NCBI GenBank assembly: GCA_937864815.1
Contig: CALMJY010000173.1
Span: forward strand, 687-64,686
Length of the DNA stretch: 64,000 nt
Reading direction: 5' to 3'
From: an uncultured Bacteroidota bacterium
GTDB taxonomy: Bacteria; Bacteroidota; Bacteroidia; Bacteroidales; VadinHA17
Part shown: piece after piece, positions 1-64,000 of the stretch
Position numbering within the stretch: the stretch's first letter is position 1
How the letters are laid out: every line of letters begins with the position of its first letter
The notes under the pieces: model-generated
Database searches by the model: none
What the model saw: the letters and a program-made list of their open reading frames with translations, nothing else
What the model was told of the DNA's origin: nothing
Program-made: the position numbers and the translations under genes

Positions 1-165
1 TGAGTATTAGAATCTAGATTTAAATGTTTTAATTTTTAACTATTTAAATCATAACCAACAACTTGTATAGCGAAGTCAGCTTTCTCATTTCTAAGAGGAA
101 ATCTGTCAGGATTAACCCATCCAATAATTTCCTGGATACCAGAGTAGCTTAATTGACCTAATTTA

Positions 166-1238
166 ACGTGAGTTCGATATAAAGTTAAAAATATAAACCC
201 TTAGATTGATCGATTATTTCAAGATTAAGAGATGGCTTCTTAGGTAAATAGGAATAAGCGATTAGACCAGATAACAAGTTGATTATAAACCCTTCCTGAC
301 TTCTATGGCGAGTATGTTCTATTTGGCAAATATTTTTAAGTTCATCCAGAACCGACTCAATAAGGGCTCTTTTTCGGAGCAATATTTTGTCTGAAAGGAG
401 CATCAGGGAGTTTTTCATGTTCTTTCTCAGTTTTGTGATCAGATGGATCCCGTCTATGAAGAGCTTCTCAAATAGAGATTGTGATATGTATCCTTTATCT
501 CCAAAGAGCTTTCCATAGATCCTGGCTAATAGGTTAGTACCAAGAAGCGGTTGTCTGTCATCGACATTCCCGGGAGTGAGCATAAAGTCGAGTATCTCTC
601 CTTTGTCGTTGATGACAAAATGCAGTTTAAGCCCGAAGAACCATCCGATGCTGCACTGTCCCTTTGTGGCAAGGCCTTTTAAAACCTTATGTGAGTGAGC
701 CCGCTTAATATGACAAGCCTTAATATGGGAGGAGTCTACATAGGATATTCCAGTGCAATTACCCAGACAGCGTGTTTTAAGAAAAACAGCCATAGGTAAT
801 AAGACCTTTTGCATTAACTCAACAAACCGGTTATATGATACGAGTCCTGGAAAGTCACCATGCATATGTTCACAGACATGAAAAAGATAATAATGTTTGA
901 AGTCTCTGTAACGCATTAAATGAAAATAAATTACAATGGTCATTACCTCACTCTCATTTAAACTGCAAGGCTTGATCCGTTTCCGCGAACCATCTCCAAT
1001 CTGGTGTGTTCGTAACTCGTTGATGAATACATCGTTAAAATCATCAACATTACAAAATATTTCTATAAGTTTGTCTTTTAAATCATTCATGGATTCTTTC
1101 TGTTTTTGTTGGTTGGCACTACAAATTTGGAAAGAATCCTTTTTTATAACTCATTGTAAATCATATAGTTATTAACATAATGATATTAATTTGTTAATAA
1201 CCAGTGATTTATATAATATTGTTATGTCGAACTCACGT
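166..1238 (-). mobile_element. IS982-family insertion sequence (1073 bp)
   Basis: It has perfect 12-bp terminal inverted repeats, ACGTGAGTTCGA (166-177) and TCGAACTCACGT (1227-1238). A 7-bp direct repeat TAATTTA sits at 159-165 and 1239-1245. It contains one transposase ORF. Confidence 0.85.
185..1090 (-). CDS. IS982-family DDE transposase
   Basis: It is 301 aa. The N-terminus ..KLIEIFCNVDDFNDVF.. and the size are typical of IS982 transposases, and it is bounded by the TIRs above. Confidence 0.85.
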   Translation of the reverse strand: MNDLKDKLIEIFCNVDDFNDVFINELRTHQIGDGSRKRIKPCSLNESEVMTIVIYFHLMRYRDFKHYYLFHVCEHMHGDFPGLVSYNRFVELMQKVLLPMAVFLKTRCLGNCTGISYVDSSHIKACHIKRAHSHKVLKGLATKGQCSIGWFFGLKLHFVINDKGEILDFMLTPGNVDDRQPLLGTNLLARIYGKLFGDKGYISQSLFEKLFIDGIHLITKLRKNMKNSLMLLSDKILLRKRALIESVLDELKNICQIEHTRHRSQEGFIINLLSGLIAYSYLPKKPSLNLEIIDQSKGLYF

Positions 1239-2549
1239 TAATTTATAGTCAGGATTGTGGCATAAATTATGTATCCTAATCTCGATGTCATCATTTGAGT
1301 ACAGAAGATATTTTAATGATGATCTTATTTTTTCTATCTTATTGTCATGTACAAAAGAAATATCTGCATAAAACCTTTGCACTCTTTTTTCAGATGAATG
1401 TAGATTCTTATATACAACTCTAGCCTCTTCAATAGATAATGTGTCGATGTGCCTGGTCGAAAGTAGTTTAGAATAAATTTCTTTGGATCGTTTTGCCATA
1501 CGTAGGGTATGATTATATGTTGTTTTATCCCATTTACAGTATTCCAAAAACAGCTTAGGAATTTCCTTTTTCCTTTCATTTAAATTTAGTCTTGGTTTAT
1601 TTTCTTTAAACCAAACCGTCTTAATCCAGTGCCAAAAATGATCTATAGTAAGGTAAATAGGGACTCCTGGGTATTCTCGAGAAGAAATATCTTTTACAAT
1701 TTCTTTTACATCATCAATTTGGCGCCAGAAAATTAGATACTGTTTTGCTTTAGGATTGATTTTCTTCTTTTGTTGTAAGGTTCTATTACCTAGGACTTTC
1801 CTTTGAAAAACCTTTTGTTCTCCTTCAGATTGTTTTAGTCTATGCAACGCTTTTTCATATATGTGTTTATAATTTTCTAGGTCTATTGGTTGAAGGATGT
1901 ATGATTGATTGAATAAATGATTAAAGTGATCAACCATTTCGTCAAGTGTTTGCTGGTCTTCCAATAATACATTAGTTTCTATATTTTTAAAAAGTCCGCC
2001 AGATGTAAAGTTAGATGAACCTATTACACAGTATTTTGGTCTATTATTTCGGTAAAAGAGAATGAATTTTGAATGAAAGGAGTCACCTAGAAAATGAATG
2101 CTAATTCTTGATTTTATTTGAATACTTTTTAAAGAATAGTAATTTGTTGGTGGTCTTAATGAAACTATTAATTGTATGTTTTTCGATTGATCTGCCCAGC
2201 CGGAAATGATGTCTGAATCTGAGTAAAAAGCTGAAGCAATTTTTATAGAATCTGCATCTTCTCCTAATTTGAGCAGCAATTCTCTAAGGTTGTCATGCTC
2301 ATTATTGGTTTGTATCATATTGTAAAGATTATTTAAAAGGTTCTCAAGTGACCGTTAAAGTCCCACCAATTTGGGAAGGTTTTGTCACCCGACTTATATC
2401 TGTGCAAGAGCCTAGTATTTTAGTTTGAAAGCTGTAACGTTACAAGAAGAGTATGGCGCACATGTTGCCGATTTGATAGAGCATAACGACTGTCACTGTA
2501 TAATTTATCTAGGAGTTAGAAATCTGTCAATGCACAGGATTTAATTATT

Positions 2550-2657
2550 GGGCAGATGCGAATGTCCGAGTGCAACAACCATCACAAATTTGTCTTGAGA
2601 GCAGGAGCAAAGGCAAAAACCGTGACGAGCTTATGAATTATACCGTCCGTGTTAGCC
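2550..2657. repeat. Dispersed intergenic repeat, copy A (family with 7735..7822, 28548..28656 and the 3' part of 4480..4756)
   Basis: The core is GGGCAGA..GTCCGAGTGCAA..ACAAATTTGTCTTG..GCAGGAGCAAAGGCAAAAACCGTGACGAGC..CCGTCCGTGTTAGCC. In gene orientation it starts with GGCTAAC 7 nt after the DUF1848 stop codon. Confidence 0.8.
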
Positions 2658-2664
2658 ATAGCTT

Positions 2665-3591
2665 TTATTTAAATCTTAAATTACTTTGGAAGTAATCGTT
2701 TTTGTCTTTTATAATGCAATCCTTTGTGATCTGACCGGTTATCAAAGGCGATAAAGGATCATGTTTCAAAATGTTATTTTTTACAGCGGTTAGACTGTAA
2801 TTTGCATAACAATAGAGGCAATTATGACTGCAGGTGTTATATTCTCCAATATCTGTGCTTTCTATACAGCCACAAGCATTTCTTTGATATTTGTCTTTAC
2901 TTGCTTTTATTTTATAGCCAATAATTCTTTCAATCAAGTCTTGATCGACACAATGGCCATGTTCAAAACCGAAATCCATTAGGTCAATATCTTCAGAGCA
3001 GGTTTCAATTTTTAAGTCATAAAGTCCTGTAGCATTTTTAAACCCATGACTAAGTTCGATTATGTCATGATTATTGGGTACCCTTGCTTCAAGCGTCTTT
3101 ATATTCTTCTCACATTTTTTATATAAATCCAAAAAGCTGATTATGCATTTTTCAGTATAGGGGGATAATATTTCTGCTAAATGGTTGAAGTATTTTATAT
3201 GATATTTAATGTCCATTTTTCTTGTAAGGAAGATCGGATCATATCGCCAAATAACTTTACTTTTCCCGATCTTCTGAGATAATTCAATAAATGTTTTAAT
3301 AATCTGGACTTTTTTAGCAACTCTCAATTCAATTGATGAATCATAAGGATTTAAGGTAAATTGGAAATAATATTTATAGTCTTTTAATTCTTCGAGTCTG
3401 GATATTATATTTTTAGGATTTTTAGTCCAAAACACAATACAGTCTATTTTGTTTGGATTTAGATCTATACGTGAAAGTAGTTTACTGTTAAATGGATTTC
3501 TAACTAATACAAATTGCTCTTTTATTCTATTTAGAAACCAATCAGAATAAAAGGCAGGTATATCGGTTCTCCGGCTGGCGCTGATTATCAT
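2665..3591 (-). CDS. DUF1848-family protein with a C-terminal radical-SAM-like Cys cluster
   Basis: It starts MIISASRRTDIPAFYSDWF, the DUF1848 hallmark as I recall it. The C-terminus reads CGCIESTDIGEYNTCSHNCLYCYA and contains CX3CX2C. The likely start is 3591, overlapping the upstream stop as TAATG; the ORF track extends to 3636. Confidence 0.8.
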   Translation of the reverse strand: MIISASRRTDIPAFYSDWFLNRIKEQFVLVRNPFNSKLLSRIDLNPNKIDCIVFWTKNPKNIISRLEELKDYKYYFQFTLNPYDSSIELRVAKKVQIIKTFIELSQKIGKSKVIWRYDPIFLTRKMDIKYHIKYFNHLAEILSPYTEKCIISFLDLYKKCEKNIKTLEARVPNNHDIIELSHGFKNATGLYDLKIETCSEDIDLMDFGFEHGHCVDQDLIERIIGYKIKASKDKYQRNACGCIESTDIGEYNTCSHNCLYCYANYSLTAVKNNILKHDPLSPLITGQITKDCIIKDKNDYFQSNLRFK

Positions 3592-4454
3592 TATAATTTT
3601 TCTATAATAAGTTGTGCACTTGAACAGAATTGCCAAGGATTGAATTTACTTATTTTAGGATTGACTGTAAAAAGAATATTGTTTTTTGGATGTTGATTGT
3701 GATACCAAAAGTAATTACTTAAGCTATGAGCATAGTGATAGCTATATACGTTGACACTTGGTATTTCTTTAGCCATATTTCCTATATCACCATAGTGTGA
3801 TCTGGGATCAACATCTGATAGACCTCTATTGAAGTCATTTATTATTATATATGAATCTTTTGGTAATCTGTTAAGAATATTCTTTATCAGTAACTTTTTA
3901 AGATTGATTATATTTGAATTTGATCTTAAGAGTTCAGAAATCAAGTAACTGATTATCACAATATTTGGAGAATTGTTTTTGAAGAAGGAATCTGTATTGT
4001 CAAGGAATTCATATACATCTTTATATTTTACCTCAAAAGGATTTGATGTATTACTTTTTATCCAGTCATGAATAGGTCTCCAATCTTTATTTATTTCTAT
4101 TCCACAATATTTTATAGATTTTTTAGGATTCAGCTCTTTCTGTAGAGTATCAATTCCTATAAAATCAGGACATGATCCACATCCTAAGGATAAAATGTTT
4201 AATTCACTTAATCTTTTAAGATTGCTGTATTTGACTAATAAATACCAAATTTCGGACGAATATTTATATGTGTATTTGCAACTGTAGAAATACAAAATAT
4301 TTTGACAGTTATACCCGTTTTCTCTCTTCCCATAATGAATGTTCTCGAGACATTTTTCGCAATCACCAGTTTGTGGACATTGATTCTTACAATCTGAGCA
4401 GATTTTTGTTCTTGAATAATTACTGTTACAGTAATTTAGAAATTCATTTATCAT
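3591..4454 (-). CDS. Class I SAM-dependent methyltransferase-like protein with an N-terminal Cys-rich (Zn-ribbon-like) region
   Basis: It carries CSDCKNQCPQTGDCEKC and then a motif-I-like LNILSLGCGSCPDFIG. It is translationally coupled to the DUF1848 gene. Confidence 0.7.
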   Translation of the reverse strand: MINEFLNYCNSNYSRTKICSDCKNQCPQTGDCEKCLENIHYGKRENGYNCQNILYFYSCKYTYKYSSEIWYLLVKYSNLKRLSELNILSLGCGSCPDFIGIDTLQKELNPKKSIKYCGIEINKDWRPIHDWIKSNTSNPFEVKYKDVYEFLDNTDSFFKNNSPNIVIISYLISELLRSNSNIINLKKLLIKNILNRLPKDSYIIINDFNRGLSDVDPRSHYGDIGNMAKEIPSVNVYSYHYAHSLSNYFWYHNQHPKNNILFTVNPKISKFNPWQFCSSAQLIIEKL

Positions 4455-4479
4455 ATTGGTAGGTTTGTTTCAAGTTATG

Positions 4480-4756
4480 GCTAACGGCCAGCGGGTATGG
4501 GCAGTAAGTGTTACCTGACACAGCCAGCAGGCCACCAGTCCTGGTACTTTAACCGAAAAGTTGTCCCTGTGGCAAGGAAGGTATGGCGCAATTTTTGCAA
4601 ATCCCGGCGATAGATTTAATTGTCTCTTTAGCACGGATCTGTCCAGAGCCGAAATCACAAAGTTTGTAAACGAACGAGATTTATCTATCACTATAAAGTT
4701 GTCTAGGTGTAGTGCAAAAATTGTGACAAACTTATTGCCTATACCCGCTTGTTAGC
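4480..4756. repeat. Long imperfect hairpin element D (attC-like or REP-like)
   Basis: The ends are GCTAAC (4480-4485) and GTTAGC (4751-4756). A 19-bp stem pairs 4490-4508 with 4731-4749 and has two G:T pairs on the + strand. The element lies between the stop of 4784..5263 and the start of 3591..4454. Confidence 0.75.
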
Positions 4757-4783
4757 ACAAGTATATTGTTATCCATGAGATAC

Positions 4784-5263
4784 TTAAAAATTTACGATCC
4801 ATACAGAATAATCATCAAGCAGTTTATAATTTTTGGATCTTTTATTCGTAGACTTCAATTCACTTAGAGGGATTTGGAATCGTTTTTTATCAGTAACTCG
4901 TATTACGTCAACAATTAGTCCATCGTATTCGTCATATCGCTCACCAGTTTTTTCCAGAATAAAAGTATCAAGGTATGATGGATTTGATTTTTTTAGTTTT
5001 TCATACTCTTTTAGACTGCCAGGTCCCAGAAGGTAAAATTCTTCCCAACTGAAGTCCTCAATCCCAGTGAGCTCAATTGGGTAAGATAAATTCTGATCCA
5101 GATATTCTTTATAGATGGTAATAGTATCCAATCTTTTAGATAAGTCTTCAGTTTTATTCTGAAATACTGCTTCTATGCGTTTTTCTTGGTTTTTAAAATT
5201 TTTGTCCATTTTAATTGGGTCATTGTTAAAGTGCTGTAATTGGCTAAAATAGGAAAAAATCAT
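4784..5263 (-). CDS. Hypothetical protein (159 aa, acidic)
   Basis: It is a clean ORF co-oriented with its neighbours. I recognise no motif. Confidence 0.6.
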   Translation of the reverse strand: MIFSYFSQLQHFNNDPIKMDKNFKNQEKRIEAVFQNKTEDLSKRLDTITIYKEYLDQNLSYPIELTGIEDFSWEEFYLLGPGSLKEYEKLKKSNPSYLDTFILEKTGERYDEYDGLIVDVIRVTDKKRFQIPLSELKSTNKRSKNYKLLDDYSVWIVNF

Positions 5264-5272
5264 TTAAGAGTT

Positions 5273-5490
5273 GTTAGCACAAGTATTTGTTTGTCGTGCG
5301 ATGGCAAAGTCCCGGTAAACGGCAGTATAGTTATTTTGTTAACAGAATAAGATATATGGCGGCGGGTAGGCCAATTATCTTTCGTACGAGGGGCATGTCC
5401 AGATAAGGGGCAGAAATTATTTTATTAAAGTAGAACATATTAAAGACGGCGCGAAGGCTAATATTTTGTGTATGAAATATTTGTGCTAAC
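5273..5490. repeat. 16-bp inverted repeat pair enclosing ~186 nt of non-coding DNA
   Basis: GTTAGCACAAGTATTT (5273-5288) pairs with AAATATTTGTGCTAAC (5475-5490), with one G:T on the + strand. The right arm is shared with hairpin 5483..5614. Confidence 0.7.
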
Positions 5491-5614
5491 GTTGAGTGTA
5501 TGTGCCGTAAGGGGTTGCGGAGCAGTTTCCTGTCCACCGATACGAAAGTTTGAGCGGGATACAACGCTTGAATACCCACTAAAACCCTTATGGCATATAC
5601 ACTTTGTTGGGCAC
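5483..5614. repeat. Imperfect hairpin element R5 (attC-like, 132 nt)
   Basis: The ends are GTGCTAAC (5483-5490) and GTTGGGCAC (5606-5614). A 19-bp stem pairs 5495-5513 with 5585-5603 and has two G:T pairs. It is homologous to the stem of element D with compensatory changes. It lies 9 nt from the ABC permease stop codon. Confidence 0.75.
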
Positions 5615-5623
5615 ATGAGGTTT

Positions 5624-6790
5624 TTATGTTAGTTTTAAATGTCTTCGCTTGAAAATTATTCCTCCAATTATGAAATAAAAAATCGTTAAAACAATAATCG
5701 AAATGATTTCGGGAATTATACTCGACACATCCATATTCATTATCAATGTTTTGTTTAGCGCTGAAATGGCGTGTGTCGGGGTCATTAATCCTTGAATATT
5801 AACTGAATAACCTGCTATTGTAAACAAGGCCTCACTTTTTAACGGGAAAGCAGCACCGGTAAAAAACATAAATAAGAACATAGGAAAGTTACCAACAACC
5901 AAAACTTCATTGGATGATTTTGTTATGGCTGCAATTATCAGACTAAAAGAAATAATTGACAAACTGGTTAAGCTGGCGATTAAAATCATAATTACAAATG
6001 AACCTTCATACTTAAAACCAAGCATAATCGCTGTAAGCAAAGTCAATAAAACCGAGATAACCCCAACTAGTAACTGAACAGAACTTATTCCTGCCAAAAA
6101 CTGAAAAACACTCAACTTTGAAAGTTTCAACCGCATAATGGTTTTGTTTTCAACTTCTGATACAAATGCAATACTTGCTGTAAACATTAACATTATTAAT
6201 GATACAATAAGAATACCCGGCACCATCATATCGAAACCACTTGCTGTTGCCGAAGTTCCTAATGCCGTTTCTTTCAGATTGACTATTCTTTTGTTATTAG
6301 TTATTTGCAATGCGTATTCATTTACTATTTCGTTTGCCCAAACGGCACTAATCAAATAATTTGTATTAGACAAATCACCGATAAATTCAACATTAACAAG
6401 CGAAGTACTGTCTGAAAGTTTTCGGTTTAGCAACGATTGAGAAAAAACAGTATCAATAATTATCAAAGCATCGGCTTTTTTGTTTTTCAATCTCTCAATA
6501 CCTTCTGTCCTGTTTGATGCTTCATGTACTGTAAATGGGAAAACAACACTATCTGTTTTGAAATTTTTAAAATATCCTATCAATTCATTACCGTAGTTTA
6601 TAGTTTGTCCCTTAACAAAAGCTCCTTTGTCACTATTGGCAATCAAAACTGTATATTGAGGTTTTGATGTTTCCGTTATCAGAAAATAAACGAAAATAAA
6701 AAATGGCCCCATTGATAATGAAAGCAAAAGTACCCAATAGCTTCTGATTTGCTCTTTCAGACTTTTTAAAATTATGCTAATTGTTTTCAT
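5624..6790 (-). CDS. ABC-2 type transporter permease
   Basis: It is 388 aa with an N-terminal TM segment, a large extracytoplasmic loop and a C-terminal cluster of TM segments. It overlaps the ATPase gene by 4 nt. Confidence 0.8.
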   Translation of the reverse strand: MKTISIILKSLKEQIRSYWVLLLSLSMGPFFIFVYFLITETSKPQYTVLIANSDKGAFVKGQTINYGNELIGYFKNFKTDSVVFPFTVHEASNRTEGIERLKNKKADALIIIDTVFSQSLLNRKLSDSTSLVNVEFIGDLSNTNYLISAVWANEIVNEYALQITNNKRIVNLKETALGTSATASGFDMMVPGILIVSLIMLMFTASIAFVSEVENKTIMRLKLSKLSVFQFLAGISSVQLLVGVISVLLTLLTAIMLGFKYEGSFVIMILIASLTSLSIISFSLIIAAITKSSNEVLVVGNFPMFLFMFFTGAAFPLKSEALFTIAGYSVNIQGLMTPTHAISALNKTLIMNMDVSSIIPEIISIIVLTIFYFIIGGIIFKRRHLKLT

Positions 6791-7716
6791 TGCCTTAAAT
6801 TTCTGCCAGTTAAATGAATGAATACATCTTCGAGTGTATTTTCCCGAAGTTTTATTTCTGCGATTTTTAGTCCGCTTTTTTCAGCAATGTTTTTTATTGC
6901 AGGCAATTGTTCAATGATATTTGAATGTTTGATAAATATAGTATCTTCATTGATTTTGATATTCATATCAAGTAGCTGAATACTATCTGAAAAAATCTTA
7001 GTTGAGTTTTCATTGTTGCTTTCAATTACTAATTCAAGAATATCGCCTTCGCCCACAGTTCGTTTAAGGTTTTGAGGAGTATCTAACAAGAGTAATTTTC
7101 CATGGTCTATAATAGCAACCCTGTCAGATAACCTTTCGGCTTCGTCCATGTTATGTGTTGTAAGAATTACTGTCTTTTGTATGCTGTATGTTTTTATAAA
7201 GTCACGGACCAGAATTCTGCTTTGCGGGTCTAATCCGGCTTCGGGCTCATCTAAAATAAGAATTTCGGGGTCATGAATTAGTGCAAGGCAAATGTTAAGT
7301 CTACGTTTCATTCCCCCAGATAAATTACTTGCTCTTACATGAGTTTTATCAGCCAAACCAAAAAGATTTAGCAATTCAATGGCTCTCATTTTAACTGACT
7401 TTGAAGGCAAACCATACATTTGTCCCATAAATAGCAATTGTTCCAAACAAGTCAATTTTGGGTAGAAGATGTTTTCCTGCGGGCAATAACCAATTATAGA
7501 CTTTTTGTCTTTACCATTGCAATTAGCAAAAGTGATTTCCCCTTCTGTAATTGGCAATAGTCCACAAATCATTAAGATTGTTGTTGTTTTACCTGCTCCA
7601 TTTGGACCCAAAAGTCCAAATATTTTATTTCGGTTAATGTCGAAACTTATCCCATCAACGGCTATAAATTCGTCATATTTTTTTTTAAGTCGTTCTATTT
7701 TAATCAATGTTTCCAT
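6787..7716 (-). CDS. ABC transporter ATP-binding protein
   Basis: It has Walker A GPNGAGKTT, signature LSGGMKRRL and Walker B ILILDEP. Confidence 0.93.
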   Translation of the reverse strand: METLIKIERLKKKYDEFIAVDGISFDINRNKIFGLLGPNGAGKTTTILMICGLLPITEGEITFANCNGKDKKSIIGYCPQENIFYPKLTCLEQLLFMGQMYGLPSKSVKMRAIELLNLFGLADKTHVRASNLSGGMKRRLNICLALIHDPEILILDEPEAGLDPQSRILVRDFIKTYSIQKTVILTTHNMDEAERLSDRVAIIDHGKLLLLDTPQNLKRTVGEGDILELVIESNNENSTKIFSDSIQLLDMNIKINEDTIFIKHSNIIEQLPAIKNIAEKSGLKIAEIKLRENTLEDVFIHLTGRNLRQ

Positions 7717-7734
7717 TAATAATTATTCGTTTAT

Positions 7735-7822
7735 GTGCAACACCCATTATAAATTTGTCTTGTGTGCAGGAGCAAAAGCAAAAAGTGTGACAAGCTTATT
7801 AACCCTACCGTCCGTGTTAGTG
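7735..7822. repeat. Dispersed intergenic repeat, copy B
   Basis: The core is GTGCAACACCCATTATAAATTTGTCTTGTGTGCAGGAGCAAAAGCAAAAAGTGTGACAAGCTTATT..CCGTCCGTGTTAGTG. It ends ~18 nt from the ABC ATPase start codon. Confidence 0.8.
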
Positions 7823-8020
7823 TTAATGATTCTATTTTTTTCTTGGTTTGAAGTCTTGTTAATTTGTTAACAGTCACCGTATTGTCTATTTGCAAGCTCT
7901 TTAAAAAGCTTTGGTTGTGCATCAGCCTATGAGGCTTTTAAATGTGCATGCAAATAGTAGATTTCTTTTAGTTTGGAAAGGTCTCGCTATGGGAAATCCT
8001 CTCATTGTCAGAAATAAATT

Positions 8021-10960
8021 TTATTGCAAATATTCAGATATTACCGAGATCAGCTTTTTCCTGTCGAATGGTTTTGAAATGAATCCCGAACAACCTGATC
8101 CAATTGCCTTTTCCCTGTCATCCGCAAAAGCTGTCTGGGCTATTATCGGTACTTTGATTCCTGCTTCGCGAATCAGTCTGGTTGCCGTATACCCATCCAT
8201 CTCAGGCATTTTAATATCCATGAGTATAAGATCTATATCCTTCCTGCTCAAAGCAAGGTTAAGAGCTTCTTTCCCATTTGAAGCTCTGTGGACTTTAATA
8301 TTTGTGGATGATAGGAGATAGGCTATCAGTTTAAAATTACTGTCAATATCCTCTGCCACCAGGATATTCTTTGTTTCGGGAAATACATAATCCGGTTTCA
8401 TTGATTCAACGGTTACGGGGACTGACTTTTCTACCGATTTTTCAAATGGGATTGTAAAAAAGAATGTGGCGCCATTTCCCTGCTCTGAGGATAACCATAT
8501 TCTGCCTCCGAGGAGTTCAACATAGGCTTTGGATATGGCAAGTCCAAGTCCGGTCCCTTCGTATGTTCTTGATTCACTGTATTGTATCTGATAGAATCTG
8601 TCAAATATCCGCTCATGATACTCTTTTGGGATACCAATTCCGGTATCCGACACGCTGAATTCAAGAAATTTATCGGTTTTCCTGCAGGAAATAGTCACAG
8701 AACCTGAAATGGTAAACTTAAACGCATTATTTAGCAGGTTTAAAATAATCTGTTTTAGTTTTGTTGAATCAATCATTACTTTAGAATCAGTTACTGAGAG
8801 TCGGGACTCGCAAACCAGGGTGATTCTTTTTTCTCTTGCTTTCGGTAACAGCTGATTACAAAGATTATTCAACAAGAGATTTATGTCGGTCTCGGTTTTA
8901 TGGATTTTTACCAGGTTGGCTTCAATGTTCGATATATCAACAATATCGGAAATAATTTCCAGCAGGTGGTTGCTGCTTTGAATAATAGTCTCAATATGAG
9001 ATTGCCGTGTCTGTGAGTCCAGTACTGGTTCTCCAAGCATTGATGCAAACCCCACAATTGCATTCATAGGAGTTCTGATTTCATGGGAGATATTATGCAA
9101 AAAGGCAGTTTTCAGCCTGTCGCTTTCCTCAGCTTTTTCCTTTGCTTTTATCAATTCATATTCATACTCTTTTCTTTCTGAGATATCACGCATACTGCCG
9201 ATTATCTTTTCTGGTTTGCCCTCGTCATCCAGAATAACTTTAGATGATATGGAACAGGGGACCAAAGAGCAATCTTTATTATTAAGTAAGATTTCAAAAT
9301 CAGTGACATAGCCTTCCCTTTTCAACTTAGTAAGCAATGAATGTCTTGTACTCTGATCATGATAGAAATCAGACATATATCTTCCGATCAGATCATTTCT
9401 GCTGTACTGGCCCTTTGACAGGAGAGTTATGGATGGACTTACATCCATTATTATTCCATCGAAAGTAGTCTCAAAGTACAGGTCCGTTACATTATCGAAA
9501 ATCTGATGATATTTCTTTTCGTTTTCTCTTATTTTCTTCTCAGTAATGTAACGGTCAGTAATATCACGAGCCGATGAAAGAGCACCGGTAGTTTTGTCAT
9601 GTGTATCCCTGAGCACACGCCACCACCACGTAAGGAGCTTCTCTTCACCATCATGTCGTCGTTGCCAGCTATCAAAATTAAGTTCATTCTTTGTCCCGTT
9701 AAAAATTGGCTGGAAAAGCTTATAAGTATCCTGCTCACCAACAAAAAAGGATTCAGCACTCTTCCCCACAACATCGTTGCCGAAGAATTCAAGACCTGAT
9801 TTATTGGCCCAGGTAAATATTTTATCATTATCGACTTCCATAATTATATTAGGAATGGATGAAAGAATAACCTCCTGACGGTAAAGAAGATTCTTTATCT
9901 TTTCTTCTGCCTGTCTGCGCTCGGTTATATCTTCAAAGGTAGTGTAGACCTGGTAAGGTTTGCTCTCTCCTGACCTGAACAGAGGAATAGCATTGATATT
10001 TATCCAGGTGTAGCCGTCGAGCAATGGATTAAAAATTCCCATCACCACATTGTGAACCTCTCTTCCTGTGGAAAGTGCCTCGATGGAAGGATGCTTGTTC
10101 CCAGGAAAATCAGAGCCATCATCATGGATGGATTTCCAGCGGGGATCCATGGAAGTTCTTCCCTGCATCTGATCGAATGTCAGACCCAGGATTCGTTCAG
10201 CAGCCGGATTAGCTGAGAAGATATGCCCGTCAGCATTCTGATATACAACACCTTGAACCATTGTTTCAAACATCCTGCGGAGCTTTTCCTCGCTTGACGT
10301 GAGCTTTTCAGCAATCTCGTTACTCAGCCTGATCTTATCTTTAAGATCAGATGTACGATCTTCAACGATTGATTCGAGCTTTTCATTTAAAAGCCTGAGT
10401 TCCTCCTGCGTTCTGATCAGCTTTTCATTCTGCTGTATTGCACCTTCATAAATATTCACCAGCAGATTAATAATTTTGTGCTGCTCAGTTTGTATGGACC
10501 TTTTCTTCCCCTTAAACAATATTTTAGTGTCGAAAGGCACTTTACCCCCATTTTTAATATCACCCCCTGACAGGAACTTGCTTATCTGCGACAAGAGGTA
10601 CCTCTCGTTGTAAGGCTTGGTAATGAAGCTGTCGGCGCCGCATGAAAGACCTTTTAAAATCTCCTCCGGATCAGACAGCCCGGTAAGTAGAATTACGTGA
10701 ATATTTTCAGTTCTTTTATCCGACTTGATTTTATTGCATAGTTCATATCCATCCATTTCAGGCATAACGATATCAGAGATAATGATAGACGTCAGTCTTT
10801 CAGAAATAATGCTTAGAGCCTTCTTTCCATTCGCGGCAACCGCTACTTTGTAATTATTATTCTCAAGCAGATATTTTAGCTGAGCTGCCTGGGTAGGGCT
10901 GTCCTCGGCAATAAGGATGTCAGTCTTTGCCGACTTGGTTTTATGCACCTGCCTTTTCAT
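8021..10960 (-). CDS. Hybrid sensor histidine kinase/response regulator (REC-coiled coil-PAS x3-HisKA-HATPase-REC)
   Basis: It has an N-terminal REC (DILIAEDSP..DIVMPEMDGY), H-box FLHNISHEIRTPMNAI, G-box GTGLGLAISK and a C-terminal REC (LMDIKMPEMDGY). Confidence 0.9.
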   Translation of the reverse strand: MKRQVHKTKSAKTDILIAEDSPTQAAQLKYLLENNNYKVAVAANGKKALSIISERLTSIIISDIVMPEMDGYELCNKIKSDKRTENIHVILLTGLSDPEEILKGLSCGADSFITKPYNERYLLSQISKFLSGGDIKNGGKVPFDTKILFKGKKRSIQTEQHKIINLLVNIYEGAIQQNEKLIRTQEELRLLNEKLESIVEDRTSDLKDKIRLSNEIAEKLTSSEEKLRRMFETMVQGVVYQNADGHIFSANPAAERILGLTFDQMQGRTSMDPRWKSIHDDGSDFPGNKHPSIEALSTGREVHNVVMGIFNPLLDGYTWININAIPLFRSGESKPYQVYTTFEDITERRQAEEKIKNLLYRQEVILSSIPNIIMEVDNDKIFTWANKSGLEFFGNDVVGKSAESFFVGEQDTYKLFQPIFNGTKNELNFDSWQRRHDGEEKLLTWWWRVLRDTHDKTTGALSSARDITDRYITEKKIRENEKKYHQIFDNVTDLYFETTFDGIIMDVSPSITLLSKGQYSRNDLIGRYMSDFYHDQSTRHSLLTKLKREGYVTDFEILLNNKDCSLVPCSISSKVILDDEGKPEKIIGSMRDISERKEYEYELIKAKEKAEESDRLKTAFLHNISHEIRTPMNAIVGFASMLGEPVLDSQTRQSHIETIIQSSNHLLEIISDIVDISNIEANLVKIHKTETDINLLLNNLCNQLLPKAREKRITLVCESRLSVTDSKVMIDSTKLKQIILNLLNNAFKFTISGSVTISCRKTDKFLEFSVSDTGIGIPKEYHERIFDRFYQIQYSESRTYEGTGLGLAISKAYVELLGGRIWLSSEQGNGATFFFTIPFEKSVEKSVPVTVESMKPDYVFPETKNILVAEDIDSNFKLIAYLLSSTNIKVHRASNGKEALNLALSRKDIDLILMDIKMPEMDGYTATRLIREAGIKVPIIAQTAFADDREKAIGSGCSGFISKPFDRKKLISVISEYLQ

Positions 10961-10965
10961 ATGAA

Positions 10966-12171
10966 TTACAATTTCAATCCAACCACAGTTATATCATCAA
11001 CCTGTTCTTCATTTCCTTTCCAGTCATTTAAAGCATCCAGTAAAAGCTGCTTTTGAGTTTCCAGTGGATTTTTATGTGATCTGATAAGCAGTTCCCTGAA
11101 TCGACAGGAACCAAGTTTCTTCATATCCTGTCCTCCAAACTGATCCTTGTATCCGTCGGTAAACATGTAAATGATGTCATCCGGATGTAATATCATTTTC
11201 TGGAGTGAAAAATCAGACAGATTTTCACTATATGCTAAAGACTTTTTATCTCCTTTCAATTCAATAATATCGTTGTTCCGCAGGATAAAAACAGGATTGA
11301 ATGCTCCGGAATACACCAGGGTTTTATTATTCAGATCATAACTTATTATTGCACCGTCCATCCCATCTTTAACCTCAAAGCATTCACCTTTTTGTCCCAG
11401 GGCTTCAATGATTTTTTCTCTTAACCGCTTAAGTATCAGGGGAGGTTCAACAATTTCTTCTCTTATTACTGTCTCATTTAACAAAGTTATTCCCAGGATA
11501 CTCATGAATGCACCGGGAATACCATGACCAGTGCAATCAAAAACACCTGCCAATATTTTCCTGCCGGTGTTATGAAACCAGTAAAAATCGCCGCTGACTA
11601 TATTTCTCGACAGGAATAGGAAGAATTGTTCTTTAAAAACAGCAGAACCATTCTGAGACGCCTTAATCACGGCTGACTGAATTGTCTGTGCATATTGAAT
11701 GCTGTATGTTATAAGTTTGTTTTTATATTCAATATCTTCGAGGTTTTTTGCTATCTCATCTCTGTTTCTCTTGAGTTCAATTTGTGTCCGTACCCTGGCT
11801 AACAGCTCTTTCTGGTTAAATGGCTTTGTGATATAGTCAACAGCGCCTGAATCAAATCCCTTTACAATACTTTCCGTATCGGTTTTAGCCGTAAGGAATA
11901 TTATCGGGATTTTCTGTTTTACGGGAACACTTTTTATTATTTTACATACATCATAACCATCTCTTCCCGGCATCATTATATCGAGAAGAATCAGATCGAA
12001 TTCCATTCTTTCAACCCATTTAAGAGCTGAATCACCTTCCAAAGCAAATTCAACATGGTAACCTTCATTTTGCAGATAATTGCCCAGAATCTGAAGGTTT
12101 TTCGGATTATCATCTACAATCAGGATAGAAGTTTCTACTGCTGTGCCATTATGTTTATCAGGCAATATCAT
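10966..12171 (-). CDS. Response regulator with SpoIIE/PP2C-type phosphatase output (RsbU-like)
   Basis: It has REC (ILIVDDNP..LDIMMPGRDGY..TKPF) followed by GDFYWF..DCTGHGIPGAFMS..TDGYKDQ..DDITVVGLKL. Confidence 0.9.
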   Translation of the reverse strand: MILPDKHNGTAVETSILIVDDNPKNLQILGNYLQNEGYHVEFALEGDSALKWVERMEFDLILLDIMMPGRDGYDVCKIIKSVPVKQKIPIIFLTAKTDTESIVKGFDSGAVDYITKPFNQKELLARVRTQIELKRNRDEIAKNLEDIEYKNKLITYSIQYAQTIQSAVIKASQNGSAVFKEQFFLFLSRNIVSGDFYWFHNTGRKILAGVFDCTGHGIPGAFMSILGITLLNETVIREEIVEPPLILKRLREKIIEALGQKGECFEVKDGMDGAIISYDLNNKTLVYSGAFNPVFILRNNDIIELKGDKKSLAYSENLSDFSLQKMILHPDDIIYMFTDGYKDQFGGQDMKKLGSCRFRELLIRSHKNPLETQKQLLLDALNDWKGNEEQVDDITVVGLKL

Positions 12172-12178
12172 TTTTATC

Positions 12179-12862
12179 TTAAAGCATTTTCAGTTTATTG
12201 GTTATATCCGACATTCTCCTGATAATTTCCTTAGCTTGATTCATTATATCAGGATGCTTACTTTTTCCGATCAGTTTTTCCATTTCTTGTAGTGCTGTAT
12301 CAAGCTCAAGGTAAATATCTTTCAATAGTATGCTCTGGTTCTTATCGAATTCCATGATTTTAACGCTTAAATCACTTCCATCTGTTTTTTCCTGTTTGGT
12401 CAGGCTCAGTTTTAACCAGTTATCGATCTTTTTTCCAAGCCATTCATTGATTTTCTCAAGGTTTTCTGTTTTTGACTTAAGATCCAGCTGTGTTTTAACT
12501 CTTGCAAGCAATTCCCTGTTATCAAATGGTTTTGTAACATAATCCTGGGCACCTACCTCAAATCCTTTCAGAATGCTCTCTCTTTCCGATTCGGCAGAAA
12601 GAAATATTACGGGTAGGTTATTCATCTTCTTATCAGAGCGTATTCTTTTACATACTTCAAATCCGTTCATCCCCGGCATGTTTAAATCGAGAAGGATCAG
12701 GTCAAATCTTCTCTTCTTCAGCCATTCAAGAGTCGCTTCACCATTGACAGCGAACTCAATCATGTAATTTTCATCATACAACAGTTTCCCCAGAACCTGC
12801 AGATTATGGGGATTATCATCAACCAGGAGGATCACGGGGCTTACTGGAAGAGATTTATTCAT
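12179..12862 (-). CDS. Response regulator, REC plus a helical C-terminal tail with no recognisable output domain
   Basis: It has LLVDDNP..LDLNMPGMNGF..TKPF followed by ~100 aa predicted helical. Confidence 0.85.
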   Translation of the reverse strand: MNKSLPVSPVILLVDDNPHNLQVLGKLLYDENYMIEFAVNGEATLEWLKKRRFDLILLDLNMPGMNGFEVCKRIRSDKKMNNLPVIFLSAESERESILKGFEVGAQDYVTKPFDNRELLARVKTQLDLKSKTENLEKINEWLGKKIDNWLKLSLTKQEKTDGSDLSVKIMEFDKNQSILLKDIYLELDTALQEMEKLIGKSKHPDIMNQAKEIIRRMSDITNKLKML

Positions 12863-12866
12863 ATAT

Positions 12867-15050
12867 TCATATTGTATTTGTTTCCATATCTTTTATTGAG
12901 TCAACAATAGCAGGGTATTTCCTTATCAGTGTCAGTATTTCTTCAATGTTGAAACTTTCGGCAGCCTGGGTCAGGTCTGTACCGTATCCGGTAATAATTG
13001 AAGTATTGTGTTTCTTCCCAAGTTCAATCAGCCTGTTTCCAAAATCCCTGACTTCGTTAATGGGTTGCACACGTGAAAATGTAGACCAGACTTCTTTAAA
13101 CTGCGTATCGAGTAAATGAATCAACTCCGCCAGGTCAGATATCTCTTCAGAGGTTTTGGTCCTGGGTAAAGATTGCTTCGTTTCAGGTGCTTTAACCGTT
13201 TCATAACGAATATTATTCATAAGTTCGAGGTATAATTCAGTCACCTGTACCGGTTTGATTAACAAGCCTGCAAACTCGCTCTTCCTCATCCGTTCCCGCT
13301 GGGCTTTCATTACAGATGCAGAGTATGCTATGACCGGAATATGCCGTAAACCTTTATTGCTTTTCAGTTTTTCCAGTAAGCCAAAACCGTCAAGAACAGG
13401 CATCCTTATATCAGTGATCACAAGATCAGGTTTATTTTTCTGGACAAGAGAATATGCCTTTTGTCCGTCCTCAGCTTCAATAATTTTTATTCTGGTATTT
13501 TTCAGGGCATCAATAAGGTATTTCCTGTTATGTTCAACATCATCAACCACGACAATCGTAGCTTCATGAAATTTTATTTCCGCGGGATCAAGCTCAATCT
13601 CCTGGGTCCTTTTTTCGAAATCCCTTAAATACGAAACATCAGAGATGCGTACTTTAAAATTACTTCCTTTTTTCAACCGTGAGTCAAGACCTATTGTCCC
13701 GTTCATAAGTTGAATAAGCCTCTGCGTGATCGCCAGCCCGAGTCCTGTGCCACCGTATTTTTTGATACTCTGGTTTTCACCCTGAATAAAGGGATCAAAG
13801 ATCTTATCCTGCACCTCCTGGGAAATACCAATTCCGGTATCAATAACTTCAATGACAAGATCAATATATTCTTCACTTTTTTCTTCAGATAATTTTACCA
13901 TCTGAGGATTTTCAGAATAAACCCTTAACTTGATATAGCCTTTCTCGGTGAACTTCACTGCATTCCCGATAAGATTGAGAATAATTTGCCGCAGCCTGGC
14001 ATCATCAACCAGAATGCCATCCGGAACACCCGATGAGATTTCAAGGATAAATCTTAATCCCTTTTCGGATAATCGTAAAGAAAATATTTGCTCAAATTCC
14101 GAAAAAAATGATCTGGCATTCACATATTCAAACTGCAATTCAAGCTTTCCTGCCTCGATCTTTGACAGGTCAAGAATATCGTTAATCAGGGTAAGCAGGC
14201 TTCGTCCGCTCGATTTTATTGAATCCAGGTAATCTCTCTGGGTTTTATCCTCAACCATGTGACCCAGAAGCTCAGCATATCCCAGTACTGCATTTAAAGG
14301 TGTCCGTATTTCATGGCTCATATTGGCAAGAAACTCACTCTTGGCTTTATTTGCAGCGTCAAGCTGAGCTGTGCGCTCTTTTATTCTCTGTTCAAGCTCG
14401 GCATTGAAAGCACGGATTTGTTCCTCGTCCTTTTTAAGTTCTTTGGTCCTTTCTTCTACCAGATCCTCAAGCTTTTCATTTAATAATCTCAGTTCATCAC
14501 GTGTTTGTATGAGCTCATTATTCTGGTGAACCGCTCCCCGATATATATTCAGCAGGAATTTAATCACCTTCCTGGAGCCGGTTCTTACTGTTCTTTTCTT
14601 TCCGCCATAGTTAATTTCTATATCAGTAAAATCACTTCTGAATTCAGGTACCTCCTTTTCAGCAAGTATCTTTCTTATGATGGAAAGGAGATATTCATCA
14701 TTGAATGGTTTGGTTATGAAACTGTCGGCGCCGCATGAGAGCCCCTCAATAACTTCATCAGGATCAGATAGGGAGGTCAATAAGATTACCGGTATATTTT
14801 CAATACTCTTATCTGATTTTATCCTTTCACAGAGTTCAAATCCATTCATTTGAGGCATGACGATATCCGATATTACCAGTAATGGTTTATTATCGGAAAG
14901 CCAGCTGAGGGCCTGCTGTCCATTCATACATGCTTCGACCTTGTATTGATGATTTTCGAGCAGATATTTTAACCGGGCAGCCTGCGTAGGGCTGTCTTCA
15001 ACGATTAAAATATCGGCGGACTGACCGGGACTTTTTATTTTCTTGCCCAT
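12867..15050 (-). CDS. Hybrid sensor histidine kinase (REC-coiled coil-HisKA-HATPase-REC-helical tail)
   Basis: It has H-box FLANMSHEIRTPLNAV, GGTGLGLAITQ and a second REC (ITDIRMPVLDGF). The N-terminal ~200 aa are paralogous to 8021..10960. Confidence 0.9.
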   Translation of the reverse strand: MGKKIKSPGQSADILIVEDSPTQAARLKYLLENHQYKVEACMNGQQALSWLSDNKPLLVISDIVMPQMNGFELCERIKSDKSIENIPVILLTSLSDPDEVIEGLSCGADSFITKPFNDEYLLSIIRKILAEKEVPEFRSDFTDIEINYGGKKRTVRTGSRKVIKFLLNIYRGAVHQNNELIQTRDELRLLNEKLEDLVEERTKELKKDEEQIRAFNAELEQRIKERTAQLDAANKAKSEFLANMSHEIRTPLNAVLGYAELLGHMVEDKTQRDYLDSIKSSGRSLLTLINDILDLSKIEAGKLELQFEYVNARSFFSEFEQIFSLRLSEKGLRFILEISSGVPDGILVDDARLRQIILNLIGNAVKFTEKGYIKLRVYSENPQMVKLSEEKSEEYIDLVIEVIDTGIGISQEVQDKIFDPFIQGENQSIKKYGGTGLGLAITQRLIQLMNGTIGLDSRLKKGSNFKVRISDVSYLRDFEKRTQEIELDPAEIKFHEATIVVVDDVEHNRKYLIDALKNTRIKIIEAEDGQKAYSLVQKNKPDLVITDIRMPVLDGFGLLEKLKSNKGLRHIPVIAYSASVMKAQRERMRKSEFAGLLIKPVQVTELYLELMNNIRYETVKAPETKQSLPRTKTSEEISDLAELIHLLDTQFKEVWSTFSRVQPINEVRDFGNRLIELGKKHNTSIITGYGTDLTQAAESFNIEEILTLIRKYPAIVDSIKDMETNTI

Positions 15051-15053
15051 GAT

Positions 15054-16100
15054 CTATTTTTTGGAACCTGATTTAATAAGTATCTCAACAATCTTTTCCG
15101 GAGAAAATGCATGGTCGGCAGCGCCAATTTTCAGAGCCTCGCCGGGCATCCCGAATACAACCGAGCTTTCCTCGTTCTGAACAATTGTCAATGCCCCTTT
15201 TTCTTTCATTTCTTTCAGTTCCCCTGCTCCGTCCGTACCCATGCCTGTAAGCAGGATTCCCACGGCATTTGGTCCGAAATTCTGAGCGACAGTGCGGAAA
15301 AGATAGCTGACAGAAGGTCTTAATCCATGTTCAGGCGGGCCACTGGTTAACTTAATTATTTTTCTCCTGTCAATTCCCATTTGATAATTATCCGGAGCAA
15401 TATAACCAATCCCTGCCCGGGCCTCTTCGCCGTCTTCAGCGATTTTCAGCCTGATACCAGAAGTCTTCGACAGCCATTCCTTAAACCCGGTTAAGAAACC
15501 TGCAGTTATATGCTGAACGATAAGAACCGGCACCGGCAGATCAGCCGGCAGCCCTGAAAGAATTATTTCAAGGGCAGTCGGGCCTCCTGTTGAAGCGCCG
15601 ATTGCGATGATCTCAATCCCTGACATCCCGGTCTCAAGTGTCTGTTCGAGACGAAGAGGTTTTGCCTGTTTATTCCGGCCTCTTGGGAAACGTTTTACCA
15701 CTTTTACTTCCGACATCAGCTTGACGGTTTGTATCAGCTCCATACGTAAAGCAGCGAAATCGGGATTTTCAAATCCCGGAGGACAAAGAACAACTGCCAG
15801 GGCGCCGGCTTCAAGAGATTTGAATGTACCCGCCACTTCTTTTGTCGTGGCGCTTCCGCTTACAATAATTACAGGGGTAGGGACAGTCTCCATGATCAAA
15901 CGGGTAGCCTCATAACCGTCTATTCCCGGCATATGTATATCCATGGTGATCACGTCCGGCTTCTTTGTCTTTGCCTGTTCAATTGCCTCAGCGCCGGAAG
16001 CAGCCAGACCCACAACACTGATATCAGGATCGGAAGAAAGAAGGTGAGCAAGGAATTCACGCTGAACCTTTGAGTCATCAACTATAAGAGCTTTGATCAT
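15054..16100 (-). CDS. cheB: Chemotaxis response regulator protein-glutamate methylesterase
   Basis: It has REC (ALIVDDS..MDIHMPGIDGY) plus a CheB esterase domain (GASTGGP, TGMGTDGA). Confidence 0.92.
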   Translation of the reverse strand: MIKALIVDDSKVQREFLAHLLSSDPDISVVGLAASGAEAIEQAKTKKPDVITMDIHMPGIDGYEATRLIMETVPTPVIIVSGSATTKEVAGTFKSLEAGALAVVLCPPGFENPDFAALRMELIQTVKLMSEVKVVKRFPRGRNKQAKPLRLEQTLETGMSGIEIIAIGASTGGPTALEIILSGLPADLPVPVLIVQHITAGFLTGFKEWLSKTSGIRLKIAEDGEEARAGIGYIAPDNYQMGIDRRKIIKLTSGPPEHGLRPSVSYLFRTVAQNFGPNAVGILLTGMGTDGAGELKEMKEKGALTIVQNEESSVVFGMPGEALKIGAADHAFSPEKIVEILIKSGSKK

Positions 16101-16133
16101 AACTTTTTCGTGTCACTTGTTACTTATTATTAC

Positions 16134-16205
16134 GGCGCAATGGCGCAAAGGCGCATGGGCGCAATGGTGTAAATATGCGACTGAGCCGCTGAGCCGTTGT
16201 GCCGT
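16134..16205. repeat. 8-nt microsatellite pair ('solo' bracket): (GGCGCAAN)x4, 16-nt degenerate spacer, (TGAGCCGY/TGTGCCGT)x3
   Basis: It has period-8 tandem units. They are the reverse complement of the two arrays that bracket the four-helix-bundle gene at 23152..23756. It lies between the cheA stop codon (2 nt away) and the cheB start codon. Confidence 0.9.
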
Positions 16206-16207
16206 CT

Positions 16208-18526
16208 TCATATCAACCTCCTAATAATTTCCAACAAATTTGTCTGGTCGAAGCTGCGTTTAACAATATATGCATCGGCACCGACCTCAATTCCCAGTTC
16301 ACGATCCTCGCGAGATTCAAGAGCTGTTACTAGGACAACCGGTATTTCACTTAGTTTCCTGTCGTTCCTTATTTTTGCAGTCAGTTCAAATCCGTTCATC
16401 CTTGGCATATCTACATCAGAAACAATCAGATCGAATCCTTCCATCCGCGCTTTAGTGAAAGCATCGGTCCCATCAATAGCTGTAGATACTTGATATCCTG
16501 CAGTTTCCAGTATGTTCTTCAACAGAGCCCTGGCAGTAACAGAATCCTCAGCAACAAGGATTTTCGCTGATTTTTCAGGAGTAATCCCGGCAGCAACAGG
16601 TCTACTGACCTTTTCTTGTGCACTTATTGATGATTTTATTAAATCGGGGACATATAATACAGGCACGACGTTTCCTGAACCCAGCACTGTGGCCCCTGAA
16701 ATATTCTTAACCCTGGTAAGAAGCTTTCCAAGGTTCTTTACAAGCACCTGCCGTTCATCAAGCACATCATCAACTCTGAATGCAACCACATCATCACCTG
16801 AGGTCAGAACAACTATACAGATCTGATCGGAACTCTTCGATGAAAGCTCTGTAGTTTTATTTCCTGGTTCCTGAAGACCCAGCACATTTCCAAGATCGGC
16901 CATCGGGATTACCTTTTTATCAAAACTGATAGTATCATGATTCTCAACAGTTTTAATCTCTCCGGATTCTGTCCTTAACACCCGAACTACATTAACAGAG
17001 GGAAGAATGAACATATATTCGCCGGTCTTCACAAGAATCCCCCTGAATGTGGCAAGCGTAACAGGAAGAAGTATATGAAAAGAAGTTCCCTTACTTTTTT
17101 CCGTCCTGACACTTACTTTACCATTAAGCTTTTCGACTTTTTCGCTTACTATTGACAGACCCAGGCCGCGGCCCGAGATATCTGTTATAACAGAGCTGGT
17201 CGAAACTCCGGACTTAAAGATCAGGGAAATAATCTCATCACGATTAAGATTTTCTGCAGCTTCGGCTGAAATAACGCCCGATCTGACAGCAGCTTTAAGA
17301 ACATTCTCAGTATCGATACCTTTACCGTCATCCGACAAAACGATTTCAATCATATCGCTTCCCCTGGCTTTGAATTCAAGATTTATTGTGCCAGACGGAG
17401 GCTTGTTTTGTTCTGTCCGTTCATGAGGTTTTCCTATACCATGGTCAAGACTGTTACGTATGAGATGCAGCAAAGGATCTTTAAGATCTTCAAGGATACG
17501 TTTATCGACCTCAAGTTCCATACCGGTAATATTAAATTTTACCTCTTTATTATGTTCATGAGAGATATCCCTGACCATGGAAGGAAAGGATTCAACAAGA
17601 GACGAGACCGGGAGCATGAGAATCTGTTTTACCTCCCCGAGATGGTCATTGGTCAGACGGTTAAAAGTATATTGATCCTTTTCGATTGAATGCTGTAATT
17701 CGTTGAGTCGGTTTTCCATTTCGGACAGACAGTTCCCTGCAAATTCATGATACTCATCATGTATCATTTTAGCTGTTTCCGGCACATCGATGCTGTATTT
17801 TGATAGTTGAGCTTTGAATCCGGTAACTCTGACATTGACGTCTTTCAGTTCATTTAGCCGCTGATCAAAGGATATTTTTGTCTGGAGCAATTCTTCTGAT
17901 TGTAACAGAAGGGGATCGAGTCTTGAAACAGGGATCCGGACCACTTTGGCCATGGCAGGTTCATAGCTTTCAGCTACTCCTGAGACTTTATTTTTTTCTG
18001 TTTCACTGACAATAACTTTTTCTTCAGTTTGCGGCTCGCCACTAAAATCAGGGTACTCTTTTCCGTGGGTGTCTGAAGGAGATTCTTCTGCCGCCTTCTT
18101 TAATTGATTGATTATATCCTTGTGTATTTGCCGCTCTGCAGGTGTTTTCACAATCCCATCTGTTGAGAGCAGCCTGGTTAAAATGTCGATTGCTTTTAAC
18201 AGGATATCGAAGAGCCGGGGAGATAAAACGATATCTTTTCTTTTCAGGGCAGCAAAAAGACTTTCAAACGGGTGGCAGACCGATTCAATTTCTTTCTGAT
18301 CGACAGAACGGGCCGCCCCTTTCAAACTGTGCACTTCGCGATACATATTTTCAATGAGTTCTGCAGCACGTTTTTCCGGCGGTTTCTTTTCCAGCTCAGT
18401 AAGACCTGCCGACAATATGCGCAGATGTTCTTCCGCCTCAATCCTGAAAGTTTCCCTGATCCGTTTTAGAAAATCTTCATCCATTTTATTCATTATATCC
18501 TGTTTAGATTTTGTACTGTTCAACAA
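16208..18526 (-). CDS. cheA: Chemotaxis histidine kinase CheA with a C-terminal receiver (WspE/FrzE-like)
   Basis: It has HPt [10 protein letters not shown], HATPase GRGLGLSIV, a CheW-like domain and a C-terminal REC ([18 protein letters not shown]). The true start is probably Met12 (18493), which would avoid overlap with mcp. Confidence 0.92.
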
Positions 18527-20138
18527 GCTCTTTCAGTTTTTGTCCGAGATCATGCAGATTTTTTACCGATTGTTCAGTTTGTACCATAATTGCTGCAGTC
18601 TCCATGCCGGCCTGGTTAATATTCTGCATTGCAGTTCCGATCTGTTCCATTCCGACCAGTTGCTGCTGGCTTGATGCAGCTATCTGCGTCGAAACCTGGG
18701 CTGCCTCATCGCTCATTTTTGCAAGCGCCCGTATTGCATCCCCGGCCTGTGCAGATTTTTGAACTCCCTCCTCAACTGCCTTATTCCCCTGCTCTGTGGC
18801 AAGAACGGCTTCGCTGGTGGCTTTCTGAATATCATTCAGTATATTCCGGACCTGTGTGGTTGCCTGTTTTGATTGCTCTGCAAGGTTTCTTATTTCCTGC
18901 GCCACAACAGCAAAACCCTTACCATGCTCGCCTGCTTTGGCTGCTTCAATAGCGGCATTGACAGCCAGGAGATTTGACTGATCTGCCAGATCGGTAACAG
19001 AGGCGATAATTTCTCCTATTGACCCGCTTTGTTCACTTAACCTGATAATTGTCTGACCGATCTTGTCCATCTGTTTCCGTATATGATTCATTCCTTCAAT
19101 AGTTTCATTAACACCTTTCTGGCCGTTCACAGATACCTGAGCCACCTGCTTTGTACTGTCAGACAGGGTATTGGCTTTCTGATTTGACAACTGGGCAGCC
19201 TGGCGTACCTCTTCGACGGTTGTGGTAGTCTCGGTAATAGCAGCGGCAGTTTCGGAGGAACCTGATGCAATCTGTGTTGTTGAAGCGAGGATTTCAGATG
19301 AACTGCTTGCAAGAATGTTCACCCCGTCCAGGATATCCTTCATCTGTTCCCTGAGCATCTGTATCATTTGGTTAATTGATTGAATCATTATTCCGAATTC
19401 ATCTTTTCGTTTTGCAAAACCAGAAAGATCCCCGGTGAGATCTTTGGCAGCAATCAGATTAGCCGTCTTCATGCTCACCTGTAAAGGTCTCGTAATACTT
19501 AAGGTCATCAGAATTGAGATAACAACAGTCAATAAGATGGCCGCTAACCCAAGAAATAGCATGATTAAACGTGCATTAGCTGCAGCTTTTTCAGCTTCCC
19601 GGTAACGCATATTACTGCGGTTTTCATTCTGAGTTATAAGATCATCTATATCATTTATCCATTTTTGAACTGCCCTGCTTGCCTTTTCATTCATAAGCAC
19701 TATCGCTTCTTCATATTTATGTGCCATTGCCAGATCGATCACCTGGTTATTCAGTTGTCTCGATGCGACCTGCGATGAATAAGTTTTATTAATAATAACA
19801 AATGACATTGTATCGTCTTTTGCTGTTAATCCTTCAAGTTCCTTAAAGTCCCTGTCATATAAGTTCCTTATAGAATCTATCTTTTGCTTCAGGTCAGATG
19901 TGGTTTTGTCATTTTTTAAAAGCAAAATATTGCGTAAGGCAATAGAGACTTCCCTGGTATGCTCGATCATATTATTTGCCAGCTGCAGACGGACATTATT
20001 TACTTTGATTATTCGATCAAGCTTTGCCTGAGTGACTTTGATCTGATTCGTATTTACAACGATTATAACAATCATAAAAGCCAGGATAAGAGTATAGCCT
20101 AATGCCAGCTTTAATCTGATCTTAAGATTTTTAAACAT
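18504..20138 (-). CDS. Methyl-accepting chemotaxis protein
   Basis: It has two TM segments, a HAMP domain and the conserved signalling hairpin [34 protein letters not shown]. Confidence 0.93.
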
Positions 20139-20211
20139 GGTATTTTCCTCCGTTAAAAATTTGATGGATAATTAAATAAATTATTTAATTTAAATCATTA
20201 TGAACCAGTTT

Positions 20212-20730
20212 CTAAGTTACTTCTTCATGTATAATGATCTTCTTATCATTCAGTATCTTTTCCCCATCCAGAATGATTACATTCCCCGGAGCTATTCCTT
20301 TGAGATAGTCTGAGCCAATACCGGTGACGGAAACAGGAGATGTTCTGATAGCATCAAAAGGAACAGGTTGCATGCCTGTTATATTATCGGCCAGTATACC
20401 AAACTCCATGGCCGGATTATGAAGGATGATTACTTTATTCAATTCACCCAGCCCTTTTTCGGGCAGATTAAAGAATTTCTTCAGATCCACTACCGGCAGT
20501 ATCTGACCCCTGACATTGATTATGCCTAATATAAATGAGGGAACACCGGGTAATTGTGTGAAGTCCCTGAGCGGATAGACTTCCCTGATAAATGCGACAT
20601 CAATACCATATATCTCACCCGCGAGTGCAAATATTAAAAAATCACCTGTGGCAGATGATGTCTGCTCTTCGGGCTCTCTTGCCATTTCCCTGGCCCTGTT
20701 TTTAAGTACAGCAATAATTTCTTTCTTCAT
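20212..20730 (-). CDS. cheW: CheW-like coupling protein
   Basis: It is a single CheW domain (..GIINVRGQILPVVDLKKFF..). Confidence 0.85.
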   Translation of the reverse strand: MKKEIIAVLKNRAREMAREPEEQTSSATGDFLIFALAGEIYGIDVAFIREVYPLRDFTQLPGVPSFILGIINVRGQILPVVDLKKFFNLPEKGLGELNKVIILHNPAMEFGILADNITGMQPVPFDAIRTSPVSVTGIGSDYLKGIAPGNVIILDGEKILNDKKIIIHEEVT

Positions 20731-22145
20731 TATACCTGTTTTACCTGTATGTTACTGTTAATGATTTCCCTTATATGCTTTACCGATAATCCTTCTGATC
20801 CTTCTACGATGTCATTATCTGTGTATTTCATCAGTAAGCCTAAAACATTATCGAAATGTCGTTTTGCCTTCATGATTATTCCCTGCAAAATGAATAAATT
20901 ACCCAACGTAAAGTGTCCCATAATATAATCCGGATCTATATAAACAGCCTGCTTAAGCGATTTGATCGCTTCGTGGTTTTTATTCATATCCTGCAGAATT
21001 GAAGCCCTCAGGAAGTACAGTGAAGGATCAAGCCTGTTTTGTGAAATGGCTTCATCACAGCTATTAAGAGCTTCAGCAAGATACCCTTTGTCGGCAAGCG
21101 ACCTGATGGCAGGTATTCTGTCAGTGCAGGTTTCTGAATGCGGATTACCGTGGATATTATGCGGTTGAAGTGAGTTGAGATCCTCCTTCGCTGAAGCTAT
21201 GGAGGATGAAAGTTGGAGGGAATCAACCGGTTGAGGTTCCTCTTTAAATAAAGCACTTGCTGATAATTGATGATCAGAGTATGATTTTGCAGAATGCTTT
21301 CTGGATTTTCTGTACAGGATTGCACCCGGAAAGTTTACAGGCTCCAGTTCCGGGAATAGTTGTGATGATAACTCGCACGAAGAGACAACCAGCCACCCAT
21401 TCCTGGATAATGATTGAGACAAATTTGCCGCGATTTTAATTGCCGCACCGGGTGTAAAATACATTAAAACGTTTCGGCAGAATATGATATCCGGTTTCCG
21501 GTTGTTGCAGATAGTTGACAGATATTCATCGTGATTAAGGTTGAAACATGAGAAGGTCACCATTTTCTTTATTTCAGGGATTATTTCATACCTGTTATCA
21601 TCGCGATGAATGGAATAAGAAGGTTTCAGCCAGGGAGGCGAATTTCGGAACGACCACGAAGAATATATCCCTGCATCTGCTTTCGTCAGGGCTTTTATAT
21701 TTATATCGGTAGCGACAATATCTACAGTCCATGATTTTATATCATGAATTGTTCTGTGAAGAGCAATAGCGATTGAATAGGGTTCCTCCCCGGTTGAACA
21801 TCCTGCGCTCCATATTCGTAATTTCCTGTCGCCCGGTTTTTTTGATTTAATTAATTCCGGAAATACAAAATCAGTTAATGCTGTAAATACCTGAGGTTCG
21901 CGCCAGAAATATGTTTCGGAAACAGTGAGGTGAGATGCAAGAGTTTCAATCTGATCATGAGTAAAAGAGGCTTTGCCGAGCCATTGAATGAAAGCGGTCA
22001 TATCATTAAATCCGCATTCCCGGGACGCTGAAACCAGGTTCCTCCCAAGGATTTCCCACCTTTCAGTGGGAAAGCTTAATCCGAGCCGCGATGCTATCAC
22101 TCCGCTAACTACTGATAAATCCTCATCTGTCAGCTTACGGTTCAT
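20730..22145 (-). CDS. cheR: CheR-type protein-glutamate O-methyltransferase with C-terminal TPR repeats
   Basis: It has the SAM motif IWSAGCSTGEEPYSIA and a C-terminal TPR-like region. Confidence 0.9.
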   Translation of the reverse strand: MNRKLTDEDLSVVSGVIASRLGLSFPTERWEILGRNLVSASRECGFNDMTAFIQWLGKASFTHDQIETLASHLTVSETYFWREPQVFTALTDFVFPELIKSKKPGDRKLRIWSAGCSTGEEPYSIAIALHRTIHDIKSWTVDIVATDINIKALTKADAGIYSSWSFRNSPPWLKPSYSIHRDDNRYEIIPEIKKMVTFSCFNLNHDEYLSTICNNRKPDIIFCRNVLMYFTPGAAIKIAANLSQSLSRNGWLVVSSCELSSQLFPELEPVNFPGAILYRKSRKHSAKSYSDHQLSASALFKEEPQPVDSLQLSSSIASAKEDLNSLQPHNIHGNPHSETCTDRIPAIRSLADKGYLAEALNSCDEAISQNRLDPSLYFLRASILQDMNKNHEAIKSLKQAVYIDPDYIMGHFTLGNLFILQGIIMKAKRHFDNVLGLLMKYTDNDIVEGSEGLSVKHIREIINSNIQVKQV

Positions 22146-22621
22146 TTCTTTTTTGTTTTCATTGCTTTCTCCAGTAGTTTCTCCTCATCAAGACTAAGAA
22201 ACTTCTCCAGGTTATAAATAAGAATAAGCTCATCATTTATTATTGCCACTCCCTTCATGTTTTTTGCATACGGCAGGATTTTTCCTGCTTCTTTCATCGG
22301 TACTTGTGCAAGATCGTTTACACCTGAAACAGAATCAACAACAATTGCTATCTGCCTTTTTCCCGTATCGGCAATTATTATCTGGTCGTCCAGGCTAATT
22401 TCACGATCGGCAAGAGCAAATCGTTCACGGAGATTAACCACCGGGATTATCTGGCCCTGTACATTGATTATGCCTGAAATGATTTCCGGAGCTTCGGGCA
22501 GGAACCTTATCTCAACTGCATGAATTACCCTTTTTACCGAATGCAGGGGAATTGCATATTTCAGTTCGTCGAGAGTAAAAACAACTATCTGATCTTCAAT
22601 TGTTGGTAGCAGTTCTGCCAT
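22142..22621 (-). CDS. cheW: CheW-like coupling protein (second copy)
   Basis: It has a CheW domain (..GIINVQGQIIPVVNLRERF..) and overlaps cheR by 4 nt. Confidence 0.85.
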   Translation of the reverse strand: MAELLPTIEDQIVVFTLDELKYAIPLHSVKRVIHAVEIRFLPEAPEIISGIINVQGQIIPVVNLRERFALADREISLDDQIIIADTGKRQIAIVVDSVSGVNDLAQVPMKEAGKILPYAKNMKGVAIINDELILIYNLEKFLSLDEEKLLEKAMKTKKK

Positions 22622-22625
22622 ATAG

Positions 22626-22997
22626 TCAGCTTTTATTAATTTCCGACAGTTTATTAATAATATCTTTTATCCTTTCAACCTCCTGGTTCTTATCAAGGAA
22701 GTAATGAGCTCCCAGGTCATAGCACCTTCTTCTATATTGCCAGAATGGGTAATTTGTCAGCATACAAATTGTGGTCTTCAATTTCAATTCGCTGAGTTTC
22801 TCCAATACCTCTATCCCATTCATTTCCGGCATCCGGATATCAATAATTGCAAGATCAGGCTCGTATTCTTTGATACTTCGCAGTGCATCCAAACCGTTTT
22901 CAGCTTCATACACACTTAAATTCTTATCAGTATCTTCTAACAGGCCTTTAATTCTTTCTCTCAACAGAGAGGAATCATCTGCAATTACTATTTTCAT
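22626..22997 (-). CDS. cheY: CheY-like single-domain response regulator
   Basis: It is 123 aa with IVIADDS..IIDIRMPEMNG. It is the first gene of the che operon. Confidence 0.85.
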   Translation of the reverse strand: MKIVIADDSSLLRERIKGLLEDTDKNLSVYEAENGLDALRSIKEYEPDLAIIDIRMPEMNGIEVLEKLSELKLKTTICMLTNYPFWQYRRRCYDLGAHYFLDKNQEVERIKDIINKLSEINKS

Positions 22998-23151
22998 ATC
23001 GAATCAGTTATTATTTATCCCGGGACCAGGTTTTTCATGCTTCCCGGGAAATACAATGTTAGTAAATGCAGACAGTGTAAGATATAGTAATTTAGCCTGT
23101 TAGCATGTAGGGGAAGGATGATTTTGTTGTAGGGGAAAGATGACATGGATG

Positions 23152-23207
23152 GCTCAACGGCACAACGGCTCAACGGCATAACGGCTCAACGGCATAACGG
23201 CTCAGCG
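23152..23207. repeat. 8-nt microsatellite (GCTCAACG/GCAYAACG)x7
   Basis: It is a perfect period-8 tandem array. It is enclosed by the 8-bp inverted pair TGTTAGCA (23098-23105) / TGCTAACA (23262-23269). Confidence 0.92.
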
Positions 23208-23298
23208 GCAAGATTACAGTAAATAACGAATTTAAAATATAAGGTTATTTTTATACTTTAGTGCTAACATATTCATTACTAATTTTAATCGCTGCAAA

Positions 23299-23652
23299 AT
23301 GGGAAATTTCCAAAAACTTCGTGTTTGGCAAATAGCCAAAGATCTTGCTGTTAAAATCTACAGGTTAACGCAAAATCAAAAATTTTCAAGGGATCGTGGA
23401 TTTAAAGATCAGATTCAAAGATCCGCAGTCAGTATTCCTTCAAATATTTCTGAGGGTGATGAATTAGAAACTGACAAGCAATCAGTTCGTCATTTCTATA
23501 TTGCTAAAGGATCTGCAGCGGAATTATTGACTCAGATAATTATTGGATATGAAGTCGGTTATATAATTAAAAATGATGCTGATCAACTGATTGAGGAATG
23601 TAAGATCATTTCTGTTATGTTGACAAAACTAATTCGCGCCAGAAGTACCTGA
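23299..23652 (+). CDS. Four-helix-bundle protein ('23S rRNA intervening sequence protein' / Avd-like family)
   Basis: It is 117 aa with GNFQKLRVWQIAKDLAVKIYRLT..FSRDRGFKDQIQRSAVSIPSNISEG, typical of this family. It is the only convincing + strand gene in the first 30 kb. Confidence 0.85.
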   Translation: MGNFQKLRVWQIAKDLAVKIYRLTQNQKFSRDRGFKDQIQRSAVSIPSNISEGDELETDKQSVRHFYIAKGSAAELLTQIIIGYEVGYIIKNDADQLIEECKIISVMLTKLIRARST

Positions 23653-23660
23653 TTCTTTTG

Positions 23661-23756
23661 CCTGCGCCCTTGCGCCTTTGCGCCGCTGCGCCTTTGCGCC
23701 TTTGCGCCATTACGCCCTTGCGCCCTTGCGCCTTTGCGCCCTTGCGCCCTTGCGCC
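23661..23756. repeat. 8-nt microsatellite (YTTGCGCC)x12
   Basis: It is a period-8 tandem array. It starts 8 nt after the four-helix-bundle stop codon and ends 1 nt before the convergent RR stop codon. Confidence 0.92.
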
Positions 23757-23757
23757 G

Positions 23758-24387
23758 TCATTCTATCATATTATTCCTTATAGCATATATCGTCAGCTCG
23801 GCATTATTCTTCATGCCCATTTTCTCAAGAATTCTGATTCGGTATGTGCTTACTGTTTTATCGGAAATAAAGATTTGCTTCGCGATTTCAGTAACGGATT
23901 TCCCTTTTGCCAGCATAAGCATCACCTGGAATTCTCTCTCAGAGAGTTTATCATGAGGTTTACCGGCATCTTCTCCGTATCCGTTAAAAGCGATTTTCTC
24001 AGCTAAGGAAGCCGTAACATATCTTCCACCCGATGCGATTTTTCTTATTGCAAGAGCTAATTCTTCAGATGCTGTGTCTTTCGAAAGGTATCCTGATGCG
24101 CCAAGGTGAAACGCCCTGATGGCATATTGCTCCTGGGGATAGACGCTTAACATAAGGACATGAATTTTCAGATCATGATCCCTGATGTTTCTTAGAACAT
24201 CCAGTCCGTTAATACCGGGCATAGCAACATCAAGGACCACGAGGTCATAATTTCCAACTTTGATTTTTGTCCAGGCTTCATCCCCGGTTACAGCTTCATC
24301 TATCCGGCATATTTCGTCAAGAGACTTTAATATCTGCTTAAGTCCCTCACGGACTATTGAATGATCGTCGGCAATAAGAACATTCAT
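23758..24387 (-). CDS. NarL/FixJ-family response regulator (REC + LuxR HTH)
   Basis: It has VLIADDH..LDVAMPGINGL and LSEREFQVMLMLAKGKSVTEIAKQIFISDKTVSTYRIRILEKMG. Confidence 0.92.
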   Translation of the reverse strand: MNVLIADDHSIVREGLKQILKSLDEICRIDEAVTGDEAWTKIKVGNYDLVVLDVAMPGINGLDVLRNIRDHDLKIHVLMLSVYPQEQYAIRAFHLGASGYLSKDTASEELALAIRKIASGGRYVTASLAEKIAFNGYGEDAGKPHDKLSEREFQVMLMLAKGKSVTEIAKQIFISDKTVSTYRIRILEKMGMKNNAELTIYAIRNNMIE

Positions 24388-24403
24388 TTCAAAATGCTTA
24401 AAT

Positions 24404-27400
24404 TTAAGGTATTGTTATAGTTAAAGTTGTGCCTTTATTCTTTCTGGATGAGATATCTAAATTACCTCCATACTGACGTGCACGTTCACGCATCCCCAGA
24501 ATTCCCAATGATTCAATTGAGTCTGCTTTTTCCTTAGAGATTCCTATACCATTATCTCTAACAGAAAGAATAGTACCTGCATTTGTTTTTTGAAGTTTGA
24601 TGGAAACTGAAGTTGCATTTGCATGGCGCATAACATTTGTAAGCGCTTCCTGCAGAACTCTGAAGAGTACCAGGTTTTTCTTTTCATCATCATACCTGCA
24701 ATCGTCTGCCTGCAGATCACATTTAATACCTGATCTTGTTTCAAAACTGTTAATATACCATTCTATTGCAGGCACTAATCCCAGATCAAAGAGGATTTCC
24801 GGACGTAGTTCTGAAGAGATATGCTGTACATCTTTAATTGTGTTTGAGACCAGCTCAATAATATCATTTAGTCTGGCAACAGCATCAGGCTTGGTACTGA
24901 TTTCTTTCTTCAACCTGTTAAGATCCATTTTCAGGGCTGTCAGCGATTGTCCGAGCTGATCGTGCATTTCGCGTGAAACATAAGTCCTTTCCTCTTCCCG
25001 TATTTCATTCAGGCGCCGGTACAGATCTTCAAGTGACTTCCTTGACCTCAGAATCTCTTCTTCTCCTTTCTTTCGCTCTGTGATGTCCTCTCCCGAACTC
25101 AACGTGGCCACGATTGTGCCGTTCTTATCCTTCAGAACAGTGTTATGCCAGGCAATCAGACGTTCTTCTCCGCGTGCAGTCAGGATCGGGTTCTCAACAT
25201 ATTCTCTAGGTTCTACCTTTCCGGCGAGCAAGTCAGCAAATACATTTTTAATTCTCTCTCTCCCTTTTTCAGGCAAGACAGTATCAAACCAATTCTTACC
25301 GACGAGGTCCGGCTCAGCAAGACCAATAACCTGACACGCTTTCCGATTGACTAACACGATATTTTGATCCGCCCCAATCACTACAATCATCACTCCGGCG
25401 ATGTTAAGGTATTGTTGGGCCAGATTTTTCTCATGTTGCAACGCCTGCTCCGCCTGTTTGCGGTCGGTTATATCATTATAGATGACCTGGTACTGCCTGG
25501 TCCCATCCCAGAGGATCTCCTTCCGCCACACTTGGAGATGGCGTACTTCTCCATTTTTTCTGACAACACTCACTTCATAATCATTTGCACTGAAATCCCC
25601 CTGTTTTCTCAGTTGTTTCCTTTTTTGAGCCTGAATATAGCTTTCAGGTGTATACCGGTCTTTTAAAGGTGAATTCTGCAGTTCTTTAAGATTTTCGTAT
25701 CCGTACAAATCCAGAAGAATCTTATTTGCATAAATTGTTTCACCCTCAAATGAGGCAATTCGTATTCCCAGGGGAGAATCATCGAGAGAATGACGAAAGT
25801 TATCTTTCTCAAGACACGGCGCTTCCTCAGCCCGTTTGCGTTCGGTGATGTCAGTGCAGGTCCCGATCATGCGGAGGGCTTCGCCGCTCTCGCTGTAAAT
25901 CCCTTTGCCTGTCGCATTGATCCAGCGGATTTTGCCATCCGGCATCACCACCCGATATTCGTTGACCAGAACGACGTGCTCATCCAGCGCCTGCATGATG
26001 CGTGCTTCTGCGTGTGCCAAATCTTCGGGATGCAAAACCCGCCGCCACGACTCGAAGGAAGCCGTGTCCTTGTTTTTGTCCAGACCGAACAGAACGAACA
26101 TCATCGTGGTCCAATCGATATGTCCGGAGACGACATTCCAGTCCCAGACGCCCACGCCTGCCGCATCCTGCGCCAGTTCAAGACGCTCGGCAAATCGGTG
26201 CAGCTCTTGCTCCATTCGTTTGCGTTCGGTGATGTCTACGACTGTAGTGATGAAATGTAATGGTTCATTTCTATCATTCCGAATCAATACGGCACTTACA
26301 TCTGCCCAAATATATGAACCATCCTTCTTTATATATCGTTTGTCAAAGCGTGCCGAATTTTCTTCACCTTTTAATAACTTGCCGATAATCAGTTCTGTGT
26401 TTTCAATTTCGTCTGCCGGAGTTAATTCCTGCCATTTTTTGTTTTTTAATTCATCCGCACTATAACCAAGCATTTTACAATATGCATCATTGACATTTAT
26501 TTCACCAGTTGGCAATGTCATTGATTTACCGACATTGGTAGTTTCAAATACCTGTTTAAATTTCCTCTCGCTTTCCATCAGCGCCTTCTGGCTTGCCCGT
26601 TCTTCCGTTTGATCTCTGAACACAAGAACAACACCAATAATTTCATTCTTCTCATCCCGTATCGGTGAACCGCTGTCTGCTATCGGAATTTCCTTTCCAT
26701 CTTTTGAGATAAGCAATGTGTGATTTGCAAACCCTGTAACGTACTCTTCTTTTAAAACCAGTTGAACAGGATTTTCTAACCTCGTCCGTGTGTTTTCATT
26801 GATGATCCGGAACACTTCTTCAAGGGGTTTGTTCTTTGCCTCATGTTCTTTCCAACCGGTTAATTGTTCGGCAACATTATTCATATACTTCACTCTGCCC
26901 TTTTTATCCGTTGCGATAACCGCATCGCCAATGCTGTAGAGTGTTGTGCGATATTCTTCCTGGGTCTGCCAAAGCGTTTTATAGATATTTCTCTGACGGT
27001 AATGATAGACCCACATAATCCCGGTTCCACATAATAACACCAATATTCCGGTCAACAGGGAAGTCAGTATTGCCAACAGATTGAGATTAGAATATATCTC
27101 TTTTTTGTCAACCTTTGCTACCATATACCACGAAGTGCCAGGCACACGACGGATGTCACTCAACACTTCAACACCACGGTAATCCTTACCTTCAAAAACT
27201 CCTTCAAGTCCCATAACCGATTGAACAGCAGGCACATCTTTTTGAGTTAAGGAAATCTTTATGGTCAGGGCAGCGTTGGTATGAAACCGCAAGTCATTCA
27301 GAAACAGGACGCTGTCGCCATTCTTATGGATAAGCAGTGTTTCCGATGTTTTGCTCGGCGTGGGCCAGGATTGAATTAATGGATATAAGTAGCTATATGG

Positions 27401-27967
27401 ATTGGTTCGAAGAACGAGAATTGCAATCGTGATATTCGTTTCATTTCTGAGGGGCACAATAATGTCATAATGAATTGTATTTTCTAATTTGCAGTAATAG
27501 AAATCAGAACATACGACACTATCAGCTTTTGAGGCATTCAGGATCTTTTCCACTGCAACAGGATCAAGCCGGTCCAATACTTTTCCTACAGAGAGAAGAG
27601 GCTCTCCATTATTATCCATGAGATAAATGCTTTCGTACCCATTCTCTTCTTGAAGCATGGTAATAGGTTTCTCAATATCTGTTTTGAACATGATATCGTC
27701 TTTTTTATTCAACCATTGCTCAACTCCATGGATAAAAAACGGTGATTGAGAAATAACCCGTGCATCGGAAATTCGCCCATTTTGCCACTGTACAAGTTGA
27801 TCAATTTTTAACGAAGCAATTGCTTTCAGATCGCTGTACTTTTCTTCTCGGATCATATTTGCCTGGTTGTTATGGAAAAGATACCCGCATGCGACTATAG
27901 AAGCAGAGAGAATGCCAATGAGCAGAAGAATCTGACGTCTCGCGATAGTTTTGTCTTTTATTTCCAT
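24404..27967 (-). CDS. Multi-PAS sensor histidine kinase (HisKA_3 / NarX-type)
   Basis: It is 1187 aa with an N-terminal TM segment, a periplasmic sensor region and a second TM segment. About five PAS modules are separated by DITERK-type linkers. It also has H-box MHDQLGQSLTALKMDL and a HATPase domain. Confidence 0.9.
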   Translation of the reverse strand: MEIKDKTIARRQILLLIGILSASIVACGYLFHNNQANMIREEKYSDLKAIASLKIDQLVQWQNGRISDARVISQSPFFIHGVEQWLNKKDDIMFKTDIEKPITMLQEENGYESIYLMDNNGEPLLSVGKVLDRLDPVAVEKILNASKADSVVCSDFYYCKLENTIHYDIIVPLRNETNITIAILVLRTNPYSYLYPLIQSWPTPSKTSETLLIHKNGDSVLFLNDLRFHTNAALTIKISLTQKDVPAVQSVMGLEGVFEGKDYRGVEVLSDIRRVPGTSWYMVAKVDKKEIYSNLNLLAILTSLLTGILVLLCGTGIMWVYHYRQRNIYKTLWQTQEEYRTTLYSIGDAVIATDKKGRVKYMNNVAEQLTGWKEHEAKNKPLEEVFRIINENTRTRLENPVQLVLKEEYVTGFANHTLLISKDGKEIPIADSGSPIRDEKNEIIGVVLVFRDQTEERASQKALMESERKFKQVFETTNVGKSMTLPTGEINVNDAYCKMLGYSADELKNKKWQELTPADEIENTELIIGKLLKGEENSARFDKRYIKKDGSYIWADVSAVLIRNDRNEPLHFITTVVDITERKRMEQELHRFAERLELAQDAAGVGVWDWNVVSGHIDWTTMMFVLFGLDKNKDTASFESWRRVLHPEDLAHAEARIMQALDEHVVLVNEYRVVMPDGKIRWINATGKGIYSESGEALRMIGTCTDITERKRAEEAPCLEKDNFRHSLDDSPLGIRIASFEGETIYANKILLDLYGYENLKELQNSPLKDRYTPESYIQAQKRKQLRKQGDFSANDYEVSVVRKNGEVRHLQVWRKEILWDGTRQYQVIYNDITDRKQAEQALQHEKNLAQQYLNIAGVMIVVIGADQNIVLVNRKACQVIGLAEPDLVGKNWFDTVLPEKGRERIKNVFADLLAGKVEPREYVENPILTARGEERLIAWHNTVLKDKNGTIVATLSSGEDITERKKGEEEILRSRKSLEDLYRRLNEIREEERTYVSREMHDQLGQSLTALKMDLNRLKKEISTKPDAVARLNDIIELVSNTIKDVQHISSELRPEILFDLGLVPAIEWYINSFETRSGIKCDLQADDCRYDDEKKNLVLFRVLQEALTNVMRHANATSVSIKLQKTNAGTILSVRDNGIGISKEKADSIESLGILGMRERARQYGGNLDISSRKNKGTTLTITIP
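25833..25852. repeat. 20-nt exact direct repeat (left copy) bounding the GC-rich PAS cassette
   Basis: CGTTTGCGTTCGGTGATGTC is identical to 26217..26236. The offset is 384 nt, which is 128 codons. Confidence 0.9.
26217..26236. repeat. 20-nt exact direct repeat (right copy)
   Basis: It is identical to 25833..25852 and encodes DITERKR on the minus strand. Confidence 0.9.
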
Positions 27968-28547
27968 GGTGACCTTCTTTTTATTGCAGTAAAATAAACT
28001 TGAATTTTATTGCGCCTGTTAGCTCAAGATTATGTACCAAATGTGATAATCGATAGAAATGAATGCTTTAATTCAATTTGTTAGTTTGCGTACTTTTAAA
28101 AAATGTTCATGGTCATTTTCATCTTATCAGCTAAAGAGTTTAACACCCGGGATATTCCCGGATAAAGAGGATTCAACAACAAATTCTATGAGCAACGCAT
28201 CTATGCTTTAACAAAATTAAAAAAAATAGCGAATTTTCCTAATTATGAATCACTTGTGTCCTACTAGACCTATGCGAAGACATTTGGCTATAGCTTTTGC
28301 CTGAGGGCTGGATTTAGTATTGGGCATAGGTCAATGTGCCAAATCAGCGGTCGTGGTTTAATGTTTGAGGAGAGCAGAAAACATGTCAGCGTATTGTTAT
28401 TTTGTTAACAGCACTGGTGCAGTCTAGTCCCGGCGAACGGAGTGAGTCGGGAGTCGCGCCGAAGGCCCTGACCGAAGCGAAGCGAGCGTCATGGGGTACA
28501 AGTTTAAGCGGAGCCAGGAATCAGTCAAGGTATAGGATTTAAATTGC

Positions 28548-28656
28548 GGGCAGAGGAGCGTGTCCGGGTGCAAGAACTATTACAAATTTGTCTTGGATGC
28601 AGGAGCTAAAGCAAAAAGTGTGACAAGCAACTTACCCATATTGTCCGTGTTAGCGG
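28548..28656. repeat. Dispersed intergenic repeat, copy C
   Basis: The core is GGGCAGAGGAGCGTGTCCGGGTGCAAG..ACAAATTTGTCTTGGATGCAGGAGCTAAAGCAAAAAGTGTGACAAGC..TTGTCCGTGTTAGCGG. It lies ~15 nt from the stop of 28672..28917. Confidence 0.8.
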
Positions 28657-28671
28657 CCGATTTTTTATTAT

Positions 28672-28917
28672 TCACTTATCAAGCTTTTTCCATTCACCTG
28701 AATTATACCTTCTAATTATTTCTTTTGCTACATCGTTTGAAAATTGTTGAATTCCAGAAGATGATCTTTTCCCTTCCAGCCTGCATTTTGGACATGTAGC
28801 CATTTGAGCGATATTATTATGTTCCATCGGAGATTCACATACAGGACATAACGGCACAACATTTTTAATATTGAATTTTCCTGTTAACAAATCATAATCG
28901 TAGTCCCAAGTCCACAT
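28672..28917 (-). CDS. Hypothetical small Zn-ribbon protein (81 aa)
   Basis: It has two CxxC pairs (CPVC, CPKC). I recognise no family. Confidence 0.5.
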   Translation of the reverse strand: MWTWDYDYDLLTGKFNIKNVVPLCPVCESPMEHNNIAQMATCPKCRLEGKRSSSGIQQFSNDVAKEIIRRYNSGEWKKLDK

Positions 28918-29164
28918 CGAATCGTTAATGCCAAACTTATCAACTCGAAGCTTATATCTGTGCAGAAATATATCAGGGCTACGGCAATTCTTATACGCCG
29001 TTTCTCAATCATGGAGATGGGTTATCCGGGACCCGGCTCAGAGTATAATGACATTTAGTTTAAGACGAAGTTGCAAATATACTACTAATGGGTCAATACA
29101 TCACATTGTTCTTTTTGCCAACGTCAGTATAAATTGAGAATAACACAAATCCGATTTCATAATT

Positions 29165-29198
29165 CTGCACCTTAAGTGAAGTCACACTTAAGGTGCAG
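29165..29198 (-). terminator. Stem-loop downstream of 29230..29610 (putative intrinsic terminator)
   Basis: A 14-bp perfect stem pairs CTGCACCTTAAGTG with CACTTAAGGTGCAG around a 6-nt loop. It lies 32 nt after the stop codon. The U-tract is weak. Confidence 0.5.
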
Positions 29199-29229
29199 AT
29201 TAAAATAAAAGAATCTGGGAAAGTAATAT

Positions 29230-29610
29230 TTATGACTGACTGATTTCAGGTAAGATTTTCCATAACCTGCTTTCCATATTTGTCAGATCAAATGGTTTCT
29301 CAACTATTGCATCAACTCCGCTATTTATCATTTCAACATACAGAGACGGATTTAAAGTGGAGGCTACCATAAGAATCTTCATTGAGCCTGTGCTGTATGA
29401 TGCTTTAATCCTTTTTGCCAGTTCAATACCATTCAAAGAAGGCGTAAGATAATCACAGATCAGGATATCTACATGACCGTTTTTTACAAGAAAATCAGAG
29501 GCAGACTTGCCATCAGTTACTATATGCACCTCAAATGAATTACATAACTGATCAGAAAGCAACAGATTACTGTTTTTATCTTCAGATGCTATTAACACTT
29601 TGCATTTCAT
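29230..29610 (-). CDS. Orphan single-domain response regulator
   Basis: It has a REC fold with ILICDYLTPSLNG and EKPF. Confidence 0.8.
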   Translation of the reverse strand: MKCKVLIASEDKNSNLLLSDQLCNSFEVHIVTDGKSASDFLVKNGHVDILICDYLTPSLNGIELAKRIKASYSTGSMKILMVASTLNPSLYVEMINSGVDAIVEKPFDLTNMESRLWKILPEISQS

Positions 29611-29998
29611 TTTCTTTTGTATTGATTATAATCAATATATGCCAATGATTGTGCCATTCTTGTTATGTAATAGTATGTCAGATAAATACATGGCGATTCT
29701 GATTTTTTATTGATTTGAAATATCTTCGTAAACGAATATAGAATACCCGGAACCGGGCATTTTTAAATAAAAAAGCAGAGAATCGAGCCAGAAGATTCTC
29801 ATTCTAAATAGACTCCCGTATTATGATATTTATGTTCTTCAGAAAACATGGTTTTCGTTTCTTTCCTACTGGTAACTAAAAATTGACCTTTTAATCCTGC
29901 CTGACCAGGAAATCTGCTAATCAACTTTTGGCAAGTATGCTTTTCAGATGCATAAAGTGGTAATGGTCTGATAACAGCCATTTAAATATTTCCTATAA

Positions 29999-30290
29999 AC
30001 GCGTTGTGCGGTTGACAATTAAATAAAAGAGTCTGTAATTGGTCGATAACTATGTTAAAAACTCAAATAAATAATCTAATCTTCTCATATTCTTGCAATT
30101 ACCCCCCTTCCCGGCCTTCCCCCTGCGCCTTCGCGTAGCCGCTTCGGCGGAGCAAGGCAGGGGGGAAGGAGTACTGCATTTCCCCCTGGGGGAAAATGAA
30201 AGGGGGTTTATTTCGAAAAAATACAAAATATGTAACTAAAAGGTTATTGAGCACTAAATGAATATATTAAGATTCAACCGCACAACACGT
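29999..30290. mobile_element. MITE-like non-autonomous element, full copy (292 bp)
   Basis: It has 17-bp TIRs, ACGCGTTGTGCGGTTGA (29999-30015) and TCAACCGCACAACACGT (30274-30290), with 1 mismatch. A 9-bp direct repeat TTCCTATAA sits at 29990-29998 and 30291-30299. There is no ORF. It has an internal GC-rich hairpin at 30115-30169. Confidence 0.85.
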
Positions 30291-30799
30291 TTCCTATAAG
30301 TATTATTATAAATAATATCCTTATACGAAAATCCGGTATCTATTTCTGCTACATAAATCAAACTCCGACAAATGATTTTTTAATCAGTTAACTGGAATCA
30401 TTCCGAATCTATGGTAATAGTTTCATGGTCATTTCCTGAGAGTTTCCTCACAAACTTACTTTACCTCCTATTATGAGCCATATTGGTTTCATTTAACTTT
30501 GGATTGTCTGTTATAACAACTTTTTAATACGGACCTCTAGTTCTAAAGGATTGAAGGGCTTGGTTATATAGTCATCTGCCCCCAGCTTAAGCAAATCAGA
30601 TCTGCAAATACTGCTGTCTAAGCTCGAAAGGATAATGATTGGTATTCTGCCATATTGTTTACTTGCCTTGAATTGTGTTACCAGAACTCTGCCATCAGTA
30701 TCCGGCATCACCAGATCAGTAATAATCACATCAGGGAAAAAACCATCACTTACCTTTCTCATTGCCTGAGCAACGCTCTGAGCTATAACTATTTCAAAG

Positions 30800-32226
30800 C
30801 ACTAGTGTCCGACTAAAATAATAAAAAGAGGGGTACTCCCCAAAGGTTTCCCCCAATGTTGTAATTTGGTTTTACCACAAACTAAACACAACATGGGTAA
30901 AATTACAGAAATAAAATTAGTCGGACAGCCGATCTTCAAACAGATAATGAATTTGGTTGATAAAGTTGACATACAGGGATTGATAAGGAAGCATGAGAGT
31001 GATTATTATTACAAGTCATTCAAAACCCGTACACACCTTTTCACAATGCTGTTCGGGATACTGAGCCGGTGCGATTCGATGACAGAAGTCTGCGAAGGGC
31101 TTCGTGCAATGGGCGGCAAGCTTAATCATCTGGGTATGGACCAGGCACCAGCTAAGAGTACAGCATGCGACGGACTGCGTAACAGAAGCCATAAGTTCTT
31201 TGAGGATCTATATTTTACCCTGGTAAAACATTATCATAGTTTTTTGTCGGACAGCCGGACATTTGGACTGACTTTTAAGGAGGTACTTATTATTGATTCC
31301 ACGACAATCCGGTTATTCAGTGACATATTAAAAGGAGTTGGCCGTAATCCAAAGGGTGACGGCAAGAAAAAAGGAGGAATGAAGGTCCATATGCTTATTG
31401 ATGCAGTTCAATCGGTTGGACGGTTTATCAAAATGACGGCAGCAAAGGTCAATGATCAGAAGTTTTTAAAGAGTCTTGAGTTGATATCCGACAGCATGAT
31501 CGTGTTTGATAAAGCCTATAACTATTACCACCAGTTTGCACTTTGGACACAGAAGCGTGTATATTTTGTCACCCGGATGAAAAAGAATGCTGTCTATACG
31601 ATTATAGAGGTTAAAAGAGAACATTATCGCAAGAGAGGCAAGGCAAAAGTATTAAGAGATGAGATCATCGAGCTGGAGTATCATCCAGAGAAAGAAGACG
31701 GAAAACAAGATCTTAAAACCAAGCTCACAATGAGATTAAGAAAGGTCAGCTATCAGGATGAGCAGAACCGCTACTACGATTTTCTTACAAACAATTTTGA
31801 TATATCAGCAGAAGATGTCGCATTCCTGTATAAGAAAAGATGGGGCATTGAGATACTGTTCAAGAAAATGAAGCAGAACTTTCAGCTGCATTACTTCTAT
31901 GGTGAGAATGAAAATGCAATCTATACCCAGGTCTGGTGTACTTTAATAGCCCAATTGCTATTGACTGTGACACAGAAGATCGCACAGGCGAAAAAAGCTT
32001 TCTCTGTAGTGGCATCGTTGGTTCGGATACACCTGATAAGCATGCTGGATGTAAATGAACTTTTGCGCAGCACAAAAAGAGCTTTTAAGAGTAAATCGAT
32101 ACCCCCTGGGTTACAATTATCCTTTAATTTGCAGGAGGTCAGTTTTTAAATACAAAATATGATACTTGATAATCAGATACATACGAGAATGAATCAAGTA
32201 TCTAAATTATTAATCGGATAACAGTG
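30800..32226 (+). mobile_element. IS4-family insertion sequence (1427 bp)
   Basis: A 9-bp TSD ATTTCAAAG sits at 30791-30799 and 32227-32235. The terminal inverted repeats are imperfect: CACTAGTGTCCGACTAA.. and ..TTAATCGGATAACAGTG. Confidence 0.88.
30893..32149 (+). CDS. IS4-family DDE transposase
   Basis: It starts MGKITEIKLVGQPIFKQIMNLVD..SFKTRTHLFTMLFGILSRCDSMTEVCEGL.. as in IS4-type transposases with an N-terminal DUF4372-like region. The ORF track starts at a TTG (30866); the ATG at 30893 is more plausible. Confidence 0.85.
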   Translation: MGKITEIKLVGQPIFKQIMNLVDKVDIQGLIRKHESDYYYKSFKTRTHLFTMLFGILSRCDSMTEVCEGLRAMGGKLNHLGMDQAPAKSTACDGLRNRSHKFFEDLYFTLVKHYHSFLSDSRTFGLTFKEVLIIDSTTIRLFSDILKGVGRNPKGDGKKKGGMKVHMLIDAVQSVGRFIKMTAAKVNDQKFLKSLELISDSMIVFDKAYNYYHQFALWTQKRVYFVTRMKKNAVYTIIEVKREHYRKRGKAKVLRDEIIELEYHPEKEDGKQDLKTKLTMRLRKVSYQDEQNRYYDFLTNNFDISAEDVAFLYKKRWGIEILFKKMKQNFQLHYFYGENENAIYTQVWCTLIAQLLLTVTQKIAQAKKAFSVVASLVRIHLISMLDVNELLRSTKRAFKSKSIPPGLQLSFNLQEVSF

Positions 32227-32443
32227 ATTTCAAAGTTAATTGACAGAAAAGCCCTGAGAATGATTAAGAGTTCTGCACTGTCATCGACTAAAAGTACTTT
32301 TTTTTTCATATAGTTTTATTTGTTATTATCCTGACAAGGATTATACCAGAGCGAATAAGTGTTTGTTTTATAGTATTTTAGACTATATGAACAAAACATG
32401 CGGGCTCCATTTATATATTCGGAATCGAAGACAGTCTTTGAAA

Positions 32444-33856
32444 TCAATGAGTATTGTTCTCCGGGTGGGTTGGAATTTTGATCTTATGCTTCTGAATACG
32501 GCGGTAAAGAGAATTCCATTCGATATTGAGCAATCGTGCGGCTTCAGCCTTATTATAATTTACTTTGTTAAGTACATTCATAATTATCTGTTTTTCTATC
32601 TCTGTCAGATCATAAATACCGGATAAAGGATTTTGTTGTTCGGAAAAAACAGAAGGAGGATTAATATACTGAATGTCAGATGGTCTGATAAACTCATTAT
32701 TACTAAGAATAACGGCTCTTTCGATAATATTTCTTAGTTCTCTCACATTACCGGGATACGAATAAGATTTCAGCAATTCATATGTTTCATTGCTGAATCC
32801 CTGTACAGGTTTACCAAGCTTTTTTACTAAATCTTTCAGGAAATGATCAGCAAGTTCAGGGATATCGCTTTTTCTATCCTTTAGTTTTGGCATTTCTATT
32901 ATAAATGTTCCAATTCGGTGATAAAGGTCAAGTCTGAATTTGGTGCCAGAGGTAAGTTCGGGAATCGGTTTATTTGTTGCTGCCATTAGCCTGATATCGA
33001 ATTTGTTTTCCTGATGAGCTCCAACTTTAGTATATCTTCTGTCTTCAAGGACTCTGAGAAGCTTTACCTGCAGGGGAATTGTCATTTCTCCAATTTCATC
33101 AAGAAATAATGTACCGCCATTGGCGGTTTCAAACCAGCCGGCTTTATCGCTTATTGCCCCTGTAAAACTTCCTTTTTTATGTCCGAAGAATTCGCTTTCA
33201 AAAAGAGATTCAGGAATAGCTGACATGTTAACAGCGCAGAAAAGTTCATCCTTTCTGCTGCTCATTTCGTGAATCCCTCTGGCTACAAGCTCCTTACCTG
33301 TTCCGCTCTCGCCGATTATCAGTACTGATGTATCCGGAGTTGCAGCAACCATTTTTATCTGATGTCTTATGTTATTTATTGAAGAAGACTTTCCGATTAT
33401 CAGATTTTCAGCTTCAGCTTTTATAACTTGTTTAAGTACAGAGTTCTTTTTCTTTACAAGATCGAGATTAGCATTCAGATCTGAATATTTGAGTGTCCTT
33501 TCAATAGCAATCCATATTTCACCAGTATCAAATGGTTTCTTTAGAAAATCAACAGCACCTTTTCTAAGGGCATCAATAACAACATCCATATTACCAGCAG
33601 AACTGATCATTATTACCGAGATACCGGGGTATTCTGCCTTTACCCTTTCAAGTACCTGCAAACCATCCATCTCAGGAAGTTTAAAGTCGCAGATTATTAA
33701 ATGGACTTTTTCGTTTTTAAGGATCTTAAATGCTGTAGAGGGAGCTTCAACTGCGAAGATATTATGCTTCTCTTTCAGAATTGACCGCAGGAAATCCCTG
33801 ATTACCGGATCATCATCGATAACAAGAACTGTCGTTTTTTCCTTATGCTGGTTCAA
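32444..33856 (-). CDS. Sigma-54-dependent response regulator (NtrC family: REC-AAA+-Fis HTH)
   Basis: It has VLVIDDDP..ICDFKLPEMDG, Walker A GESGTGKE, ESEFFGHKKGSFTGA and a C-terminal HTH AEAARLLNIEWNSLYRRIQKH. Confidence 0.93.
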   Translation of the reverse strand: MNQHKEKTTVLVIDDDPVIRDFLRSILKEKHNIFAVEAPSTAFKILKNEKVHLIICDFKLPEMDGLQVLERVKAEYPGISVIMISSAGNMDVVIDALRKGAVDFLKKPFDTGEIWIAIERTLKYSDLNANLDLVKKKNSVLKQVIKAEAENLIIGKSSSINNIRHQIKMVAATPDTSVLIIGESGTGKELVARGIHEMSSRKDELFCAVNMSAIPESLFESEFFGHKKGSFTGAISDKAGWFETANGGTLFLDEIGEMTIPLQVKLLRVLEDRRYTKVGAHQENKFDIRLMAATNKPIPELTSGTKFRLDLYHRIGTFIIEMPKLKDRKSDIPELADHFLKDLVKKLGKPVQGFSNETYELLKSYSYPGNVRELRNIIERAVILSNNEFIRPSDIQYINPPSVFSEQQNPLSGIYDLTEIEKQIIMNVLNKVNYNKAEAARLLNIEWNSLYRRIQKHKIKIPTHPENNTH

Positions 33857-33858
33857 GG

Positions 33859-34956
33859 TTAATCGGTTTCATCAGTTTTAAGACTAATTATTATATTAGT
33901 GCCTTCCTCAGGGTTACTTGTGGCAGTCATCAGGCATTTGTTAAGTTTGATAAGGTCCCTGACAATGAAAAGACCAAGTCCGGTTCCCTTCTCAGCATTG
34001 GTTCCTGTTGAAAAATGATGTTCATTTCTGATGAATACCCTGTCAAATACTTCAGGTAACATTCCGATTCCATTGTCCCTCACATGTACTTCCAGAATAC
34101 CATTCTTTAAAACAGATAAAATGTCAATTTTCCCTCCACGGGGGGTGAATTTTATTGCATTGCCAATAAGATTCAGGAATACTACCATTATCGAATTATC
34201 CTCGAACAAAGCACAGGTATTTTCCGGGATATTCAGGTTGATCTTTATTTCTTTCCTGAGGGCGTTCTCCTTAACAAAATCAATACTTCGAAGCATAACG
34301 GGATAAATATCCTGTACTTTCAGGGAAAGATTTACTTTCTGTCCCTGGTATTTAGTATAATTCAATAAGTTATCAATAAAAGCGGAAGTCTCATTCACAG
34401 TTTTGTCAAGGTGTTTCATCAACACCATGAATTGATCATCACTTGGGTTAATTGCTCCTGTGGCAATTGAATTAATTGACATTTTAATGGTTGCGAATGG
34501 AGATCGGATGTCGTGAGCTATTATGGAATAGAGTCTGTCACGTATCCTGTTGAATTCCCTGATGGTTCTGAGTGAGTCAGCCAGTTCTGCATGGATTTTA
34601 ATCCTGGAGAGGAGCTCCTCTCTCATGAATGGTTTTGTCAAATAGTCAACCCCGCCGGCCCTGAAACCTTCTGTTATATCACCGGGCTGGTCTTTTGCAG
34701 TCAGGAAAATAACAGGAATATTTGACAGATCGTTATTACTTTTTAGGATCCGGCACACCTCGAATCCATCCATTTCCGGCATCATAACATCAAGAAGGAC
34801 AATATCGGGTATGAAAGATTCCAGGGTTGCAAGGGCAGCCTTTCCTCCAGTGGCCAGGCTCACAAGATAACCTTCATTATGCAGCATGCCCGCAGTATAC
34901 TGCAGGTTTGTGCTATTGTCATCAACAACCAGAACAATTGTTTTCCCGTCTTTCAT
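33859..34956 (-). CDS. Response regulator-histidine kinase fusion (REC-HisKA-HATPase)
   Basis: It has VLVVDDNS..LDVMMPEMDGF, H-box IIAHDIRSPF and GTGLGLFIV. Confidence 0.9.
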   Translation of the reverse strand: MKDGKTIVLVVDDNSTNLQYTAGMLHNEGYLVSLATGGKAALATLESFIPDIVLLDVMMPEMDGFEVCRILKSNNDLSNIPVIFLTAKDQPGDITEGFRAGGVDYLTKPFMREELLSRIKIHAELADSLRTIREFNRIRDRLYSIIAHDIRSPFATIKMSINSIATGAINPSDDQFMVLMKHLDKTVNETSAFIDNLLNYTKYQGQKVNLSLKVQDIYPVMLRSIDFVKENALRKEIKINLNIPENTCALFEDNSIMVVFLNLIGNAIKFTPRGGKIDILSVLKNGILEVHVRDNGIGMLPEVFDRVFIRNEHHFSTGTNAEKGTGLGLFIVRDLIKLNKCLMTATSNPEEGTNIIISLKTDETD

Positions 34957-34965
34957 TTTTTGCTG

Positions 34966-35445
34966 CTATTCACGGTTCAGAATCTTTGAAAGGCCATATA
35001 GTACCCTCATATATTCATCTCTTGATTTTCTCATTTCGATTTCACTGTTTGCAAGAAAATCGCGTGCAAGCTTGAGTTGCACCTGATTTCTGACTCTTAC
35101 AATAAGCTCCTCTTTCCTGAATGGTTTGGTAATATAATCCACTCCTCCTTCCCTGAAACCTTTTACAACATCATCAATATCACTCTTAGCAGTCAGAAAA
35201 ATTACAGGAACATTCTTAGTTCTTTCATTTGATTTAAGGATTTTACAAACCTCAAATCCATCCATGCCTGGCATCATTATATCTAAAAGAATAATATCAA
35301 TCCTGGTCTTTTCGAGAGTATCAAGGGCACTTTTACCATCAAGAGCAAGTGCAATCTTGTAGTTCTCTTCCTTTAGAAGGCTGTTAACAACCTTAAGATT
35401 TTCCTGGTTATCATCCACAACCAGGATATGTACATCATTCTCCAT
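34966..35445 (-). CDS. Single-domain response regulator
   Basis: It has ILVVDDNQ..LDIMMPGMDGF..TKPF. Confidence 0.88.
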   Translation of the reverse strand: MENDVHILVVDDNQENLKVVNSLLKEENYKIALALDGKSALDTLEKTRIDIILLDIMMPGMDGFEVCKILKSNERTKNVPVIFLTAKSDIDDVVKGFREGGVDYITKPFRKEELIVRVRNQVQLKLARDFLANSEIEMRKSRDEYMRVLYGLSKILNRE

Positions 35446-35448
35446 ATA

Positions 35449-38304
35449 TCATGTTTGTTTTAGTGAAACAGTGTTCTCAACCACGCGGGGAAAATCAGCC
35501 ATGAGGCGTTTAATTATATCAATATCAACAGCTTCCAGGCCTGAGAAAAGTCTTGAGGCATATTCTCTAAGATACTCGTAACTGTTATCCTCTCCGATCT
35601 TATCAAGCTTCACAGAAAACTCTTCAATCCTGTATAATATCAGATGGTCCTTAATGGCTATCCATTCATTCATCATATCATCCTTAAGTAACGGTATAAG
35701 AACAGGAAGGCTGTCTTTAAGCTTTGCATTAATTACCGGATTAAACACAGGAAGTACGTCTATTTGAACCTGCAAGTTTCTGACTACTTGGTGCTTGAGA
35801 TATTTAGTAAGAATGGCAAGAAGGCTCGCCCTCGTTACAGGTTTGGAAAGGAAATCATCGAAATTTATATTTGATGTTATCGTATCTTTACTGAAAACTG
35901 AGGCAGTATAGGCGATCAGTGGAATTTTCTTGATCCTTTCATCTGCTTTAACAATCTCTGCTACTTCATTGCCGCTCAATCCGGGCATTCTGATATCAAG
36001 AAGAATAAGATCAGGTGTATTGTTTTTGAGATACTCTATCGCACTTTCCCCGCAATTAACTGATGAGACTTTCAGATTCAGGGATTCGATCAGATAATCA
36101 ATCATCTCGATGTTGGTACTTACATCATCTACAATAAGTATATGCGAATCACTAAAAATGATCTCATCAAAACCATCCTGGAGTTTTGACGATAAACCTT
36201 TTGCAGTATCGATAAAAGTAACAGGCAGACTTATCTGAAAGACAGAGCCTGAATCTTCTTCACTCGTTACCGTTATTCTTCCTGACATTTTTTCGATCAG
36301 CCTCTTTGAGATCGCCAGACCAAGTCCAATTCCTTCATACAATCTGTTAGATTGCCCCGACTGCTGTCTGAATGACTCAAAGATGACCTCCTGCTGTGAT
36401 GACGGGATTCCTATTCCGGAATCCTCCACTTCAATGATCATGGTCCCGGAATCAGCTTTTTCAAATCTGAATTCCACTCTGATGTTAATAAATCCTTTAT
36501 GAGTGAATTTTACTGCATTACCAACAAGATTGAACAATACCTGCTTTATCCTTATTTCATCAAGCATTAGTCCATGAGGAACATATTCAGGAAGAAACAA
36601 ACTCATCTCTATGCCTTTCTGACTGGCTTTATCCTGGAATAGAAGTTTTATCTCATTTAGAATACTTTTCAGATCAACCGGCTCAAGACTGATCTCCAAT
36701 TTTCCGGCTTCAATCTTGGAAAGATCGAGTATATCATTGAGAAGGGAGAGTAAGAGGTTTCCGCTGCTGAGCACCGATTTAAGAATTTTTCTGTGCTGCT
36801 CGGATTCCAACTTGTGATATAAAGCCTCACTGAAACCCAGAATAGCATTCATTGGCGTTCTGATCTCATGGCTCATATTTGCCAGAAACTCGCTTTTGGC
36901 TTTATTTGCCATATTTGCCTTGTCGCGTTCATCGATCAGCGAAAACTCCATGATCTTACGTTCATATGTATTGGCAATGATTCCAGATACTGTCCGCAAT
37001 AATTCCAGTTCAGTTTTCGTCCAGTGTTTATTCCTGATACATTCATCAAATCCTATAAAACCGAAAAAGTGACCCTTGACAAAAAGGGGATATACAATTA
37101 TTGATTTAATCCCCTGAGGTTCAAGTATTTCTATTATGTCAGCAGGAAGTTCTAAAATATCTTCTGAATATACCCTTCCTTCCTCCATCAGATACTTCTT
37201 CCATGAAGGGATCAATTCATAAGGTATTCGCTGTAATTCATTTATCTGTGGAGAAATATTAGTATTACACCATTCATATGTATTGTTTGTGACAAGCCCT
37301 CCTTCAGAATCTTCAAATATATAAACCCGGCTCACACCAGTGTGAATTCCGATTTTCTCAATGGCCGAATTAATCCTTGTATTAAAATCGGTCAGGTTAT
37401 TCATATCAAGTGCAATCTCTGAAAGTATCTCCTGCTGCTGCAGATTCATCTGCAACCTGATCTCATGCTCCTTAAGATTTGTAATATCTGCAATAATAGC
37501 TATAACGCCATATGGTTGATTATCCTTTACAAGTCTGTTTGTATAGATAAGAACAGGGAAGTTTGATCCGTCTTTTGCAATTAACCGGAATTCATGAACC
37601 GGATATTTATCTGTCTGTAATGCTTCTGAAAGATTTTTAATTGCTAAAGGCCTGTCGTTTTCGGAAAAGAACGAGAAAGCGCTTACTCCACTTTTAAGCT
37701 CCTCTTCAGTTAAACCCATTCTCTCAAGGGCAAAGTTATTCGCATATTTCACTATCCCATCCGTATTGATTTGACATAACATCTGCGGAAGAAGATCCTG
37801 CAGTGTTCTGTATCTTCGTTCACTTTCCTCAAGGTTTTCATTTTTAATACATAACAAGGAGGCTTTTGCCAGTTTATTATTTACAGGCCTCAGGGATTCA
37901 AGTAGATCCTTTCCGAGGAAACCTGAGTTTTTAAGCAGGACAAGAAACCCGAATTCAGGCAAATCTATTATATGATAATGATTTCCGCCCTCAGTAATAC
38001 CAAGCATTGGCATTTGGTTTCTGAATTCCTCAAGACTTATGGATGTAAACTTTTCAGGAATAAGGCTTTTAAGTTTTTCATATTCACTTTTTGTAACCAG
38101 TACATATGGTTTCGAAAAGATCATTTCCGAGGAGAATTCATCCAATTCCTCTGTTTGTGTCATAAAAATTATACCGGTATGACAATCCAGTGCCTTAAGA
38201 TATGAAGTCACGGAACTTCTCATCATCTCGTACAGGTTTAGACCATTACCTGTCTCAAGTGTCAGTTCATACAATAATTTATAATCATAAGGTTTTTCTG
38301 GCAT
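35449..38304 (-). CDS. Hybrid sensor histidine kinase (PAS-GAF-HisKA-HATPase-REC-helical tail)
   Basis: It has H-box FLANMSHEIRTPMNAI, EGIGLGLAISK, REC ILIVDDVS..LDIRMPGLSG, and a C-terminal tail similar to that of 12867..15050. Confidence 0.9.
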   Translation of the reverse strand: MPEKPYDYKLLYELTLETGNGLNLYEMMRSSVTSYLKALDCHTGIIFMTQTEELDEFSSEMIFSKPYVLVTKSEYEKLKSLIPEKFTSISLEEFRNQMPMLGITEGGNHYHIIDLPEFGFLVLLKNSGFLGKDLLESLRPVNNKLAKASLLCIKNENLEESERRYRTLQDLLPQMLCQINTDGIVKYANNFALERMGLTEEELKSGVSAFSFFSENDRPLAIKNLSEALQTDKYPVHEFRLIAKDGSNFPVLIYTNRLVKDNQPYGVIAIIADITNLKEHEIRLQMNLQQQEILSEIALDMNNLTDFNTRINSAIEKIGIHTGVSRVYIFEDSEGGLVTNNTYEWCNTNISPQINELQRIPYELIPSWKKYLMEEGRVYSEDILELPADIIEILEPQGIKSIIVYPLFVKGHFFGFIGFDECIRNKHWTKTELELLRTVSGIIANTYERKIMEFSLIDERDKANMANKAKSEFLANMSHEIRTPMNAILGFSEALYHKLESEQHRKILKSVLSSGNLLLSLLNDILDLSKIEAGKLEISLEPVDLKSILNEIKLLFQDKASQKGIEMSLFLPEYVPHGLMLDEIRIKQVLFNLVGNAVKFTHKGFINIRVEFRFEKADSGTMIIEVEDSGIGIPSSQQEVIFESFRQQSGQSNRLYEGIGLGLAISKRLIEKMSGRITVTSEEDSGSVFQISLPVTFIDTAKGLSSKLQDGFDEIIFSDSHILIVDDVSTNIEMIDYLIESLNLKVSSVNCGESAIEYLKNNTPDLILLDIRMPGLSGNEVAEIVKADERIKKIPLIAYTASVFSKDTITSNINFDDFLSKPVTRASLLAILTKYLKHQVVRNLQVQIDVLPVFNPVINAKLKDSLPVLIPLLKDDMMNEWIAIKDHLILYRIEEFSVKLDKIGEDNSYEYLREYASRLFSGLEAVDIDIIKRLMADFPRVVENTVSLKQT

Positions 38305-38531
38305 CTGGCATTTAGCAATTAAATATCATAGTCTTTTTTTAAAGAAGTAGATGCGATCTGATTGTTACAAAAATAATGTTTTCCCTGATATAATTCGGCT
38401 ATTGTTTCGAAATTAATAAAATACCTGCAATTCAGGTTGTATTTATGATTCTATTGACTATTAACAGATTAACTGAGGAATTTAAAATTGTTATATATCA
38501 AATCACACAAATCCATAAAACCAGGTACTCC

Positions 38532-39728
38532 TTAATTTCCCCGTTTGGCTCGCTCCCAGTTTACTGACTGGGAACTTTTAAGATAACGATTAAGTCCGAG
38601 AAATACAGAAAGATTCATAATGAAAAAATAAAATGGAACAAAAAGAAGTTTAACGCGGATAAACCTGTTCTCAAGATACCAGCCAAGCAGGGCTGACAGA
38701 TAGAAAATAACCTGAAGCCAGAAGAGAATACTGTACAAACCGGGGTTGAACAATCCTTCATTTATTGCAAGAAAAAAACCTGCAGGGAAGAGCAGCAGAA
38801 GACAAATGGGAGTGATGGTCCAGCGCAGTACCCTGTGAGAAATATACTGAAACGATAAGGTACCATACCTGAAAACATTCAGAAGGGATCTAAGTCTGAT
38901 AACAGACTGAATCCCTCCTGCAGAGATCCTGATCTTCCTTTTGAGTTCTTCCTTTACATTGGCTGATGCAGTCTCCATTGCATAAGCTTCCGGATCATAC
39001 TGGATTGTATAACCCTCCTGGGCAACTCTGAGAGATATTACAAAATCATCAAGTAGAGTGTCCTTTTCAACCTCACGGTAAAGATCAGTCCGAATGGCGA
39101 AGAGTTCACCTGCAGCACCAACAACAGAATACAGTTCCGCATCCCATTTCTTTAGTGTTGACTCATACCTCCAGTATAATCCTTCACCTGCCCCTGCTGC
39201 AGCATCCTTTTCCTTATTAAATATCCTCTTTTCACCTGATACGCATCCAACTTTCTCATCACTGAAGAGGTCGACAATTCGCCGGATTGAAGAACTGCCC
39301 AGCATTGTATTTGCATCACTGAAAACCACATAGGGTGTTTTTACAAGCTTAATTCCCCTGTTCATGGCTGCAATTTTACCATTACGGTCAGGAAGGTGGT
39401 AGACTTCCGCTTCAGGGTATTTTTTAAGCAGATCGGGGGTTCCGTCATCAGATCCATCAGTAACCCAGACTATATGAAGTTTTTCAGCCGGATAGTCAAG
39501 CTCCAGTGAGTTCTTCATTTTCATTTCGACATAGTCTTTTTCGTTATAAGCCGCAATGAAAAGAGTAACTTCAGGTTCGAATCCGGGATTTGCAATTCTT
39601 TTCCTCTTTAATCCCAATAAACGTCTGACCCTGACAATGAAGTATAGTACTATTCCATAACCGACATATGTATAAAACACTATGAACAGCAGTAACCAGA
39701 AGAGAATTTCCAATATGACCATAAGCAT
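38532..39728 (-). CDS. Family 2 glycosyltransferase with membrane-spanning C-terminus (processive synthase-like)
   Basis: It has AAYNEKDY..VTDGSDDGT..FSDANT..GAAGELFAIR..RKIRISAGG flanked by TM segments. Confidence 0.82.
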   Translation of the reverse strand: MLMVILEILFWLLLFIVFYTYVGYGIVLYFIVRVRRLLGLKRKRIANPGFEPEVTLFIAAYNEKDYVEMKMKNSLELDYPAEKLHIVWVTDGSDDGTPDLLKKYPEAEVYHLPDRNGKIAAMNRGIKLVKTPYVVFSDANTMLGSSSIRRIVDLFSDEKVGCVSGEKRIFNKEKDAAAGAGEGLYWRYESTLKKWDAELYSVVGAAGELFAIRTDLYREVEKDTLLDDFVISLRVAQEGYTIQYDPEAYAMETASANVKEELKRKIRISAGGIQSVIRLRSLLNVFRYGTLSFQYISHRVLRWTITPICLLLLFPAGFFLAINEGLFNPGLYSILFWLQVIFYLSALLGWYLENRFIRVKLLFVPFYFFIMNLSVFLGLNRYLKSSQSVNWERAKRGN

Positions 39729-39748
39729 TGTACTAATATTGAATTATA

Positions 39749-39928
39749 ACGCGTTGTGCGGTTGACAATTAAATAAAAGAGTCTGTAATTGGTCGATAAC
39801 TATGTTAAAACTCAAATAAATAATCTAATCTTCTCATATTCTTGCAATTACCCCCTTCCCGGCCTTCCCCCTGCGCCTTCGTCCCGAGTACTCGGGACTT
39901 CGGCGGAGCAAGGCAGGGGGAAGGACGT
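39749..39928. mobile_element. MITE-like element, internally deleted copy (180 bp) inside the EPS operon
   Basis: The first ~130 nt are near-identical to 29999..30130. A 10-bp direct repeat TTGAATTATA sits at 39739-39748 and 39929-39938. Of the right TIR, only the terminal ACGT remains. Confidence 0.8.
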
Positions 39929-39939
39929 TTGAATTATAC

Positions 39940-41067
39940 TCATTTTATTAAAAAATCCTTATAGTGCTTTTCGATATCTCTAACCATACCTTCCACTGTG
40001 AATCTTTCCAATATTGTTTTCCTTGCATTTTCTGAAAGTCTTTTTGCCAGTACTTTGTCATTATGTACAGTAAGAATTGCTTCTGCAAATTTACCCGCAT
40101 CTTTAACAGGAAAGAGAATTCCATTAAAACCTTCTGATATTATCTCGCTGGTACCATCCACATGTGTTGCAACTACAACCTTTCCCATCGACATGGCTTC
40201 AAGAACACCGATGGGTAAACCTTCCCATAATGATGGAAGACAGTAAATATCAGCCGCCTTGAGAATGGCAGGGACATCCTGTCTGAAATTCTCAAGGATA
40301 ATATTTGCTTCTAAATGGCTTTCTTTAACAATATTAACGACCTCCTCTTTAAGATCCCCTTCTCCAACCATAAGAAGCACGACATCCTTTGTTCTTTCAA
40401 GAATAATCTTCATAGCCCTTATGAGAGTTAAGGGATCTTTCTGAGTGGTTATCCTGACTATGTAAACAATTAGTGTTTTATTCTCTCCTATACCAAATTC
40501 TTTTCTGATATCACTGTAATGGTTGTCAGGATTAAACTTATCTGTATTTATCCCGTTGTAAATAACAAGTGATCTTTTCATATTCCATCCTTTCACTCCG
40601 TCAGCCTGATTACTATTTGATACACAGATTACAGAATCGGAAACCGAAGTGAGAAAACGTTCAGAGAGTTTCCTTATTAATTTTACCACAGGTTTCTGAT
40701 CCTGATGAAAGGACCATCCATGAACCGTATAAATGAGTGGCAGTTTAAGTTGTTTAGCCGGGGAAAAAAGATTTGAATTTGCCCTTGTGCCATGGGCATG
40801 AATAATATCAATATCGAGTCCTTTAATAAGTTGCTTCACTCTTTTCCATACTCTCCAGTCGAATCCTCTTTCTGTTTCAATCACATGAACATCTATGCCA
40901 TGATCCCTTAACTGGTCAACCATTGGGCCGTAAGTAAAACTAAGTACAACCGGTTCAAACACGGACCGGTCAATTTTTGAGACCAGCTCCAGAACATGGG
41001 TTTCTCCTCCGCCAATGTTTCCCTGTCTTATAGCTTCCAGCACACGTATTTTTTTCATATCACTCAT
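39940..41067 (-). CDS. GT4/GT1-type glycosyltransferase
   Basis: It has an N-terminal GGxE-type motif (NIGGGETHV) and a C-terminal EGLPIGVLEAMSMGKVVVAT. Confidence 0.88.
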   Translation of the reverse strand: MSDMKKIRVLEAIRQGNIGGGETHVLELVSKIDRSVFEPVVLSFTYGPMVDQLRDHGIDVHVIETERGFDWRVWKRVKQLIKGLDIDIIHAHGTRANSNLFSPAKQLKLPLIYTVHGWSFHQDQKPVVKLIRKLSERFLTSVSDSVICVSNSNQADGVKGWNMKRSLVIYNGINTDKFNPDNHYSDIRKEFGIGENKTLIVYIVRITTQKDPLTLIRAMKIILERTKDVVLLMVGEGDLKEEVVNIVKESHLEANIILENFRQDVPAILKAADIYCLPSLWEGLPIGVLEAMSMGKVVVATHVDGTSEIISEGFNGILFPVKDAGKFAEAILTVHNDKVLAKRLSENARKTILERFTVEGMVRDIEKHYKDFLIK

Positions 41068-42257
41068 TTTAATTTTCCTGATGAAGTATGCCTTGTATGA
41101 ATGAATTGTTTATTGGCACCTTTGACCTTTAATAACGACTTAAACATTAACCACATACCTCCCGGAAGTGAAGCCAGAGCTTTTAGAGTTGTTGCATTAT
41201 AGAAAGATCGTGGCACAGAGAAAACAAAAACCATGACACATGTTACAAATAATAATAACCACAAGTAATTAAATGTAAGAATGTTATCAGTCAATAAATT
41301 ATAAACTATAAAAACAGCTGTTAAGAGAATAACAGATCCAAGCAGCAAAACCCTTGGAGGCTGGATCATCTGAAGTGATTTATCAAAATAGTCAATATTC
41401 CCACTAATTATGAGTTCTTTCAAAGAGTCAGAGAATGACTTCCTGAAGTATATTATCTGGGCTGACAACCAACGTTTTCTCTGATTATGGAATACTTCAG
41501 CCTGTTGCACCTTTTCATCAAGAACACAGGCATCATCAAGGAATTCTATTTTATACCCGTCTTTCAGCATTTTAAGTTCAAGCTCCTTGTCAATTCCTCC
41601 AACAGCTTTTACATCTGACATCAGTTCTTTGAAGAACCTGTACCGGAATGCCATGCCTGACCCGATAATTGCTGATGAAAGTCCCAGAACACGGTGTCCC
41701 TTCCTGAAGATATGATTATTAATCTCTTCGCTTGCAGCATCAAGAACAGCCATAGAATTGTTCATATTCTTAGCCACCCTGTGACCCTGGACAACCTGAA
41801 AATCCTTTTCAAAAAGAGCATTAATCTTCCCAAGAAAACCTCGCTCCATGAGATTGTCGGCATCGAGCACCAGGGCTATCTCATAATCCTCCGGAAGTTG
41901 CTCCATTGCCTTGTTAAGGGCTTTAGCTTTGGTACTCTTTTCAAATACAACTTCAATTACTTTCAGAGGAAGTGCCCTCAATTTAACCAGGGTGTCGTTC
42001 TTAAATGAATCGGCTATTATTACAACATCATAATATTCCGGTGGATAATCCTGAAGAAGAGCATCTTTCGCAACTTCTATGATAACTTCATCCTCTTTGT
42101 AACCGGGTATCATCACAGCAATTTTCCTGAAACGGGTTACTGCAGGGTAGGGGGGCTGTTTATAGAATAATCCGGCAAAAGCAAAAACGAATATATATAA
42201 GGTTGCCTGGCCAAGAGCAAGGAGAAATACTATTTGTATAATATTTATTATCTGCAT
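41064..42257 (-). CDS. Family 2 glycosyltransferase, membrane-anchored
   Basis: It has MIPGYKEDEV..LVLDADN..QRKRW and TM segments at both ends. Confidence 0.82.
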   Translation of the reverse strand: MQIINIIQIVFLLALGQATLYIFVFAFAGLFYKQPPYPAVTRFRKIAVMIPGYKEDEVIIEVAKDALLQDYPPEYYDVVIIADSFKNDTLVKLRALPLKVIEVVFEKSTKAKALNKAMEQLPEDYEIALVLDADNLMERGFLGKINALFEKDFQVVQGHRVAKNMNNSMAVLDAASEEINNHIFRKGHRVLGLSSAIIGSGMAFRYRFFKELMSDVKAVGGIDKELELKMLKDGYKIEFLDDACVLDEKVQQAEVFHNQRKRWLSAQIIYFRKSFSDSLKELIISGNIDYFDKSLQMIQPPRVLLLGSVILLTAVFIVYNLLTDNILTFNYLWLLLFVTCVMVFVFSVPRSFYNATTLKALASLPGGMWLMFKSLLKVKGANKQFIHTRHTSSGKLK

Positions 42258-42263
42258 ATCAGA

Positions 42264-43214
42264 TCATTTTTTAACATTTCTCCTTTTACGGATCGTATCT
42301 CTTACTTTCAGAGCAAAATTTCTGAGACGGGGAAAGTATTTTCCACTTTTCATATTATAGAATACTGATTCCGAATCAAAAATCATCTCAAAATTCTCAA
42401 TGCATAAAACTGGCTTTTTTGATATTCTGTTTATCTCAACAGCCTGTGACAGATCGCTCTCAAAAAAAAGAATATAGGGTTTTGACATATAAGCTTTTGC
42501 CTTATGCTGTGCATGACTGTTTGCCTTCTGACGGGCGGCCATATCGGGAAGATCGAGCATTACAAGATCATTGTACTTCACATTGTTGGCCTTAAGCCAT
42601 GACTCTGTCTCTTTCCTGTATTTTTCAAGCCTGGAAGTCACCAGTGTACCAATTCTGACTCCGGGTATAAAAAGTGGCCGGGCATTAAGGAGAAAATTTA
42701 TATATTTTTCCCCGTCATCATTCTCATCAGGTGCGGGATCTTCGCATAAAACACCATCAATATCAAAACAGGCTTTTTCGAGGGATGAATGGTTGAGTAT
42801 ATTCCACTGGAAGTACCTGGGTATTGGTACAGTCTCAAAAAAGTAATCTACAGTTTTTTCCTTTCCTGGTGTCATATAGATTGCGCAATAACTTATATCG
42901 AATGAGGAGGAATAGCTCCTGAGTTTTTCCTTTACCTCATTCATCGCAGCTCCGGAACTTACACTGTCATCAACAACCAGTACTTTTCTGAAATCCTTAA
43001 TGTCGAAAAAACTACCCCTTGCCCCGGCTTTATAAATATGACCATTGATGAAGGAATGGATATCAGTATAAGGTCTGTTAAGATAGAGTGCAAGCAGATT
43101 GGCCGGAAGCATACCGCTGCGGGGAACACCAACAATGAGGTCAAAATCGCGGGGCAGGATACTTAATCTTCTAAGTATAATTTTGTTAATATCAGCCACA
43201 TTTCTGTAATGCAT
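42264..43214 (-). CDS. Phosphoribosyltransferase-domain / HAD-like phosphatase fusion protein
   Basis: It has a type I PRTase PRPP loop, KVLVVDDSVSSGAAM, and then HAD motif I, CFDIDGVLCED. Confidence 0.65.
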   Translation of the reverse strand: MHYRNVADINKIILRRLSILPRDFDLIVGVPRSGMLPANLLALYLNRPYTDIHSFINGHIYKAGARGSFFDIKDFRKVLVVDDSVSSGAAMNEVKEKLRSYSSSFDISYCAIYMTPGKEKTVDYFFETVPIPRYFQWNILNHSSLEKACFDIDGVLCEDPAPDENDDGEKYINFLLNARPLFIPGVRIGTLVTSRLEKYRKETESWLKANNVKYNDLVMLDLPDMAARQKANSHAQHKAKAYMSKPYILFFESDLSQAVEINRISKKPVLCIENFEMIFDSESVFYNMKSGKYFPRLRNFALKVRDTIRKRRNVKK

Positions 43215-43232
43215 ATTTCTTGAATTAACTGA

Positions 43233-44410
43233 TTACTTGATAAGACAGTTATAAATGTTACTTACGTTGTTTTTCCAGGTGTGTGTCTGGGCAAACAGTA
43301 TTCGCTGACGGGTCTTCTCCTCACTGTTTTCGCTCAGAGCTTTATCAACAGCTTCCTGATATTCTGCAATAGAGGAACAGAGATAACAATGATCCCTGAA
43401 GAGTTCCATCGTACCTGTTTTTGTTGCTACAACAGGTTTGCCCATTGCGAGGTATTCATCGACTTTACGTGGATAATTGCCAATAGTTATCTCATTAACA
43501 AGCTGAGGGTTAAGACAAACCTGCAGCGCTGCCATGTATTCCGGGACTGAACTTTTCGGAATGCTTCCGGTAAAATGAACATTTTTCAGTGAATGCAGCT
43601 CATGAGATGCAAAAAGCTTGTCTTCCCTTCCTGTCATAACAAAAGAGTACTGAGGTCTGCTTTTTGCAAGTTCAAAGATCAGGTTTGCATCAAGTCTTGT
43701 ACTGTTAATATCACCTATATAGCCGATTCTTGGTTCAGGAATATTCATCATTGCTTCGGGTACTGAATGGCTTATGGTAGTATCATAGGCCGAGAGATCA
43801 ACTCCCTGCCCTACATCAAAACTTTTCGGGTTGAAGGATGATGCAAATCCTGCCAATTGGGGTGAATTACATACTACCAGATCACATTTACCGATGAGTT
43901 CAGGCTCGAGTCGTGGTGCATGTTTCCTCCAGTAATACATCGGAAGAAGGTTATCTCTTCTGTAATATACTGTCAGTGAGGCAGCAAGATAATCCCCGGA
44001 GTAAAAACTCCGGTAAATATCGTTGTCGATGAAATGTATAAAGTCTTTAAATCCAAGTTCATCTGCCACTTTTTTTACATAATTAAATATCTTCCGGTTA
44101 TTAAGTCTGTTGAAAAAGTCAAATAATATTCCGTCAGGCAAAGCATTCACCGGCCATACTGAAAACGGGAAATCAACAATCCACAGAGTATCAGATATTT
44201 GCCTTAAAGTACTTTTTTTTTTATAACCTCAAGCCTTTGCTTTGTTTCCGGTTTAGGCTTATTTCTGAATGATTCAATAAAGTCTAAAGGAGTATTAAAA
44301 TAAAGTACACGGTTGTCTTTCGAAACCTCACGGGCGATGTCGATGGCATTTGAACCTATGGGAATATCCCAGGGCTGTAGTCCGGTGAATATAAAATCCT
44401 TCCCTTTCAT
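43233..44410 (-). pseudogene. GT1/GT4-type glycosyltransferase interrupted by a frameshift in an A10 tract
   Basis: The N-terminal ORF 44410->44204 ends ..EVIKKKVL*. The second frame is open from 44228 (..KKKSTLRQISDTLWIVDFPFSVWPVNALPDG..) and has no ATG of its own. A11 or A8 would fuse the two frames. Confidence 0.8.
44213..44222. repeat. Homopolymer T10 (A10 in gene sense) at the frameshift site
   Basis: It is ten consecutive T on the + strand. Confidence 0.95.
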
Positions 44411-44446
44411 AATCTGGTATTAATAGTAATATAATAGACAATACAT

Positions 44447-45934
44447 TTACACGCTTTTGAATTCAACCATGGTCTTTTGGTCATTTTGTTCTTCCGTTTT
44501 GCTGTCGAACACTTCAGAACTCATCAGAATTGCCATGGACACTATCATAAGTATGAAAGTCGGATTCTGACTATAAACTGCATTACCATAATTTGCAACC
44601 ATTATACCTGCCATTCCTGAAGCCAGGGCAGCCATTTTGATCTTCAGTTCCGGATCCCTGATCCTGAACATTATCCTTAATGATGATTTAATCAGTACAT
44701 AGAAAAAAATGAACAGAAGGAATACCAGCCCAACAATACCCAGTTCAACCCAAACCAGTACGTAGCCACTGTCTGTCGGCACATGTGAAAGGTAAGCATT
44801 AGGGAGAAATCTCTGAGCCTTTACTCCACCGTGCCCAAGTCCTCCTCCGAAGGGTCGTGTAGCCATATAGTTCTTTAATAACCGCTGGTTAGCAAGACGA
44901 ACCTGTAATGAGATATCATTTGGATCAAATGCTGTTCGCATCCTGCGGATATTTGAATTACCCTGACCTATTGTTGTGAATTTGAAAAAAATAAAAACTG
45001 TTATAATAAGGATAAATCCTGCTGTTGTGACCCATAAGTTCTTTTTCAGAATAAAATAGGTTGTAAATCCCACCAGAGGGACACTGAGAGCTCCCCTGGT
45101 ACCGGAGATGAAAAGACCATAGAGTGCAAGCACTCCCACTACAATAAAAAATATTTTCCTGCGGATTTCTTTCTGTGCTGTAGCGACAATAATTGCCATA
45201 ACAGCTGAATATCCCTGATTGGCACCAAACTGTCCGGCATCGCTCATAAACGAGAAAGCCCTGAGTTTTCCGAAGAGCACATGTGTTTTATAATTCCCCT
45301 CATTCAACCAGGCCTGTTCAAACGGATCAGCTCCGAATCGGACCTGCATAATGCCTTTTAATGTTGCCAGCAGTGAGAAGATTGCCCATAGTAGAAAAAA
45401 AGCATCCAGTTTTCTGTTTGTATTGATAAAAAGCAAAGTAAGTGGTACAGCCAGTATCATATATAACCCCAGTCCTCTTCCTGAAGACCATGCACCCAGG
45501 CTTTGTGCCTCAGGATTAAAAATTTGAAATACCAAATATGCGAACCAGATAGCAGAAAGGTAAGTTATATCCCTTTTTACAGGAGACCAGTCAACTCTCT
45601 CCCTGAACTTATTGAAAATAAGCGCTATATAGGTTATTATCAGAATGGCATCAAAAAATAGTCCGAACTGGATACCGGAAATGTATTTGCCCAGACCCAG
45701 ATAAACAAATGAATAAATAACAGCTGTATATAAGCCAGTTATTGGGTATTTGAAAAGAAAATACATCCACCCTGAAAGAATTGGAAGTACACATAACGCT
45801 GCCAATCCGATAATTCCCATTTTGCTGATAATAAGAGCTGAAACAAATATCACTGACAGCATCATGACAATATATCCAGGCTTAGAAAGCCTGTCAGAAC
45901 CAGTTGCAATATCAAATGGACTTTGCGGATTCAT
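44447..45934 (-). CDS. O-antigen ligase/polymerase-family membrane protein (Wzy-like)
   Basis: It is 495 aa with ~10-12 TM segments and a large loop, and it sits in the EPS locus. Confidence 0.72.
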   Translation of the reverse strand: MNPQSPFDIATGSDRLSKPGYIVMMLSVIFVSALIISKMGIIGLAALCVLPILSGWMYFLFKYPITGLYTAVIYSFVYLGLGKYISGIQFGLFFDAILIITYIALIFNKFRERVDWSPVKRDITYLSAIWFAYLVFQIFNPEAQSLGAWSSGRGLGLYMILAVPLTLLFINTNRKLDAFFLLWAIFSLLATLKGIMQVRFGADPFEQAWLNEGNYKTHVLFGKLRAFSFMSDAGQFGANQGYSAVMAIIVATAQKEIRRKIFFIVVGVLALYGLFISGTRGALSVPLVGFTTYFILKKNLWVTTAGFILIITVFIFFKFTTIGQGNSNIRRMRTAFDPNDISLQVRLANQRLLKNYMATRPFGGGLGHGGVKAQRFLPNAYLSHVPTDSGYVLVWVELGIVGLVFLLFIFFYVLIKSSLRIMFRIRDPELKIKMAALASGMAGIMVANYGNAVYSQNPTFILMIVSMAILMSSEVFDSKTEEQNDQKTMVEFKSV

Positions 45935-45955
45935 GCTTATGGTTTGAAGAATATC

Positions 45956-46846
45956 TTACTTAGGTTTTACAATCTGATCGAACCGCTTCCTGTTTATAAC
46001 TTTTATAAGCCGGAGCTTTATACCATTCAAAAGACCTCCATCCATTACGAGCCTGCGATCGCTGGTCCATACTCTTGATCTTCTGTTGTTAACATACATG
46101 ATCTTGTAACCTGCCTTTTTTATAGAGGATGCCATCATCCCATCTTCACTGTTAGTTACATAGTCAGCGCTTCCCAATTCATTTCTGAACTTGCGGGGTT
46201 TATCCATAATGAAACCATTAGCCTCTAGTCCGATGCTCTTGATAAAACCAAAACTGAAACCCATTACCCTTCGTGCCTCAGTCTTTTTCGATTTAAGTGA
46301 TTTCATTAAGCTTGTCGCTGTTTCATAAAGTGCCATCATAAACCTGCTTTGTCCCTCAGAAGGGATGAATGAATATGAACCATAGATGCATGCCACACCT
46401 TTCTTCTCATTATCTGATAATGCTTTGGTCATGGTTTTGATCCAGTATGGGGGATATGCTGTATCACTGTCGCAGCACAAATGGTATTTTCCGCGGGCTT
46501 CCAGCAAACCTCGTCTCCTGGCGGGTGCAATCCCCTGGTTTGTTTCCAATATTGACCTGACGCCAATATTATCAAGAACAGACTGGGTTTTATCTGTTGA
46601 ATTATTGTTTATAACATACAGTTCACATGGGAAATCATATTCATTGTATGCCAGCGAAGCAATTGTTTTAGCAATATTCTCTTCTTCATTCCAGGCAGAA
46701 ATAACTATAGAGACCAGGGGGTCAGAAACATCAAATTTCTCTAATCGTTTCCTGAGATCCGCAATATCAGCAGCAGAAAGTTTATTAAAGTCGGAAAACT
46801 TCTTCATCAATGCTCTGAGCCAGCCGGGCAAGCGAAAATCTATCAT
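45956..46846 (-). CDS. Family 2 glycosyltransferase
   Basis: It has VSIVISAWNEEENI..NNNSTD..CCDSD. Confidence 0.85.
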   Translation of the reverse strand: MIDFRLPGWLRALMKKFSDFNKLSAADIADLRKRLEKFDVSDPLVSIVISAWNEEENIAKTIASLAYNEYDFPCELYVINNNSTDKTQSVLDNIGVRSILETNQGIAPARRRGLLEARGKYHLCCDSDTAYPPYWIKTMTKALSDNEKKGVACIYGSYSFIPSEGQSRFMMALYETATSLMKSLKSKKTEARRVMGFSFGFIKSIGLEANGFIMDKPRKFRNELGSADYVTNSEDGMMASSIKKAGYKIMYVNNRRSRVWTSDRRLVMDGGLLNGIKLRLIKVINRKRFDQIVKPK

Positions 46847-46876
46847 TTTATTGCTATTTTTTTAAATTATGAAATG

Positions 46877-47770
46877 TTACTTTCTTTTTAAAAGGAGTGG
46901 AAGTTTCAGAATCTTATTCATGCTTTTTTTCACTAGTCTTCTGAATTCACTTATAGGAACAAAGCCCTTCCATGCTGTAAGTTCCAGGTAACTGAAGTAC
47001 ATCTCCTGGTATCTTTTATCGAACTTATAGGTTTTATAAATAGGCTTCCTCCAGATAAAATGGATAAGAGATGCATCAGGGACCCATTCCTCTGCCGACC
47101 AGCTCCATCTTGTATTGAGTTCGAGCCATTTGTTTGCAAAAACCACATTAAGGCCATACTGATCGGGATAATTGGCATACTGACGGTTTTCTTCAATACA
47201 TCTGAATATCGCAGGTGTCAGGTCCTGCTCCCTCCATTTTTTAGTATTCATCAGCAGCAATCCTGTGTTGAAATACCTTGTGGATGCATCGAATCCCAGC
47301 TCTTTGTAGTTTCTCACAGCCGAAGAGCTCCCGAATTCTCTGATTCTTACATCTAAAACTGCCCCGATAATATACCCTCCGAGATCGGTATGCCATAACT
47401 TCGAGATATCATCATTTACTATCATGTCAACATCCATATAAATGACTTTCTCATAACCAACTGGAATGAAATAGGGGATGAACATCCTCATATGTATAAT
47501 CAACGGATATGAGCTGTTGTCGTAAGGAATACTCATCCCTTCAGGTATAACCTGGTCTTTTAAAAGCCAGTGGAATGTAAACATGTGCGGACTTACAGAT
47601 CTTGTAAGTTTTGATCTGTTCTTCACTGAAATACCATCATCAAGAATGAAGAAATGGATATGCTCCTCAGTTCTGTGGTTAACCTCTATGGATTTCACCA
47701 ATCCGGCTAGAAGAGGCATATAATGATTATCACAGGCAACTACTATTACTATTGGTTGATGTGCATCCAT
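46877..47770 (-). CDS. Family 8 glycosyltransferase
   Basis: It has VVACDNHYM.., the DxD motif YMDVDMIV, and ..YFNTGLLLMN. Confidence 0.85.
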   Translation of the reverse strand: MDAHQPIVIVVACDNHYMPLLAGLVKSIEVNHRTEEHIHFFILDDGISVKNRSKLTRSVSPHMFTFHWLLKDQVIPEGMSIPYDNSSYPLIIHMRMFIPYFIPVGYEKVIYMDVDMIVNDDISKLWHTDLGGYIIGAVLDVRIREFGSSSAVRNYKELGFDASTRYFNTGLLLMNTKKWREQDLTPAIFRCIEENRQYANYPDQYGLNVVFANKWLELNTRWSWSAEEWVPDASLIHFIWRKPIYKTYKFDKRYQEMYFSYLELTAWKGFVPISEFRRLVKKSMNKILKLPLLLKRK

Positions 47771-47796
47771 ATTACTTGTAATTCAATAAATGAATA

Positions 47797-49167
47797 TTAC
47801 CGCTTTTTTGCAGACAGTTGGACTTGTAATTTACTAAATACATTTCTGTAAAAATCAAGTCCTGATGAAAATATCTTATAATGTGATATATGTAATTCCC
47901 TGTCAAGAAAATAGAATCCGATCATAACCCCGAGCAGGGTGAATATTACAGAAGCAACAGCCACAGCCAGCAGAGATTTAAATATAAATACTGCAACCAG
48001 ATCGCCTATAACATTGGCAATGACCATAAAAAATACCTTAATAAGGTTTTTGTCAGGTTTATTAATACTGTCAAGACCCACGCCTGTCATTCTGTCGAGA
48101 GGAAGCAGCAGGCCGTAAAGTGAAAACACTCTTACAATGTTGGCAGTATTGACTCCGGTCATTGGATCTGTACCGATATACTGTGGTCCTCCTAATACAA
48201 GGACAAAAAAATCAGCCAGTATGAAGGTGCAGAAGCTTATAAAAATAAACAGGTATGTCATAGCACCGGAATAGTTATAGAATACCGATTTGATCTCATC
48301 AGTTTTGCCCTGAATGCTTGCTTTTGACATTTTGGGAAATGCAGTAGCGGCAAAACTGCGGAGCGGGATCATCTGTAACTCTGTAAGTTTCATCGGGATG
48401 CTGTATAGAGCGACTGCGGCAGGTCCTAAAGGACTAAGACTGATTATAAGAGTATCTGCACTTCTGAGCATATTTGTCCAGATCAGGGTAAAAGTGGTGT
48501 ATTTTCCGAAATCGAGAAGAATTTTTGTTGTTTCCCTGGTTGCTTTTGGTATGTGTCTGAGTCCATCCCAGCGCATAACCATGCAAACCAAGGAGGTTAT
48601 TGAATTGATGGCAAGCATAGCAATAATTAGTTGCATTAATGTCATTCTGGCGATGAAAAAATGAAATGCCAGAATCAGAAAAAATCCTACACTGTTTATC
48701 ACTCTAACCAGTAATATCTTACCAAACTTCTGATCGGCCTGCATTATAACAAGCGCAGTATTGAAAGGCAGCGTGATAAATGCAAGGAGCGGATACCAGA
48801 CAAAGAACAATTCATAGCCGGCTTTTCTTATGGGTTCTTCAAAGAAGTACCGGGAAACGATAAGAGTAACAGCTATGAGTATCGTTGCAACCAATCCTAT
48901 AAGCCCGTTTGATCCGATGAATTTCATCCTGTCATGGCCCTCTGTTCCGGATAGATAACGTACTACTGCAGTGTTGGTGATCCCGAACCGGAACATCTCA
49001 ATAAAGGTGCCCGATGATATGAACAACACATACTCTCCGAACTGATCCACGGGAAAACTCCTTGCCAGGAGGGCAAATCCTGCAAATCCGAAGATGGCGA
49101 TTGCCATATTCCCTGCAAGGGAGAGAAAGTTATCCTCACTTACTATTTTTTTAATTGTTTTTTCCAA
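47797..49167 (-). CDS. wzx: Wzx-type oligosaccharide flippase (MOP superfamily)
   Basis: It is 456 aa with ~12-14 TM segments and sits in the EPS locus. Confidence 0.78.
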   Translation of the reverse strand: MEKTIKKIVSEDNFLSLAGNMAIAIFGFAGFALLARSFPVDQFGEYVLFISSGTFIEMFRFGITNTAVVRYLSGTEGHDRMKFIGSNGLIGLVATILIAVTLIVSRYFFEEPIRKAGYELFFVWYPLLAFITLPFNTALVIMQADQKFGKILLVRVINSVGFFLILAFHFFIARMTLMQLIIAMLAINSITSLVCMVMRWDGLRHIPKATRETTKILLDFGKYTTFTLIWTNMLRSADTLIISLSPLGPAAVALYSIPMKLTELQMIPLRSFAATAFPKMSKASIQGKTDEIKSVFYNYSGAMTYLFIFISFCTFILADFFVLVLGGPQYIGTDPMTGVNTANIVRVFSLYGLLLPLDRMTGVGLDSINKPDKNLIKVFFMVIANVIGDLVAVFIFKSLLAVAVASVIFTLLGVMIGFYFLDRELHISHYKIFSSGLDFYRNVFSKLQVQLSAKKR

Positions 49168-49179
49168 AAGCTCTGCAGA

Positions 49180-51576
49180 TTATATTTGACTTTCAGAAAA
49201 AAACTGAAACCTGAAGAAATTCTTCATTTTACGCCTCAATATGCTTCTCTCTTTTGGTAGTTCACCCATAACAGATTCAACAGCAAGTAGTTCAACTCCG
49301 TTAAGAATAAAATGGATCTTATTCTGAGCGACTTTTTCAAGGGCATCAAGAACTGATTGGTCAGCCACTGACCAGTTCCTGTTTGACCTTACTACCAGCA
49401 GTGGTATGTCAGCAGCAGAAATCAGGCTGGCAGGGTATGGATAATACAATACCGGTGGAATTTCAATCAGCACATAATCAGGAATATACTGTAAGGTGAT
49501 ATTATTTTGTTCCAGGATTTCCTTATAGTCCTTTACATTGTAAAACTTATCATCAACCTTGTAAGTAAAGTAGTGGTCATTACCAAGATATGATTCAGAA
49601 TCACTGAGGAAGAGGCTTCCATAATCCACCCTTGGATCAGGATAACCGAGGAGCCTGCTAAGGAAAGGAAACTGTCTTATTCTTCTTATCTTTCCGGCCA
49701 GAGAAACCGGTAATTCAGCTTTGGGACTGTTCATCTGAATTACTTCGAATTTCTCAAGTGATTCATGAGAATAGCTTAACATAAGAATACTCCTGCCCTG
49801 ACGTAGCAGCTTGCCGGCAAGATTACCAGCTATTGTTGTTTTACCTTCATTATTCATTGTGCTGAAGATAATAAAGGTACAGGTGTTATTTCTTTTACCG
49901 GTGCTCTTCAGATACAGATCTGCATTCTGGATTGTAAGTTCAAGAAGCCTGTTAACAATAAATGTAAAATTGACTGTTCCCACATTCAGTAGGAATTTTG
50001 GAATGACACCTAGGAACGGAATTTTTAATGTATGTGCAGCTTTTAACGGATTCTTAAGTGTTTCATCGAAATATTCCATTGCAAATATTGCTGACAAAAC
50101 TATTGCCAGACCGGCCAATGCTGCAGCCAGCACAAGCAGTTTCCGTTTTGTGGGTATTGGATTAAGAGGATAATACGGGGGATCAACAGCTTTAATATTA
50201 GATGAAAACTCATTATCCTGTAACCTAAGGTTGGCAAGGTTCAGTCCATGAAGTATCTCAAGATATTCACTTTCCGAAACTGATATTTCTCTTTCAATCC
50301 TCTTCAGATTGGCTCCCGCCGGAGCATAAATCTCATATTGCCGGAGAAACTCATTGTAGTTTTCTGACATTACCTGAAGGCTCGCCTTTGCATCTTCAAA
50401 ATCAATTGTTTTATTGAGCCATTCAGTAAGAATATCTTTAACCGGTAGACCTTCAATAGTGTTTCCATAAATAAAAAGCTGGTTGACATCCTTCTTTATC
50501 TCTTCCTTCAGATTCTCTGCCGTCAGTTTTAAATCTACCAGCTTCCGGATATCAGCTTCATCGGACGAAAGCCTTGATTCTGCTGCGGCTATCTGATAAC
50601 TGATCTCACCCAGCCTGTTCTTTTTTTCGAGCACATCAGCACTCTTTATCTGTATCTGCTGCTGTGCGGTAAGTTTCTCCTCAATCCGTTTTATTGAAGC
50701 TTCCAGACCGGCAATTTCGACTATTTTGTTTTTATATTCGGACCCCATTTCTTCCTTAACCATTGCAACAGCCTTACTTTGCTCATAATAGTTAATTATA
50801 TTATTTTCCATATTAAAGGCCAGAAGCTTATCTTCAGCTTTTTTGAGCTTTGCTGCTGCCATTGAGAGTTCGGTTTCAAAATATTTTACAATCGCATCCG
50901 ACCGGTTTTCTTTAATATGTTTGAAGTTTCTGATACATACCTCATTCATAATTTCAAGAGTCTGCTGACATATTCCGGGATCATCAGCCTGGTAATCCAT
51001 TTTAAGAAGGTCGCTGCTGAATATCCTCTGGACCCTGATGGATGAAATTGCACTGACAGAATAATGCGGATGTGTATAATTAAGCAGCTTGTAAACGAAA
51101 TTAGTATCACTGCTGTGCATAAGGCCGGTGAGGTTTTTAACTGTAAGTTCATAGGCACTTGAATCAGAGAGGGAACCATCGCCAATGTTTCTGTTGGCAA
51201 CAAGACTGTGTATATACAGGGGGGTGATCTCCTTAAGCTTATTGAAAGACTTTAAGGAAATGTACTTGGGATTATAATCAGTCATCATCAGATGACGGCT
51301 CAGCAACCTTATCGCCACTTCATTCTGAGTTTCGCGTGACTTGATAATATTTATCAGGTTATCAAAAGCGGTATTTGTAGCTGCAAAGTTGAAAGTTTTA
51401 TTCATTTCCACCGACAACCCTGTTGCGAGTCCTGTGTAGAGGGTTGTCTGTGAGGCATAGGAGAATGTTGGCTTTCTGGTTATAAATGCAACCATACCTG
51501 CCAGCAGGAGAGGAAAAACCACCAGAAGTACGATATGCTTTCGAACCAGTCGTATGATATCTATTATACTTATCAT
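49180..51576 (-). CDS. Polysaccharide co-polymerase / chain-length determinant with a degenerate BY-kinase-like domain
   Basis: It has an N-terminal TM segment, a long coiled coil and a second TM segment. The P-loop-like STMNNEGKTT is present, and there is no C-terminal Tyr cluster. Confidence 0.72.
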   Translation of the reverse strand: MISIIDIIRLVRKHIVLLVVFPLLLAGMVAFITRKPTFSYASQTTLYTGLATGLSVEMNKTFNFAATNTAFDNLINIIKSRETQNEVAIRLLSRHLMMTDYNPKYISLKSFNKLKEITPLYIHSLVANRNIGDGSLSDSSAYELTVKNLTGLMHSSDTNFVYKLLNYTHPHYSVSAISSIRVQRIFSSDLLKMDYQADDPGICQQTLEIMNEVCIRNFKHIKENRSDAIVKYFETELSMAAAKLKKAEDKLLAFNMENNIINYYEQSKAVAMVKEEMGSEYKNKIVEIAGLEASIKRIEEKLTAQQQIQIKSADVLEKKNRLGEISYQIAAAESRLSSDEADIRKLVDLKLTAENLKEEIKKDVNQLFIYGNTIEGLPVKDILTEWLNKTIDFEDAKASLQVMSENYNEFLRQYEIYAPAGANLKRIEREISVSESEYLEILHGLNLANLRLQDNEFSSNIKAVDPPYYPLNPIPTKRKLLVLAAALAGLAIVLSAIFAMEYFDETLKNPLKAAHTLKIPFLGVIPKFLLNVGTVNFTFIVNRLLELTIQNADLYLKSTGKRNNTCTFIIFSTMNNEGKTTIAGNLAGKLLRQGRSILMLSYSHESLEKFEVIQMNSPKAELPVSLAGKIRRIRQFPFLSRLLGYPDPRVDYGSLFLSDSESYLGNDHYFTYKVDDKFYNVKDYKEILEQNNITLQYIPDYVLIEIPPVLYYPYPASLISAADIPLLVVRSNRNWSVADQSVLDALEKVAQNKIHFILNGVELLAVESVMGELPKERSILRRKMKNFFRFQFFSESQI

Positions 51577-52322
51577 TTCCCTGAATTGTTGCTAACATTA
51601 ATTTTAAAACCTACCATTTCTTCAAGGATCATCAGCGAGGTTATCAGTTCACTCTTCGCAGATTCAAAATCGGCTTCAGCTGATGATGCAATCTCTGATA
51701 TACGTGCATATTCGCTTACAGTTACATGCCCGTTCGTAAATTCAGCTTCCACCATTTCCATATTAATTCTGGCATTGCCCAGGCTTCGTGATTTTATCTT
51801 CAGCATCTTTTGTTTAAGAAGTACGTCATTGTAATGTGTGATAATTGATTGCCGGAGTTCACTGAGTTGAGCATCCGCCATACTGGCAGCCTGACCGAGT
51901 TCAGATGTTGCCTGTTTGATCTGGTTTTTCCTGTTCACGAAATCATAAAAAGGGAATTTTATGAAAGCTCCCACACCATAATTCAGTTGATTGCTCCTTG
52001 ATGCATATATATAAGGATTCTGTCCGTCAGTGGCATTTGAAGTGAAGATGTCAAATGTTCCATACCTCATATCAGCCTGGACACCAAGATTCCGGATCCA
52101 GTAATTCTTTTGTGATTGCAGGTTTGAAGCTTTTGCGTTTACTTCATGTTCACGGAATTTTATCATTGGATTATGTATGGTTGCAGAATCGATTAGAACA
52201 CTTAGTGGCGGAAGTACAATTTCAAAATCATCCGGAGATACATCCTGTATCTTAGAACCCTGCCCGTTTGCAGGTAGCAGGCCACTTAACAGAAGTAACA
52301 GAAAGATTATTAATGGACGCAT
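51573..52322 (-). CDS. Half-size TolC-like outer-membrane protein
   Basis: It has a signal peptide (MRPLIIFLLLLLSGLLPANG) and helical/beta repeats resembling the OEP family. It shares an ATGA overlap with the co-polymerase gene. Confidence 0.5.
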   Translation of the reverse strand: MRPLIIFLLLLLSGLLPANGQGSKIQDVSPDDFEIVLPPLSVLIDSATIHNPMIKFREHEVNAKASNLQSQKNYWIRNLGVQADMRYGTFDIFTSNATDGQNPYIYASRSNQLNYGVGAFIKFPFYDFVNRKNQIKQATSELGQAASMADAQLSELRQSIITHYNDVLLKQKMLKIKSRSLGNARINMEMVEAEFTNGHVTVSEYARISEIASSAEADFESAKSELITSLMILEEMVGFKINVSNNSGK

Positions 52323-52343
52323 ATTCTGTAAATTGAATATTAA

Positions 52344-53564
52344 TTATACTGAGTCTTTTTGAAATAGTGCCGGGAATGTTCTGAGTATAAGTTTAATATC
52401 ATACCAGAAAGAGTATCTGTCCCCGGTAAAATGATCTGCATACTCATTGTCAAGCTTTTTTCGTTCATCTTCTGACATATTACCACCACGTCCTCTCAAT
52501 TCTACCTGCCACAGACCTGTAATACCGGCCGGGGCAAGAAATCTTTTTGACATGGCATCTATTGTAAGCAGTTCAGCTTCATAGACAGGCAATGGTCTGT
52601 TTCCAACTATCGACATATCGCCTTTCAGAACGTTAATAAGCTGGGGGAGTTCATCTATACTTGTATTCCTGATAATCATACCTACCCAGGTAATACGGGG
52701 GTCGTCAACTATTTTTACATATGCTGACTTCGTTTTCGCAATTTCTCTTTTCTGGGTAGTGTACCAGTAATCACAGATGATATGGTTATCAATGTGAAGC
52801 ACAGGTGAACATTTTGTCCCGTCTCGCAGTTCGCTGCACTTCGGACAAGGAACTGAGAAATCGATTTCTGACTGACTGGACCGTGTCTTATACTGATTTT
52901 TTTCCTTTGCTAGTTTATTTAGTTCAGCATCAGATCCCTGACGCATGGACCTAAGCTTGTAAAAATCAAATGTTTTTCTGCCTACTCTTTTTGAGACATA
53001 ATAGACACTGCCTTTTGATTCAAGTCTGATCGCCAGCATTATGAGAAGGATAAGCGGTGAAAGAACAAGCATGGCACCTCCTGCAACTGCTATATCAAAA
53101 AGACGTTTTGTGACAGGCATTCTGTAAACCAATTGCTTCTGAGTTTGGGATGATGAGTTTTCTGATTTCATCCTGAATGAATACAGGAAACTGATCCTGC
53201 TTACAAGGTCTTCAGTTTTTGGAAAAGGTTCAACATAATAATCGTCAATACGCCTTGCAAAGGCATTTCTCATCTGCTCTTCCCTGAATTCCGGAGATAT
53301 CAGAATAAATGGGATACCATTTAGACTACTATGCGCCCTTATCCATTCATGAATATGAAATCCATCGCCTCCCGGTATTGTCACTTCACAGATAACAGAG
53401 TAAATATTTCTTTCGGATTTCAGTAAACTGACAGCCTGTAGAGCACTTTCAGCAATCGTAAGTGCAATACCTGACGATGCTCTTATCCTGCTTATGTTTT
53501 CAGCCGAACTGCCTATGTAGAGAATATTCCTTATTTCTTCCATTTTCTGTATATTTATTACCAC
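52344..53564 (-). CDS. Priming sugar transferase (bacterial sugar transferase family) with an N-terminal degenerate receiver domain
   Basis: The C-terminus has RLFDI..KLRSM..DDPRIT..DELPQLINVLKGDMSIVGNRPLP. The N-terminus has a REC-like fold with ICEVTIPGGDG and YYVEPF. The start is either GTG 53564 or ATG 53543. Confidence 0.85.
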   Translation of the reverse strand: MVINIQKMEEIRNILYIGSSAENISRIRASSGIALTIAESALQAVSLLKSERNIYSVICEVTIPGGDGFHIHEWIRAHSSLNGIPFILISPEFREEQMRNAFARRIDDYYVEPFPKTEDLVSRISFLYSFRMKSENSSSQTQKQLVYRMPVTKRLFDIAVAGGAMLVLSPLILLIMLAIRLESKGSVYYVSKRVGRKTFDFYKLRSMRQGSDAELNKLAKEKNQYKTRSSQSEIDFSVPCPKCSELRDGTKCSPVLHIDNHIICDYWYTTQKREIAKTKSAYVKIVDDPRITWVGMIIRNTSIDELPQLINVLKGDMSIVGNRPLPVYEAELLTIDAMSKRFLAPAGITGLWQVELRGRGGNMSEDERKKLDNEYADHFTGDRYSFWYDIKLILRTFPALFQKDSV

Positions 53565-53950
53565 TTTACAGCATAATGAATAGGGTACAGGTTCTTTTTC
53601 ACAATCTCTTCAAGCTCCTCCGGATTAAATGGTTTGGTAAGATAATCCTGGGCACCGAGCCTGTAGCATTTTATTCTTTCTTTGCTTGCATCCTGAGCTG
53701 AAAGCATTATTACTGGGGTATGCTTCGTGTAGCCTCTTTGTCTGACCTTTTCAAGAAATTCATATCCATTCTGGTTAGGCATCTGGATATCACAGATTAT
53801 AAGGTGCGGCTGATTTCCTTCAAGCCACTCAAGAGCCTCATTACCATCTCCTTTACAGATTATGTCATAATCCTTTGAAAGAAAATTTTCGAGGAGCAGA
53901 CGAATACTTAGTTCGTCATCGATTACGAGAATTTTGTGCTTCATACTCAC
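53558..53950 (-). CDS. Single-domain response regulator at the head of the EPS locus
   Basis: It has canonical REC residues: ILVIDDE..ICDIQMPNQNG..LSA..TKPF. Confidence 0.9.
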   Translation of the reverse strand: MSMKHKILVIDDELSIRLLLENFLSKDYDIICKGDGNEALEWLEGNQPHLIICDIQMPNQNGYEFLEKVRQRGYTKHTPVIMLSAQDASKERIKCYRLGAQDYLTKPFNPEELEEIVKKNLYPIHYAVKW

Positions 53951-54121
53951 TAAAAATTTGCAATTATTCTTAGATTTAATAATATCCGGAAAAATCCATT
54001 AATACATTGCATACGCCGATTAATCTGACCACATGGCGCCGGAGTAAATTGACCACATCGAAGTTGGTCCTTTAAAAAGAGCTTTCTCACGGTAAAAAGT
54101 GGTTATACAAATTTATCTTTT

Positions 54122-54486
54122 TTAATTCAATATTTCCATATTTTTATGTCTTTCCCTGGTCTTTCTCAGAGATTCCCCCCTGAGCTCGATCCTGTGTGCA
54201 TCATGAACTATCCTGTCGAGGATAGCGTCTGCAATGGTTTTTTCTCCAAATAACTTCATGCCAGCAGTTAACAGGAAGTTGTGAAGTTATAATCATTGAG
54301 GACTTTTTATGACGGTCTTCCACAATTTCCATCAGTGCTGAGCGGCTCTGATTATCGATTGGCACAAGGCCGAAGTCATCGATTATCAGAAGATCCTGCC
54401 TCTCTATTTTTGATATCTCTCTGAGATACGATCCGTCTGCCTTGCCCATCTTTAGCCTGGAGAAGAGTTTTCCAAGGTTTGCATAA
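54122..54486 (-). pseudogene. IstB-like (IS21 helper ATPase) gene remnant, 5'-truncated and frameshifted
   Basis: It reads ..[48 protein letters not shown], then a frameshift, then [28 protein letters not shown]... Direct repeats TGACCACAT at ~54040-54075 look like an IS21-type end. Confidence 0.7.
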
Positions 54487-55099
54487 TGCAAATCGTCAGC
54501 CAAATGTTTACCAGTAATATCATAAATTTAAGGTGTGGTTTTTAACATTAACCACACAATAAAATGGAAGAAAACAACCAGAAAAAGAGTGCTACACAAA
54601 TCGTAAAAGAGATTAAAAGGCGGACCCGCCGTAAATTTACAGCTGAAGAAAAAATCAAGATCGTACTTGAAGGCATGCGAGGCGAAGACACCATCGCTGC
54701 TATATGCCGTAAATATGCTATCCATCAGAATAACTACTTCAAGTGGAGTAAAGAGTTCATCGAAGCAGGGAAGCGAAGGCTAAGCGGCGATACCCTTCGT
54801 GAAGCCACCCGGGATGAAGTGGCAGATCTTCGCAGGATGAACGATCTGCTTAAGCGTGAGCTCGGCGAAATGTACATTGAAAACAAGGAGCTAAAAAAAA
54901 CCTTGACTGGCTTAGAGTCCGAAGAATTATAAAACTTAAGAAGTATATGAGACTAAGCCAGGATGAAAAGATCGAGATTATTAATCTTGTAGATAACTCT
55001 GATCTGAGCGCCAGCCGTACTTTAAAGGAATTAGGCATTCATAAGAAAACCTTCTATAACTGGTACAAGCGGTATCTTGATGAGGGTATTGACGGCCTT
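54487..55099 (+). mobile_element. IS3-family element, left end only (IRL + orfA + 5' ~50 codons of orfB)
   Basis: It starts TGCAAATCGTCAGCCAAATGTTTACCAGTAA. The orfB fragment MRLSQDEKIEIINLVDNSDLSASRTLKELGIHKKTFYNWYKRYLDEGIDGL ends at ~55099. Confidence 0.8.
54564..54932 (+). CDS. IS3-family transposase OrfA (HTH)
   Basis: It is 122 aa with ..FTAEEKIKIVLEGMRGEDTIAAICRKYAIHQNNYFKWSKEFIEAGKRRL.. and a leucine-zipper-like tail. Confidence 0.8.
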   Translation: MEENNQKKSATQIVKEIKRRTRRKFTAEEKIKIVLEGMRGEDTIAAICRKYAIHQNNYFKWSKEFIEAGKRRLSGDTLREATRDEVADLRRMNDLLKRELGEMYIENKELKKTLTGLESEEL

Positions 55100-55738
55100 T
55101 GGCTTTTGTTGCCAGGCCGTCAAAGCCCCCCTCAAGATACCTTCGGTACCAGTTGTAGAATGTGCGTTTGTGTATTCCCAGTTCCTGTAAAGTCCTGTTA
55201 GCGCTTAGATCAGACCCATCCACCAGACGGATGATCTCATATTTTTCCTCTTGAGTGAACCGCATATACTTCTTGTTTTTTACGATTCTTCTGACTCTAA
55301 GCCAGTCAAGGTTTTTTTTAACTCCTTGTTGTCTATGTATAACTCGCCAAGTTCACGCTTCAGGAGATCATTCATTCTTCGAAGCTCTGTTACTTCATCC
55401 CTGGTTGCTTCACGAAGCGTGTCGCCGCTTAATCTGCGCTTGCCAGCTTCGATAAACTCCTTGCTCCATTTGAAGTAATTGTTAGTGTGAATGGCATATT
55501 TCCGGCAGATTGCTGCGATGGTATCTTCACCACGCATACCTTCAAGAACGATCTTAATCTTTTCCTCAGCAGTGAAAGTTCGACGGGTCCGTCTTTTGAT
55601 CTCTTTTACGACTTGTTCTGCACTCTGTTTTTTGCTCTTTTCTTCCATTTTTAAGTGTGGTTTAGTGGTAAACATTAATTTAAAAACCACACCTTAAATT
55701 TATATCTTTACTGGTAAACATTTGGCTGACGATTTACA
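55100..55738 (-). mobile_element. Second, ~80%-identical IS3-family left end in inverted orientation
   Basis: In its own sense the outer end reads TGTAAATCGTCAGCCAAATGTTTACCAGTAA. The orfB fragment MRFTQEEKYEIIRLVDGSDLSANRTLQELGIHKRTFYNWYRRYLEGGFDGLATKAKG stops at the junction. Confidence 0.8.
55280..55648 (-). CDS. IS3-family transposase OrfA (second copy)
   Basis: It starts MEEKSKKQSAEQVVKEIKRRTRRTFTAEEKIKIVLEGMRGEDTIAAICRKYAIH... The start is taken at Met15 of the tracked ORF. Confidence 0.8.
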   Translation of the reverse strand: MEEKSKKQSAEQVVKEIKRRTRRTFTAEEKIKIVLEGMRGEDTIAAICRKYAIHTNNYFKWSKEFIEAGKRRLSGDTLREATRDEVTELRRMNDLLKRELGELYIDNKELKKTLTGLESEES

Positions 55739-56163
55739 ATTGCAAATTCGGTTGGAGTGAAGGTCCTTTCAATATTTCCAACGTCATCCGTGAATGGTAT
55801 TGCCCCCAGAGAAGAATATTTAAAACTCGCAGCTGTCACCTGTTTCTTATCAAATCTCTTATAACCTGAAAGATATGCTATGTTAATATCAGGATTTAGA
55901 GCTCTAAGCCAAGGAGTATATGAAATTCCAATCCCTCCATTCCCGGTGATGAATGTAAATTTGGCAGGATTCCAGAACATGCTGAAACAATCGGGTAAAG
56001 TGGCCACACCAACATCGCCCATTGCTCCCGCTCTGGAATCCGGAACGATTGTAAGAAAGGGAACTACAGTCTGTATCGGGTTATTATTCTCCTGGGCATT
56101 CAGCCTGAAATGAATTAAAAATGCAGCTAAGATAAATACAACAATAAGTAGGTTAGGTTTCAT
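55739..56163 (-). pseudogene. porV: porV (type IX secretion outer-membrane protein) 5' fragment truncated by the IS3 end
   Basis: It has a signal peptide plus VVPFLTIVPDSRAGAMGDVGVATLPD..WNPAKF, typical of the PorV/LptO N-terminus. Only ~140 aa remain before the IS sequence. Confidence 0.7.
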
Positions 56164-56263
56164 ATCTGGGTTTAGTTTAATATCCTCTCAGGTCAACTAA
56201 AAACAGAATCTGAATGACTTCTATTATGTACTTCCTGATAATATTTTGTTACAAAAACATTAA

Positions 56264-57310
56264 TCAGTTTACCGCACCTGATAATTGATTGAAGGCATCG
56301 CTCTCAATGCTCTGGATCTCACTGAAATTAACACTTGCACGGTGAATCTTCTCTTTGAGATCATCAGCTGTTTCCGCATCTGCAAACAATTGTCCTATTG
56401 TAGAAAATAAGTCGCCTGATTTCCTGAATTTTTCTGACGGCCCGAGTAACTTTTCATTCCCGGTGAGTTTTGCTGATTCAGCAAGAAACCTTGAATACAT
56501 ATATCGGAAACAGCCTCCTCCGGTTCCTCCGACCTCAATATAGATGTACAGGCTGAATAGGTTCATTCTCAACTCATGGTCGCTGAATAACTCAGGCCAC
56601 TTCATCAGTTCCTTCGAGGCATGTGCTATTCCCCTGATTCCGATATTTCTTATGGGTGGATTCATTTGTGAATCTATAGTCTGCTTCATTGCAGAATATA
56701 TATCCTCAGCTCCCGGCTGGTGAAAACCGCTGAAATCAAACTCTAAATATGTATTGCCAGGTGGGAAGGGTTTGAACTTAGAACCTCTGGCTTTGCTTAA
56801 TTGTTCAAGAGTGATCGCATGATAGAATCCTTTTTTGAGGCCGGCAGCCCGGGCGTCTATATCAGAGCAGAGTACACTATTTATTCCATCAAATCCGCAG
56901 ACAATAAAAGTATGTCCTCCGAAATGATACTCCTCCGGAAACTCAAACCATGGCAGAAAACCCATATCCCCGAAAAGCATCACAGGCTCTTCTTTAAGCA
57001 GCTTGGCGATCAGGGATTCTTGTGCTTTTTTTAAGCTTCCGGTTGAAATGGCCCTTATCTTTACTCCTGTCCTCTGACCGATATCATTAAAGAAGCCTTT
57101 ATTATTACCCCTTCCCCCGATAAAAATACTGTCTTCTGTTCCCATTTTCATCTTCCAGTAGATGAATCCCATTCCTGAACCAAGACCCAGAAGCATATCT
57201 TCTGTCAGGGGACTATTATGAAAGTGAAATATCTTTGCCAGTGAGTTGGTCTGGCAGTGATAGCCGTCAAGCGCAGGACAGCCGGGAAATGGATTAATTT
57301 CCTTATTCAT
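56264..57310 (-). CDS. BtrH-N-like / DUF4872-type protein
   Basis: The N-terminus ..LDGYHCQTNSLAKIFHF..GLGSGMGFIYW and the size resemble BtrH N-terminal domain proteins. This assignment is from memory. Confidence 0.55.
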   Translation of the reverse strand: MNKEINPFPGCPALDGYHCQTNSLAKIFHFHNSPLTEDMLLGLGSGMGFIYWKMKMGTEDSIFIGGRGNNKGFFNDIGQRTGVKIRAISTGSLKKAQESLIAKLLKEEPVMLFGDMGFLPWFEFPEEYHFGGHTFIVCGFDGINSVLCSDIDARAAGLKKGFYHAITLEQLSKARGSKFKPFPPGNTYLEFDFSGFHQPGAEDIYSAMKQTIDSQMNPPIRNIGIRGIAHASKELMKWPELFSDHELRMNLFSLYIYIEVGGTGGGCFRYMYSRFLAESAKLTGNEKLLGPSEKFRKSGDLFSTIGQLFADAETADDLKEKIHRASVNFSEIQSIESDAFNQLSGAVN

Positions 57311-57318
57311 AATTCTTT

Positions 57319-57858
57319 TTAATTAATTCCATCCTTCAGAGTACTTATAAAACTTTCAAATTGAACTTCTATCTCACCCTTAAAATTATCATCATTCAGG
57401 TGTGTTTTCATAAAAGCTTCCGTATCTTCTTTCTGATCATCAGGCAGGACAAGAACAATCGGAAAAGCCTGGCATAAAGTGCACTTGCCTTTTAACATCC
57501 CTTCCACCTCCTTAAAAACTAATCCATGTCCGAATTTTTCATCTTTCTTTTCATATGTACTGCCGCAACAGGTCACAAAAACCAGCTGGTTTATTTCTTG
57601 TATATACTTACTTACAAAACTTCGCAACGGAGGAATAAACCTGCCCATCCATATCGGTCCGCATAGGATAATCCTTTCATATTCCTTGATCCTGTGCTTC
57701 AGCGGCCGAATACCCAAATGTATCTTCAATAAGAACAAAAGGAAGAGGTTCAGCCTTGGTCTTATTTTTTCAATATCACAGAACAGGCTTCCTGCAATTT
57801 TCCGGGCAAGATATTGGTTACTGCCTTTTCTGGAATAATAAACCACGATCGTTTTCAT
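57319..57858 (-). CDS. Flavodoxin-like fold protein
   Basis: It starts MKTIVVYYSRKGSNQYLARKIA. Confidence 0.5.
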   Translation of the reverse strand: MKTIVVYYSRKGSNQYLARKIAGSLFCDIEKIRPRLNLFLLFLLKIHLGIRPLKHRIKEYERIILCGPIWMGRFIPPLRSFVSKYIQEINQLVFVTCCGSTYEKKDEKFGHGLVFKEVEGMLKGKCTLCQAFPIVLVLPDDQKEDTEAFMKTHLNDDNFKGEIEVQFESFISTLKDGIN

Positions 57859-57962
57859 ATCATTAAATTATCTTTATCAGGAATTCTGTTCCCGGACAAA
57901 AATGTATTGTCAACAGATTTTGTTTTTCAGATGCTTATAACGAATGTAAGAAATAATCAATT

Positions 57963-58613
57963 TTACATAAACTTGACTATTATTGCTTTAATTACTTTCG
58001 TAACCAGACTGGTCTGATGAATACAATTCATAAACATCTCCATAATCTTCTTTACCTTTGTTAATGAAGCCATTTCTTCATTATTAACTATAAGGTCAAG
58101 TATACCGGAATAGAATATTTCATTTGCCTTTTTTTCATAGTTGCTTAGATTGTCACAACACGAGGTTATTTCCCTTTTGTTACTACCGGTATTACGGAAA
58201 TATCTGCAACAGACAGTTAATTCTTTCGAGGCCTGGGTTATGATACCGGCTAGTTCGTTAAAAATAAGATATTTTACTTCAATTCTGCTCGAATACAACA
58301 TCCTGCCAATATTGTTAATAGATTCCAGCAAATCATTAATCTGATTGACAAGTTCATTTATGTCTTCCTTGTCAAATGGAACAATAATCAGCGACCTTAA
58401 CAAAGAATAAGTATCACCTGTCAGGGAATCTGATAATGTCTGAAGTTCATTCAGCCTGAGAATTATTTCTGATTGTTTCTGCCGATCATCTGTTTGTATT
58501 AAAATCTCAAGTTGTTCAGCGGCTAAAACGAGATTTTCAGCATTGTTTTCAATAGAAGGAACCAATGAATGGTATTTCGGAGCAAATACATCAACCAAGC
58601 GCATTCTGTTCAT
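57963..58613 (-). CDS. DUF47/PhoU-like helical protein
   Basis: It is 216 aa and all-helical, with an N-terminus ..DVFAPKYHSLVPSIENNAENLVLAAEQL.. resembling the DUF47 family. Confidence 0.45.
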   Translation of the reverse strand: MNRMRLVDVFAPKYHSLVPSIENNAENLVLAAEQLEILIQTDDRQKQSEIILRLNELQTLSDSLTGDTYSLLRSLIIVPFDKEDINELVNQINDLLESINNIGRMLYSSRIEVKYLIFNELAGIITQASKELTVCCRYFRNTGSNKREITSCCDNLSNYEKKANEIFYSGILDLIVNNEEMASLTKVKKIMEMFMNCIHQTSLVTKVIKAIIVKFM

Positions 58614-58944
58614 ATAATTATAATTTAGTAAACTAAGTATCTTCCTGCTGAGACGGCCCTGTCTTTCAGGAAAATAAAGCTAAATTATTTTACTGGAATC
58701 TCTGTGTGCAAATTGTAAAGATTCTGTTACATTACCTGTTTCATTTTTCCCCCTGCCTGAATTCTTTTATTTTCAATTCTTTCTGGATTTCGATGGAAAA
58801 TTTCCTGAAAAGAATCATGAAAGCAAATGTTCTATGTACTCATCTGCAGGAGCAGTATATGGTCATGGAACTCCACTGTAGGAAATAATAATCAATACTC
58901 TGCCTGCAGCTTTTATCCATCGGGAGAGCTGAAATAGCATGTAA

Positions 58945-59005
58945 GTGAGAGTGTGAGCCAGCCAACGCTGAAGCTTCACCGTTGGTGGAAGACCCACACT
59001 CTCAC
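58945..59005 (-). terminator. Long stem-loop after the oxidoreductase gene (putative terminator)
   Basis: GTGAGAGTGTG (58945-58955) pairs with CACACTCTCAC (58995-59005), with an inner CCAACG/CGTTGG helix. It lies 17 nt downstream of the stop codon at 59022. Confidence 0.5.
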
Positions 59006-59021
59006 TCGCACTTTAACAAAG

Positions 59022-60611
59022 TTACAGTTCCCAGCCCTTTCTGTATTCGCGGGTAAGCAACTTGTTTGCTTCGGGATTATTTGTTATTTGCCGTGTAACT
59101 CTGTCAAACTCAATTCTGGTGCCGGCCCTGACAGCCACAATTCCAAGGTTTATCATCGTGGAAAGGGCTTCTGCGGAGGCGAAGTTGGCCGGTGTGTTTT
59201 TCGATCCGCCCCTGCATGCTGCTATCCACTCCTCAAATTTTGGAGGGAGCTGACCGATCCTCGGACCTGCCTGGGCTGCCTGACCGGCAGCTGGTGGTGG
59301 TCCCTGGGGTGCACCTCTCTGGCGTTCTACTGGAGGCGTGTATTTGTCCCCCATATAGGTTTTCATTTTGCTTTCAGGCAATAATCTTCCGTCGAGAATC
59401 TTGCCTTTGTCACCAATATACAGGATCCCTGTGTTGCCCATCAGTTTTTTATCTTCCTCCAGCTCAGGAATTGCAGGGGGCCTCATTCCGCCATCATGCC
59501 AGTATACATCAATCGGTCCCCGGGATCCTTTAGCATTATAATGCACACGTATCGATTCTGCAAGAGGAAATGAAAAGTCATTTCTGATAGCACCTGTTGC
59601 GAAATTCAAAGTCCTGCATGCCTTGCTGCCAAAGCCATCAGCCCAGGCCGGAACATCAAGGTCCCAGGCATCGCAGACAGTCCACATAGTGTAATGACCC
59701 ATATCAGCAAACGATCCGCCGCCGAAATCATACCATCCTCTGAAAAGTGTGTGGGTATAGTCAGGGCTGTACGGGCGGTCGGGAACCGGACCCAGCCACA
59801 TCTGCCAGTCGAATCCTTCAGGAACAGGAGGCAGATTCACCGGCATTTCAGTGTTTTGTGTCCACATTGGCCTGGCTGACCATTCGTGGACTTCCTTTAA
59901 TGTACCTATAGTCCCGTCTGCGACCATTTTTTTGATTTCCTCGCTGGATCTGTAACTGTTATAGGGCATGAAGTAAGTTGCGACTCCTGTTTCCTTTGCA
60001 GTTTTGATAACAAGGTCCGATTCGTACAACCTGTTTGCCAGAGGCTTATGGACAATAACATGTTTGCCTTTTTTCATTGCCGCGATGGCAATTGCAGCAT
60101 GAAGGTGATCGGGTGTCATGATCTTCACTGCGTCAATTTCCTCTTTTTCGAGCAATTCCCTGAAGTCGTTGTAAGCATTGACTGCTTTAAACTTATCGTT
60201 GGCCCTCTGGTTCGCATAGAAAGTTTCAATTACCTCTTTCATCACCATGCGGCCGCCCGGAACATATTTAATTCCTTCTCTCCAGGTGGGATTACTCAGA
60301 TAGTTTCTGATAGTATTCAGCGTTCCTGTCGGAACATTTGTGCCGTTTCCAAAGTTCAGATAGTTTCTCCCGTCTGTTTCAGGGTCACAGACTGCTGCTA
60401 TCTGAAGATCTGGACAATTCATGAACGGACCAAGCTCAGCGAATCCCTGCATGCCGCATCCGATATGTGCCATTCTGATCTTATCACCGGGAGCGACAGA
60501 TCCGAATTGCTTCCCCAATACATTCTTAGGGACAAATGTGAAAGCTGCAGCTGTTGCAGCAGTGCCCAGGAATTTTCGTCTGGACACCATTCGTTTGTTT
60601 TGCTCTTTCAT
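59022..60611 (-). CDS. Gfo/Idh/MocA-family oxidoreductase with a Tat signal
   Basis: It has a twin-arginine signal SRRKFLGTAATAAAF and a Rossmann region IGCGMQG. Confidence 0.85.
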   Translation of the reverse strand: MKEQNKRMVSRRKFLGTAATAAAFTFVPKNVLGKQFGSVAPGDKIRMAHIGCGMQGFAELGPFMNCPDLQIAAVCDPETDGRNYLNFGNGTNVPTGTLNTIRNYLSNPTWREGIKYVPGGRMVMKEVIETFYANQRANDKFKAVNAYNDFRELLEKEEIDAVKIMTPDHLHAAIAIAAMKKGKHVIVHKPLANRLYESDLVIKTAKETGVATYFMPYNSYRSSEEIKKMVADGTIGTLKEVHEWSARPMWTQNTEMPVNLPPVPEGFDWQMWLGPVPDRPYSPDYTHTLFRGWYDFGGGSFADMGHYTMWTVCDAWDLDVPAWADGFGSKACRTLNFATGAIRNDFSFPLAESIRVHYNAKGSRGPIDVYWHDGGMRPPAIPELEEDKKLMGNTGILYIGDKGKILDGRLLPESKMKTYMGDKYTPPVERQRGAPQGPPPAAGQAAQAGPRIGQLPPKFEEWIAACRGGSKNTPANFASAEALSTMINLGIVAVRAGTRIEFDRVTRQITNNPEANKLLTREYRKGWEL

Positions 60612-60716
60612 AGGTTAGTGTCTCCTCTCAGATCTCAGGTATTTGATTATTAATAAGATGAACATAAACTTATGGACTTTAAAGCGATCCCTGTGAATGT
60701 ACAGGAAGCTATTAAA

Positions 60717-61169
60717 TCATTTTTTCCAGAGATTCTCCCCGTATTCCCAGCCTTTACGGGCAGGTTCCTTAATATAGGCATCCAATTCGGTATGATTCCT
60801 GACTTTCATATTTGCAGCATCATATTCAATGCGGGTATCGAATCGCTGTGCCAGAACACCAACGAGAGCCATCTCCACCAAACCTGCAGAATAATCAAAA
60901 TTTGAACCCGGCATAGTATTGTTCTTGATGGCTTCAACCCATTCGCGCTGTGGATTCTCTTCAAAGACCCTGGGGATTGTCTGAGCCGGCAGGGTTTTCT
61001 GAAATTCGGTCCATTCTTTACCGGGCAGTAAAATCTGGGGATTATTCGGACGGCCGCCTGTCATCAGACAATGCTTATCACCAACCATGATCATCCCGCT
61101 TCCCGGTAATTCTTTAAGGTTCCATTCCGGACGATTATCGGGTTTTAATCCGCCTTCGTACCAGCGCAT
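60717..61169 (-). pseudogene. C-terminal fragment of a paralogous Gfo/Idh/MocA oxidoreductase
   Basis: MRWYEGGLKPDNRPEW.. aligns with ~residue 370 onward (VYWHDGGMRPP..) of 59022..60611. The N-terminal ~350 aa are absent, and the frame is closed by a stop ~35 nt upstream. Confidence 0.65.
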
Positions 61170-61306
61170 GGTAACATAATAACTGCTAATTTTACTGAAA
61201 CTGATTAGTTACAAAAAATTCATTCATGTTTTGTAATTTTCCATAATTTTTACTACTTTTAAGTTCTCTCATTAATAATGTGCAATACAACTAAAAATCA
61301 GAACAG

Positions 61307-62632
61307 ATGAAAATTGCAATTGTAGGAAGCGGATATGTCGGTCTTGTTACCGGAACATGTTTTTCCGAAGTAGGTATTGATGTGGTTTGTGTAGACGTTA
61401 ATAAAGAAAAAATTGATAACCTTAAAAACGGTATCATTCCGATTTTTGAACCGGGCCTCGACGATATGGTTCACCGGAATGTTAAAAAAGGTCGTCTGAG
61501 TTTTACAACCAGCATTACTGAAGCTCTGGTAGATGCTGAGGTTCTGTTCATCGCAGTCGGAACACCACCTGATGAAGACGGAAGTGCTGATCTTAAATAT
61601 GTTCTGTCTGTGGCCCGTGACTGCGGAAGGAATATGAATGACTATCTTCTCATTGTAACTAAGAGTACAGTTCCGGTAGGTACAGCAACACAAGTCCGGG
61701 ATGCTGTTCAGGATGAACTGAACAAAAGAGGAGTCTCAATAGAATTTGATGTTGCCTCTAATCCTGAGTTTCTGAAAGAAGGTGCTGCTATTGATGACTT
61801 TCTTAAACCGGACCGCATAGTAATCGGCCTCAACAGTACCCGTGCGGAAGAGATTATGAAAAGTCTTTATAAACCTTTCACTCTTAACGGACATCCGGTC
61901 ATATTCATGGATATAACATCAGCAGAAATGACAAAGTATGCTGCTAATTCCATGCTGGCAACAAAGATAAGTTTCATGAATGATATGGCTAACCTCTGTG
62001 AGATTGTTGGCGCAGATATTAATATGGTAAGGAAGGGTATAGGATCCGATTCGAGGATAGGGACCAAATTCATTTACCCCGGTATCGGATACGGAGGCTC
62101 ATGTTTCCCAAAAGATGTCCAGGCTCTCGTAAAAACAGCAGGCGAATATAGGTACAATCTGAGGGTGCTTAAAGCAGTTGAAGCAGTAAACAAAGACCAG
62201 AAGCTGGTCCTTTTCAACAAAATGCTCAGACACTTTAACAATGACCTCAAGGGAAAAACAGTTGCAGTATGGGGACTTTCTTTCAAGCCACAAACAGATG
62301 ATATGCGCGAAGCTCCCTCGCTGGTGATCATCAATGAATTACTTGAGGCCGGAGCAAAAGTAAAGGCTTACGATCCTGTTGCAATGAAAGAAGCAAAACA
62401 TCATTTTGGAGATATAATAGCATATTATGAGGATCAGTATGAGGCACTGATTGATGCCGATTGTCTGGCTCTTTTAACCGAATGGCCGGAATTCAAATTC
62501 CCTAAATTTCCTGTCATAAAGAAACTCATGATAAATCCTGTTGTATTCGATGGCCGCAATATCTATGACAAGGCTGAAATGAAACGGAATGGTTTTGCAT
62601 ATTACTGCATCGGAATTGATACGACGAAATAG
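61307..62632 (+). CDS. ugd: UDP-glucose 6-dehydrogenase
   Basis: It has [16 protein letters not shown] and the catalytic [10 protein letters not shown]. Confidence 0.93.
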
Positions 62633-62747
62633 AAGAGAGCGGAGAGCATAAAGCGTAGAGTCAGGTTGATGGAGATGCTTCTGTCCTTGCTTTGCGTTTT
62701 TACCGTCTGTTTAAATATAATGTAACAGGAAACTAACAATAATAAAT

Positions 62748-63686
62748 ATGATCAGGAAAAAGGTATTGGTAACTGGAGGTGCCGGTTTTGTAGGGTCACA
62801 TCTTTGCGACCGCCTTTTGAAAGAGGGAAATGAGGTGGTTTGTCTCGACAATTACTTCACCGGCCAGAAGCAGAATATAGTTCACCTGCTGAATAACCCG
62901 TATTTTGAATTGATAAGGCATGATGTTACAATGCCTTTTTTCATTGAAGTTGATGAAATTTATAACCTTGCATGTCCGGCATCACCTGTTCACTACCAGT
63001 ATAATGCAATAAAAACCATAAAGACATCTGTGATGGGTGCCGTCAACATGCTCGGACTGGCTAAACGGATAAGGGCCAGGATCCTTCAGGCCTCTACAAG
63101 TGAAGTATATGGTGACCCTCAGGTTCATCCCCAGGTTGAGACTTACTGGGGGCATGTAAATCCGATTGGTGACAGGGCATGTTATGATGAGGGTAAAAGA
63201 GCTGCAGAAACACTGTTTGTGAATTATCATAAACAGAATAATGTAAAGATCAAGATTGTCAGAATATTTAATACATATGGTCCGAGGATGCACCCCAACG
63301 ATGGTAGGGTTGTCTCAAATTTCATTGTTCAGGCTCTTCAGAACAAAGATATTACAGTCTACGGTGATGGTCAGCAGACCAGAAGCTTCCAGTATGTTGA
63401 TGATCTGGTTGAAGGTATGATACGATTGATGGCCAGCCGTGAGGATTTTACAGGTCCGGTCAATATAGGTAATCCTAATGAGTTTACTATTCTTGAACTT
63501 GCCGAGAAAGTAATAAAACTGACAGGTTCAAAATCTAAAATTGTGAGAATGCCTCTACCTGCTAATGATCCTATGCAAAGACGGCCTGATATAACTCTCG
63601 CAAAAAAGGAACTCGATTGGCAACCGGGAATTCAATTAAATGAAGGACTCATGAAGACAATTGATTATTTCAGATCTGTAATTTAA
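62748..63686 (+). CDS. uxs: UDP-glucuronate decarboxylase (UDP-xylose synthase)
   Basis: It has [28 protein letters not shown] and YDEGKRAAE (YxxxK). Confidence 0.9.
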
Positions 63687-64000
63687 TCTATTAAAAAATC
63701 ATCCAGTAAATCCCTGTTATTATCCATAATAAACTGCTGCCACCAAAGCGCCAGCACTAACAGGTGAGATAATTGTGCATAAACAGTTTGTTTATGCCAG
63801 AACCAGTCTTTAACATCCAGAGTCGATTGTTCAACCTGTGTGGTAAACCGCTGTAGCTCATTCAAATCAAAGATGCCGGCCGTGGAAAAAGTCCTGGTAA
63901 TGAAGCTATATACCTTTTTACGAAACTCAGCATCATCAAAAAACAGGCTCATCGGAGCAAATCCTCCCTGTTTTTTCCTTTGTGTGATTTCAGCTGGAAG
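63683..64000 (-). CDS. Asparagine synthase-like protein, C-terminal end (partial, runs off the window)
   Basis: The frame is open to position 64000 (..[23 protein letters not shown]..). RKKxGF is typical of AsnB-family C-termini. Confidence 0.5.

What the first reader, a model, noticed from the sequence alone, without database searches (positions are those of the whole stretch)
1239..4454. Cys-rich SAM methyltransferase + DUF1848 (CX3CX2C) + HKD nuclease: candidate uncharacterised modification/restriction-like module
Seen in sequence:
- The 287-aa protein has a Zn-ribbon-like CSDCKNQCPQTGDCEKC and a SAM motif I, LSLGCGSCPD.
- Its stop overlaps the start of the DUF1848 gene (TAATG at 3589-3593), so the two are translationally coupled.
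- The DUF1848 protein ends with CSHNCLYC, which fits the radical-SAM CX3CX2C spacing.
- About 350 nt downstream, on the same strand, lies a single-HKD nuclease-family gene, now IS-disrupted.

Established knowledge: HKD/PLD-fold nucleases occur as restriction and defence effectors. Methyltransferase plus nuclease is the logic of R-M systems. DUF1848 has no assigned function that I know of.

Inference: this may be a three-gene nucleic-acid modification plus nuclease island in which the Fe-S/SAM-like DUF1848 and the MTase make or read a modification. Its setting fits an accessory or defence role: attC-like hairpins on one side, an IS on the other, and lower GC.
Basis: partly seen in the sequence, partly recalled or inferred. 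Interest (0 to 1): 0.7.

Follow-up and report, generated by a model that had tools for sequence, protein, structure and literature searches.

The report
Methyltransferase–DUF1848 gene pair, unrelated broken nuclease
The region holds a real, widely conserved but uncharacterised two-gene unit (a zinc-finger methyltransferase coupled to an iron-sulfur DUF1848 enzyme) that travels on mobile and defence islands of anaerobes, while the neighbouring nuclease gene is an unrelated stand-alone gene broken by an insertion sequence.

Summary
These are a 287-aa Cys-rich SAM methyltransferase (MTase), a TAATG stop/start overlap with a 308-aa DUF1848 gene carrying CX3CX2C, an HKD gene 346 nt downstream cut by IS982, and low GC.

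The three-gene "modification plus nuclease" reading fails. None of the other 41 dereplicated MTase–DUF1848 pairs has an HKD neighbour, and HKD homologues, including an intact 92%-identical one, sit elsewhere without the pair.

The real unit is the MTase–DUF1848 pair:
- DUF1848 follows the MTase in 75 of 75 informative MTase-seeded loci.
- Spacing is −11 to +15 nt, and the two are fused once.
- The reverse does not hold. About 80% of DUF1848 genes are solitary, in ordinary contexts, which argues against restriction-modification logic.
- The MTase has no canonical DNA-MTase motifs.
- DUF1848 has seven conserved Cys residues and a TIM-barrel-like model. Radical-SAM membership is unresolved.

Pairs sit beside type I and III R-M, GmrSD, Mrr, integrases and transposases, and on four viral contigs.

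The closest known relative is the UG25 reverse-transcriptase system (MTase-RT fusion plus DUF1848), but no RT is present here.

My best reading is a mobile two-enzyme nucleic-acid modification module of unknown chemistry.

The parts
3591..4454 (-). Stand-alone class I SAM-methyltransferase, 287 aa. It has an N-terminal six-Cys zinc-finger-like segment (residues 19-50) and motif I GCGSC (residues 91-95).
   Evidence: ORF. It has no Pfam or NCBIfam hit. It matches PADLOC PDLC01079 'C3a159 methyl transferase' at 7e-20. The AF2 model (pLDDT 81) has a Rossmann MTase fold, and the top 50 of 174 PDB matches at E<=1e-3 are SAM-dependent MTases. Conserved residues are listed. An exhaustive search found 781 family representatives.
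2665..3591 (-). DUF1848 protein, 308 aa. It is a predicted TIM-barrel-like Fe-S enzyme with CX3CX2C (C254/C258/C261) plus four further conserved Cys residues.
   Evidence: PF08902 at 4.7e-105. PADLOC 'RTasDUF1848' at 2.5e-46. More than 8000 homologues. AF2 model with pLDDT 83. Foldseek gives only weak TIM-barrel and radical-SAM matches.
3589..3593 (-). TAATG stop/start overlap that couples the MTase and DUF1848.
   Evidence: Sequence. The same tight spacing (-11 to +15 nt, with one fusion) is seen in 42 dereplicated pairs.
4455..4783 (-). Roughly 330-nt structured intergenic repeat upstream of the pair. It is the probable promoter-bearing or boundary element of this transcription unit.
   Evidence: Homologous to 2319-2664. 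Long hairpin with arms at 4490-4509 and 4730-4749. Folding z = -3.45. GC 42.9%.
2319..2664 (-). Second full copy of the intergenic repeat, separating DUF1848 from the HKD gene.
   Evidence: nhmmer hit at 2.6e-94, with partial copies at 7734-7816 and 28510-28655.
1233..2318 (-). HKD (PLD-family, NgoFVII-like N-terminal domain) nuclease gene, 5' part. It is not part of the pair. Its last codons and its stop lie in the IS982 inverted repeat.
   Evidence: PF13091 at 1.2e-10 and PF09565 at 4.4e-7. Intact homologues are about 403 aa. Homologue loci lack the MTase and DUF1848.
159..1245 (-). IS982-family insertion sequence (transposase 1090..185) inserted into the 3' end of the HKD gene.
   Evidence: NF033520 at 255.6 bits against a cutoff of 130. 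24-nt inverted repeats, 92% complementary. Single copy in the window.
36..158 (-). Displaced 3' remnant of the HKD gene (40 codons plus the stop).
   Evidence: Open frame GQLSYSG...DLNS*. Joining it to the 5' part gives a 400-aa protein with 100% coverage of 401-404-aa homologues; P0281 is 92% identical.

Best explanation
The region contains two independent things.

(A) A self-contained, horizontally mobile two-gene module.
- The first gene encodes a SAM-dependent class I methyltransferase with an N-terminal Cys6 zinc-finger-like segment.
- It is translationally coupled to DUF1848. DUF1848 is a TIM-barrel-like enzyme that probably carries Fe-S clusters: one on an invariant C-terminal CX3CX2C, and a second metal site on four more invariant Cys residues.
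- I propose that the two proteins act as a complex on a nucleic acid. DUF1848 would do the core Fe-S or radical-type step, which it can also do alone in most genomes. The MTase would add a methyl group to the DUF1848 substrate or product.
- On mobile elements and defence islands this would serve as an epigenetic or self-marking (or anti-restriction) modification, rather than as a classical restriction-modification pair.

(B) A stand-alone HKD/PLD-family nuclease gene of a separate family of about 403 aa, inactivated here by an IS982 insertion. It only happens to be a neighbour.

Shown:
- The two-gene unit, its coupling and one natural fusion.
- The asymmetry of dependence between the two genes.
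- The independence of the HKD gene and its disruption.
- The folds and the conserved Cys residues.
- The mobile and defence contexts.

Inferred:
- Metal binding.
- Complex formation.
- A nucleic-acid substrate.
- The order of the two steps.
- The biological role.
For: Unit:
- In 84 MTase-seeded loci, DUF1848 sequence lies directly downstream in all 75 that have enough DNA to tell.
- 42 dereplicated pairs have spacing of -11 to +15 nt, 18 overlap, and L016 is a 608-aa fusion.
- The MTase is the only recurrent tight neighbour in 80 DUF1848-seeded genome loci. It lies directly upstream in 16 of them, counting the L016 fusion and one 122-aa remnant, and as a helicase fusion downstream in one more.

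HKD independence:
- No recurrent third gene was found, and HKD appears in none of the other 41 pairs.
- HKD homologue loci L091-L097 lack the pair.
- The HKD gene has its own copy of the repeat upstream.
- The IS disruption is proven.

Enzymology:
- The MTase model has a Rossmann MTase fold. G91, G93, E68, Y170, N206 and D207 are invariant in 71 sequences.
- DUF1848 has seven Cys residues at least 97% conserved and a TIM-barrel-like model.
- Its C-terminal motif aligns with the N-terminal cluster motif of an SplB-like radical SAM protein (hhalign P = 1.5e-4).
- Hosts are almost all anaerobes.

Nucleic-acid link:
- The MTase domain is alternatively fused to an SF1, MkoA-like helicase (L072).
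- It is also fused to an RnlA-toxin-like N-terminal domain (P0036, 26.3 bits).
- According to PMC9226505, it is fused to the UG25 reverse transcriptase, which is itself linked to DUF1848.
- PADLOC holds RT-associated models for both proteins.

Context:
- Neighbours include type I R-M with GmrSD, a type III REase, GmrSD, Mrr-M78, a C5-MTase with a UvrD-Cas4-like protein, a GajB-like helicase, integrases, resolvases and transposases.
- Four IMG/VR contigs carry the pair beside serine integrases and repressors.
- GC is 28-30% against 39% for the window.
Against: - No biochemical or genetic datum exists for either family.
- The MTase lacks canonical DNA-MTase motifs in all 71 members checked. It has no close structural relative (best TM about 0.45-0.5). 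The substrate could therefore be RNA, a nucleotide, a small molecule or a protein.
- DUF1848 has no PF04055 hit and no significant structural match (no Foldseek hit at E<=1e-3). Its Cys motif is at the wrong end for a canonical radical SAM enzyme. A circularly permuted alignment did not score better.
- About 80% of close DUF1848 genes are solitary, with metabolic or regulatory neighbours. Paired and solitary DUF1848 proteins are intermixed in an NJ tree. A housekeeping role is therefore possible.
- Some pairs have purely housekeeping neighbours such as GH43, polysaccharide synthase and GMP synthase.
- Neither protein matches a PHROG family. The MTase has no match in PLSDB plasmids.
Confidence: 0.5

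Rival explanations
1. One reading: a three-gene R-M-like island. The MTase and DUF1848 would make or read a modification, and the HKD nuclease would be the restriction effector.
For: The genes are adjacent on one strand. HKD/PLD nucleases are known restriction and defence effectors, and PADLOC gives weak DrmC and REase_II hits. A nuclease-type gene follows the pair in a few other loci: Mrr-M78 in L007 and GmrSD in L047.
Against: No HKD gene is present in the other 41 dereplicated pairs, and no third family recurs in more than two loci. The 92%-identical intact HKD and more distant homologues have no MTase or DUF1848 nearby. A 346-nt spacer carrying a separate repeat copy lies between the units. 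The MTase is never an orphan while DUF1848 usually is, which is the opposite of R-M behaviour. The MTase has no DNA-MTase motifs.
Confidence: 0.05
2. A damage-and-reversal (toxin/antidote-like) pair. The MTase would be an effector that puts harmful methyl lesions on DNA or RNA. DUF1848 would be an oxygen-independent Fe-S repair or demethylating enzyme that most anaerobes keep as a housekeeping gene.
For: The dependence is asymmetric: the MTase always comes with DUF1848, while DUF1848 is mostly alone in ordinary contexts. Some sources label DUF1848 'DNA repair photolyase'. The MTase is fused to toxin-like RnlA and helicase domains. In the aerobic cyanobacterium Planktothrix agardhii, a distant MTase-family gene sits in one operon with the oxidative demethylase AlkB, convergent on DUF1848. 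Hosts are otherwise anaerobes, where AlkB cannot work.
Against: The AlkB link is a single locus. A natural MTase-DUF1848 fusion (L016) and the gene order, with the MTase first, are unusual for a toxin-antidote pair. L181 keeps an intact MTase beside a truncated DUF1848. No demethylase chemistry is known for this fold.
Confidence: 0.15
3. A housekeeping RNA (tRNA or rRNA) or cofactor modification pathway with no role in genetic conflict. DUF1848 would carry out the core step and the MTase would be an optional tailoring enzyme.
For: DUF1848 is very conserved, at 55-60% identity across phyla. It is mostly solitary among metabolic and regulatory genes. Paired and solitary forms are intermixed. The MTase resembles small-molecule and RNA MTases as much as DNA MTases.
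Against: The distribution is patchy and the GC content is foreign. Pairs repeatedly lie beside R-M, GmrSD, integrases and transposases and on viral contigs. There are fusions to helicase, RnlA-like and (from the literature) RT domains. PADLOC holds RT-associated models for both proteins.
Confidence: 0.15
4. A viperin-like small-molecule system. DUF1848 (radical-SAM-like) and the MTase would convert a nucleotide into a modified antiviral or signalling molecule.
For: The candidate radical-SAM features and the defence-island contexts fit. The MTase has no DNA-MTase motifs, and small-molecule MTases are among its best fold matches.
Against: The MTase has a zinc-finger-like N-terminus with a weak CXXC resemblance. 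Its fusions to helicase and RT domains point to polymeric nucleic acid. DUF1848 shows no similarity to viperins.
Confidence: 0.07
5. A degenerate remnant of a UG25-type reverse-transcriptase defence system that has lost its RT.
For: Both proteins hit RT-associated PADLOC models. UG25 is an MTase-RT fusion plus DUF1848.
Against: The stand-alone MTase of about 290 aa is the dominant form: 781 representatives, with no RT-sized protein among the best 150. The window protein is full-length with all invariant residues. No recurrent RT-like neighbour was found in 42 pairs. More likely, UG25 recruited this pair.
Confidence: 0.03

Closest known systems
UG25 group of UG/Abi reverse transcriptases (Mestre et al. 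2022, PMC9226505): an MTase-RT fusion associated with a DUF1848 gene
   Same: Both show the same association of a methyltransferase domain with a DUF1848 protein. The window proteins hit the PADLOC models derived for RT-associated genes: RTasDUF1848 at 2.5e-46 and C3a159 methyl transferase at 7e-20. Function is unknown in both; that paper rated the defence prediction for UG25 as inconclusive.
   Different: There is no reverse transcriptase or alpha-Rep domain here, nor as a recurrent neighbour in the other dereplicated pairs. The MTase is a stand-alone 287-aa protein, and the gene order is MTase then DUF1848 with a stop/start overlap. I could not obtain a UG25 sequence, so the homology of its MTase domain to this family was not tested directly.
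Radical SAM enzymes of the SplB / 'DNA repair photolyase' type, and non-canonical radical SAM enzymes with a C-terminal cluster such as ThiC (my own knowledge)
   Same: CX3CX2C is invariant. The extended motif YNTCxHxCxYCYA resembles NLYRGCSHGCIYC of an SplB-like protein. The model has a (beta/alpha) barrel-like fold. The hosts are anaerobes. Some sources name the family 'DNA repair photolyase'.
   Different: The motif is C-terminal, not after beta-1. There is no PF04055 hit, no PDB sequence match and no Foldseek hit at E<=1e-3. SAM cleavage has not been tested.
Type II restriction-modification systems with PLD-family endonucleases (NgoFVII, BfiI)
   Same: An MTase gene and a PLD/HKD nuclease gene lie within 2.2 kb on one strand. 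The HKD N-terminal domain matches the RE_NgoFVII model.
   Different: The nuclease and the MTase do not co-occur elsewhere. The MTase lacks DNA-MTase motifs. The nuclease belongs to a stand-alone family of about 403 aa with an uncharacterised C-terminal domain of roughly 260 aa.
Mokosh-type helicase defence proteins (MkoA/MkoC)
   Same: In one relative (L072), the MTase domain is fused to an SF1 helicase that matches MkoA and MkoC at about 1e-34 and lies next to DUF1848.
   Different: This is a single locus. The window has no helicase.

Membership tests
Class I (Rossmann-fold) SAM-dependent methyltransferases | Glycine-rich motif I loop after beta-1 and an acidic residue at the end of beta-2 | tested here: met
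   GCGSC lies at residues 91-95. G91 and G93 are invariant in 71 sequences. E or D is present at position 120 in 11 of 11 sequences.
Class I (Rossmann-fold) SAM-dependent methyltransferases | Seven-stranded Rossmann-like fold | tested here: met
   The AF2 model has pLDDT 81 with seven strands. Foldseek gives 174 PDB matches at E<=1e-3, and the 50 listed are SAM-dependent MTases. TM scores are only 0.4-0.5.
Class I (Rossmann-fold) SAM-dependent methyltransferases | Match to a curated MTase profile (Pfam or NCBIfam) | tested here: not met
   The window protein has no Pfam or NCBIfam hit at E<=0.01. Relatives give only weak hits, for example Methyltransf_31 at 1.3e-5 in P0130.
DNA methyltransferase of a restriction-modification system | Catalytic motif IV (D/N/S)PP(Y/F/W), or the PCQ/ENV motifs of C5 MTases | tested here: not met
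   The motif is absent from the window protein and from all 71 family members checked.
DNA methyltransferase of a restriction-modification system | A cognate nuclease that is co-conserved with the MTase | tested here: not met
   HKD is present in none of the other 41 dereplicated pairs. HKD homologue loci lack the MTase.
DUF1848 (PF08902) | Full-length match above the Pfam gathering score | tested here: met
   351.6 bits against a cutoff of 30.5, covering profile positions 1-262 of 262.
Radical SAM superfamily | CX3CX2C motif able to bind a [4Fe-4S] cluster | tested here: met
   C254, C258 and C261 are at least 97% conserved in 106 sequences. Metal binding itself cannot be tested here.
Radical SAM superfamily | Cluster loop after beta-1 near the N-terminus, and a match to PF04055 | tested here: not met
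   The motif lies at residues 254-261 of 308, and there is no PF04055 hit.
Radical SAM superfamily | Partial TIM-barrel fold similar to solved radical SAM enzymes, allowing for circular permutation | tested here: inconclusive
   The model is TIM-barrel-like, but the best PDB E-value is 2.4e-3. DesII and Elp3 appear only at E of about 0.03, and viral radical SAM proteins only weakly. hhalign against an SplB-like protein gives 52% probability and P = 1.5e-4 on the Cys motif, and permutation does not improve the score.
Radical SAM superfamily | Reductive cleavage of SAM to a 5'-deoxyadenosyl radical | not testable with these tools
   This needs anaerobic biochemistry.
UG25 / DRT-type reverse-transcriptase system | Reverse transcriptase domain in the system | tested here: not met
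   No RT is present among the window genes: the neighbours are HKD, IS982, orf159 and an ABC transporter. No recurrent large neighbour was found in 42 pairs.
UG25 / DRT-type reverse-transcriptase system | A methyltransferase domain together with a DUF1848 partner | tested here: met
   The proteins hit PADLOC C3a159 at 7e-20 and RTasDUF1848 at 2.5e-46.
PLD/HKD-family nuclease (NgoFVII-like) | PLDc_2 domain with the HxK catalytic motif and GSxN | tested here: met
   PF13091 at 41.8 bits against a cutoff of 27. HSK is at residues 82-84 and GSSN at residue 100.
PLD/HKD-family nuclease (NgoFVII-like) | Intact full-length gene | tested here: not met
   IS982 displaces the last 40 codons. Homologues are 401-404 aa, against a 361-aa ORF here.
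DISARM (DrmC) | Match above the NCBIfam cutoff, with DrmA, DrmB and DrmM partners present | tested here: not met
   NF038319 scores 24.9 bits against a cutoff of 133. No Drm partner genes are present in the flanks.
Integron gene cassette array (attC sites) | attC of about 57-141 nt (my own knowledge) with paired R''/R' cores at the 3' end of each cassette, plus an integron integrase | tested here: inconclusive
   The copy at 4455-4783 has paired GCTAAC...GTTAGC ends and 20-nt arms but spans about 265 nt. The copy at 2319-2664 lacks the pairing. Other copies lie upstream of ordinary operons. phmmer with two tyrosine recombinases found no match in the window. No attC covariance model was available.
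IS982 family insertion sequence | IS982 DDE transposase flanked by terminal inverted repeats | tested here: met
   NF033520 at 255.6 bits against a cutoff of 130. 24-nt inverted repeats at 159-182 and 1222-1245.

The most novel reading that the evidence does not exclude
The MTase-DUF1848 pair is a previously unrecognised, oxygen-independent system for writing a methyl-based mark or lesion on DNA or RNA and processing or erasing it. DUF1848 would be a circularly permuted, radical-SAM-like Fe-S enzyme that acts as the anaerobic functional counterpart of AlkB-type repair. Mobile elements and RT or helicase defence systems would have recruited the MTase-DUF1848 pair as an effector/immunity or self-marking module.
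Probability: 0.15. Interest if true: 0.85.

Novelty: new variant of a known kind. Interest (0 to 1): 0.5.

Why it matters
DUF1848 is a very large family that is still uncharacterised. It has more than 8000 clusters at 90% identity and is common in gut Bacteroidales and Clostridia.

This analysis gives it its one obligate-looking partner: a distinctive zinc-finger methyltransferase with 781 clusters at 50% identity. It also shows a clear genetic asymmetry between the two genes.

It links the pair to mobile and defence contexts, and to RT, helicase and RNase-like fusions.

Together these turn "function unknown" into concrete experiments: a search for modified nucleosides, Fe-S and SAM-cleavage assays, and a test of whether the MTase is toxic when expressed alone.

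If the chemistry is new, it would add an anaerobe-specific nucleic-acid modification or repair route. It would also explain the accessory genes of the UG25 reverse-transcriptase system.

The analysis also removes a false lead, namely the HKD nuclease as part of the system.

Tried and rejected
- Sequence searches of both proteins and both family profiles against PDB chains gave nothing significant. There was only an E of about 4 resemblance between the MTase N-terminus and the KMT2A CXXC finger, which I kept as a lead only.
- Rfam on 1-12000 found nothing relevant.
- PHROGs gave no family for any of the four island proteins.
- NCBIfam gave nothing for the MTase or DUF1848.
- The metagenome scan with the 71-sequence alignment failed for lack of a conserved stretch. 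I repeated it with the 11-sequence alignment.
- The supplements of PMC9226505 are not held, so no UG25 sequences could be obtained. The direct comparison with the UG25 MTase domain is therefore missing.
- The apparent 607-aa 'fusion' in L041 is an ORF-calling artefact; its N-terminal part looks like a membrane protein and does not hit the MTase profile.
- The co-evolution (Mantel) test of MTase against DUF1848 distances was weak (r = 0.30, with 68 of 2000 permutations at least as high). The identity measure was also unreliable, so I did not use the result.
- The circular-permutation hhalign test did not raise the score above that of the Cys motif alone.
- The sigma-70 promoter and terminator scan was uninformative.
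- I considered the DISARM DrmC reading of the HKD gene and rejected it, because it scores far below the cutoff.
- I considered the integron-cassette reading of the repeats, but it remains unproven.

Full report
**1. What is in the sequence**

All relevant genes are on the minus strand.
- The 287-aa ORF at 4454..3591 carries CSDCKNQCPQTGDCEKC (residues 19-35) and LSLGCGSCPD (88-97).
- Its TAA (3593-3591) overlaps the ATG (3591-3589) of a 308-aa ORF at 3591..2665, giving TAATG.
- That second ORF is a full-length DUF1848 protein: PF08902, 351.6 bits against a cutoff of 30.5. It has CSHNCLYC at residues 254-261.
- After a 346-nt spacer comes a 361-aa ORF at 2318..1233 with an N-terminal PLDc_2/NgoFVII-type HKD domain. 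HSK is at residue 82 and GSSN at residue 100.
- An IS982 element lies at 159-1245. Its transposase is at 1090..185 and matches NF033520 at 255.6 bits.
- The HKD frame resumes at 158..36. The rejoined 400-aa protein aligns end to end with homologues of 401-404 aa, one of them 92% identical. The IS disruption is therefore real.
- GC content is 28.0% (MTase), 30.4% (DUF1848) and 30.9% (HKD), against 39.3% for the window.

**2. The real unit is a two-gene pair**

A word-indexed search found only 11 MTase homologues. An exhaustive profile search found many more: 781 representatives at 50% identity with E<=1e-3. Of these, 202 have E<=1e-30, and nearly all are stand-alone proteins of about 290 aa.
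- Every context I looked up by MTase has DUF1848 immediately downstream.
- I collected 84 further MTase-seeded loci, 4 from IMG/VR viral contigs and 80 from metagenome contigs. DUF1848 sequence follows on the same strand in all 75 that have enough downstream DNA. One of these (L181) has only a 28-aa fragment.
- After dereplication at 90% MTase identity, 42 pairs remain. The spacing from MTase stop to DUF1848 start is -11 to +15 nt in all of them, 18 overlap, and L016 is a true 608-aa MTase-DUF1848 fusion.

**3. The dependence is one-sided**

DUF1848 is a huge and strongly conserved family. More than 8000 clusters were found, with 55-60% identity across Bacteroidota, Bacillota, Desulfobacterota, Verrucomicrobiota and an archaeon. 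The hosts are almost all anaerobes.
- Among the 80 closest genome loci, the MTase family lies directly upstream of DUF1848 in 16. This count includes the L016 fusion and one 122-aa remnant.
- In one further locus it appears as the C-terminal part of an 1118-aa SF1 helicase just downstream (L072).
- It is the only neighbour family that recurs; all other tight neighbours are singletons.
- The 62 solitary DUF1848 genes mostly have metabolic or regulatory neighbours, such as glycoside hydrolases, dehydrogenases and PAS sensors. Only occasional defence genes appear, such as JetA and SLFN_AlbA_2.
- Paired and solitary DUF1848 proteins are intermixed in a neighbour-joining tree. The nearest neighbour has the same status in 77 of 103 cases.

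So the MTase needs DUF1848, but DUF1848 does not need the MTase. This is the opposite of restriction-modification behaviour, where MTases are the common orphans.

**4. The HKD gene is not part of the unit**
- Across the 42 dereplicated pairs, no third gene family recurs in more than two loci, and those are related elements. None of the other 41 pairs has an HKD gene.
- The intact 92%-identical HKD homologue (L091-L094) and more distant homologues (L095-L097) have no MTase or DUF1848 nearby.
- In the window, the HKD gene is preceded by its own copy of a roughly 330-nt repeat that also precedes the MTase. This argues for separate transcription units.
- Nuclease-type genes do follow the pair in some loci: Mrr_cat-M78 in L007 and GmrSD in L047. 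These are different families each time, as expected for defence-island neighbours.

**5. What the proteins look like**

MTase:
- The AF2 model (pLDDT 81) has a seven-stranded Rossmann fold. It has 174 PDB matches at E<=1e-3, and the 50 best listed are SAM-dependent MTases. The best TM scores are only 0.4-0.5, and the hits span small-molecule, RNA-cap and DNA MTases.
- There is no Pfam or NCBIfam hit.
- Across 71 diverse members, C50, Y57, E68, G91, G93, W125, Y170, N206 and D207 are invariant. C19, C22, C26, C32 and C35 are at least 90% conserved.
- The family has neither (D/N/S)PP(Y/F/W) nor PCQ/ENV in any of 71 members. It is therefore not a canonical DNA N6/N4 or C5 MTase.
- The Cys-rich N-terminus has low model confidence and a non-significant resemblance (E of about 4) to the CXXC zinc finger of KMT2A. 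I treat this as a lead only.

DUF1848:
- Seven Cys residues are at least 97% conserved in 106 sequences: C198, C214, C240, C242, C254, C258 and C261. That is enough for a CX3CX2C cluster plus a second four-Cys site.
- The AF2 model (pLDDT 83) is a beta/alpha barrel.
- Foldseek gives no hit at E<=1e-3. The weak hits are TIM barrels and include the radical SAM enzymes DesII and Elp3 and several viral radical SAM proteins.
- There is no PDB sequence match.
- An SplB-like 'radical SAM protein' that happens to lie near solitary DUF1848 genes (L183, L079, L087) aligns its N-terminal NLYRGCSHGCIYC with the C-terminal GxYNTCxHxCxYCYAN of DUF1848. Its residues 127-178 align with DUF1848 residues 71-120.
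- That order fits a circular permutation, but hhalign gives only 52% probability (P = 1.5e-4), and permuting the alignment does not raise the score.

Radical-SAM membership is therefore unresolved.

**6. Context and fusions**
- Dereplicated pairs lie beside type I R-M with GmrSD and an IetA-like ATPase (L001, L105).
- One follows a type III REase (L042), and one is followed by GmrSD (L047).
- Others lie near a C5-MTase with a UvrD-Cas4-like protein (L161) or a GajB-like helicase with mad2 (L062).
- Others lie near Mrr-M78, HipA and Fic (L007), or ThiF, M78 and integrases (L003). Integrases, resolvases, transposases, HTH_3 and GNAT genes also appear nearby.
- Some pairs have housekeeping neighbours: GH43, a polysaccharide synthase and GMP synthase.
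- On the four viral contigs the pair sits among serine integrases, transposases and repressors.
- One uncultured gut phage record also carries the pair. No PLSDB plasmid has the MTase.
- The MTase domain occurs fused to an MkoA-like SF1 helicase (L072).
- It also occurs fused to an N-terminal RnlA-toxin-like domain in forms of about 476 aa. This hit scores 26.3 bits against a cutoff of 27, so it is sub-threshold. One such form is on a viral contig (L098).
- The literature held here mentions DUF1848 only three times. The relevant paper, PMC9226505, reports that UG25 reverse transcriptases carry an N-terminal MTase and are associated with a DUF1848 gene, with an inconclusive defence prediction.
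- PADLOC holds the corresponding models, and both window proteins hit them: C3a159 at 7e-20 and RTasDUF1848 at 2.5e-46.

**7. The flanking repeats**
- The spacers at 4455-4783 and 2319-2664 are homologous. Their GC is host-like at 40-43%.
- Their 5' module recurs at 7734-7816, just upstream of the ABC transporter operon, and at 28510-28655.
- The copy upstream of the MTase forms a long imperfect palindrome (GCTAAC...GTTAGC with 20-nt arms, z = -3.45).
- They are much longer than typical attC sites, and I found no tyrosine recombinase in the window with a limited test.
- I regard them as a dispersed intergenic repeat that possibly carries a promoter. A link to a cassette array is not excluded.

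**8. Mechanism**

Best reading, at confidence about 0.5 overall: about 0.9 for the architecture and about 0.35-0.4 for the biochemistry.
- The pair is a mobile two-enzyme module acting on a nucleic acid.
- DUF1848 would perform a core Fe-S or radical-type step that it can also perform alone.
- The zinc-finger MTase would methylate the substrate or the product of that step.
- On mobile elements this would act as a mark or as protection.

Rivals:
- A damage-and-reversal pair, with the MTase as effector and DUF1848 as an anaerobic repair enzyme (0.15). It is supported by the one-sided dependence and by one Planktothrix plasmid locus, where AlkB and a distant MTase-family gene form an operon convergent on DUF1848.
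- A housekeeping RNA or cofactor modification with an optional tailoring MTase (0.15).
- Viperin-like small-molecule chemistry (0.07).
- An RT-less remnant of UG25 (0.03).

**9. Novelty and verdict**

The MTase-DUF1848 association was already noted once, for UG25. The abundant stand-alone, RT-less pair, its near-obligate coupling, the one-sided dependence and its fusions are not described in the literature I could search. I rate it a new variant of a known (but functionally unknown) kind. The three-gene module is not a real unit, and the HKD gene is an ordinary IS-disrupted stand-alone nuclease gene. Interest is moderate at 0.5: a well-defined, testable candidate with no functional evidence yet.

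Noticed in passing
window 2319-2664, 4455-4783, 7734-7816, 28510-28655 (minus strand): A dispersed intergenic repeat family. Two copies are full-length at about 330 nt and two carry only the roughly 85-145-nt 5' module. GC is host-like at 40-43%, and the copies sit between low-GC genes. The copy at 4455-4783 folds into a long imperfect palindrome, GCTAAC...GTTAGC (z = -3.45). It could be a promoter-bearing repeat or a cassette-boundary element. It was not shown to be attC.
   Followed up: partly
window 4749-4764, 5271-5286, 5477-5492: The 159-aa ORF at 4784-5263 has only a weak CcbP C-terminal hit (23.2 bits). It is flanked by identical 16-nt direct repeats, ATACTTGTGCTAACAA, with an inverted 13/16 copy 186 nt further upstream. 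This looks like a small cassette or mobile-unit boundary.
   Followed up: partly
L182 (Planktothrix agardhii plasmid p1, NZ_LR882935.1) 5001-7547: In an aerobic cyanobacterium, an AlkB dioxygenase gene is followed 16 nt later by a 292-aa distant member of the MTase family (E of about 1e-10, no zinc finger). This operon converges on a DUF1848 gene. It is a single locus, but it suggests a methylation/demethylation relationship.
   Followed up: partly
L016 7101-8927; L072 4116-7472; P0036 and L098 6434-7864: The MTase domain occurs in three alternative architectures. One is a fusion to DUF1848 (608 aa). One is the C-terminal part of an MkoA-like SF1 helicase (1118 aa) just downstream of DUF1848. 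One carries an N-terminal extension of about 190 aa with a sub-threshold RnlA_toxin hit (476 aa), and one such form lies on an IMG/VR contig.
   Followed up: partly
L012, L013, L018 (DUF1848 genes of about 450 aa): Some Bacteroidales and Prevotella DUF1848 proteins carry a conserved C-terminal extension of about 140 aa with no Pfam or PADLOC match.
   Followed up: no
L183 8123-8989; L079 9864-10793; L087 12203-13174: An SplB-like 'radical SAM protein' lies within a few kb of solitary DUF1848 genes in three Lachnospiraceae loci. Its N-terminal cluster motif resembles the C-terminal motif of DUF1848, which hints at circular permutation.
   Followed up: partly
L183 (Roseburia plasmid NZ_CP135163.1) 3322-5942: A macro-domain protein-ADP-ribose hydrolase gene and a Sir2-family gene lie directly upstream of DUF1848 (28-nt gap) on a 243-kb plasmid.
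   Followed up: no
window MTase residues 14-55 (about 4290-4415): The Cys-rich N-terminus (CxxCxxxCx5CxxC...H...C) aligns with the CXXC zinc finger of KMT2A/MLL, a CpG-DNA-binding domain. The alignment is not significant (E of about 4).
   Followed up: partly
window 27968-30865: A roughly 2.9-kb stretch contains only small ORFs (no more than 126 aa) and one copy of the intergenic repeat.
   Followed up: no
HKD family (P0281-P0400; window 1233-2318 plus 36-158): The HKD protein belongs to a well-populated family of about 403 aa. Its C-terminal region of about 260 aa has no Pfam match, and its neighbourhoods vary (IS21, DUF4062, Endonuc_Holl, HigB). It appears to be a stand-alone nuclease of unknown role.
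   Followed up: partly

Follow-up and report, generated by a model that had tools for sequence, protein, structure and literature searches.

Two long hairpins, D and R5, lie between co-oriented genes near one end of a contig from an uncultured Bacteroidota bacterium, and they raise the question of whether this DNA carries mobile gene cassettes bounded by recombination sites or a different kind of repeat or structured RNA. The window analysed here is the whole 64,000-nucleotide stretch of that contig; its G+C content falls from about 40% to 30–35% below about position 8000. The first-pass annotation had proposed attC-like sites that delimit cassettes, a proposal supported by stem covariation, strand bias, gene context, complementarity between boxes and the contexts in which one cassette recurs. 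In our reading, D and R5 are very probably attC-type recombination sites, each closing one promoter-poor cassette of an integron-like array. The two hairpins belong to a large integron-like system of Bacteroidota that is apparently undescribed: a full-text literature search, with most subscription journals beyond its reach, returned no description of it.

Anatomy and folding of hairpins D and R5

4479..4758 (280 nt), minus strand: hairpin D, the D-type attC-like site of cassette U, recognised by box, stem, fold and about 20 near-identical copies elsewhere
5483..5614 (132 nt), minus strand: hairpin R5, the attC-like site of the ABC cassette, recognised by box, stem, junction and a relative in locus L071

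On the plus strand, D opens with GCTAAC (4480–4485) and closes with GTTAGC (4751–4756). Beside these boxes lie unpaired spacers of unequal length—GGCC (4486–4489) against T (4750)—followed by arms of 20 nt each (4490–4509 and 4730–4749) that are 90% complementary. The ends of R5 on the same strand read GTGCTAAC (5483–5490) and GTTGGGCAC (5606–5614), its spacers are GTTG and TT, and its 19-bp stem joins 5495–5513 to 5585–5603. In gene orientation, D runs from the 5' box GTGCTAAC (4758–4751) through spacer A and the stem (4749–4730 paired with 4509–4490) with a conserved branched interior to the spacer GGCC and the 3' box G|TTAGCC (4485–4479); R5 runs from the 5' box GTGCCCAAC (5614–5606) through spacer AA, the stem (5603–5585 with 5513–5495) and spacer CAAC to the 3' box G|TTAGCAC (5490–5483). 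A look-alike of R5 in L071 measures 127 nt and has an identical 5' box. The stems of D and R5 are homologous, lie three compensatory double changes apart and share two G:T pairs (plus strand) at equivalent positions.

Both hairpins sit close to the genes around them: the R5 box GTGCCCAAC begins 9 nt downstream of the stop of an ABC permease, the D box GTGCTAAC 25 nt downstream of the stop of 4784..5263, and the GTTAGCC of D ends 24 nt ahead of the ATG at 4454. Everything that the first-pass annotation had stated about ends, spacers, stems, compensatory changes and G:T pairs holds on rechecking, as do its distances (boxes 9–25 nt after stops; GTTAGCC 24 nt before the ATG). Its extent for D, 4480–4756 (277 nt), describes a real hairpin and needs widening to 4479–4758 for the full boxes.

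A scanner for AAC...GTT hairpins scored D at 17 and R5 at 16; its threshold is 11, a value reached by 0–2 hits in five composition-preserving shuffles of the 64-kb window. Folded as single-stranded DNA, D yields −53.2 kcal/mol on the plus strand (z −5.5) and −42.6 on the minus strand (z −3.3), so that the plus strand folds better by about 10 kcal/mol; folded as RNA, the z-scores are −4.4 and −2.6, respectively. The strand opposite to the genes is therefore the better-folding one, as had been claimed. R5 gave folding z-scores of −3.0 and −2.7. A search of the window for the 14-mer GTTAGCACAAGTAT found just three local copies above chance. A tRNA/tmRNA scan returned none, Rfam 15 at gathering thresholds had zero matches over the whole window, and permissive thresholds over 4300–5800 gave chance-level matches only (E about 3 or more). 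We also considered a coding origin of the plus-strand conservation, given a stop codon inside GTTAG and the presence of short reading frames; stops interrupt these frames, none of which is long, and the stem covariation described below accounts for the conservation.

Cassette U and the array at the contig end

4485..5489 (1005 nt; first bases TT at 5489, last base G at 4485), minus strand: cassette U, a mobile unit made of module M, the 141/159-aa gene and D
5273..5490 (218 nt), minus strand: module M, the conserved 5' part of cassette U, with a 16-bp terminal inverted repeat GTTAGCACAAATATTT / AAATACTTGTGCTAAC
4784..5263, minus strand: the cassette U gene, with a weak CcbP-like calcium-binding match (Pfam)

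The cassette between R5 and D recurs in at least eight other contigs, with different upstream hairpins and different downstream DNA, and the homology always opens at C-GTTAGCAC (window 5491). It stands behind different hairpins in L071, L063 and L072–L084. The match between L071 and the window begins only at C-GTTAGCAC and is 100% from there on; in that locus, cassette U is the second cassette of a platform with a recombinase and an attI-like site. Eleven contigs (L072–L074, L076–L078 and L080–L084) align from 5491 on with 86–88% identity, the cassette lying behind at least five upstream sites and ahead of at least four downstream sequences. Assembly breakpoints mark the same unit: a 1009-bp contig from three samples corresponds to window 5491..4483, and in three other assemblies contigs are interrupted at 5491 and 4483, at ...GGCCGTT, with neighbouring contigs that end or start one k-mer inside cassette U. 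When metagenomes were scanned with the opening 35 nt of cassette U as query, the scan yielded a single, though decisive, locus. The first-pass annotation had suggested comparing variants for cassette-sized indels; in the contexts compared here, the breakpoint falls at the 3'-box GTT. The cassette junction at R5 maps to 5491/5490, and the alignments would confine the crossover to the tetranucleotide CGTT, consistent with G|TT and a cassette running from TT to G. The same cassette body carries a D-type hairpin in the window and E-type hairpins elsewhere, which a G|TT crossover alone does not predict.

Homologues of module M, 69–77% identical, open other cassettes, and the module is possibly a promoter. 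The gene that follows had been given as 159 aa. It probably encodes 141 aa from a start at 5209; its 440 homologues are nearly all 141 aa long, mostly on short contigs and with varied neighbours.

The other parts of the array are as follows.

7821..7955, minus strand: what is left of the 3' end of a preceding cassette, sharing 86.7% identity over 135 nt with the DNA immediately ahead of an E-type element in L050
7735..7820, minus strand: E2, a cut-off E-type long site comprising the first 86 nt (5' box CACTAAC and 5' arm) and ending after GTTGCAC
5624..7716, minus strand: ABC-2 exporter, cassette cargo (Pfam ABC_tran and ABC2_membrane_3), with the ATPase at 6787–7716 and the permease at 5624–6790
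2665..4454, minus strand: methyltransferase-like gene (3591–4454) and DUF1848 gene (2665–3636), cassette cargo (PADLOC C3a159 methyltransferase and RTasDUF1848; Pfam DUF1848)
2352..2659, minus strand: E1long, a chimeric long site homologous to D over its whole length
1233..2318, minus strand: PLD-family nuclease (DrmC/NgoFVII-like), cassette cargo (Pfam PLDc_2 and RE_NgoFVII; PADLOC DrmC)
1144..1226, minus strand: probable short AT-rich attC-like site of the PLD cassette, 83 nt (z −3.1 on the plus and −2.4 on the minus strand)
185..1090, minus strand: IS982-family transposase gene (NCBIfam transpos_IS982, 256 bits; cut-off 130)

The order is a truncated site, the ABC exporter, R5, the 141-aa gene, D, the methyltransferase and DUF1848 genes, a chimeric dead site, the PLD nuclease, a short site and IS982. 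The 5' part of the array is absent, and core genes (a hybrid histidine kinase) begin at 8021. The first-pass annotation had overlooked three more members of the family, at 7735–7820, 2352–2659 and, probably, 1144–1226. E2 shares 85% identity with 2570–2655 and 88–93% with the 5' portions of complete E-type elements in L049, L054 and L034; it has no fold and is non-functional as a hairpin, and its truncation could be explained by a deletion between GCAC microhomologies. The methyltransferase–DUF1848 cassette starts at TTAGCCAT (4484), and its opening bases GTTAGCCAT are reverse-complementary, without mismatch, to ATGGCTAAC at 2659–2651, the 5' box of E1long; likewise, the cassette start GTTAGCAC pairs with the D box GTGCTAAC. 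The name 'methyltransferase' rests on a PADLOC model, the gene's sole match, and Pfam finds nothing in it. E1long retains this intact 5' box and an E-type 5' arm, combined with a 3' arm of a different type and a degenerate 3' box, CTTTAACGG. It folds no better than shuffles (z −0.2) and is a dead, chimeric site; a like mismatch of arms is present in L063 and L034. The 86-nt repeats at 2570–2655 and 7735–7820 have no fold (z > 0). Taken alone, this would speak against hairpin sites, but full-length relatives show that one is truncated and the other chimeric. The 1144–1226 site has a 5' box CATAAC 7 nt past the stop and a 3' box GTTATAA, and comparison with other loci gave it no support. IS982 sits directly downstream of this last site.

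By the definition of a CALIN—at least two attC-like sites with no integrase nearby—the window holds R5 and D intact, 1144–1226 as a probable site and two defective ones. The absence of intI noted in the first-pass annotation extends to tyrosine recombinases as a whole, none of which phmmer found in the window or in the 758 nt by which the contig exceeds it, and 'CALIN-like', as had been proposed, is therefore a fitting term. The array is decaying: E2 is truncated, E1long is chimeric and IS982 has inserted. Of the cassettes in the window, only the one flanked by R5 and D, the two intact sites, is demonstrably mobile. The low-G+C end of the contig is explained as a decaying array in which a single cassette can still move.

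The wider hairpin family and the associated recombinase

To place D and R5 in a broader context, the pattern CTAACAN{4,5}GGTANNNNNNATAAGNNNGTCAC, derived from the 5' arm, was run on GTDB species genomes. It returned 57 loci, most of them in Bacteroidales MAGs, against an estimated chance expectation of about 2; some elements are carried by Ignavibacteria and Chlorobi, and site families recur over many species and apparently over phyla. All copies begin with ...CTAAC and finish with ...CC-GTTAG, the similarity being lost right after GTT, and each of the roughly 20 near-identical D-type copies in other genomes diverges immediately past this trinucleotide. The median length is about 290 nt, with D-type and E-type members at 270–400 nt and short members at 90–130 nt. 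The interior of the long sites, some 200 nt, is conserved in sequence across genomes; short members lack it. This length and high sequence conservation of the D-type and E-type elements are unusual for attC and would suit a selfish repeat or an RNA gene.

Across all 42 aligned members AAC and GTT never vary, and the preceding T/A pair is kept in 35, while the strict R/Y consensus of RYYYAAC/GTTRRRY is not always kept at the outer positions. Among 42 distinct arm pairs, 79.7% of cells are paired, against 61.3±0.9% with shuffled partners and 27–37% in slid registers; double changes occur at 18 of the 20 stem pairs (204 cells, against 70±7 in shuffles). With the orientation of each element set from the spacer asymmetry alone, stem mismatches on the gene strand are A:C in 136 cases and G:T in 30, the former being G:T on the opposite strand. 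One stem position is non-Watson–Crick in 36 of the 42 sequences, and 2–3 such positions are conserved, reading A:C on the top and G.T on the bottom strand. The stems of D, R5 and most members are free of extrahelical bases for 12–20 bp from the spacer, in which they are unlike canonical attC sites; in E-type members a single base bulges out further than 12 bp along the stem.

The gene context is equally regular: a co-oriented ORF ends within 400 nt upstream of 47 of 59 elements (median 40 nt), an opposite-strand ORF in 7. We further asked whether the 7 nt that follow the GTT of each site are reverse-complementary to the 7 nt preceding the AAC of the next. At least five of seven positions matched in 16 of 32 adjacent pairs, ten of these at all seven, against 6.4% among random pairs and 9.5% when the two boxes of one site were compared. 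In this family, as in the window, the 5' box of an element is the reverse complement of the opening bases of its own cassette, as expected if cassettes circularise. A chain of complementary boxes starting at an attI-like junction can be traced in L065 and L068 and is untraceable in L067; module M misleads such tracing.

Tyrosine recombinase genes in these loci lie only directly upstream of arrays and in the same direction (L021, L029, L065, L067, L068, L070 and L071), an association that rests on seven loci, most of the 57 being too short to tell. The recombinase gene is followed by attI-like junctions of the form ...TATAAAyrA|GTTAGG, and the bases beyond them agree with the 5' box of the first site in the array (L065, L068, L029, L021 and L071). 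A complete platform—recombinase, attI-like site and first cassette—is present in these related loci and not in the window. The enzyme has 390–520 aa, with one or two additional N-terminal modules of β-β-α-β-β-α-β topology, and the catalytic residues R, K, H, R, H and Y are conserved without exception across 37 homologues. The best 120 of 6647 matches (E ≤ 1e-20) are close, full-length relatives with 54–81% identity over nearly the whole length. Its catalytic part most resembles archaeal XerA (PDB 4a8e, E 2.5e-41; NCBIfam XerA_Arch, 215 bits), and a Foldseek search with the full model recovered relatives of the catalytic domain only (XerA, IntI4 and lambda Int). The scores against integron-integrase models fall below the cut-offs (TIGR02249, 188 against a curated 265; PRK15417, 135 against 435). 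Residues ~197–254 of IntI1 have no counterpart in the array recombinase; VchIntIA (2a3v) and TIGR02249 each match it in two separate stretches, and an AlphaFold model has no additional helix at the position of the IntI insert. The protein is an IntI/XerA-like recombinase without the IntI-specific insert (I2 helix), and is the likely catalyst of cassette exchange.

On this basis, we propose that in single-stranded DNA the strand opposite to the genes, the plus strand of the window, would fold into a long imperfect hairpin in vivo. The end boxes ...CTAAC and GTTAG... would pair together; beside them would come an asymmetric unpaired spacer (1–3 against 4–5 nt) and then a stem of 12–20 bp with G.T wobbles at fixed positions. 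A tyrosine recombinase, probably the IntI/XerA-like enzyme whose gene heads arrays in related genomes, would cut within the GTT of the 3' box, at a point inside C-G-T-T, and exchange strands with another site or with the attI-like site by its own gene. The cassette, running from TT to G, would leave as a circle in which the 5' box faces its own first bases, and could re-insert elsewhere. For cassette U, excision would be expected to leave the junction ...CTCAACG|TTAGCCAT... (also written ...ACACTCAACG|TTAGCCATAAC...), and the circle to carry ...GCTGGCCG|TTAGCACAAAT... (also written ...CCCGCTGGCCG|TTAGCACAAATATT...).

The same sites could instead be ordinary attC sites served by a canonical IntI, with its I2 insert, encoded elsewhere, the recombinase of about 500 aa being a bystander or having another role such as integration of the whole island. 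The CTAAC/GTTAG boxes and the AAAyrA|GTTAGG junction are indeed the same as in class 1 integrons (attI1 and the aadA1 attC), and the short members have canonical attC size; Ignavibacteria and Chlorobi, moreover, have been reported with complete integrons (10.1101/2022.02.28.482270). However, a phmmer search with IntI1 of all ORFs of 64 loci and the window matched only the I2-less family and no IntI with the insert, and it is this family that occupies the place expected of the integrase, upstream of the attI-like junction, in seven independent loci. The stems, too, lack the extrahelical bases contacted by the I2 region, and insert-based surveys report Bacteroidetes as nearly free of IntI and almost without integrons (10.1101/2022.02.28.482270; 10.1101/2024.07.02.601686). 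We judge a canonical integrase acting from elsewhere unlikely.

A structured cis-antisense or small RNA transcribed from the plus strand would explain the conservation and the G.U pairs, which lie on that strand, as RNA function, and both the better plus-strand fold of D as RNA and the conserved, branched interior would suit it. Such an RNA matches no Rfam family, the interior is missing from the short members, and the GTT cassette junctions, the box complementarity along arrays and the link to recombinase and attI would be left unexplained; we consider it very improbable, and conceivable alongside attC-type sites rather than in their place. The weakest candidate, already raised in the first-pass annotation, is that of MITE- or REP-like selfish palindromes whose terminal repeats covary since both ends bind one transposase; despite the conservation of D-type and E-type sequence in many genomes and apparently several phyla, the long terminal inverted repeats and the IS elements nearby, it is scarcely tenable, as the recurring unit is a gene plus hairpin bounded at the GTT of successive hairpins and not a hairpin alone, the 5' box corresponds to the opening bases of the cassette it belongs to and to no target-site duplication, orientation to genes and placement right past stop codons are strict, a strand-specific wobble bias at fixed positions is unexpected for double-stranded transposase sites, and no cognate transposase is associated.

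Returning to attC-type sites of an integron-like system, acquisition of the I2 helix is regarded as the step that turned an Xer-like recombinase into one that recombines folded single-stranded attC sites (PMC4792948, PMC7790495), the insert being considered in the literature a requirement for attC recombination, and IntI is defined by this insert (10.1101/2022.02.06.479319). In dozens of Bacteroidales and other MAGs, the loci described here have arrays that bear all the genetic hallmarks of integron cassettes and are headed by an insert-less recombinase. We lean slightly towards a distinct and widespread class of integron-like platform, centred on Bacteroidota with copies in other anaerobe phyla, whose integrase never acquired or has lost I2 and carries N-terminal modules, and whose sites lack extrahelical bases, are often 300 nt long and are conserved in sequence. 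Such a class would represent a second, independent solution to single-stranded hairpin recombination, and a large reservoir of mobile defence cassettes overlooked by current integron finders. If the link to the recombinase is causal, the system offers a natural second example for testing the requirements of hairpin recombination, points to a large body of mobile defence and accessory genes, so far overlooked, in Bacteroidota of anaerobic sediments, digesters and gut-related habitats, and gives a reason why such regions shatter metagenome assemblies.

Comparison with known systems

Several features are shared with integrons. The end boxes read YTAAC and GTTRR with AAC and GTT invariant; the site is an imperfect hairpin with an asymmetric unpaired spacer, whose structure is kept while the stem sequence varies; the strand opposite to the gene folds better, as known here from folding and wobble counts; and the site directly follows a co-oriented, usually promoter-less ORF. 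Each cassette extends from TT to G and has a 5' box that complements its own start, and an attI-like junction lies beside the recombinase gene. Typical attC sites measure 57–141 nt, and the default ceiling of IntegronFinder is 200; R5 (132 nt) falls inside this range, whereas D (280 nt) and most relatives, many of them 270–400 nt with about 200 nt of sequence-conserved interior, fall outside it. Conserved G.T (A:C) positions take the place of extrahelical bases near the base of the stem, and the recombinase differs in lacking the IntI insert, in its N-terminal modules and in reading in the direction of the cassettes. The cargo, as in integrons, is rich in defence and toxin–antitoxin genes (compare 10.1101/2024.07.02.601686).

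With sedentary integrons of the Vibrio cholerae type, the arrays share site families that are alike within an array, and large sets of defence and toxin–antitoxin genes. Sequence-conserved attC sites are known from sedentary chromosomal integrons, e.g., the Vibrio cholerae repeats, and an integrase co-oriented with its cassettes from Treponema denticola, where, as here, the gene reads in the cassette direction. Both of these have a canonical IntI with I2 and attC sites of about 60–130 nt with extrahelical bases; in the system described here, by contrast, the same site families recur over species and apparently phyla. The catalytic part of the recombinase is nearest to archaeal XerA, and Xer enzymes (archaeal XerA, bacterial XerC/D) likewise have no I2 insert; they differ in acting on double-stranded sites of about 28 bp (11-6-11) rather than long hairpins, and in having no N-terminal modules. 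Acinetobacter pdif modules are flanked by inverted dif-like sites, an anatomy unlike the present one. With MITEs and REP elements, finally, the hairpins share the character of repeated palindromic intergenic DNA of 100–400 nt; here, however, gene and hairpin move together without target-site duplications, in strict orientation and position, within arrays headed by a tyrosine recombinase.

Paired hairpins and the layout of the array

Re-reading of the stretch from 4480 to 5614 bore out everything that the first-pass annotation had described there in the way of boxes, spacers, stems, G:T pairs and stop-codon distances for the two attC-like hairpins D (4479-4758) and R5 (5483-5614). D is bounded by the boxes GCTAAC (4480-4485) and GTTAGC (4751-4756), with unpaired spacers of GGCC versus T and arms of 20 nt each (4490-4509 and 4730-4749) that are 90% complementary; R5 carries the boxes GTGCTAAC (5483-5490) and GTTGGGCAC (5606-5614), spacers of GTTG versus TT and a 19-bp stem. 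The two stems are homologous, differ by three compensatory double substitutions and share two positions at which the + strand has G:T pairs. This part of the window has genes only on the - strand; read in their direction, one element opens 9 nt and the other 25 nt past a stop codon. Folded as ssDNA, D reached -53.2 kcal/mol (z -5.5) on the + strand versus -42.6 kcal/mol (z -3.3) on the - strand, so that the better-folding strand is indeed antisense to the genes, as had been proposed; the folding z-scores of R5 were -3.0 and -2.7. Rfam and tRNA scans gave no match.

The window is also represented, on the opposite strand, by the 73-kb JGI contig Ga0212089_10000042. For a housekeeping gene, the top matches that bear a name belong to Bacteroidota. 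The G+C content of the window is 30-35% from 1 to ~7950 and rises to ~40% in the genes for chemotaxis and histidine kinases that lie further on; the low-G+C stretch holds accessory genes: an ABC-2 exporter, a small CcbP-like gene, a methyltransferase-like gene with DUF1848, a PLD nuclease and an IS982 transposase. The initial ~40 nt of an 86-nt repeat (2570-2655 and 7735-7820, 85% identity) are common to it and the 5' arm of D, and the interval 2352-2659 (E1long) is homologous to D over its entire length, yet does not fold. A short AT-rich hairpin with the ends CATAAC and GTTATAA lies 3' of the PLD gene, at 1144-1226. From these elements, the following layout emerges, where D-type and E-type denote two sequence subfamilies of long sites.

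Layout of the array in the window, in gene orientation
7955-7821, - strand: remnant of an upstream cassette
7735-7820, - strand: E2, an E-type site ending abruptly after GTTGCAC
ABC cassette, with R5 as closing site
5489-4485, - strand: cassette U, with D as closing site
MTase/DUF1848 cassette, with the chimeric, non-folding E1long as closing site
1144-1226, - strand: probable short site of the PLD cassette
After the PLD cassette: IS982, the last item

A phmmer search with IntI1 over all ORFs found no recombinase gene in the window, which, together with the presence of several sites, supports the CALIN-like array suggested initially—partly decayed, with one cassette still bounded by two intact sites. 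Given the 5' box of R5 (ATGTGCCCAAC), the ABC cassette is predicted to have started with GTTGGGCACAT, in which case the E2 junction would be accounted for by a deletion from one GCAC microhomology to another. In chimeric long sites, the 5' arm is of one type and the 3' arm of another, and the two are unable to pair; such sites were observed at window positions 2352-2659 and in three of the contigs compared with the window (L063, L034 and L019). Their probable origin is homologous recombination of neighboring sites within the conserved interiors—an event that would remove cassettes and inactivate the site.

Several further features were recorded. The IS982-family transposase gene (185-1090) adjoins the last site, and a 202-aa protein encoded beyond the window start (L001, 15291-15899) matches only positions 1-191 of the 719 in PADLOC PDC-S46, so that a defence gene seems to have been cut short where the array ends. 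Elsewhere, a 549-nt inverted repeat (54550-55098 and 55114-55662; 78% complementary, arms 15 nt apart) holds one ORF per arm (54564..54932 on the + strand and 55280..55690 on the - strand), indicating convergent, diverged paralogues. A 26-nt inverted repeat (29997-30022 and 30267-30292; 85% complementary, arms 244 nt apart), located ~0.6 kb upstream of an IS4-like transposase gene (30866-32149; DDE_Tnp_1 and DUF4372), may be a MITE or an IS end.

A structured family of cassette boundaries

A search of one-genome-per-species GTDB contigs with the shared 5' arm as the pattern matched 57 stretches, against ~2 expected by chance according to our own estimate. The majority derived from Bacteroidales MAGs; others came from Ignavibacteria, from contigs binned as Clostridia, Thermotogae, Leptospirales and Saccharibacteria, and from a 245-kb betaproteobacterial contig (L036). 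E-type or D-type sites were seen on contigs assigned to other phyla in L036, L050, L017, L023, L057 and L061; the length and high G+C of L036 indicate that part, at least, of this cross-phylum occurrence reflects real transfer rather than mis-binning. Both subfamilies measure 270-400 nt, and all copies start with ...CTAAC, end with ...CC-GTTAG and lose all similarity immediately past GTT; short, R5-like members of 90-130 nt also exist. A scanner for AAC...GTT hairpins returned 91 elements in 366 kb of loci versus 20 in shuffled sequence. The long sites share a conserved interior of ~200 nt with GGGACAnnTTT-like repeats; these motifs, found at 4510-4730 in the window, are present in many copies within the 50 nt that precede the 5' box as well, and may serve as docking sites for the N-terminal modules of the candidate recombinase described below.

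Structural conservation was assessed on 42 distinct arm pairs (alignment A3), with pairs counted on the D structure. Standard pairs filled 79.7% of the cells, as compared to 61.3±0.9% after shuffling and 27-37% in a slid register; changes on both sides affected 18 of the 20 stem pairs and 204 cells (shuffled, 70±7). With orientation assigned from spacer asymmetry alone (1-3 nt after AAC, 4-5 nt before GTT), the stem mismatches on the gene strand comprised 136 A:C and 30 G:T, placing the wobble pairs on the opposite strand. One stem position was non-Watson-Crick in 36 of the 42 sequences, which points to selection and not decay. Judged by these alignments, the conserved quantity in the family is structure.

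The elements also behave as boundaries, supporting the cassette-delimiting role first suggested for D and R5. A co-oriented ORF lies upstream of 47 of 59 elements (median gap, 40 nt). When the seven bases after the GTT of one element were compared with the reverse complement of the seven before the AAC of the next, at least five matched in 16 of 32 adjacent pairs, and all seven in ten of them; five or more matched in 6.4% of random pairs, and in 9.5% when an element's own two boxes were compared. Such complementarity along arrays is expected of circularising cassettes that span TT to G. Examples from the window are the end of R5 (GTTAGCAC) versus the start of D (GTGCTAAC) and the end of D (GTTAGCCAT) versus the start of the following element (ATGGCTAAC).

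Mobility of cassette U

The comparison of metagenomes for cassette-sized variation, advised in the first-pass annotation, revealed breaks at 5491 and 4483 and varied contexts. In ENA ERZ27245621 (k141_ contigs), one contig stops at 5351 and the next begins at 4623; a 1009-bp contig corresponding to 5491..4483 was found in three samples, and a JGI contig of another sample stops at 5369. De Bruijn assembly (with k assumed to be 123 for the JGI assembly) would be expected to break in this way if 5491..4483 has more than one context. Direct proof of cassette U in a second context is provided by L071, where only the last 99 nt match the window (100%, from C-GTTAGCAC on), the upstream DNA holding another gene and another hairpin, of 127 nt. 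The gene at 4784-5263, previously taken to encode 159 aa, probably starts at ATG 5209 and encodes 141 aa, as do nearly all of its 440 homologues, which cover 89% of the 159-aa query and lie mostly on short contigs. Two proteins 92-94% identical to it occur on contigs with many different neighbors; in eleven contigs carrying these relatives, homology begins exactly at 5491. The hairpins upstream of this point are of five or more kinds, and no fewer than four different sequences come after the GTT of the cassette itself.

The conserved 5' part of the cassette, module M (5273-5490, 218 nt), has a 16-bp terminal inverted repeat (GTTAGCACAAATATTT and AAATACTTGTGCTAAC) and an end that resembles, by sequence, a Bacteroidetes promoter (TTTG-19 nt-TACTTGTG). 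Its last 25 nt recur directly before D (4749-4773), giving the cassette two 5'-box-like sequences, and homologues with 69-77% identity open other cassettes (L065, 16735-16952; L062; L035). We further observed that the cassette body (module M, the 141-aa gene and ACTTGTGCTAAC) is followed by a D-type hairpin in the window (region compared, 4714-4758) and by an E-type one in L063, L076, L080, L082 and L083, implying exchange at or near the 5' box; a G/TT crossover alone is an insufficient explanation for this swap.

Candidate recombinase and comparison with integrons

An IntI-type recombinase, which the first-pass annotation had advised seeking in the flanks, is absent from the window, but a tyrosine recombinase heads related arrays: when every ORF in the window and the loci was searched by phmmer with an IntI1 sequence, only two proteins were identified (L021 and L029), both encoded directly upstream of arrays and co-oriented with them. 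These proteins of ~500 aa consist of ~225 N-terminal residues without a Pfam match, followed by Phage_int_SAM_4 and Phage_integrase. The closest solved structure is archaeal XerA (4a8e, E 2.5e-41), with VchIntIA second, and NCBIfam scores fell below the cut-offs for both XerA_Arch (215 versus 220) and integron integrase (188 versus 265). Two-stretch matches and alignment revealed no counterpart of the IntI-specific insert, and the AlphaFold model (pLDDT 74) displays two N-terminal beta-beta-alpha-beta-beta-alpha-beta modules and no extra helix in the catalytic domain. The catalytic residues are invariant across 37 homologues. A wider search yielded 6647 proteins at E <= 1e-20, a count in which tyrosine recombinases of other kinds are probably included; among the 120 best matches, almost every one is a full-length relative (54-81% identity).

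The recombinase gene also occurs on the contigs of L011, L018 and L046, and every long contig examined shows core genes, then the recombinase gene, then co-oriented cassettes—many of them for defence (Pycsar, MmeI-like restriction-modification, TIR, KAP and nSTAND NTPases, HEPN/MNT). The DNA that separates the recombinase gene from the first cassette contains a semi-conserved, attI-like junction, ...TATAAAyrA/GTTAGG; in L065, L068, L029, L021 and L071, the bases after this junction agree with the first element's 5' box. In L071, a 387-aa family member heads the platform, with the window's cassette as the second. In L070 (11520-11790), ~270 nt of GGCTTCAGGC-type tandem repeats were observed directly downstream of the recombinase gene, at the place of the attI-like region in other loci.

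Two defining features set this system apart from integrons: the recombinase lacks the IntI-specific domain, and the sites lack extrahelical bases near the stem base. In the VchIntIA-attC structure, the insert contacts such bases, and the two absences therefore fit each other. Many of the sites are also 2-3 times as long as a typical attC. The I2 helix, the IntI-specific insert, is regarded as the key innovation for single-strand recombination (PMC7790495, PMC4792948), and integrons are reported to be almost absent from Bacteroidetes (10.1101/2022.02.28.482270); no description of this integron-like system was found in the literature full text, the coverage of which was incomplete. Features shared with integrons are the end boxes, the attI-like junction, cassettes that run TT to G, a better fold opposite the genes and promoter-poor, co-oriented ORFs. 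The attC-like reading of D and R5 is supported, and strict integron membership fails on the insert and the extrahelical bases; the most fitting description of D, R5 and their relatives is as an integron variant.

Follow-up and report, generated by a model that had tools for sequence, protein, structure and literature searches.

A gene-less hairpin element of inverted octamer arrays at a cheA-cheB operon junction, probable member of an IVS-like cassette family

The 72-nt octamer array that separates cheA from cheB in the stretch of DNA analyzed here (64,000 nucleotides, hereafter the window) is best read, with a probability that we put at roughly 0.6, as the core of a 111-nt non-autonomous, IVS-like hairpin element, a gene-less member of a cassette family, whose insertion here would uncouple cheA from cheB. 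The family has a definite layout, in which a purine-rich tandem array is followed by a leader, a gene for a four-helix-bundle (4HB) protein of the S23p or 23S rRNA-IVS type and a complementary tandem array. The gene-less element sits exactly where the cheA stop and the cheB start ancestrally overlapped, and both the repeat number and the unit sequence turn over quickly, with the two arms changing together. The feature is real and belongs to a coherent, widespread and barely described family of IVS-like or REP-like hairpin elements; how such elements spread, and what this one does to the che operon, we infer from the arrangements described below.

The octamer array lies between two genes of one operon

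Read on the minus strand from position 16205 to 16134, the array (called solo here, as it contains no gene) consists of a 5' arm of three octamers (ACGGCACA, ACGGCTCA and GCGGCTCA), a 16-nt loop (GTCGCATATTTACACC) and a 3' arm of four octamers (ATTGCGCC, CATGCGCC, TTTGCGCC and again ATTGCGCC). It begins 2 nt from the cheA stop codon, ends 33 nt from the cheB start codon and is included in neither of the two reading frames (Table 1). Re-reading of the sequence bore out the array, the coordinates and both distances as they had been given in the initial annotation. The loop has a partial match in the orthologous insert of one relative (L096, ATATTTACACC) and is not conserved among the remaining orthologues. 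The A-rich tail that leads to cheB contains AAGTAAC/AACAAGT-type heptamers and is homologous between orthologous inserts.

Tandem Repeats Finder detected period-8 arrays in the 64-kb window only at 16134-16167, 16182-16205, 23151-23210 and 23663-23756, the latter two belonging to a partner locus. Three tandem units of TGCGCCNN or of CGGCNCAN were likewise confined to the solo array and the partner locus within the window, and occurred 0 times in 100 dinucleotide-preserving shuffles. With two such loci only and none in the shuffles, the likeness of solo and partner locus on which the initial annotation was built is far above chance.

Table 1. Positions of the solo element, its flanking genes and the partner cassette in the window
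Feature	Positions	Strand	Remarks
CheA	16208-18526	-	772 aa, C-terminal REC domain (Pfam)
CheB	15054-16100	-	Pfam
Left TATGA copy	16208..16212	-	cheA stop TGA 16210-16208 and orphaned ancestral ATG 16211-16209
Full insertion	16097..16207	-	111 nt relative to the ancestral GATATGATCAAAG junction, one (T)ATGA copy counted in
Solo 5' arm (L)	16182..16205	-	3 octamers, GGCNCAAN family
Solo loop	16166..16181	-	16 nt, GTCGCATATTTACACC
Solo 3' arm (R)	16134..16165	-	4 octamers, inverted GGCNCAAN-family unit
A-rich tail	16102..16133	-	R arm to cheB start, GTAATAATAAGTAACAAGTGACACGAAAAAGT
Right TATGA copy	16097..16101	-	today's cheB start ATG 16100-16098
32-codon ORF	16113..16211	-	from the orphaned ATG through the hairpin; stop 12 nt before cheB ATG
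Partner 5' arm	23151..23210	+	7.5 octamers GGC[A/T][C/T]AAC
Partner leader	23211..23298	+	type A, ...GTTATTTTTATACTTTAGTGCTAAC...CGCTGCAAAATG
4HB gene	23299..23652	+	117 aa, PF05635/TIGR02436, E 2e-32
Partner 3' arm	23663..23756	+	about 12 octamers TTGCGCCN

The two arms are a single unit in opposite orientations

The initial annotation had described two repeat types linked by this array. That they belong to one element family stands, but the two types proved to be two arms that together make up a single imperfect inverted repeat: the R unit reads GGCGCAAN when reverse-complemented, and the L unit is GGC[A/T]CAAC, that is, one unit in opposite orientations, and the 72 nt thus form an imperfect hairpin. 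The arms are about 73-76% complementary, and the RNA is predicted to fold with -31 kcal/mol (z -2.3) when cut to 96 nt and with -30.8 kcal/mol (z -1.7) as the whole 110-nt spacer. The stem consists of 3-bp helices split by periodic single mismatches, and the positions that are constant inside the units (GGC, CAA) are the paired ones, the variable positions being the mismatched ones. The hairpin is real, yet weak given its G+C content. A search of the solo array for inverted repeats with exact seeds found no match, since all perfect runs are shorter than 6 nt. RNA of the plus strand folds slightly better (-37.4 vs -31 kcal/mol), a difference that is not informative.

Since an inverted repeat is the same on either strand, only the centre base of the unit (A/T in L, G in the reverse complement of R) gives the solo array an orientation, and the polarity assigned to it in the initial annotation agrees with this mark. 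Orientation by purine richness was considered and dropped, an inverted repeat being identical when read from both strands. No intrinsic terminator pattern (a G+C-rich hairpin with a U run right after it) was found at 15800-16500; the hairpin is followed by GUAAUAAUAAG. Rfam searches at gathering thresholds returned 0 families and no rRNA in the window, and only a tRNA at eight related loci.

The partner locus is a filled cassette of the same family

At the partner locus, the arms enclose a 4HB gene preceded by a leader. The inverted-repeat search paired these arms over 59 nt with 76% complementarity, 472 nt apart, and the distance between the arrays, put at about 450 nt beforehand, is 452 nt. 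The 3' arm stops 1 nt (23757) short of the stop codon (23758-23760) of a convergent gene for a LuxR-type response regulator. In the encoded protein Pfam recognized PF05635 alone and no HUH/Y1 transposase domain; its closest solved relative is XCC0516 (PDB 2GSC). The repeat unit, the asymmetry of the centre base, the arm order and the terminal variant ...ACGGCTCAGCGGC are common to the solo and partner arrays, and these shared traits support placing the solo and the 4HB-flanking arrays in one element family. No recognizable remnant of a 4HB gene or leader was found in the 16-nt loop of the solo array; resemblance of this loop to the ends of the filled cassette is weak and of low complexity, and no claim made here rests on it.

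The leaders of the cassettes carry a Bacteroidetes-type TAnnTTTG promoter box downstream of the 5' arm, so the cassette's own transcript would lack this arm. Such a transcript weakens the idea of a purely RNA-level role and leaves room for a DNA-level or protein-binding role.

Orthologous cheA|cheB junctions occur in four states

Metagenomes were scanned with CheB, which yielded 80 further loci, and the cheA|cheB junction could be measured in 74 loci altogether. The initial annotation had proposed comparing orthologous spacers for filled and empty states, and these 74 junctions include empty, gene-less, decayed and filled ones. They also correct its view of the solo array as a possible empty site. 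In the true empty state, present at 7 of the 74 junctions (L003, L052, L083, L087, L093, L095 and L102), the stop of cheA and the start of cheB share bases (ATGA), and in L003 and L052 the junction reads TTGATATGATCAAAG, with zero spacer. The solo array is itself an insertion: in the window, 111 extra nucleotides follow ATGA, and TATGA appears again at their far end (a 106-nt gap in the alignment).

Gene-less hairpins built from the window's unit family, with differing unit counts, were found in L096, L084, L042, L091, L092, L082 and L086. L096, whose CheB is 91% identical, has about 6+7 units as against 3+4 in the window, and the insert of L042, which follows ATGA and ends in ...ATGA, is of a different length. 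Gene-less hairpins of other units occupy the junction in L089 (TTGCTGG/CAAGCAA), L117 (GGACGAG/CGTCC), L118, L142 and L155, and other palindromes, of the C6...G6 type, occupy it in L047 and L088. In the filled junctions (L109, L121 and L124), a 4HB ORF co-oriented with the operon lies between complementary arrays, and L115 bears a decayed cassette, in which 14 codons of the 4HB N-terminus and a C-rich array are left. L117 (solo) is sister to L121 (filled), and the GGACGA unit is present in both. The filled junctions belong to a distant clade with other units, and the clade of the window itself yielded none.

In almost every junction the array starts 0-8 nt past the upstream stop codon, and the inserts fold as hairpins in 10 of 11 cases (z -1.4 to -5.1), the fold of the L092 insert being no better than chance. 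(T)ATGA is present at both ends in the window and in 10 of the 11 orthologous inserts located after a TGA stop, and the duplicated bases are those of the stop and start codons. As the insert is bounded by this duplication, cheA keeps its stop and cheB gains a start. The TATGA duplication may thus reflect selection rather than mechanism, because surviving inserts must retain both a stop and a start.

In a bootstrapped neighbour-joining tree of CheA+CheB, empty and occupied junctions are interleaved, with bootstrap values of 97-100 for the groups (L003 empty, L089 solo), (L093 empty, (L082, L092)) and (L081, L083 empty, L094), which implies several changes of state at this site. The operon's mcp|cheA junction carries analogous hairpins in L003, L042 and L052 and lacks one in the window. 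In several loci the same che cluster is accompanied by a 4HB gene in the position that it has in the window, between cheY-like and LuxR-type regulators.

4HB genes are commonly flanked by inverted tandem arrays

A search with the 4HB protein returned 2,149 relatives at E <= 1e-10 from this subfamily alone, and 77 loci, almost exclusively from Bacteroidales MAGs (peat, fen, soil), came from scanning species-representative genomes. Among 94 4HB genes with complete 300-nt flanks, tandem arrays of period 6-10 flanked the gene on both sides in 65, on one side in 21 and on neither side in 8, as compared to 9.6% of random 300-nt windows from the same loci that contain an array. The two arrays, of 7-9-nt units, are inverted relative to each other in 46 of the 65 pairs. 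From locus to locus the units vary widely (GATCAGG, GCTGGTT, GGTATGC, AGAGACTA, TGCAGGTCA, GGCGCAAC and others), and despite this divergence the unit on one side of the gene remains the reverse complement of that on the other (41 inverted pairs listed). Two causes could underlie this covariation of the arms: pairing may be under selection, or one arm may serve as the template for correcting the other. Wobble-compatible mismatches between the arms of 41 cassettes number 14 for the sense and 12 for the antisense RNA, so neither strand is favoured. Purines predominate in the upstream unit of 40 of 48 cassettes, which amounts to a fixed orientation of the unit relative to the centre, and similarity of the 4HB proteins tracks that of their units (Mantel r = 0.38, 0/2000 permutations).

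In 1.14 Mb of related loci, where Tandem Repeats Finder reported 305 rows of period 7 and 244 of period 8, there are 28 gene-less inverted array pairs with a gap below 100 nt, those at the mcp|cheA junctions of L003 and L042 among them; the 64-kb window holds one. When gene-less units were compared with those of the nearest cassette, the enrichment was weak (0.62 vs 0.57), and many of the units were unrelated.

Origin of the insertion

The solo element could have arrived by insertion, or it could be what was left over once the 4HB gene of a cassette had been deleted; be it a deleted cassette or an inserted miniature, it is either way a gene-less member of the family. The tails that extend from the R arm to the cheB ATG are homologous across many occupied junctions (AAATAACAAGTAAC...), those of L089 and L086 merge into CCAGCAA/AACAAGT arrays, and the hairpin at the mcp|cheA junction of L003 carries a similar tail. 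On one hand, homologous tails could stem from a single ancient insertion, after which the arrays turned over and the insert was precisely lost more than once. On the other hand, the tail could lie within the mobile unit. A hairpin between 5-6-bp direct repeats is a classical substrate for slippage deletion; precise loss of the insert is plausible, and could proceed by slippage between the flanking TATGA copies. The tail of L042 has its match in the filled cassette of the window, in the leader located after the L arm (ATTACA..ATAACGAATTTAAA). Because of this match, and because the order in L019 is L - R' - leader - gene - R, L042 is likely a remnant of an L019-type cassette. We know of no enzyme that mobilizes these elements, and nothing in the 4HB protein is typical of a transposase. 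The insertion is probably not a device for controlling chemotaxis but a selfish or tolerated element.

A different order of events is conceivable, though we consider it unlikely: gene-less REP-like hairpins might be primary, with 4HB genes and IS elements inserted later, in which case the cheA-cheB copy would be an unoccupied landing pad. The gene-less hairpins are indeed numerous, with units more diverse than those of nearby cassettes, and L019, as well as L121, L029 and L020, where the order is L - gene - L' - R, look as if a gene had been placed beside a complete hairpin; this latter order could come from recombination within an array just as from a gene landing beside a hairpin. In Geobacter metallireducens, IS110/IS481 elements are often found between or beside comparable repeat pairs (PMC2700814). 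Against these points, the cassette of L115 appears to decay in place towards the gene-less state, the Mantel correlation is what would be expected if gene and arrays descended together, and the hairpin loops share no conserved attachment sequence.

Very unlikely, in our judgement, is that the octamers are iterated sites for a DNA- or RNA-binding protein, perhaps the pentameric 4HB protein itself or a nucleoid protein, and that the array is a regulatory site of the che operon. Avd, a relative of the 4HB family, binds nucleic acid, which would suit such a role. So would the constancy of the paired GGC and CAA positions next to variable mismatched ones, the agreement of unit family with 4HB subfamily and the purine-rich upstream arm of 40 out of 48 cassettes, and the Geobacter authors suggested sites for global regulators (IHF/HU) in analogous pairs (PMC2700814). 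However, at the orthologous junction the unit is wholly different between lineages and many lack the site, hence a poor fit to a conserved regulator of cheB.

Slippage in place, by which independent microsatellites would resemble the 23.2-23.8 kb locus through coincidence or mutational bias, is strongly disfavoured: arrays of periods 7 and 8 are very common (the 305 and 244 rows in 1.14 Mb) and unit numbers shift quickly, but shuffling gave 0 matches, arm order, centre-base asymmetry and terminal variant are all shared with the filled locus, and the entire 111 nt, non-repetitive tail included, is missing from relatives with an intact ATGA overlap.

Possible consequences for the che transcript

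The insertion breaks the ancestral stop/start overlap, placing an imperfect hairpin 5 nt past the cheA stop and, after it, an A-rich tail of 32-33 nt. A stem-loop of about -31 kcal/mol at this position of the che transcript would abolish translational coupling through the stop/start overlap. By analogy with the rRNA IVSs cleaved by RNase III and with REP hairpins, it might also mark a boundary for processing or stability, by which CheA and CheB output become uncoupled; on paper, the window's stem is a poor RNase III substrate, given its 3-bp helices and periodic mismatches. Ribosomes that enter the 32-codon frame at the orphaned ATG may melt the hairpin and restart 12 nt further on. This frame is probably not a gene, and possibly a ribosome path through the hairpin.

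We find it scarcely credible that the frame encodes a functional small protein. Its ATG overlaps the cheA stop inside the ATGA overlap, AGGAGG lies 6 nt upstream, and the frame is open across the array. Bacteroidetes rely little on Shine-Dalgarno sites. The openness is automatic, as the arrays contain no stop codon in any frame; moreover, each gain or loss of an 8-nt unit shifts the frame, and the corresponding frames of orthologues end after 4 to 51 codons, with unrelated sequences and no conservation. No short-frame conservation above chance was found: the frame terminates in an ATGA shared with the cheB start in 3 of 9 orthologues, as often as expected by chance.

Relation to known repeat elements

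Short ORF-less IVSs occur in other bacteria, and the coexistence of ORF-bearing and ORF-less forms parallels that of filled and gene-less elements here. IVSs also resemble the elements in being placed inside a transcript and in being regarded as selfish. In Leptospira and Coxiella, the 23S rRNA IVS has, like the cassette, a PF05635 ORF in the loop of an inverted-repeat stem (PMC4990558). The IVS of Coxiella burnetii consists of an S23p ORF and a 28-bp inverted-repeat stem that is cleaved by RNase III, and its 5' part contains two to three GACAGAT heptamers, in a number that varies between strains (PMC4990558). There are differences as well. IVSs lie in helix 25 or 45 of 23S rRNA, whereas the present elements lie at an mRNA operon junction or in intergenic DNA; the Coxiella stem is near-perfect over its 28 bp, whereas all stems here are tandem 7-9-nt units with periodic mismatches; the solo element has no ORF, unlike 23299-23652, L109, L121 and L124, which contain the PF05635 ORF; and RNase III cleavage is established for the Coxiella IVS, whereas the elements described here are known from their sequence.

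A second likeness is to Geobacter metallireducens, for which the published report describes 24 + 21 + 8 pairs of tandem octa- or heptanucleotides on opposite strands (classes 1-3), some of them inside operons (nifD|nifK, trpC|trpB2 and proB|proA), and reads them as binding sites of global regulators (PMC2700814). The solo array shares with those pairs the 3-5 tandem units of 7-9 nt on each of the opposite strands, the variable distance and the position in intergenic regions, operon junctions included, and the consensus GTTGCTYN given there resembles the GTTGCTG/TAGCAAC arrays of L028, L030 and L089. It differs in that Geobacter is of a different phylum, that IS110/IS481 often lie between the Geobacter pairs, and that those pairs are described as protein-binding. 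The examined text and Table S4 of that paper report no link to 4HB genes.

With the REPIN/RAYT system the elements have in common a gene flanked by inverted short repeats, repeats that are specific to the gene lineage and vertical inheritance with turnover (PMC3116915, PMC3337134). An abundance of gene-less intergenic hairpin doublets may be a further likeness, with 28 in the 1.14 Mb of related loci and one in the window. In contrast to the RAYT, which is a Y1/HUH transposase, the flanked gene here encodes a 117-aa helical bundle with PF05635/TIGR02436 only, and where a REPIN has a single palindrome of 20-40 nt, the arms here are tandem arrays of very short units. MITEs are likewise short, lack genes and have inverted ends and gene-bearing full-length relatives; unlike theirs, the full-length relatives here encode the 4HB protein only, with no recognizable transposase. 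The (T)ATGA repeat may correspond to the short target-site duplication of MITEs, but it takes in stop and start codons that selection would keep anyway.

The STRR arrays of cyanobacteria (PMC4692102) and the TAACTGA arrays of Beggiatoaceae (PMC4679880) are also abundant, intergenic, made of 7-nt units and variable among close relatives, but they are described as direct repeats that for the most part precede start codons; inverted partner arrays and 4HB genes are mentioned in neither source. As to contingency microsatellites, repeat number does vary (3+4 vs about 6+7 in L096), but the array lies neither in a coding frame nor in a promoter spacer. 4HB genes wedged within cas operons have been noted previously (PMC3936711). 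We found no literature on 4HB genes with inverted arrays outside rRNA, or on gene-less forms at operon junctions, a provisional result in that most subscription journals lay outside the coverage.

Meaning of the association

The PF05635 family is that of the 23S rRNA IVS protein 'S23p' and is related to the DGR accessory protein Avd; apart from Avd, we know of no function for it. This very widespread family can now be tied to a recurrent DNA architecture, inverted tandem arrays with covarying arms, whose gene-less versions sit in operons exactly at stop/start junctions and turn over between close relatives. Three scattered observations, namely the rRNA IVSs, the paired repeats of Geobacter and the 4HB genes in cas operons, are thereby joined in one class. 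One might speculate that 4HB genes are partnered with their cognate hairpins much as in REPIN/RAYT systems, though with no classical transposase involved: each lineage of the protein would recognize a 7-9-nt unit of its own, in RNA or in DNA, and promote spread, maintenance or processing of gene-less hairpins at stop-proximal sites of operons. We regard this as quite unlikely; if it were true, the 4HB protein, encoded 7 kb away, would act in trans on the cheA-cheB copy, and a protein family that has been without a function for 30 years would have one. The four states of the cheA|cheB junction constitute a natural experiment on mobility, IVS-like processing and the stoichiometry of operon products.

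It needs to be added that many 4HB homologues sit on contigs of 1-2 kb, and given this, the repeat-flanked cassettes may help to break short-read assemblies.

Forms of one intergenic site between related genomes
A single intergenic site, at which the upstream gene ends in ...VEYFRK and the next begins with MIDRSTIERILDAA, was found in several forms among related, mostly Bacteroidales, loci (L046 compared with L037, L063, L048, L054, L067, L073 and L031). Without an insert it measures only ~12 nt (L046), and elsewhere it carries a CTCTGTG/CACAGAG hairpin (L063), other hairpin repeats of the CGCAAAG type (L067 and L031) or a cassette with the four-helix-bundle (4HB) gene, placed in reversed orientation and flanked by AGAGACTA arrays (L037). 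In L048 a masked run of N lies between the long inverted repeat CCGATAGCTCCCGATAGCTA ... TAGCTATCGGGACGGGAGCTATCGG. The site provides a second natural series in which empty, gene-less and filled states all occur.

Cassettes at the cheY-like/LuxR junction
The cassette at this junction in the window was compared with those of two sets of loci, and its 4HB gene proved to be 89-92% identical to that of some genomes and only 55-59% to that of others. As CheB is equally distant (~71%) in genomes of both high and low 4HB identity, and as the arrays likewise differ among genomes, this suggests that the cassette has been replaced at a fixed site.

Four substitutions separate the window (22258, 23310, 23322 and 23325) from an ENA contig encoding an identical 4HB protein. 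The last three are clustered and synonymous, all within the first 27 nt of the gene, and could have arisen from strain variation or from gene conversion by a paralogue.

Other inserts and recurring repeats
A second family of che-operon junction inserts, seen in L047 and L088, is based on the palindromes CCCCCC...TTTAGGGGGG(A/C)(T/A)GGGGGGCAA. These sit at the insertion points that octamer hairpins also use; their arms have the reverse polarity, the C-rich one coming first. The heptamers (T/C)AGCAAC / AAGTAAC recur as a third array directly 3' of the pyrimidine arm in otherwise unrelated hairpins, and resemble GTTGCTYN, the consensus of Geobacter class-1 sites.

Coordinates of cassettes, inserts and repeats
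Feature	Locus	Position
VEYFRK site, no insert	L046	~10060-10070
VEYFRK site, hairpin	L063	17066-17189
VEYFRK site, 4HB cassette	L037	159-837
VEYFRK site, N run	L048	~1480-1760
cheY-like/LuxR cassette	window	23151-23756
cheY-like/LuxR cassette	L003, L004, L068 vs L047, L052, L055, L071	each ~10001-10351
CCCCCC palindrome, cheA/cheB	L047	~796-862
CCCCCC palindrome, mcp/cheA	L047	~3150-3200
CCCCCC palindrome	L088	cheA/cheB spacer
Heptamers	L014	~5813-5835
Heptamers	L028	14888-14962
Heptamers	L030	14871-14940
Heptamers	L089	spacer
Heptamers	L086, L091, L092, L094	tails
Heptamers	window	16102-16133
Type B leader, 5' of 4HB start	L016	~5880-6000
Type B leader, 5' of 4HB start	L031	~9910-9988
15-nt direct repeat	window	23109-23145

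Leaders of the 4HB cassettes
Upstream of the 4HB start, 'type B' leaders (L007, L011, L016, L017, L018, L019, L025, L031 and L033) contain TAnnTTTG, the Bacteroidetes-type -7 promoter box, followed ~10-20 nt 3' by a small stem-loop. Its GTGGAAT loop is invariant and its stem covaries (ACATGTGGAATTGT, TATACAAGTGGAATTGTATA and CTATACGTGTGGAATCGTATAG, among others); no Rfam family matched it, and it may represent a hitherto undescribed motif in the 5' UTR of 4HB genes.

Just 5' of the L array of the window's filled cassette lies a near-perfect direct repeat, GTAGGGGAAGGATGA ... GTAGGGGAAAGATGA, whose 15-nt copies are 7 nt apart.
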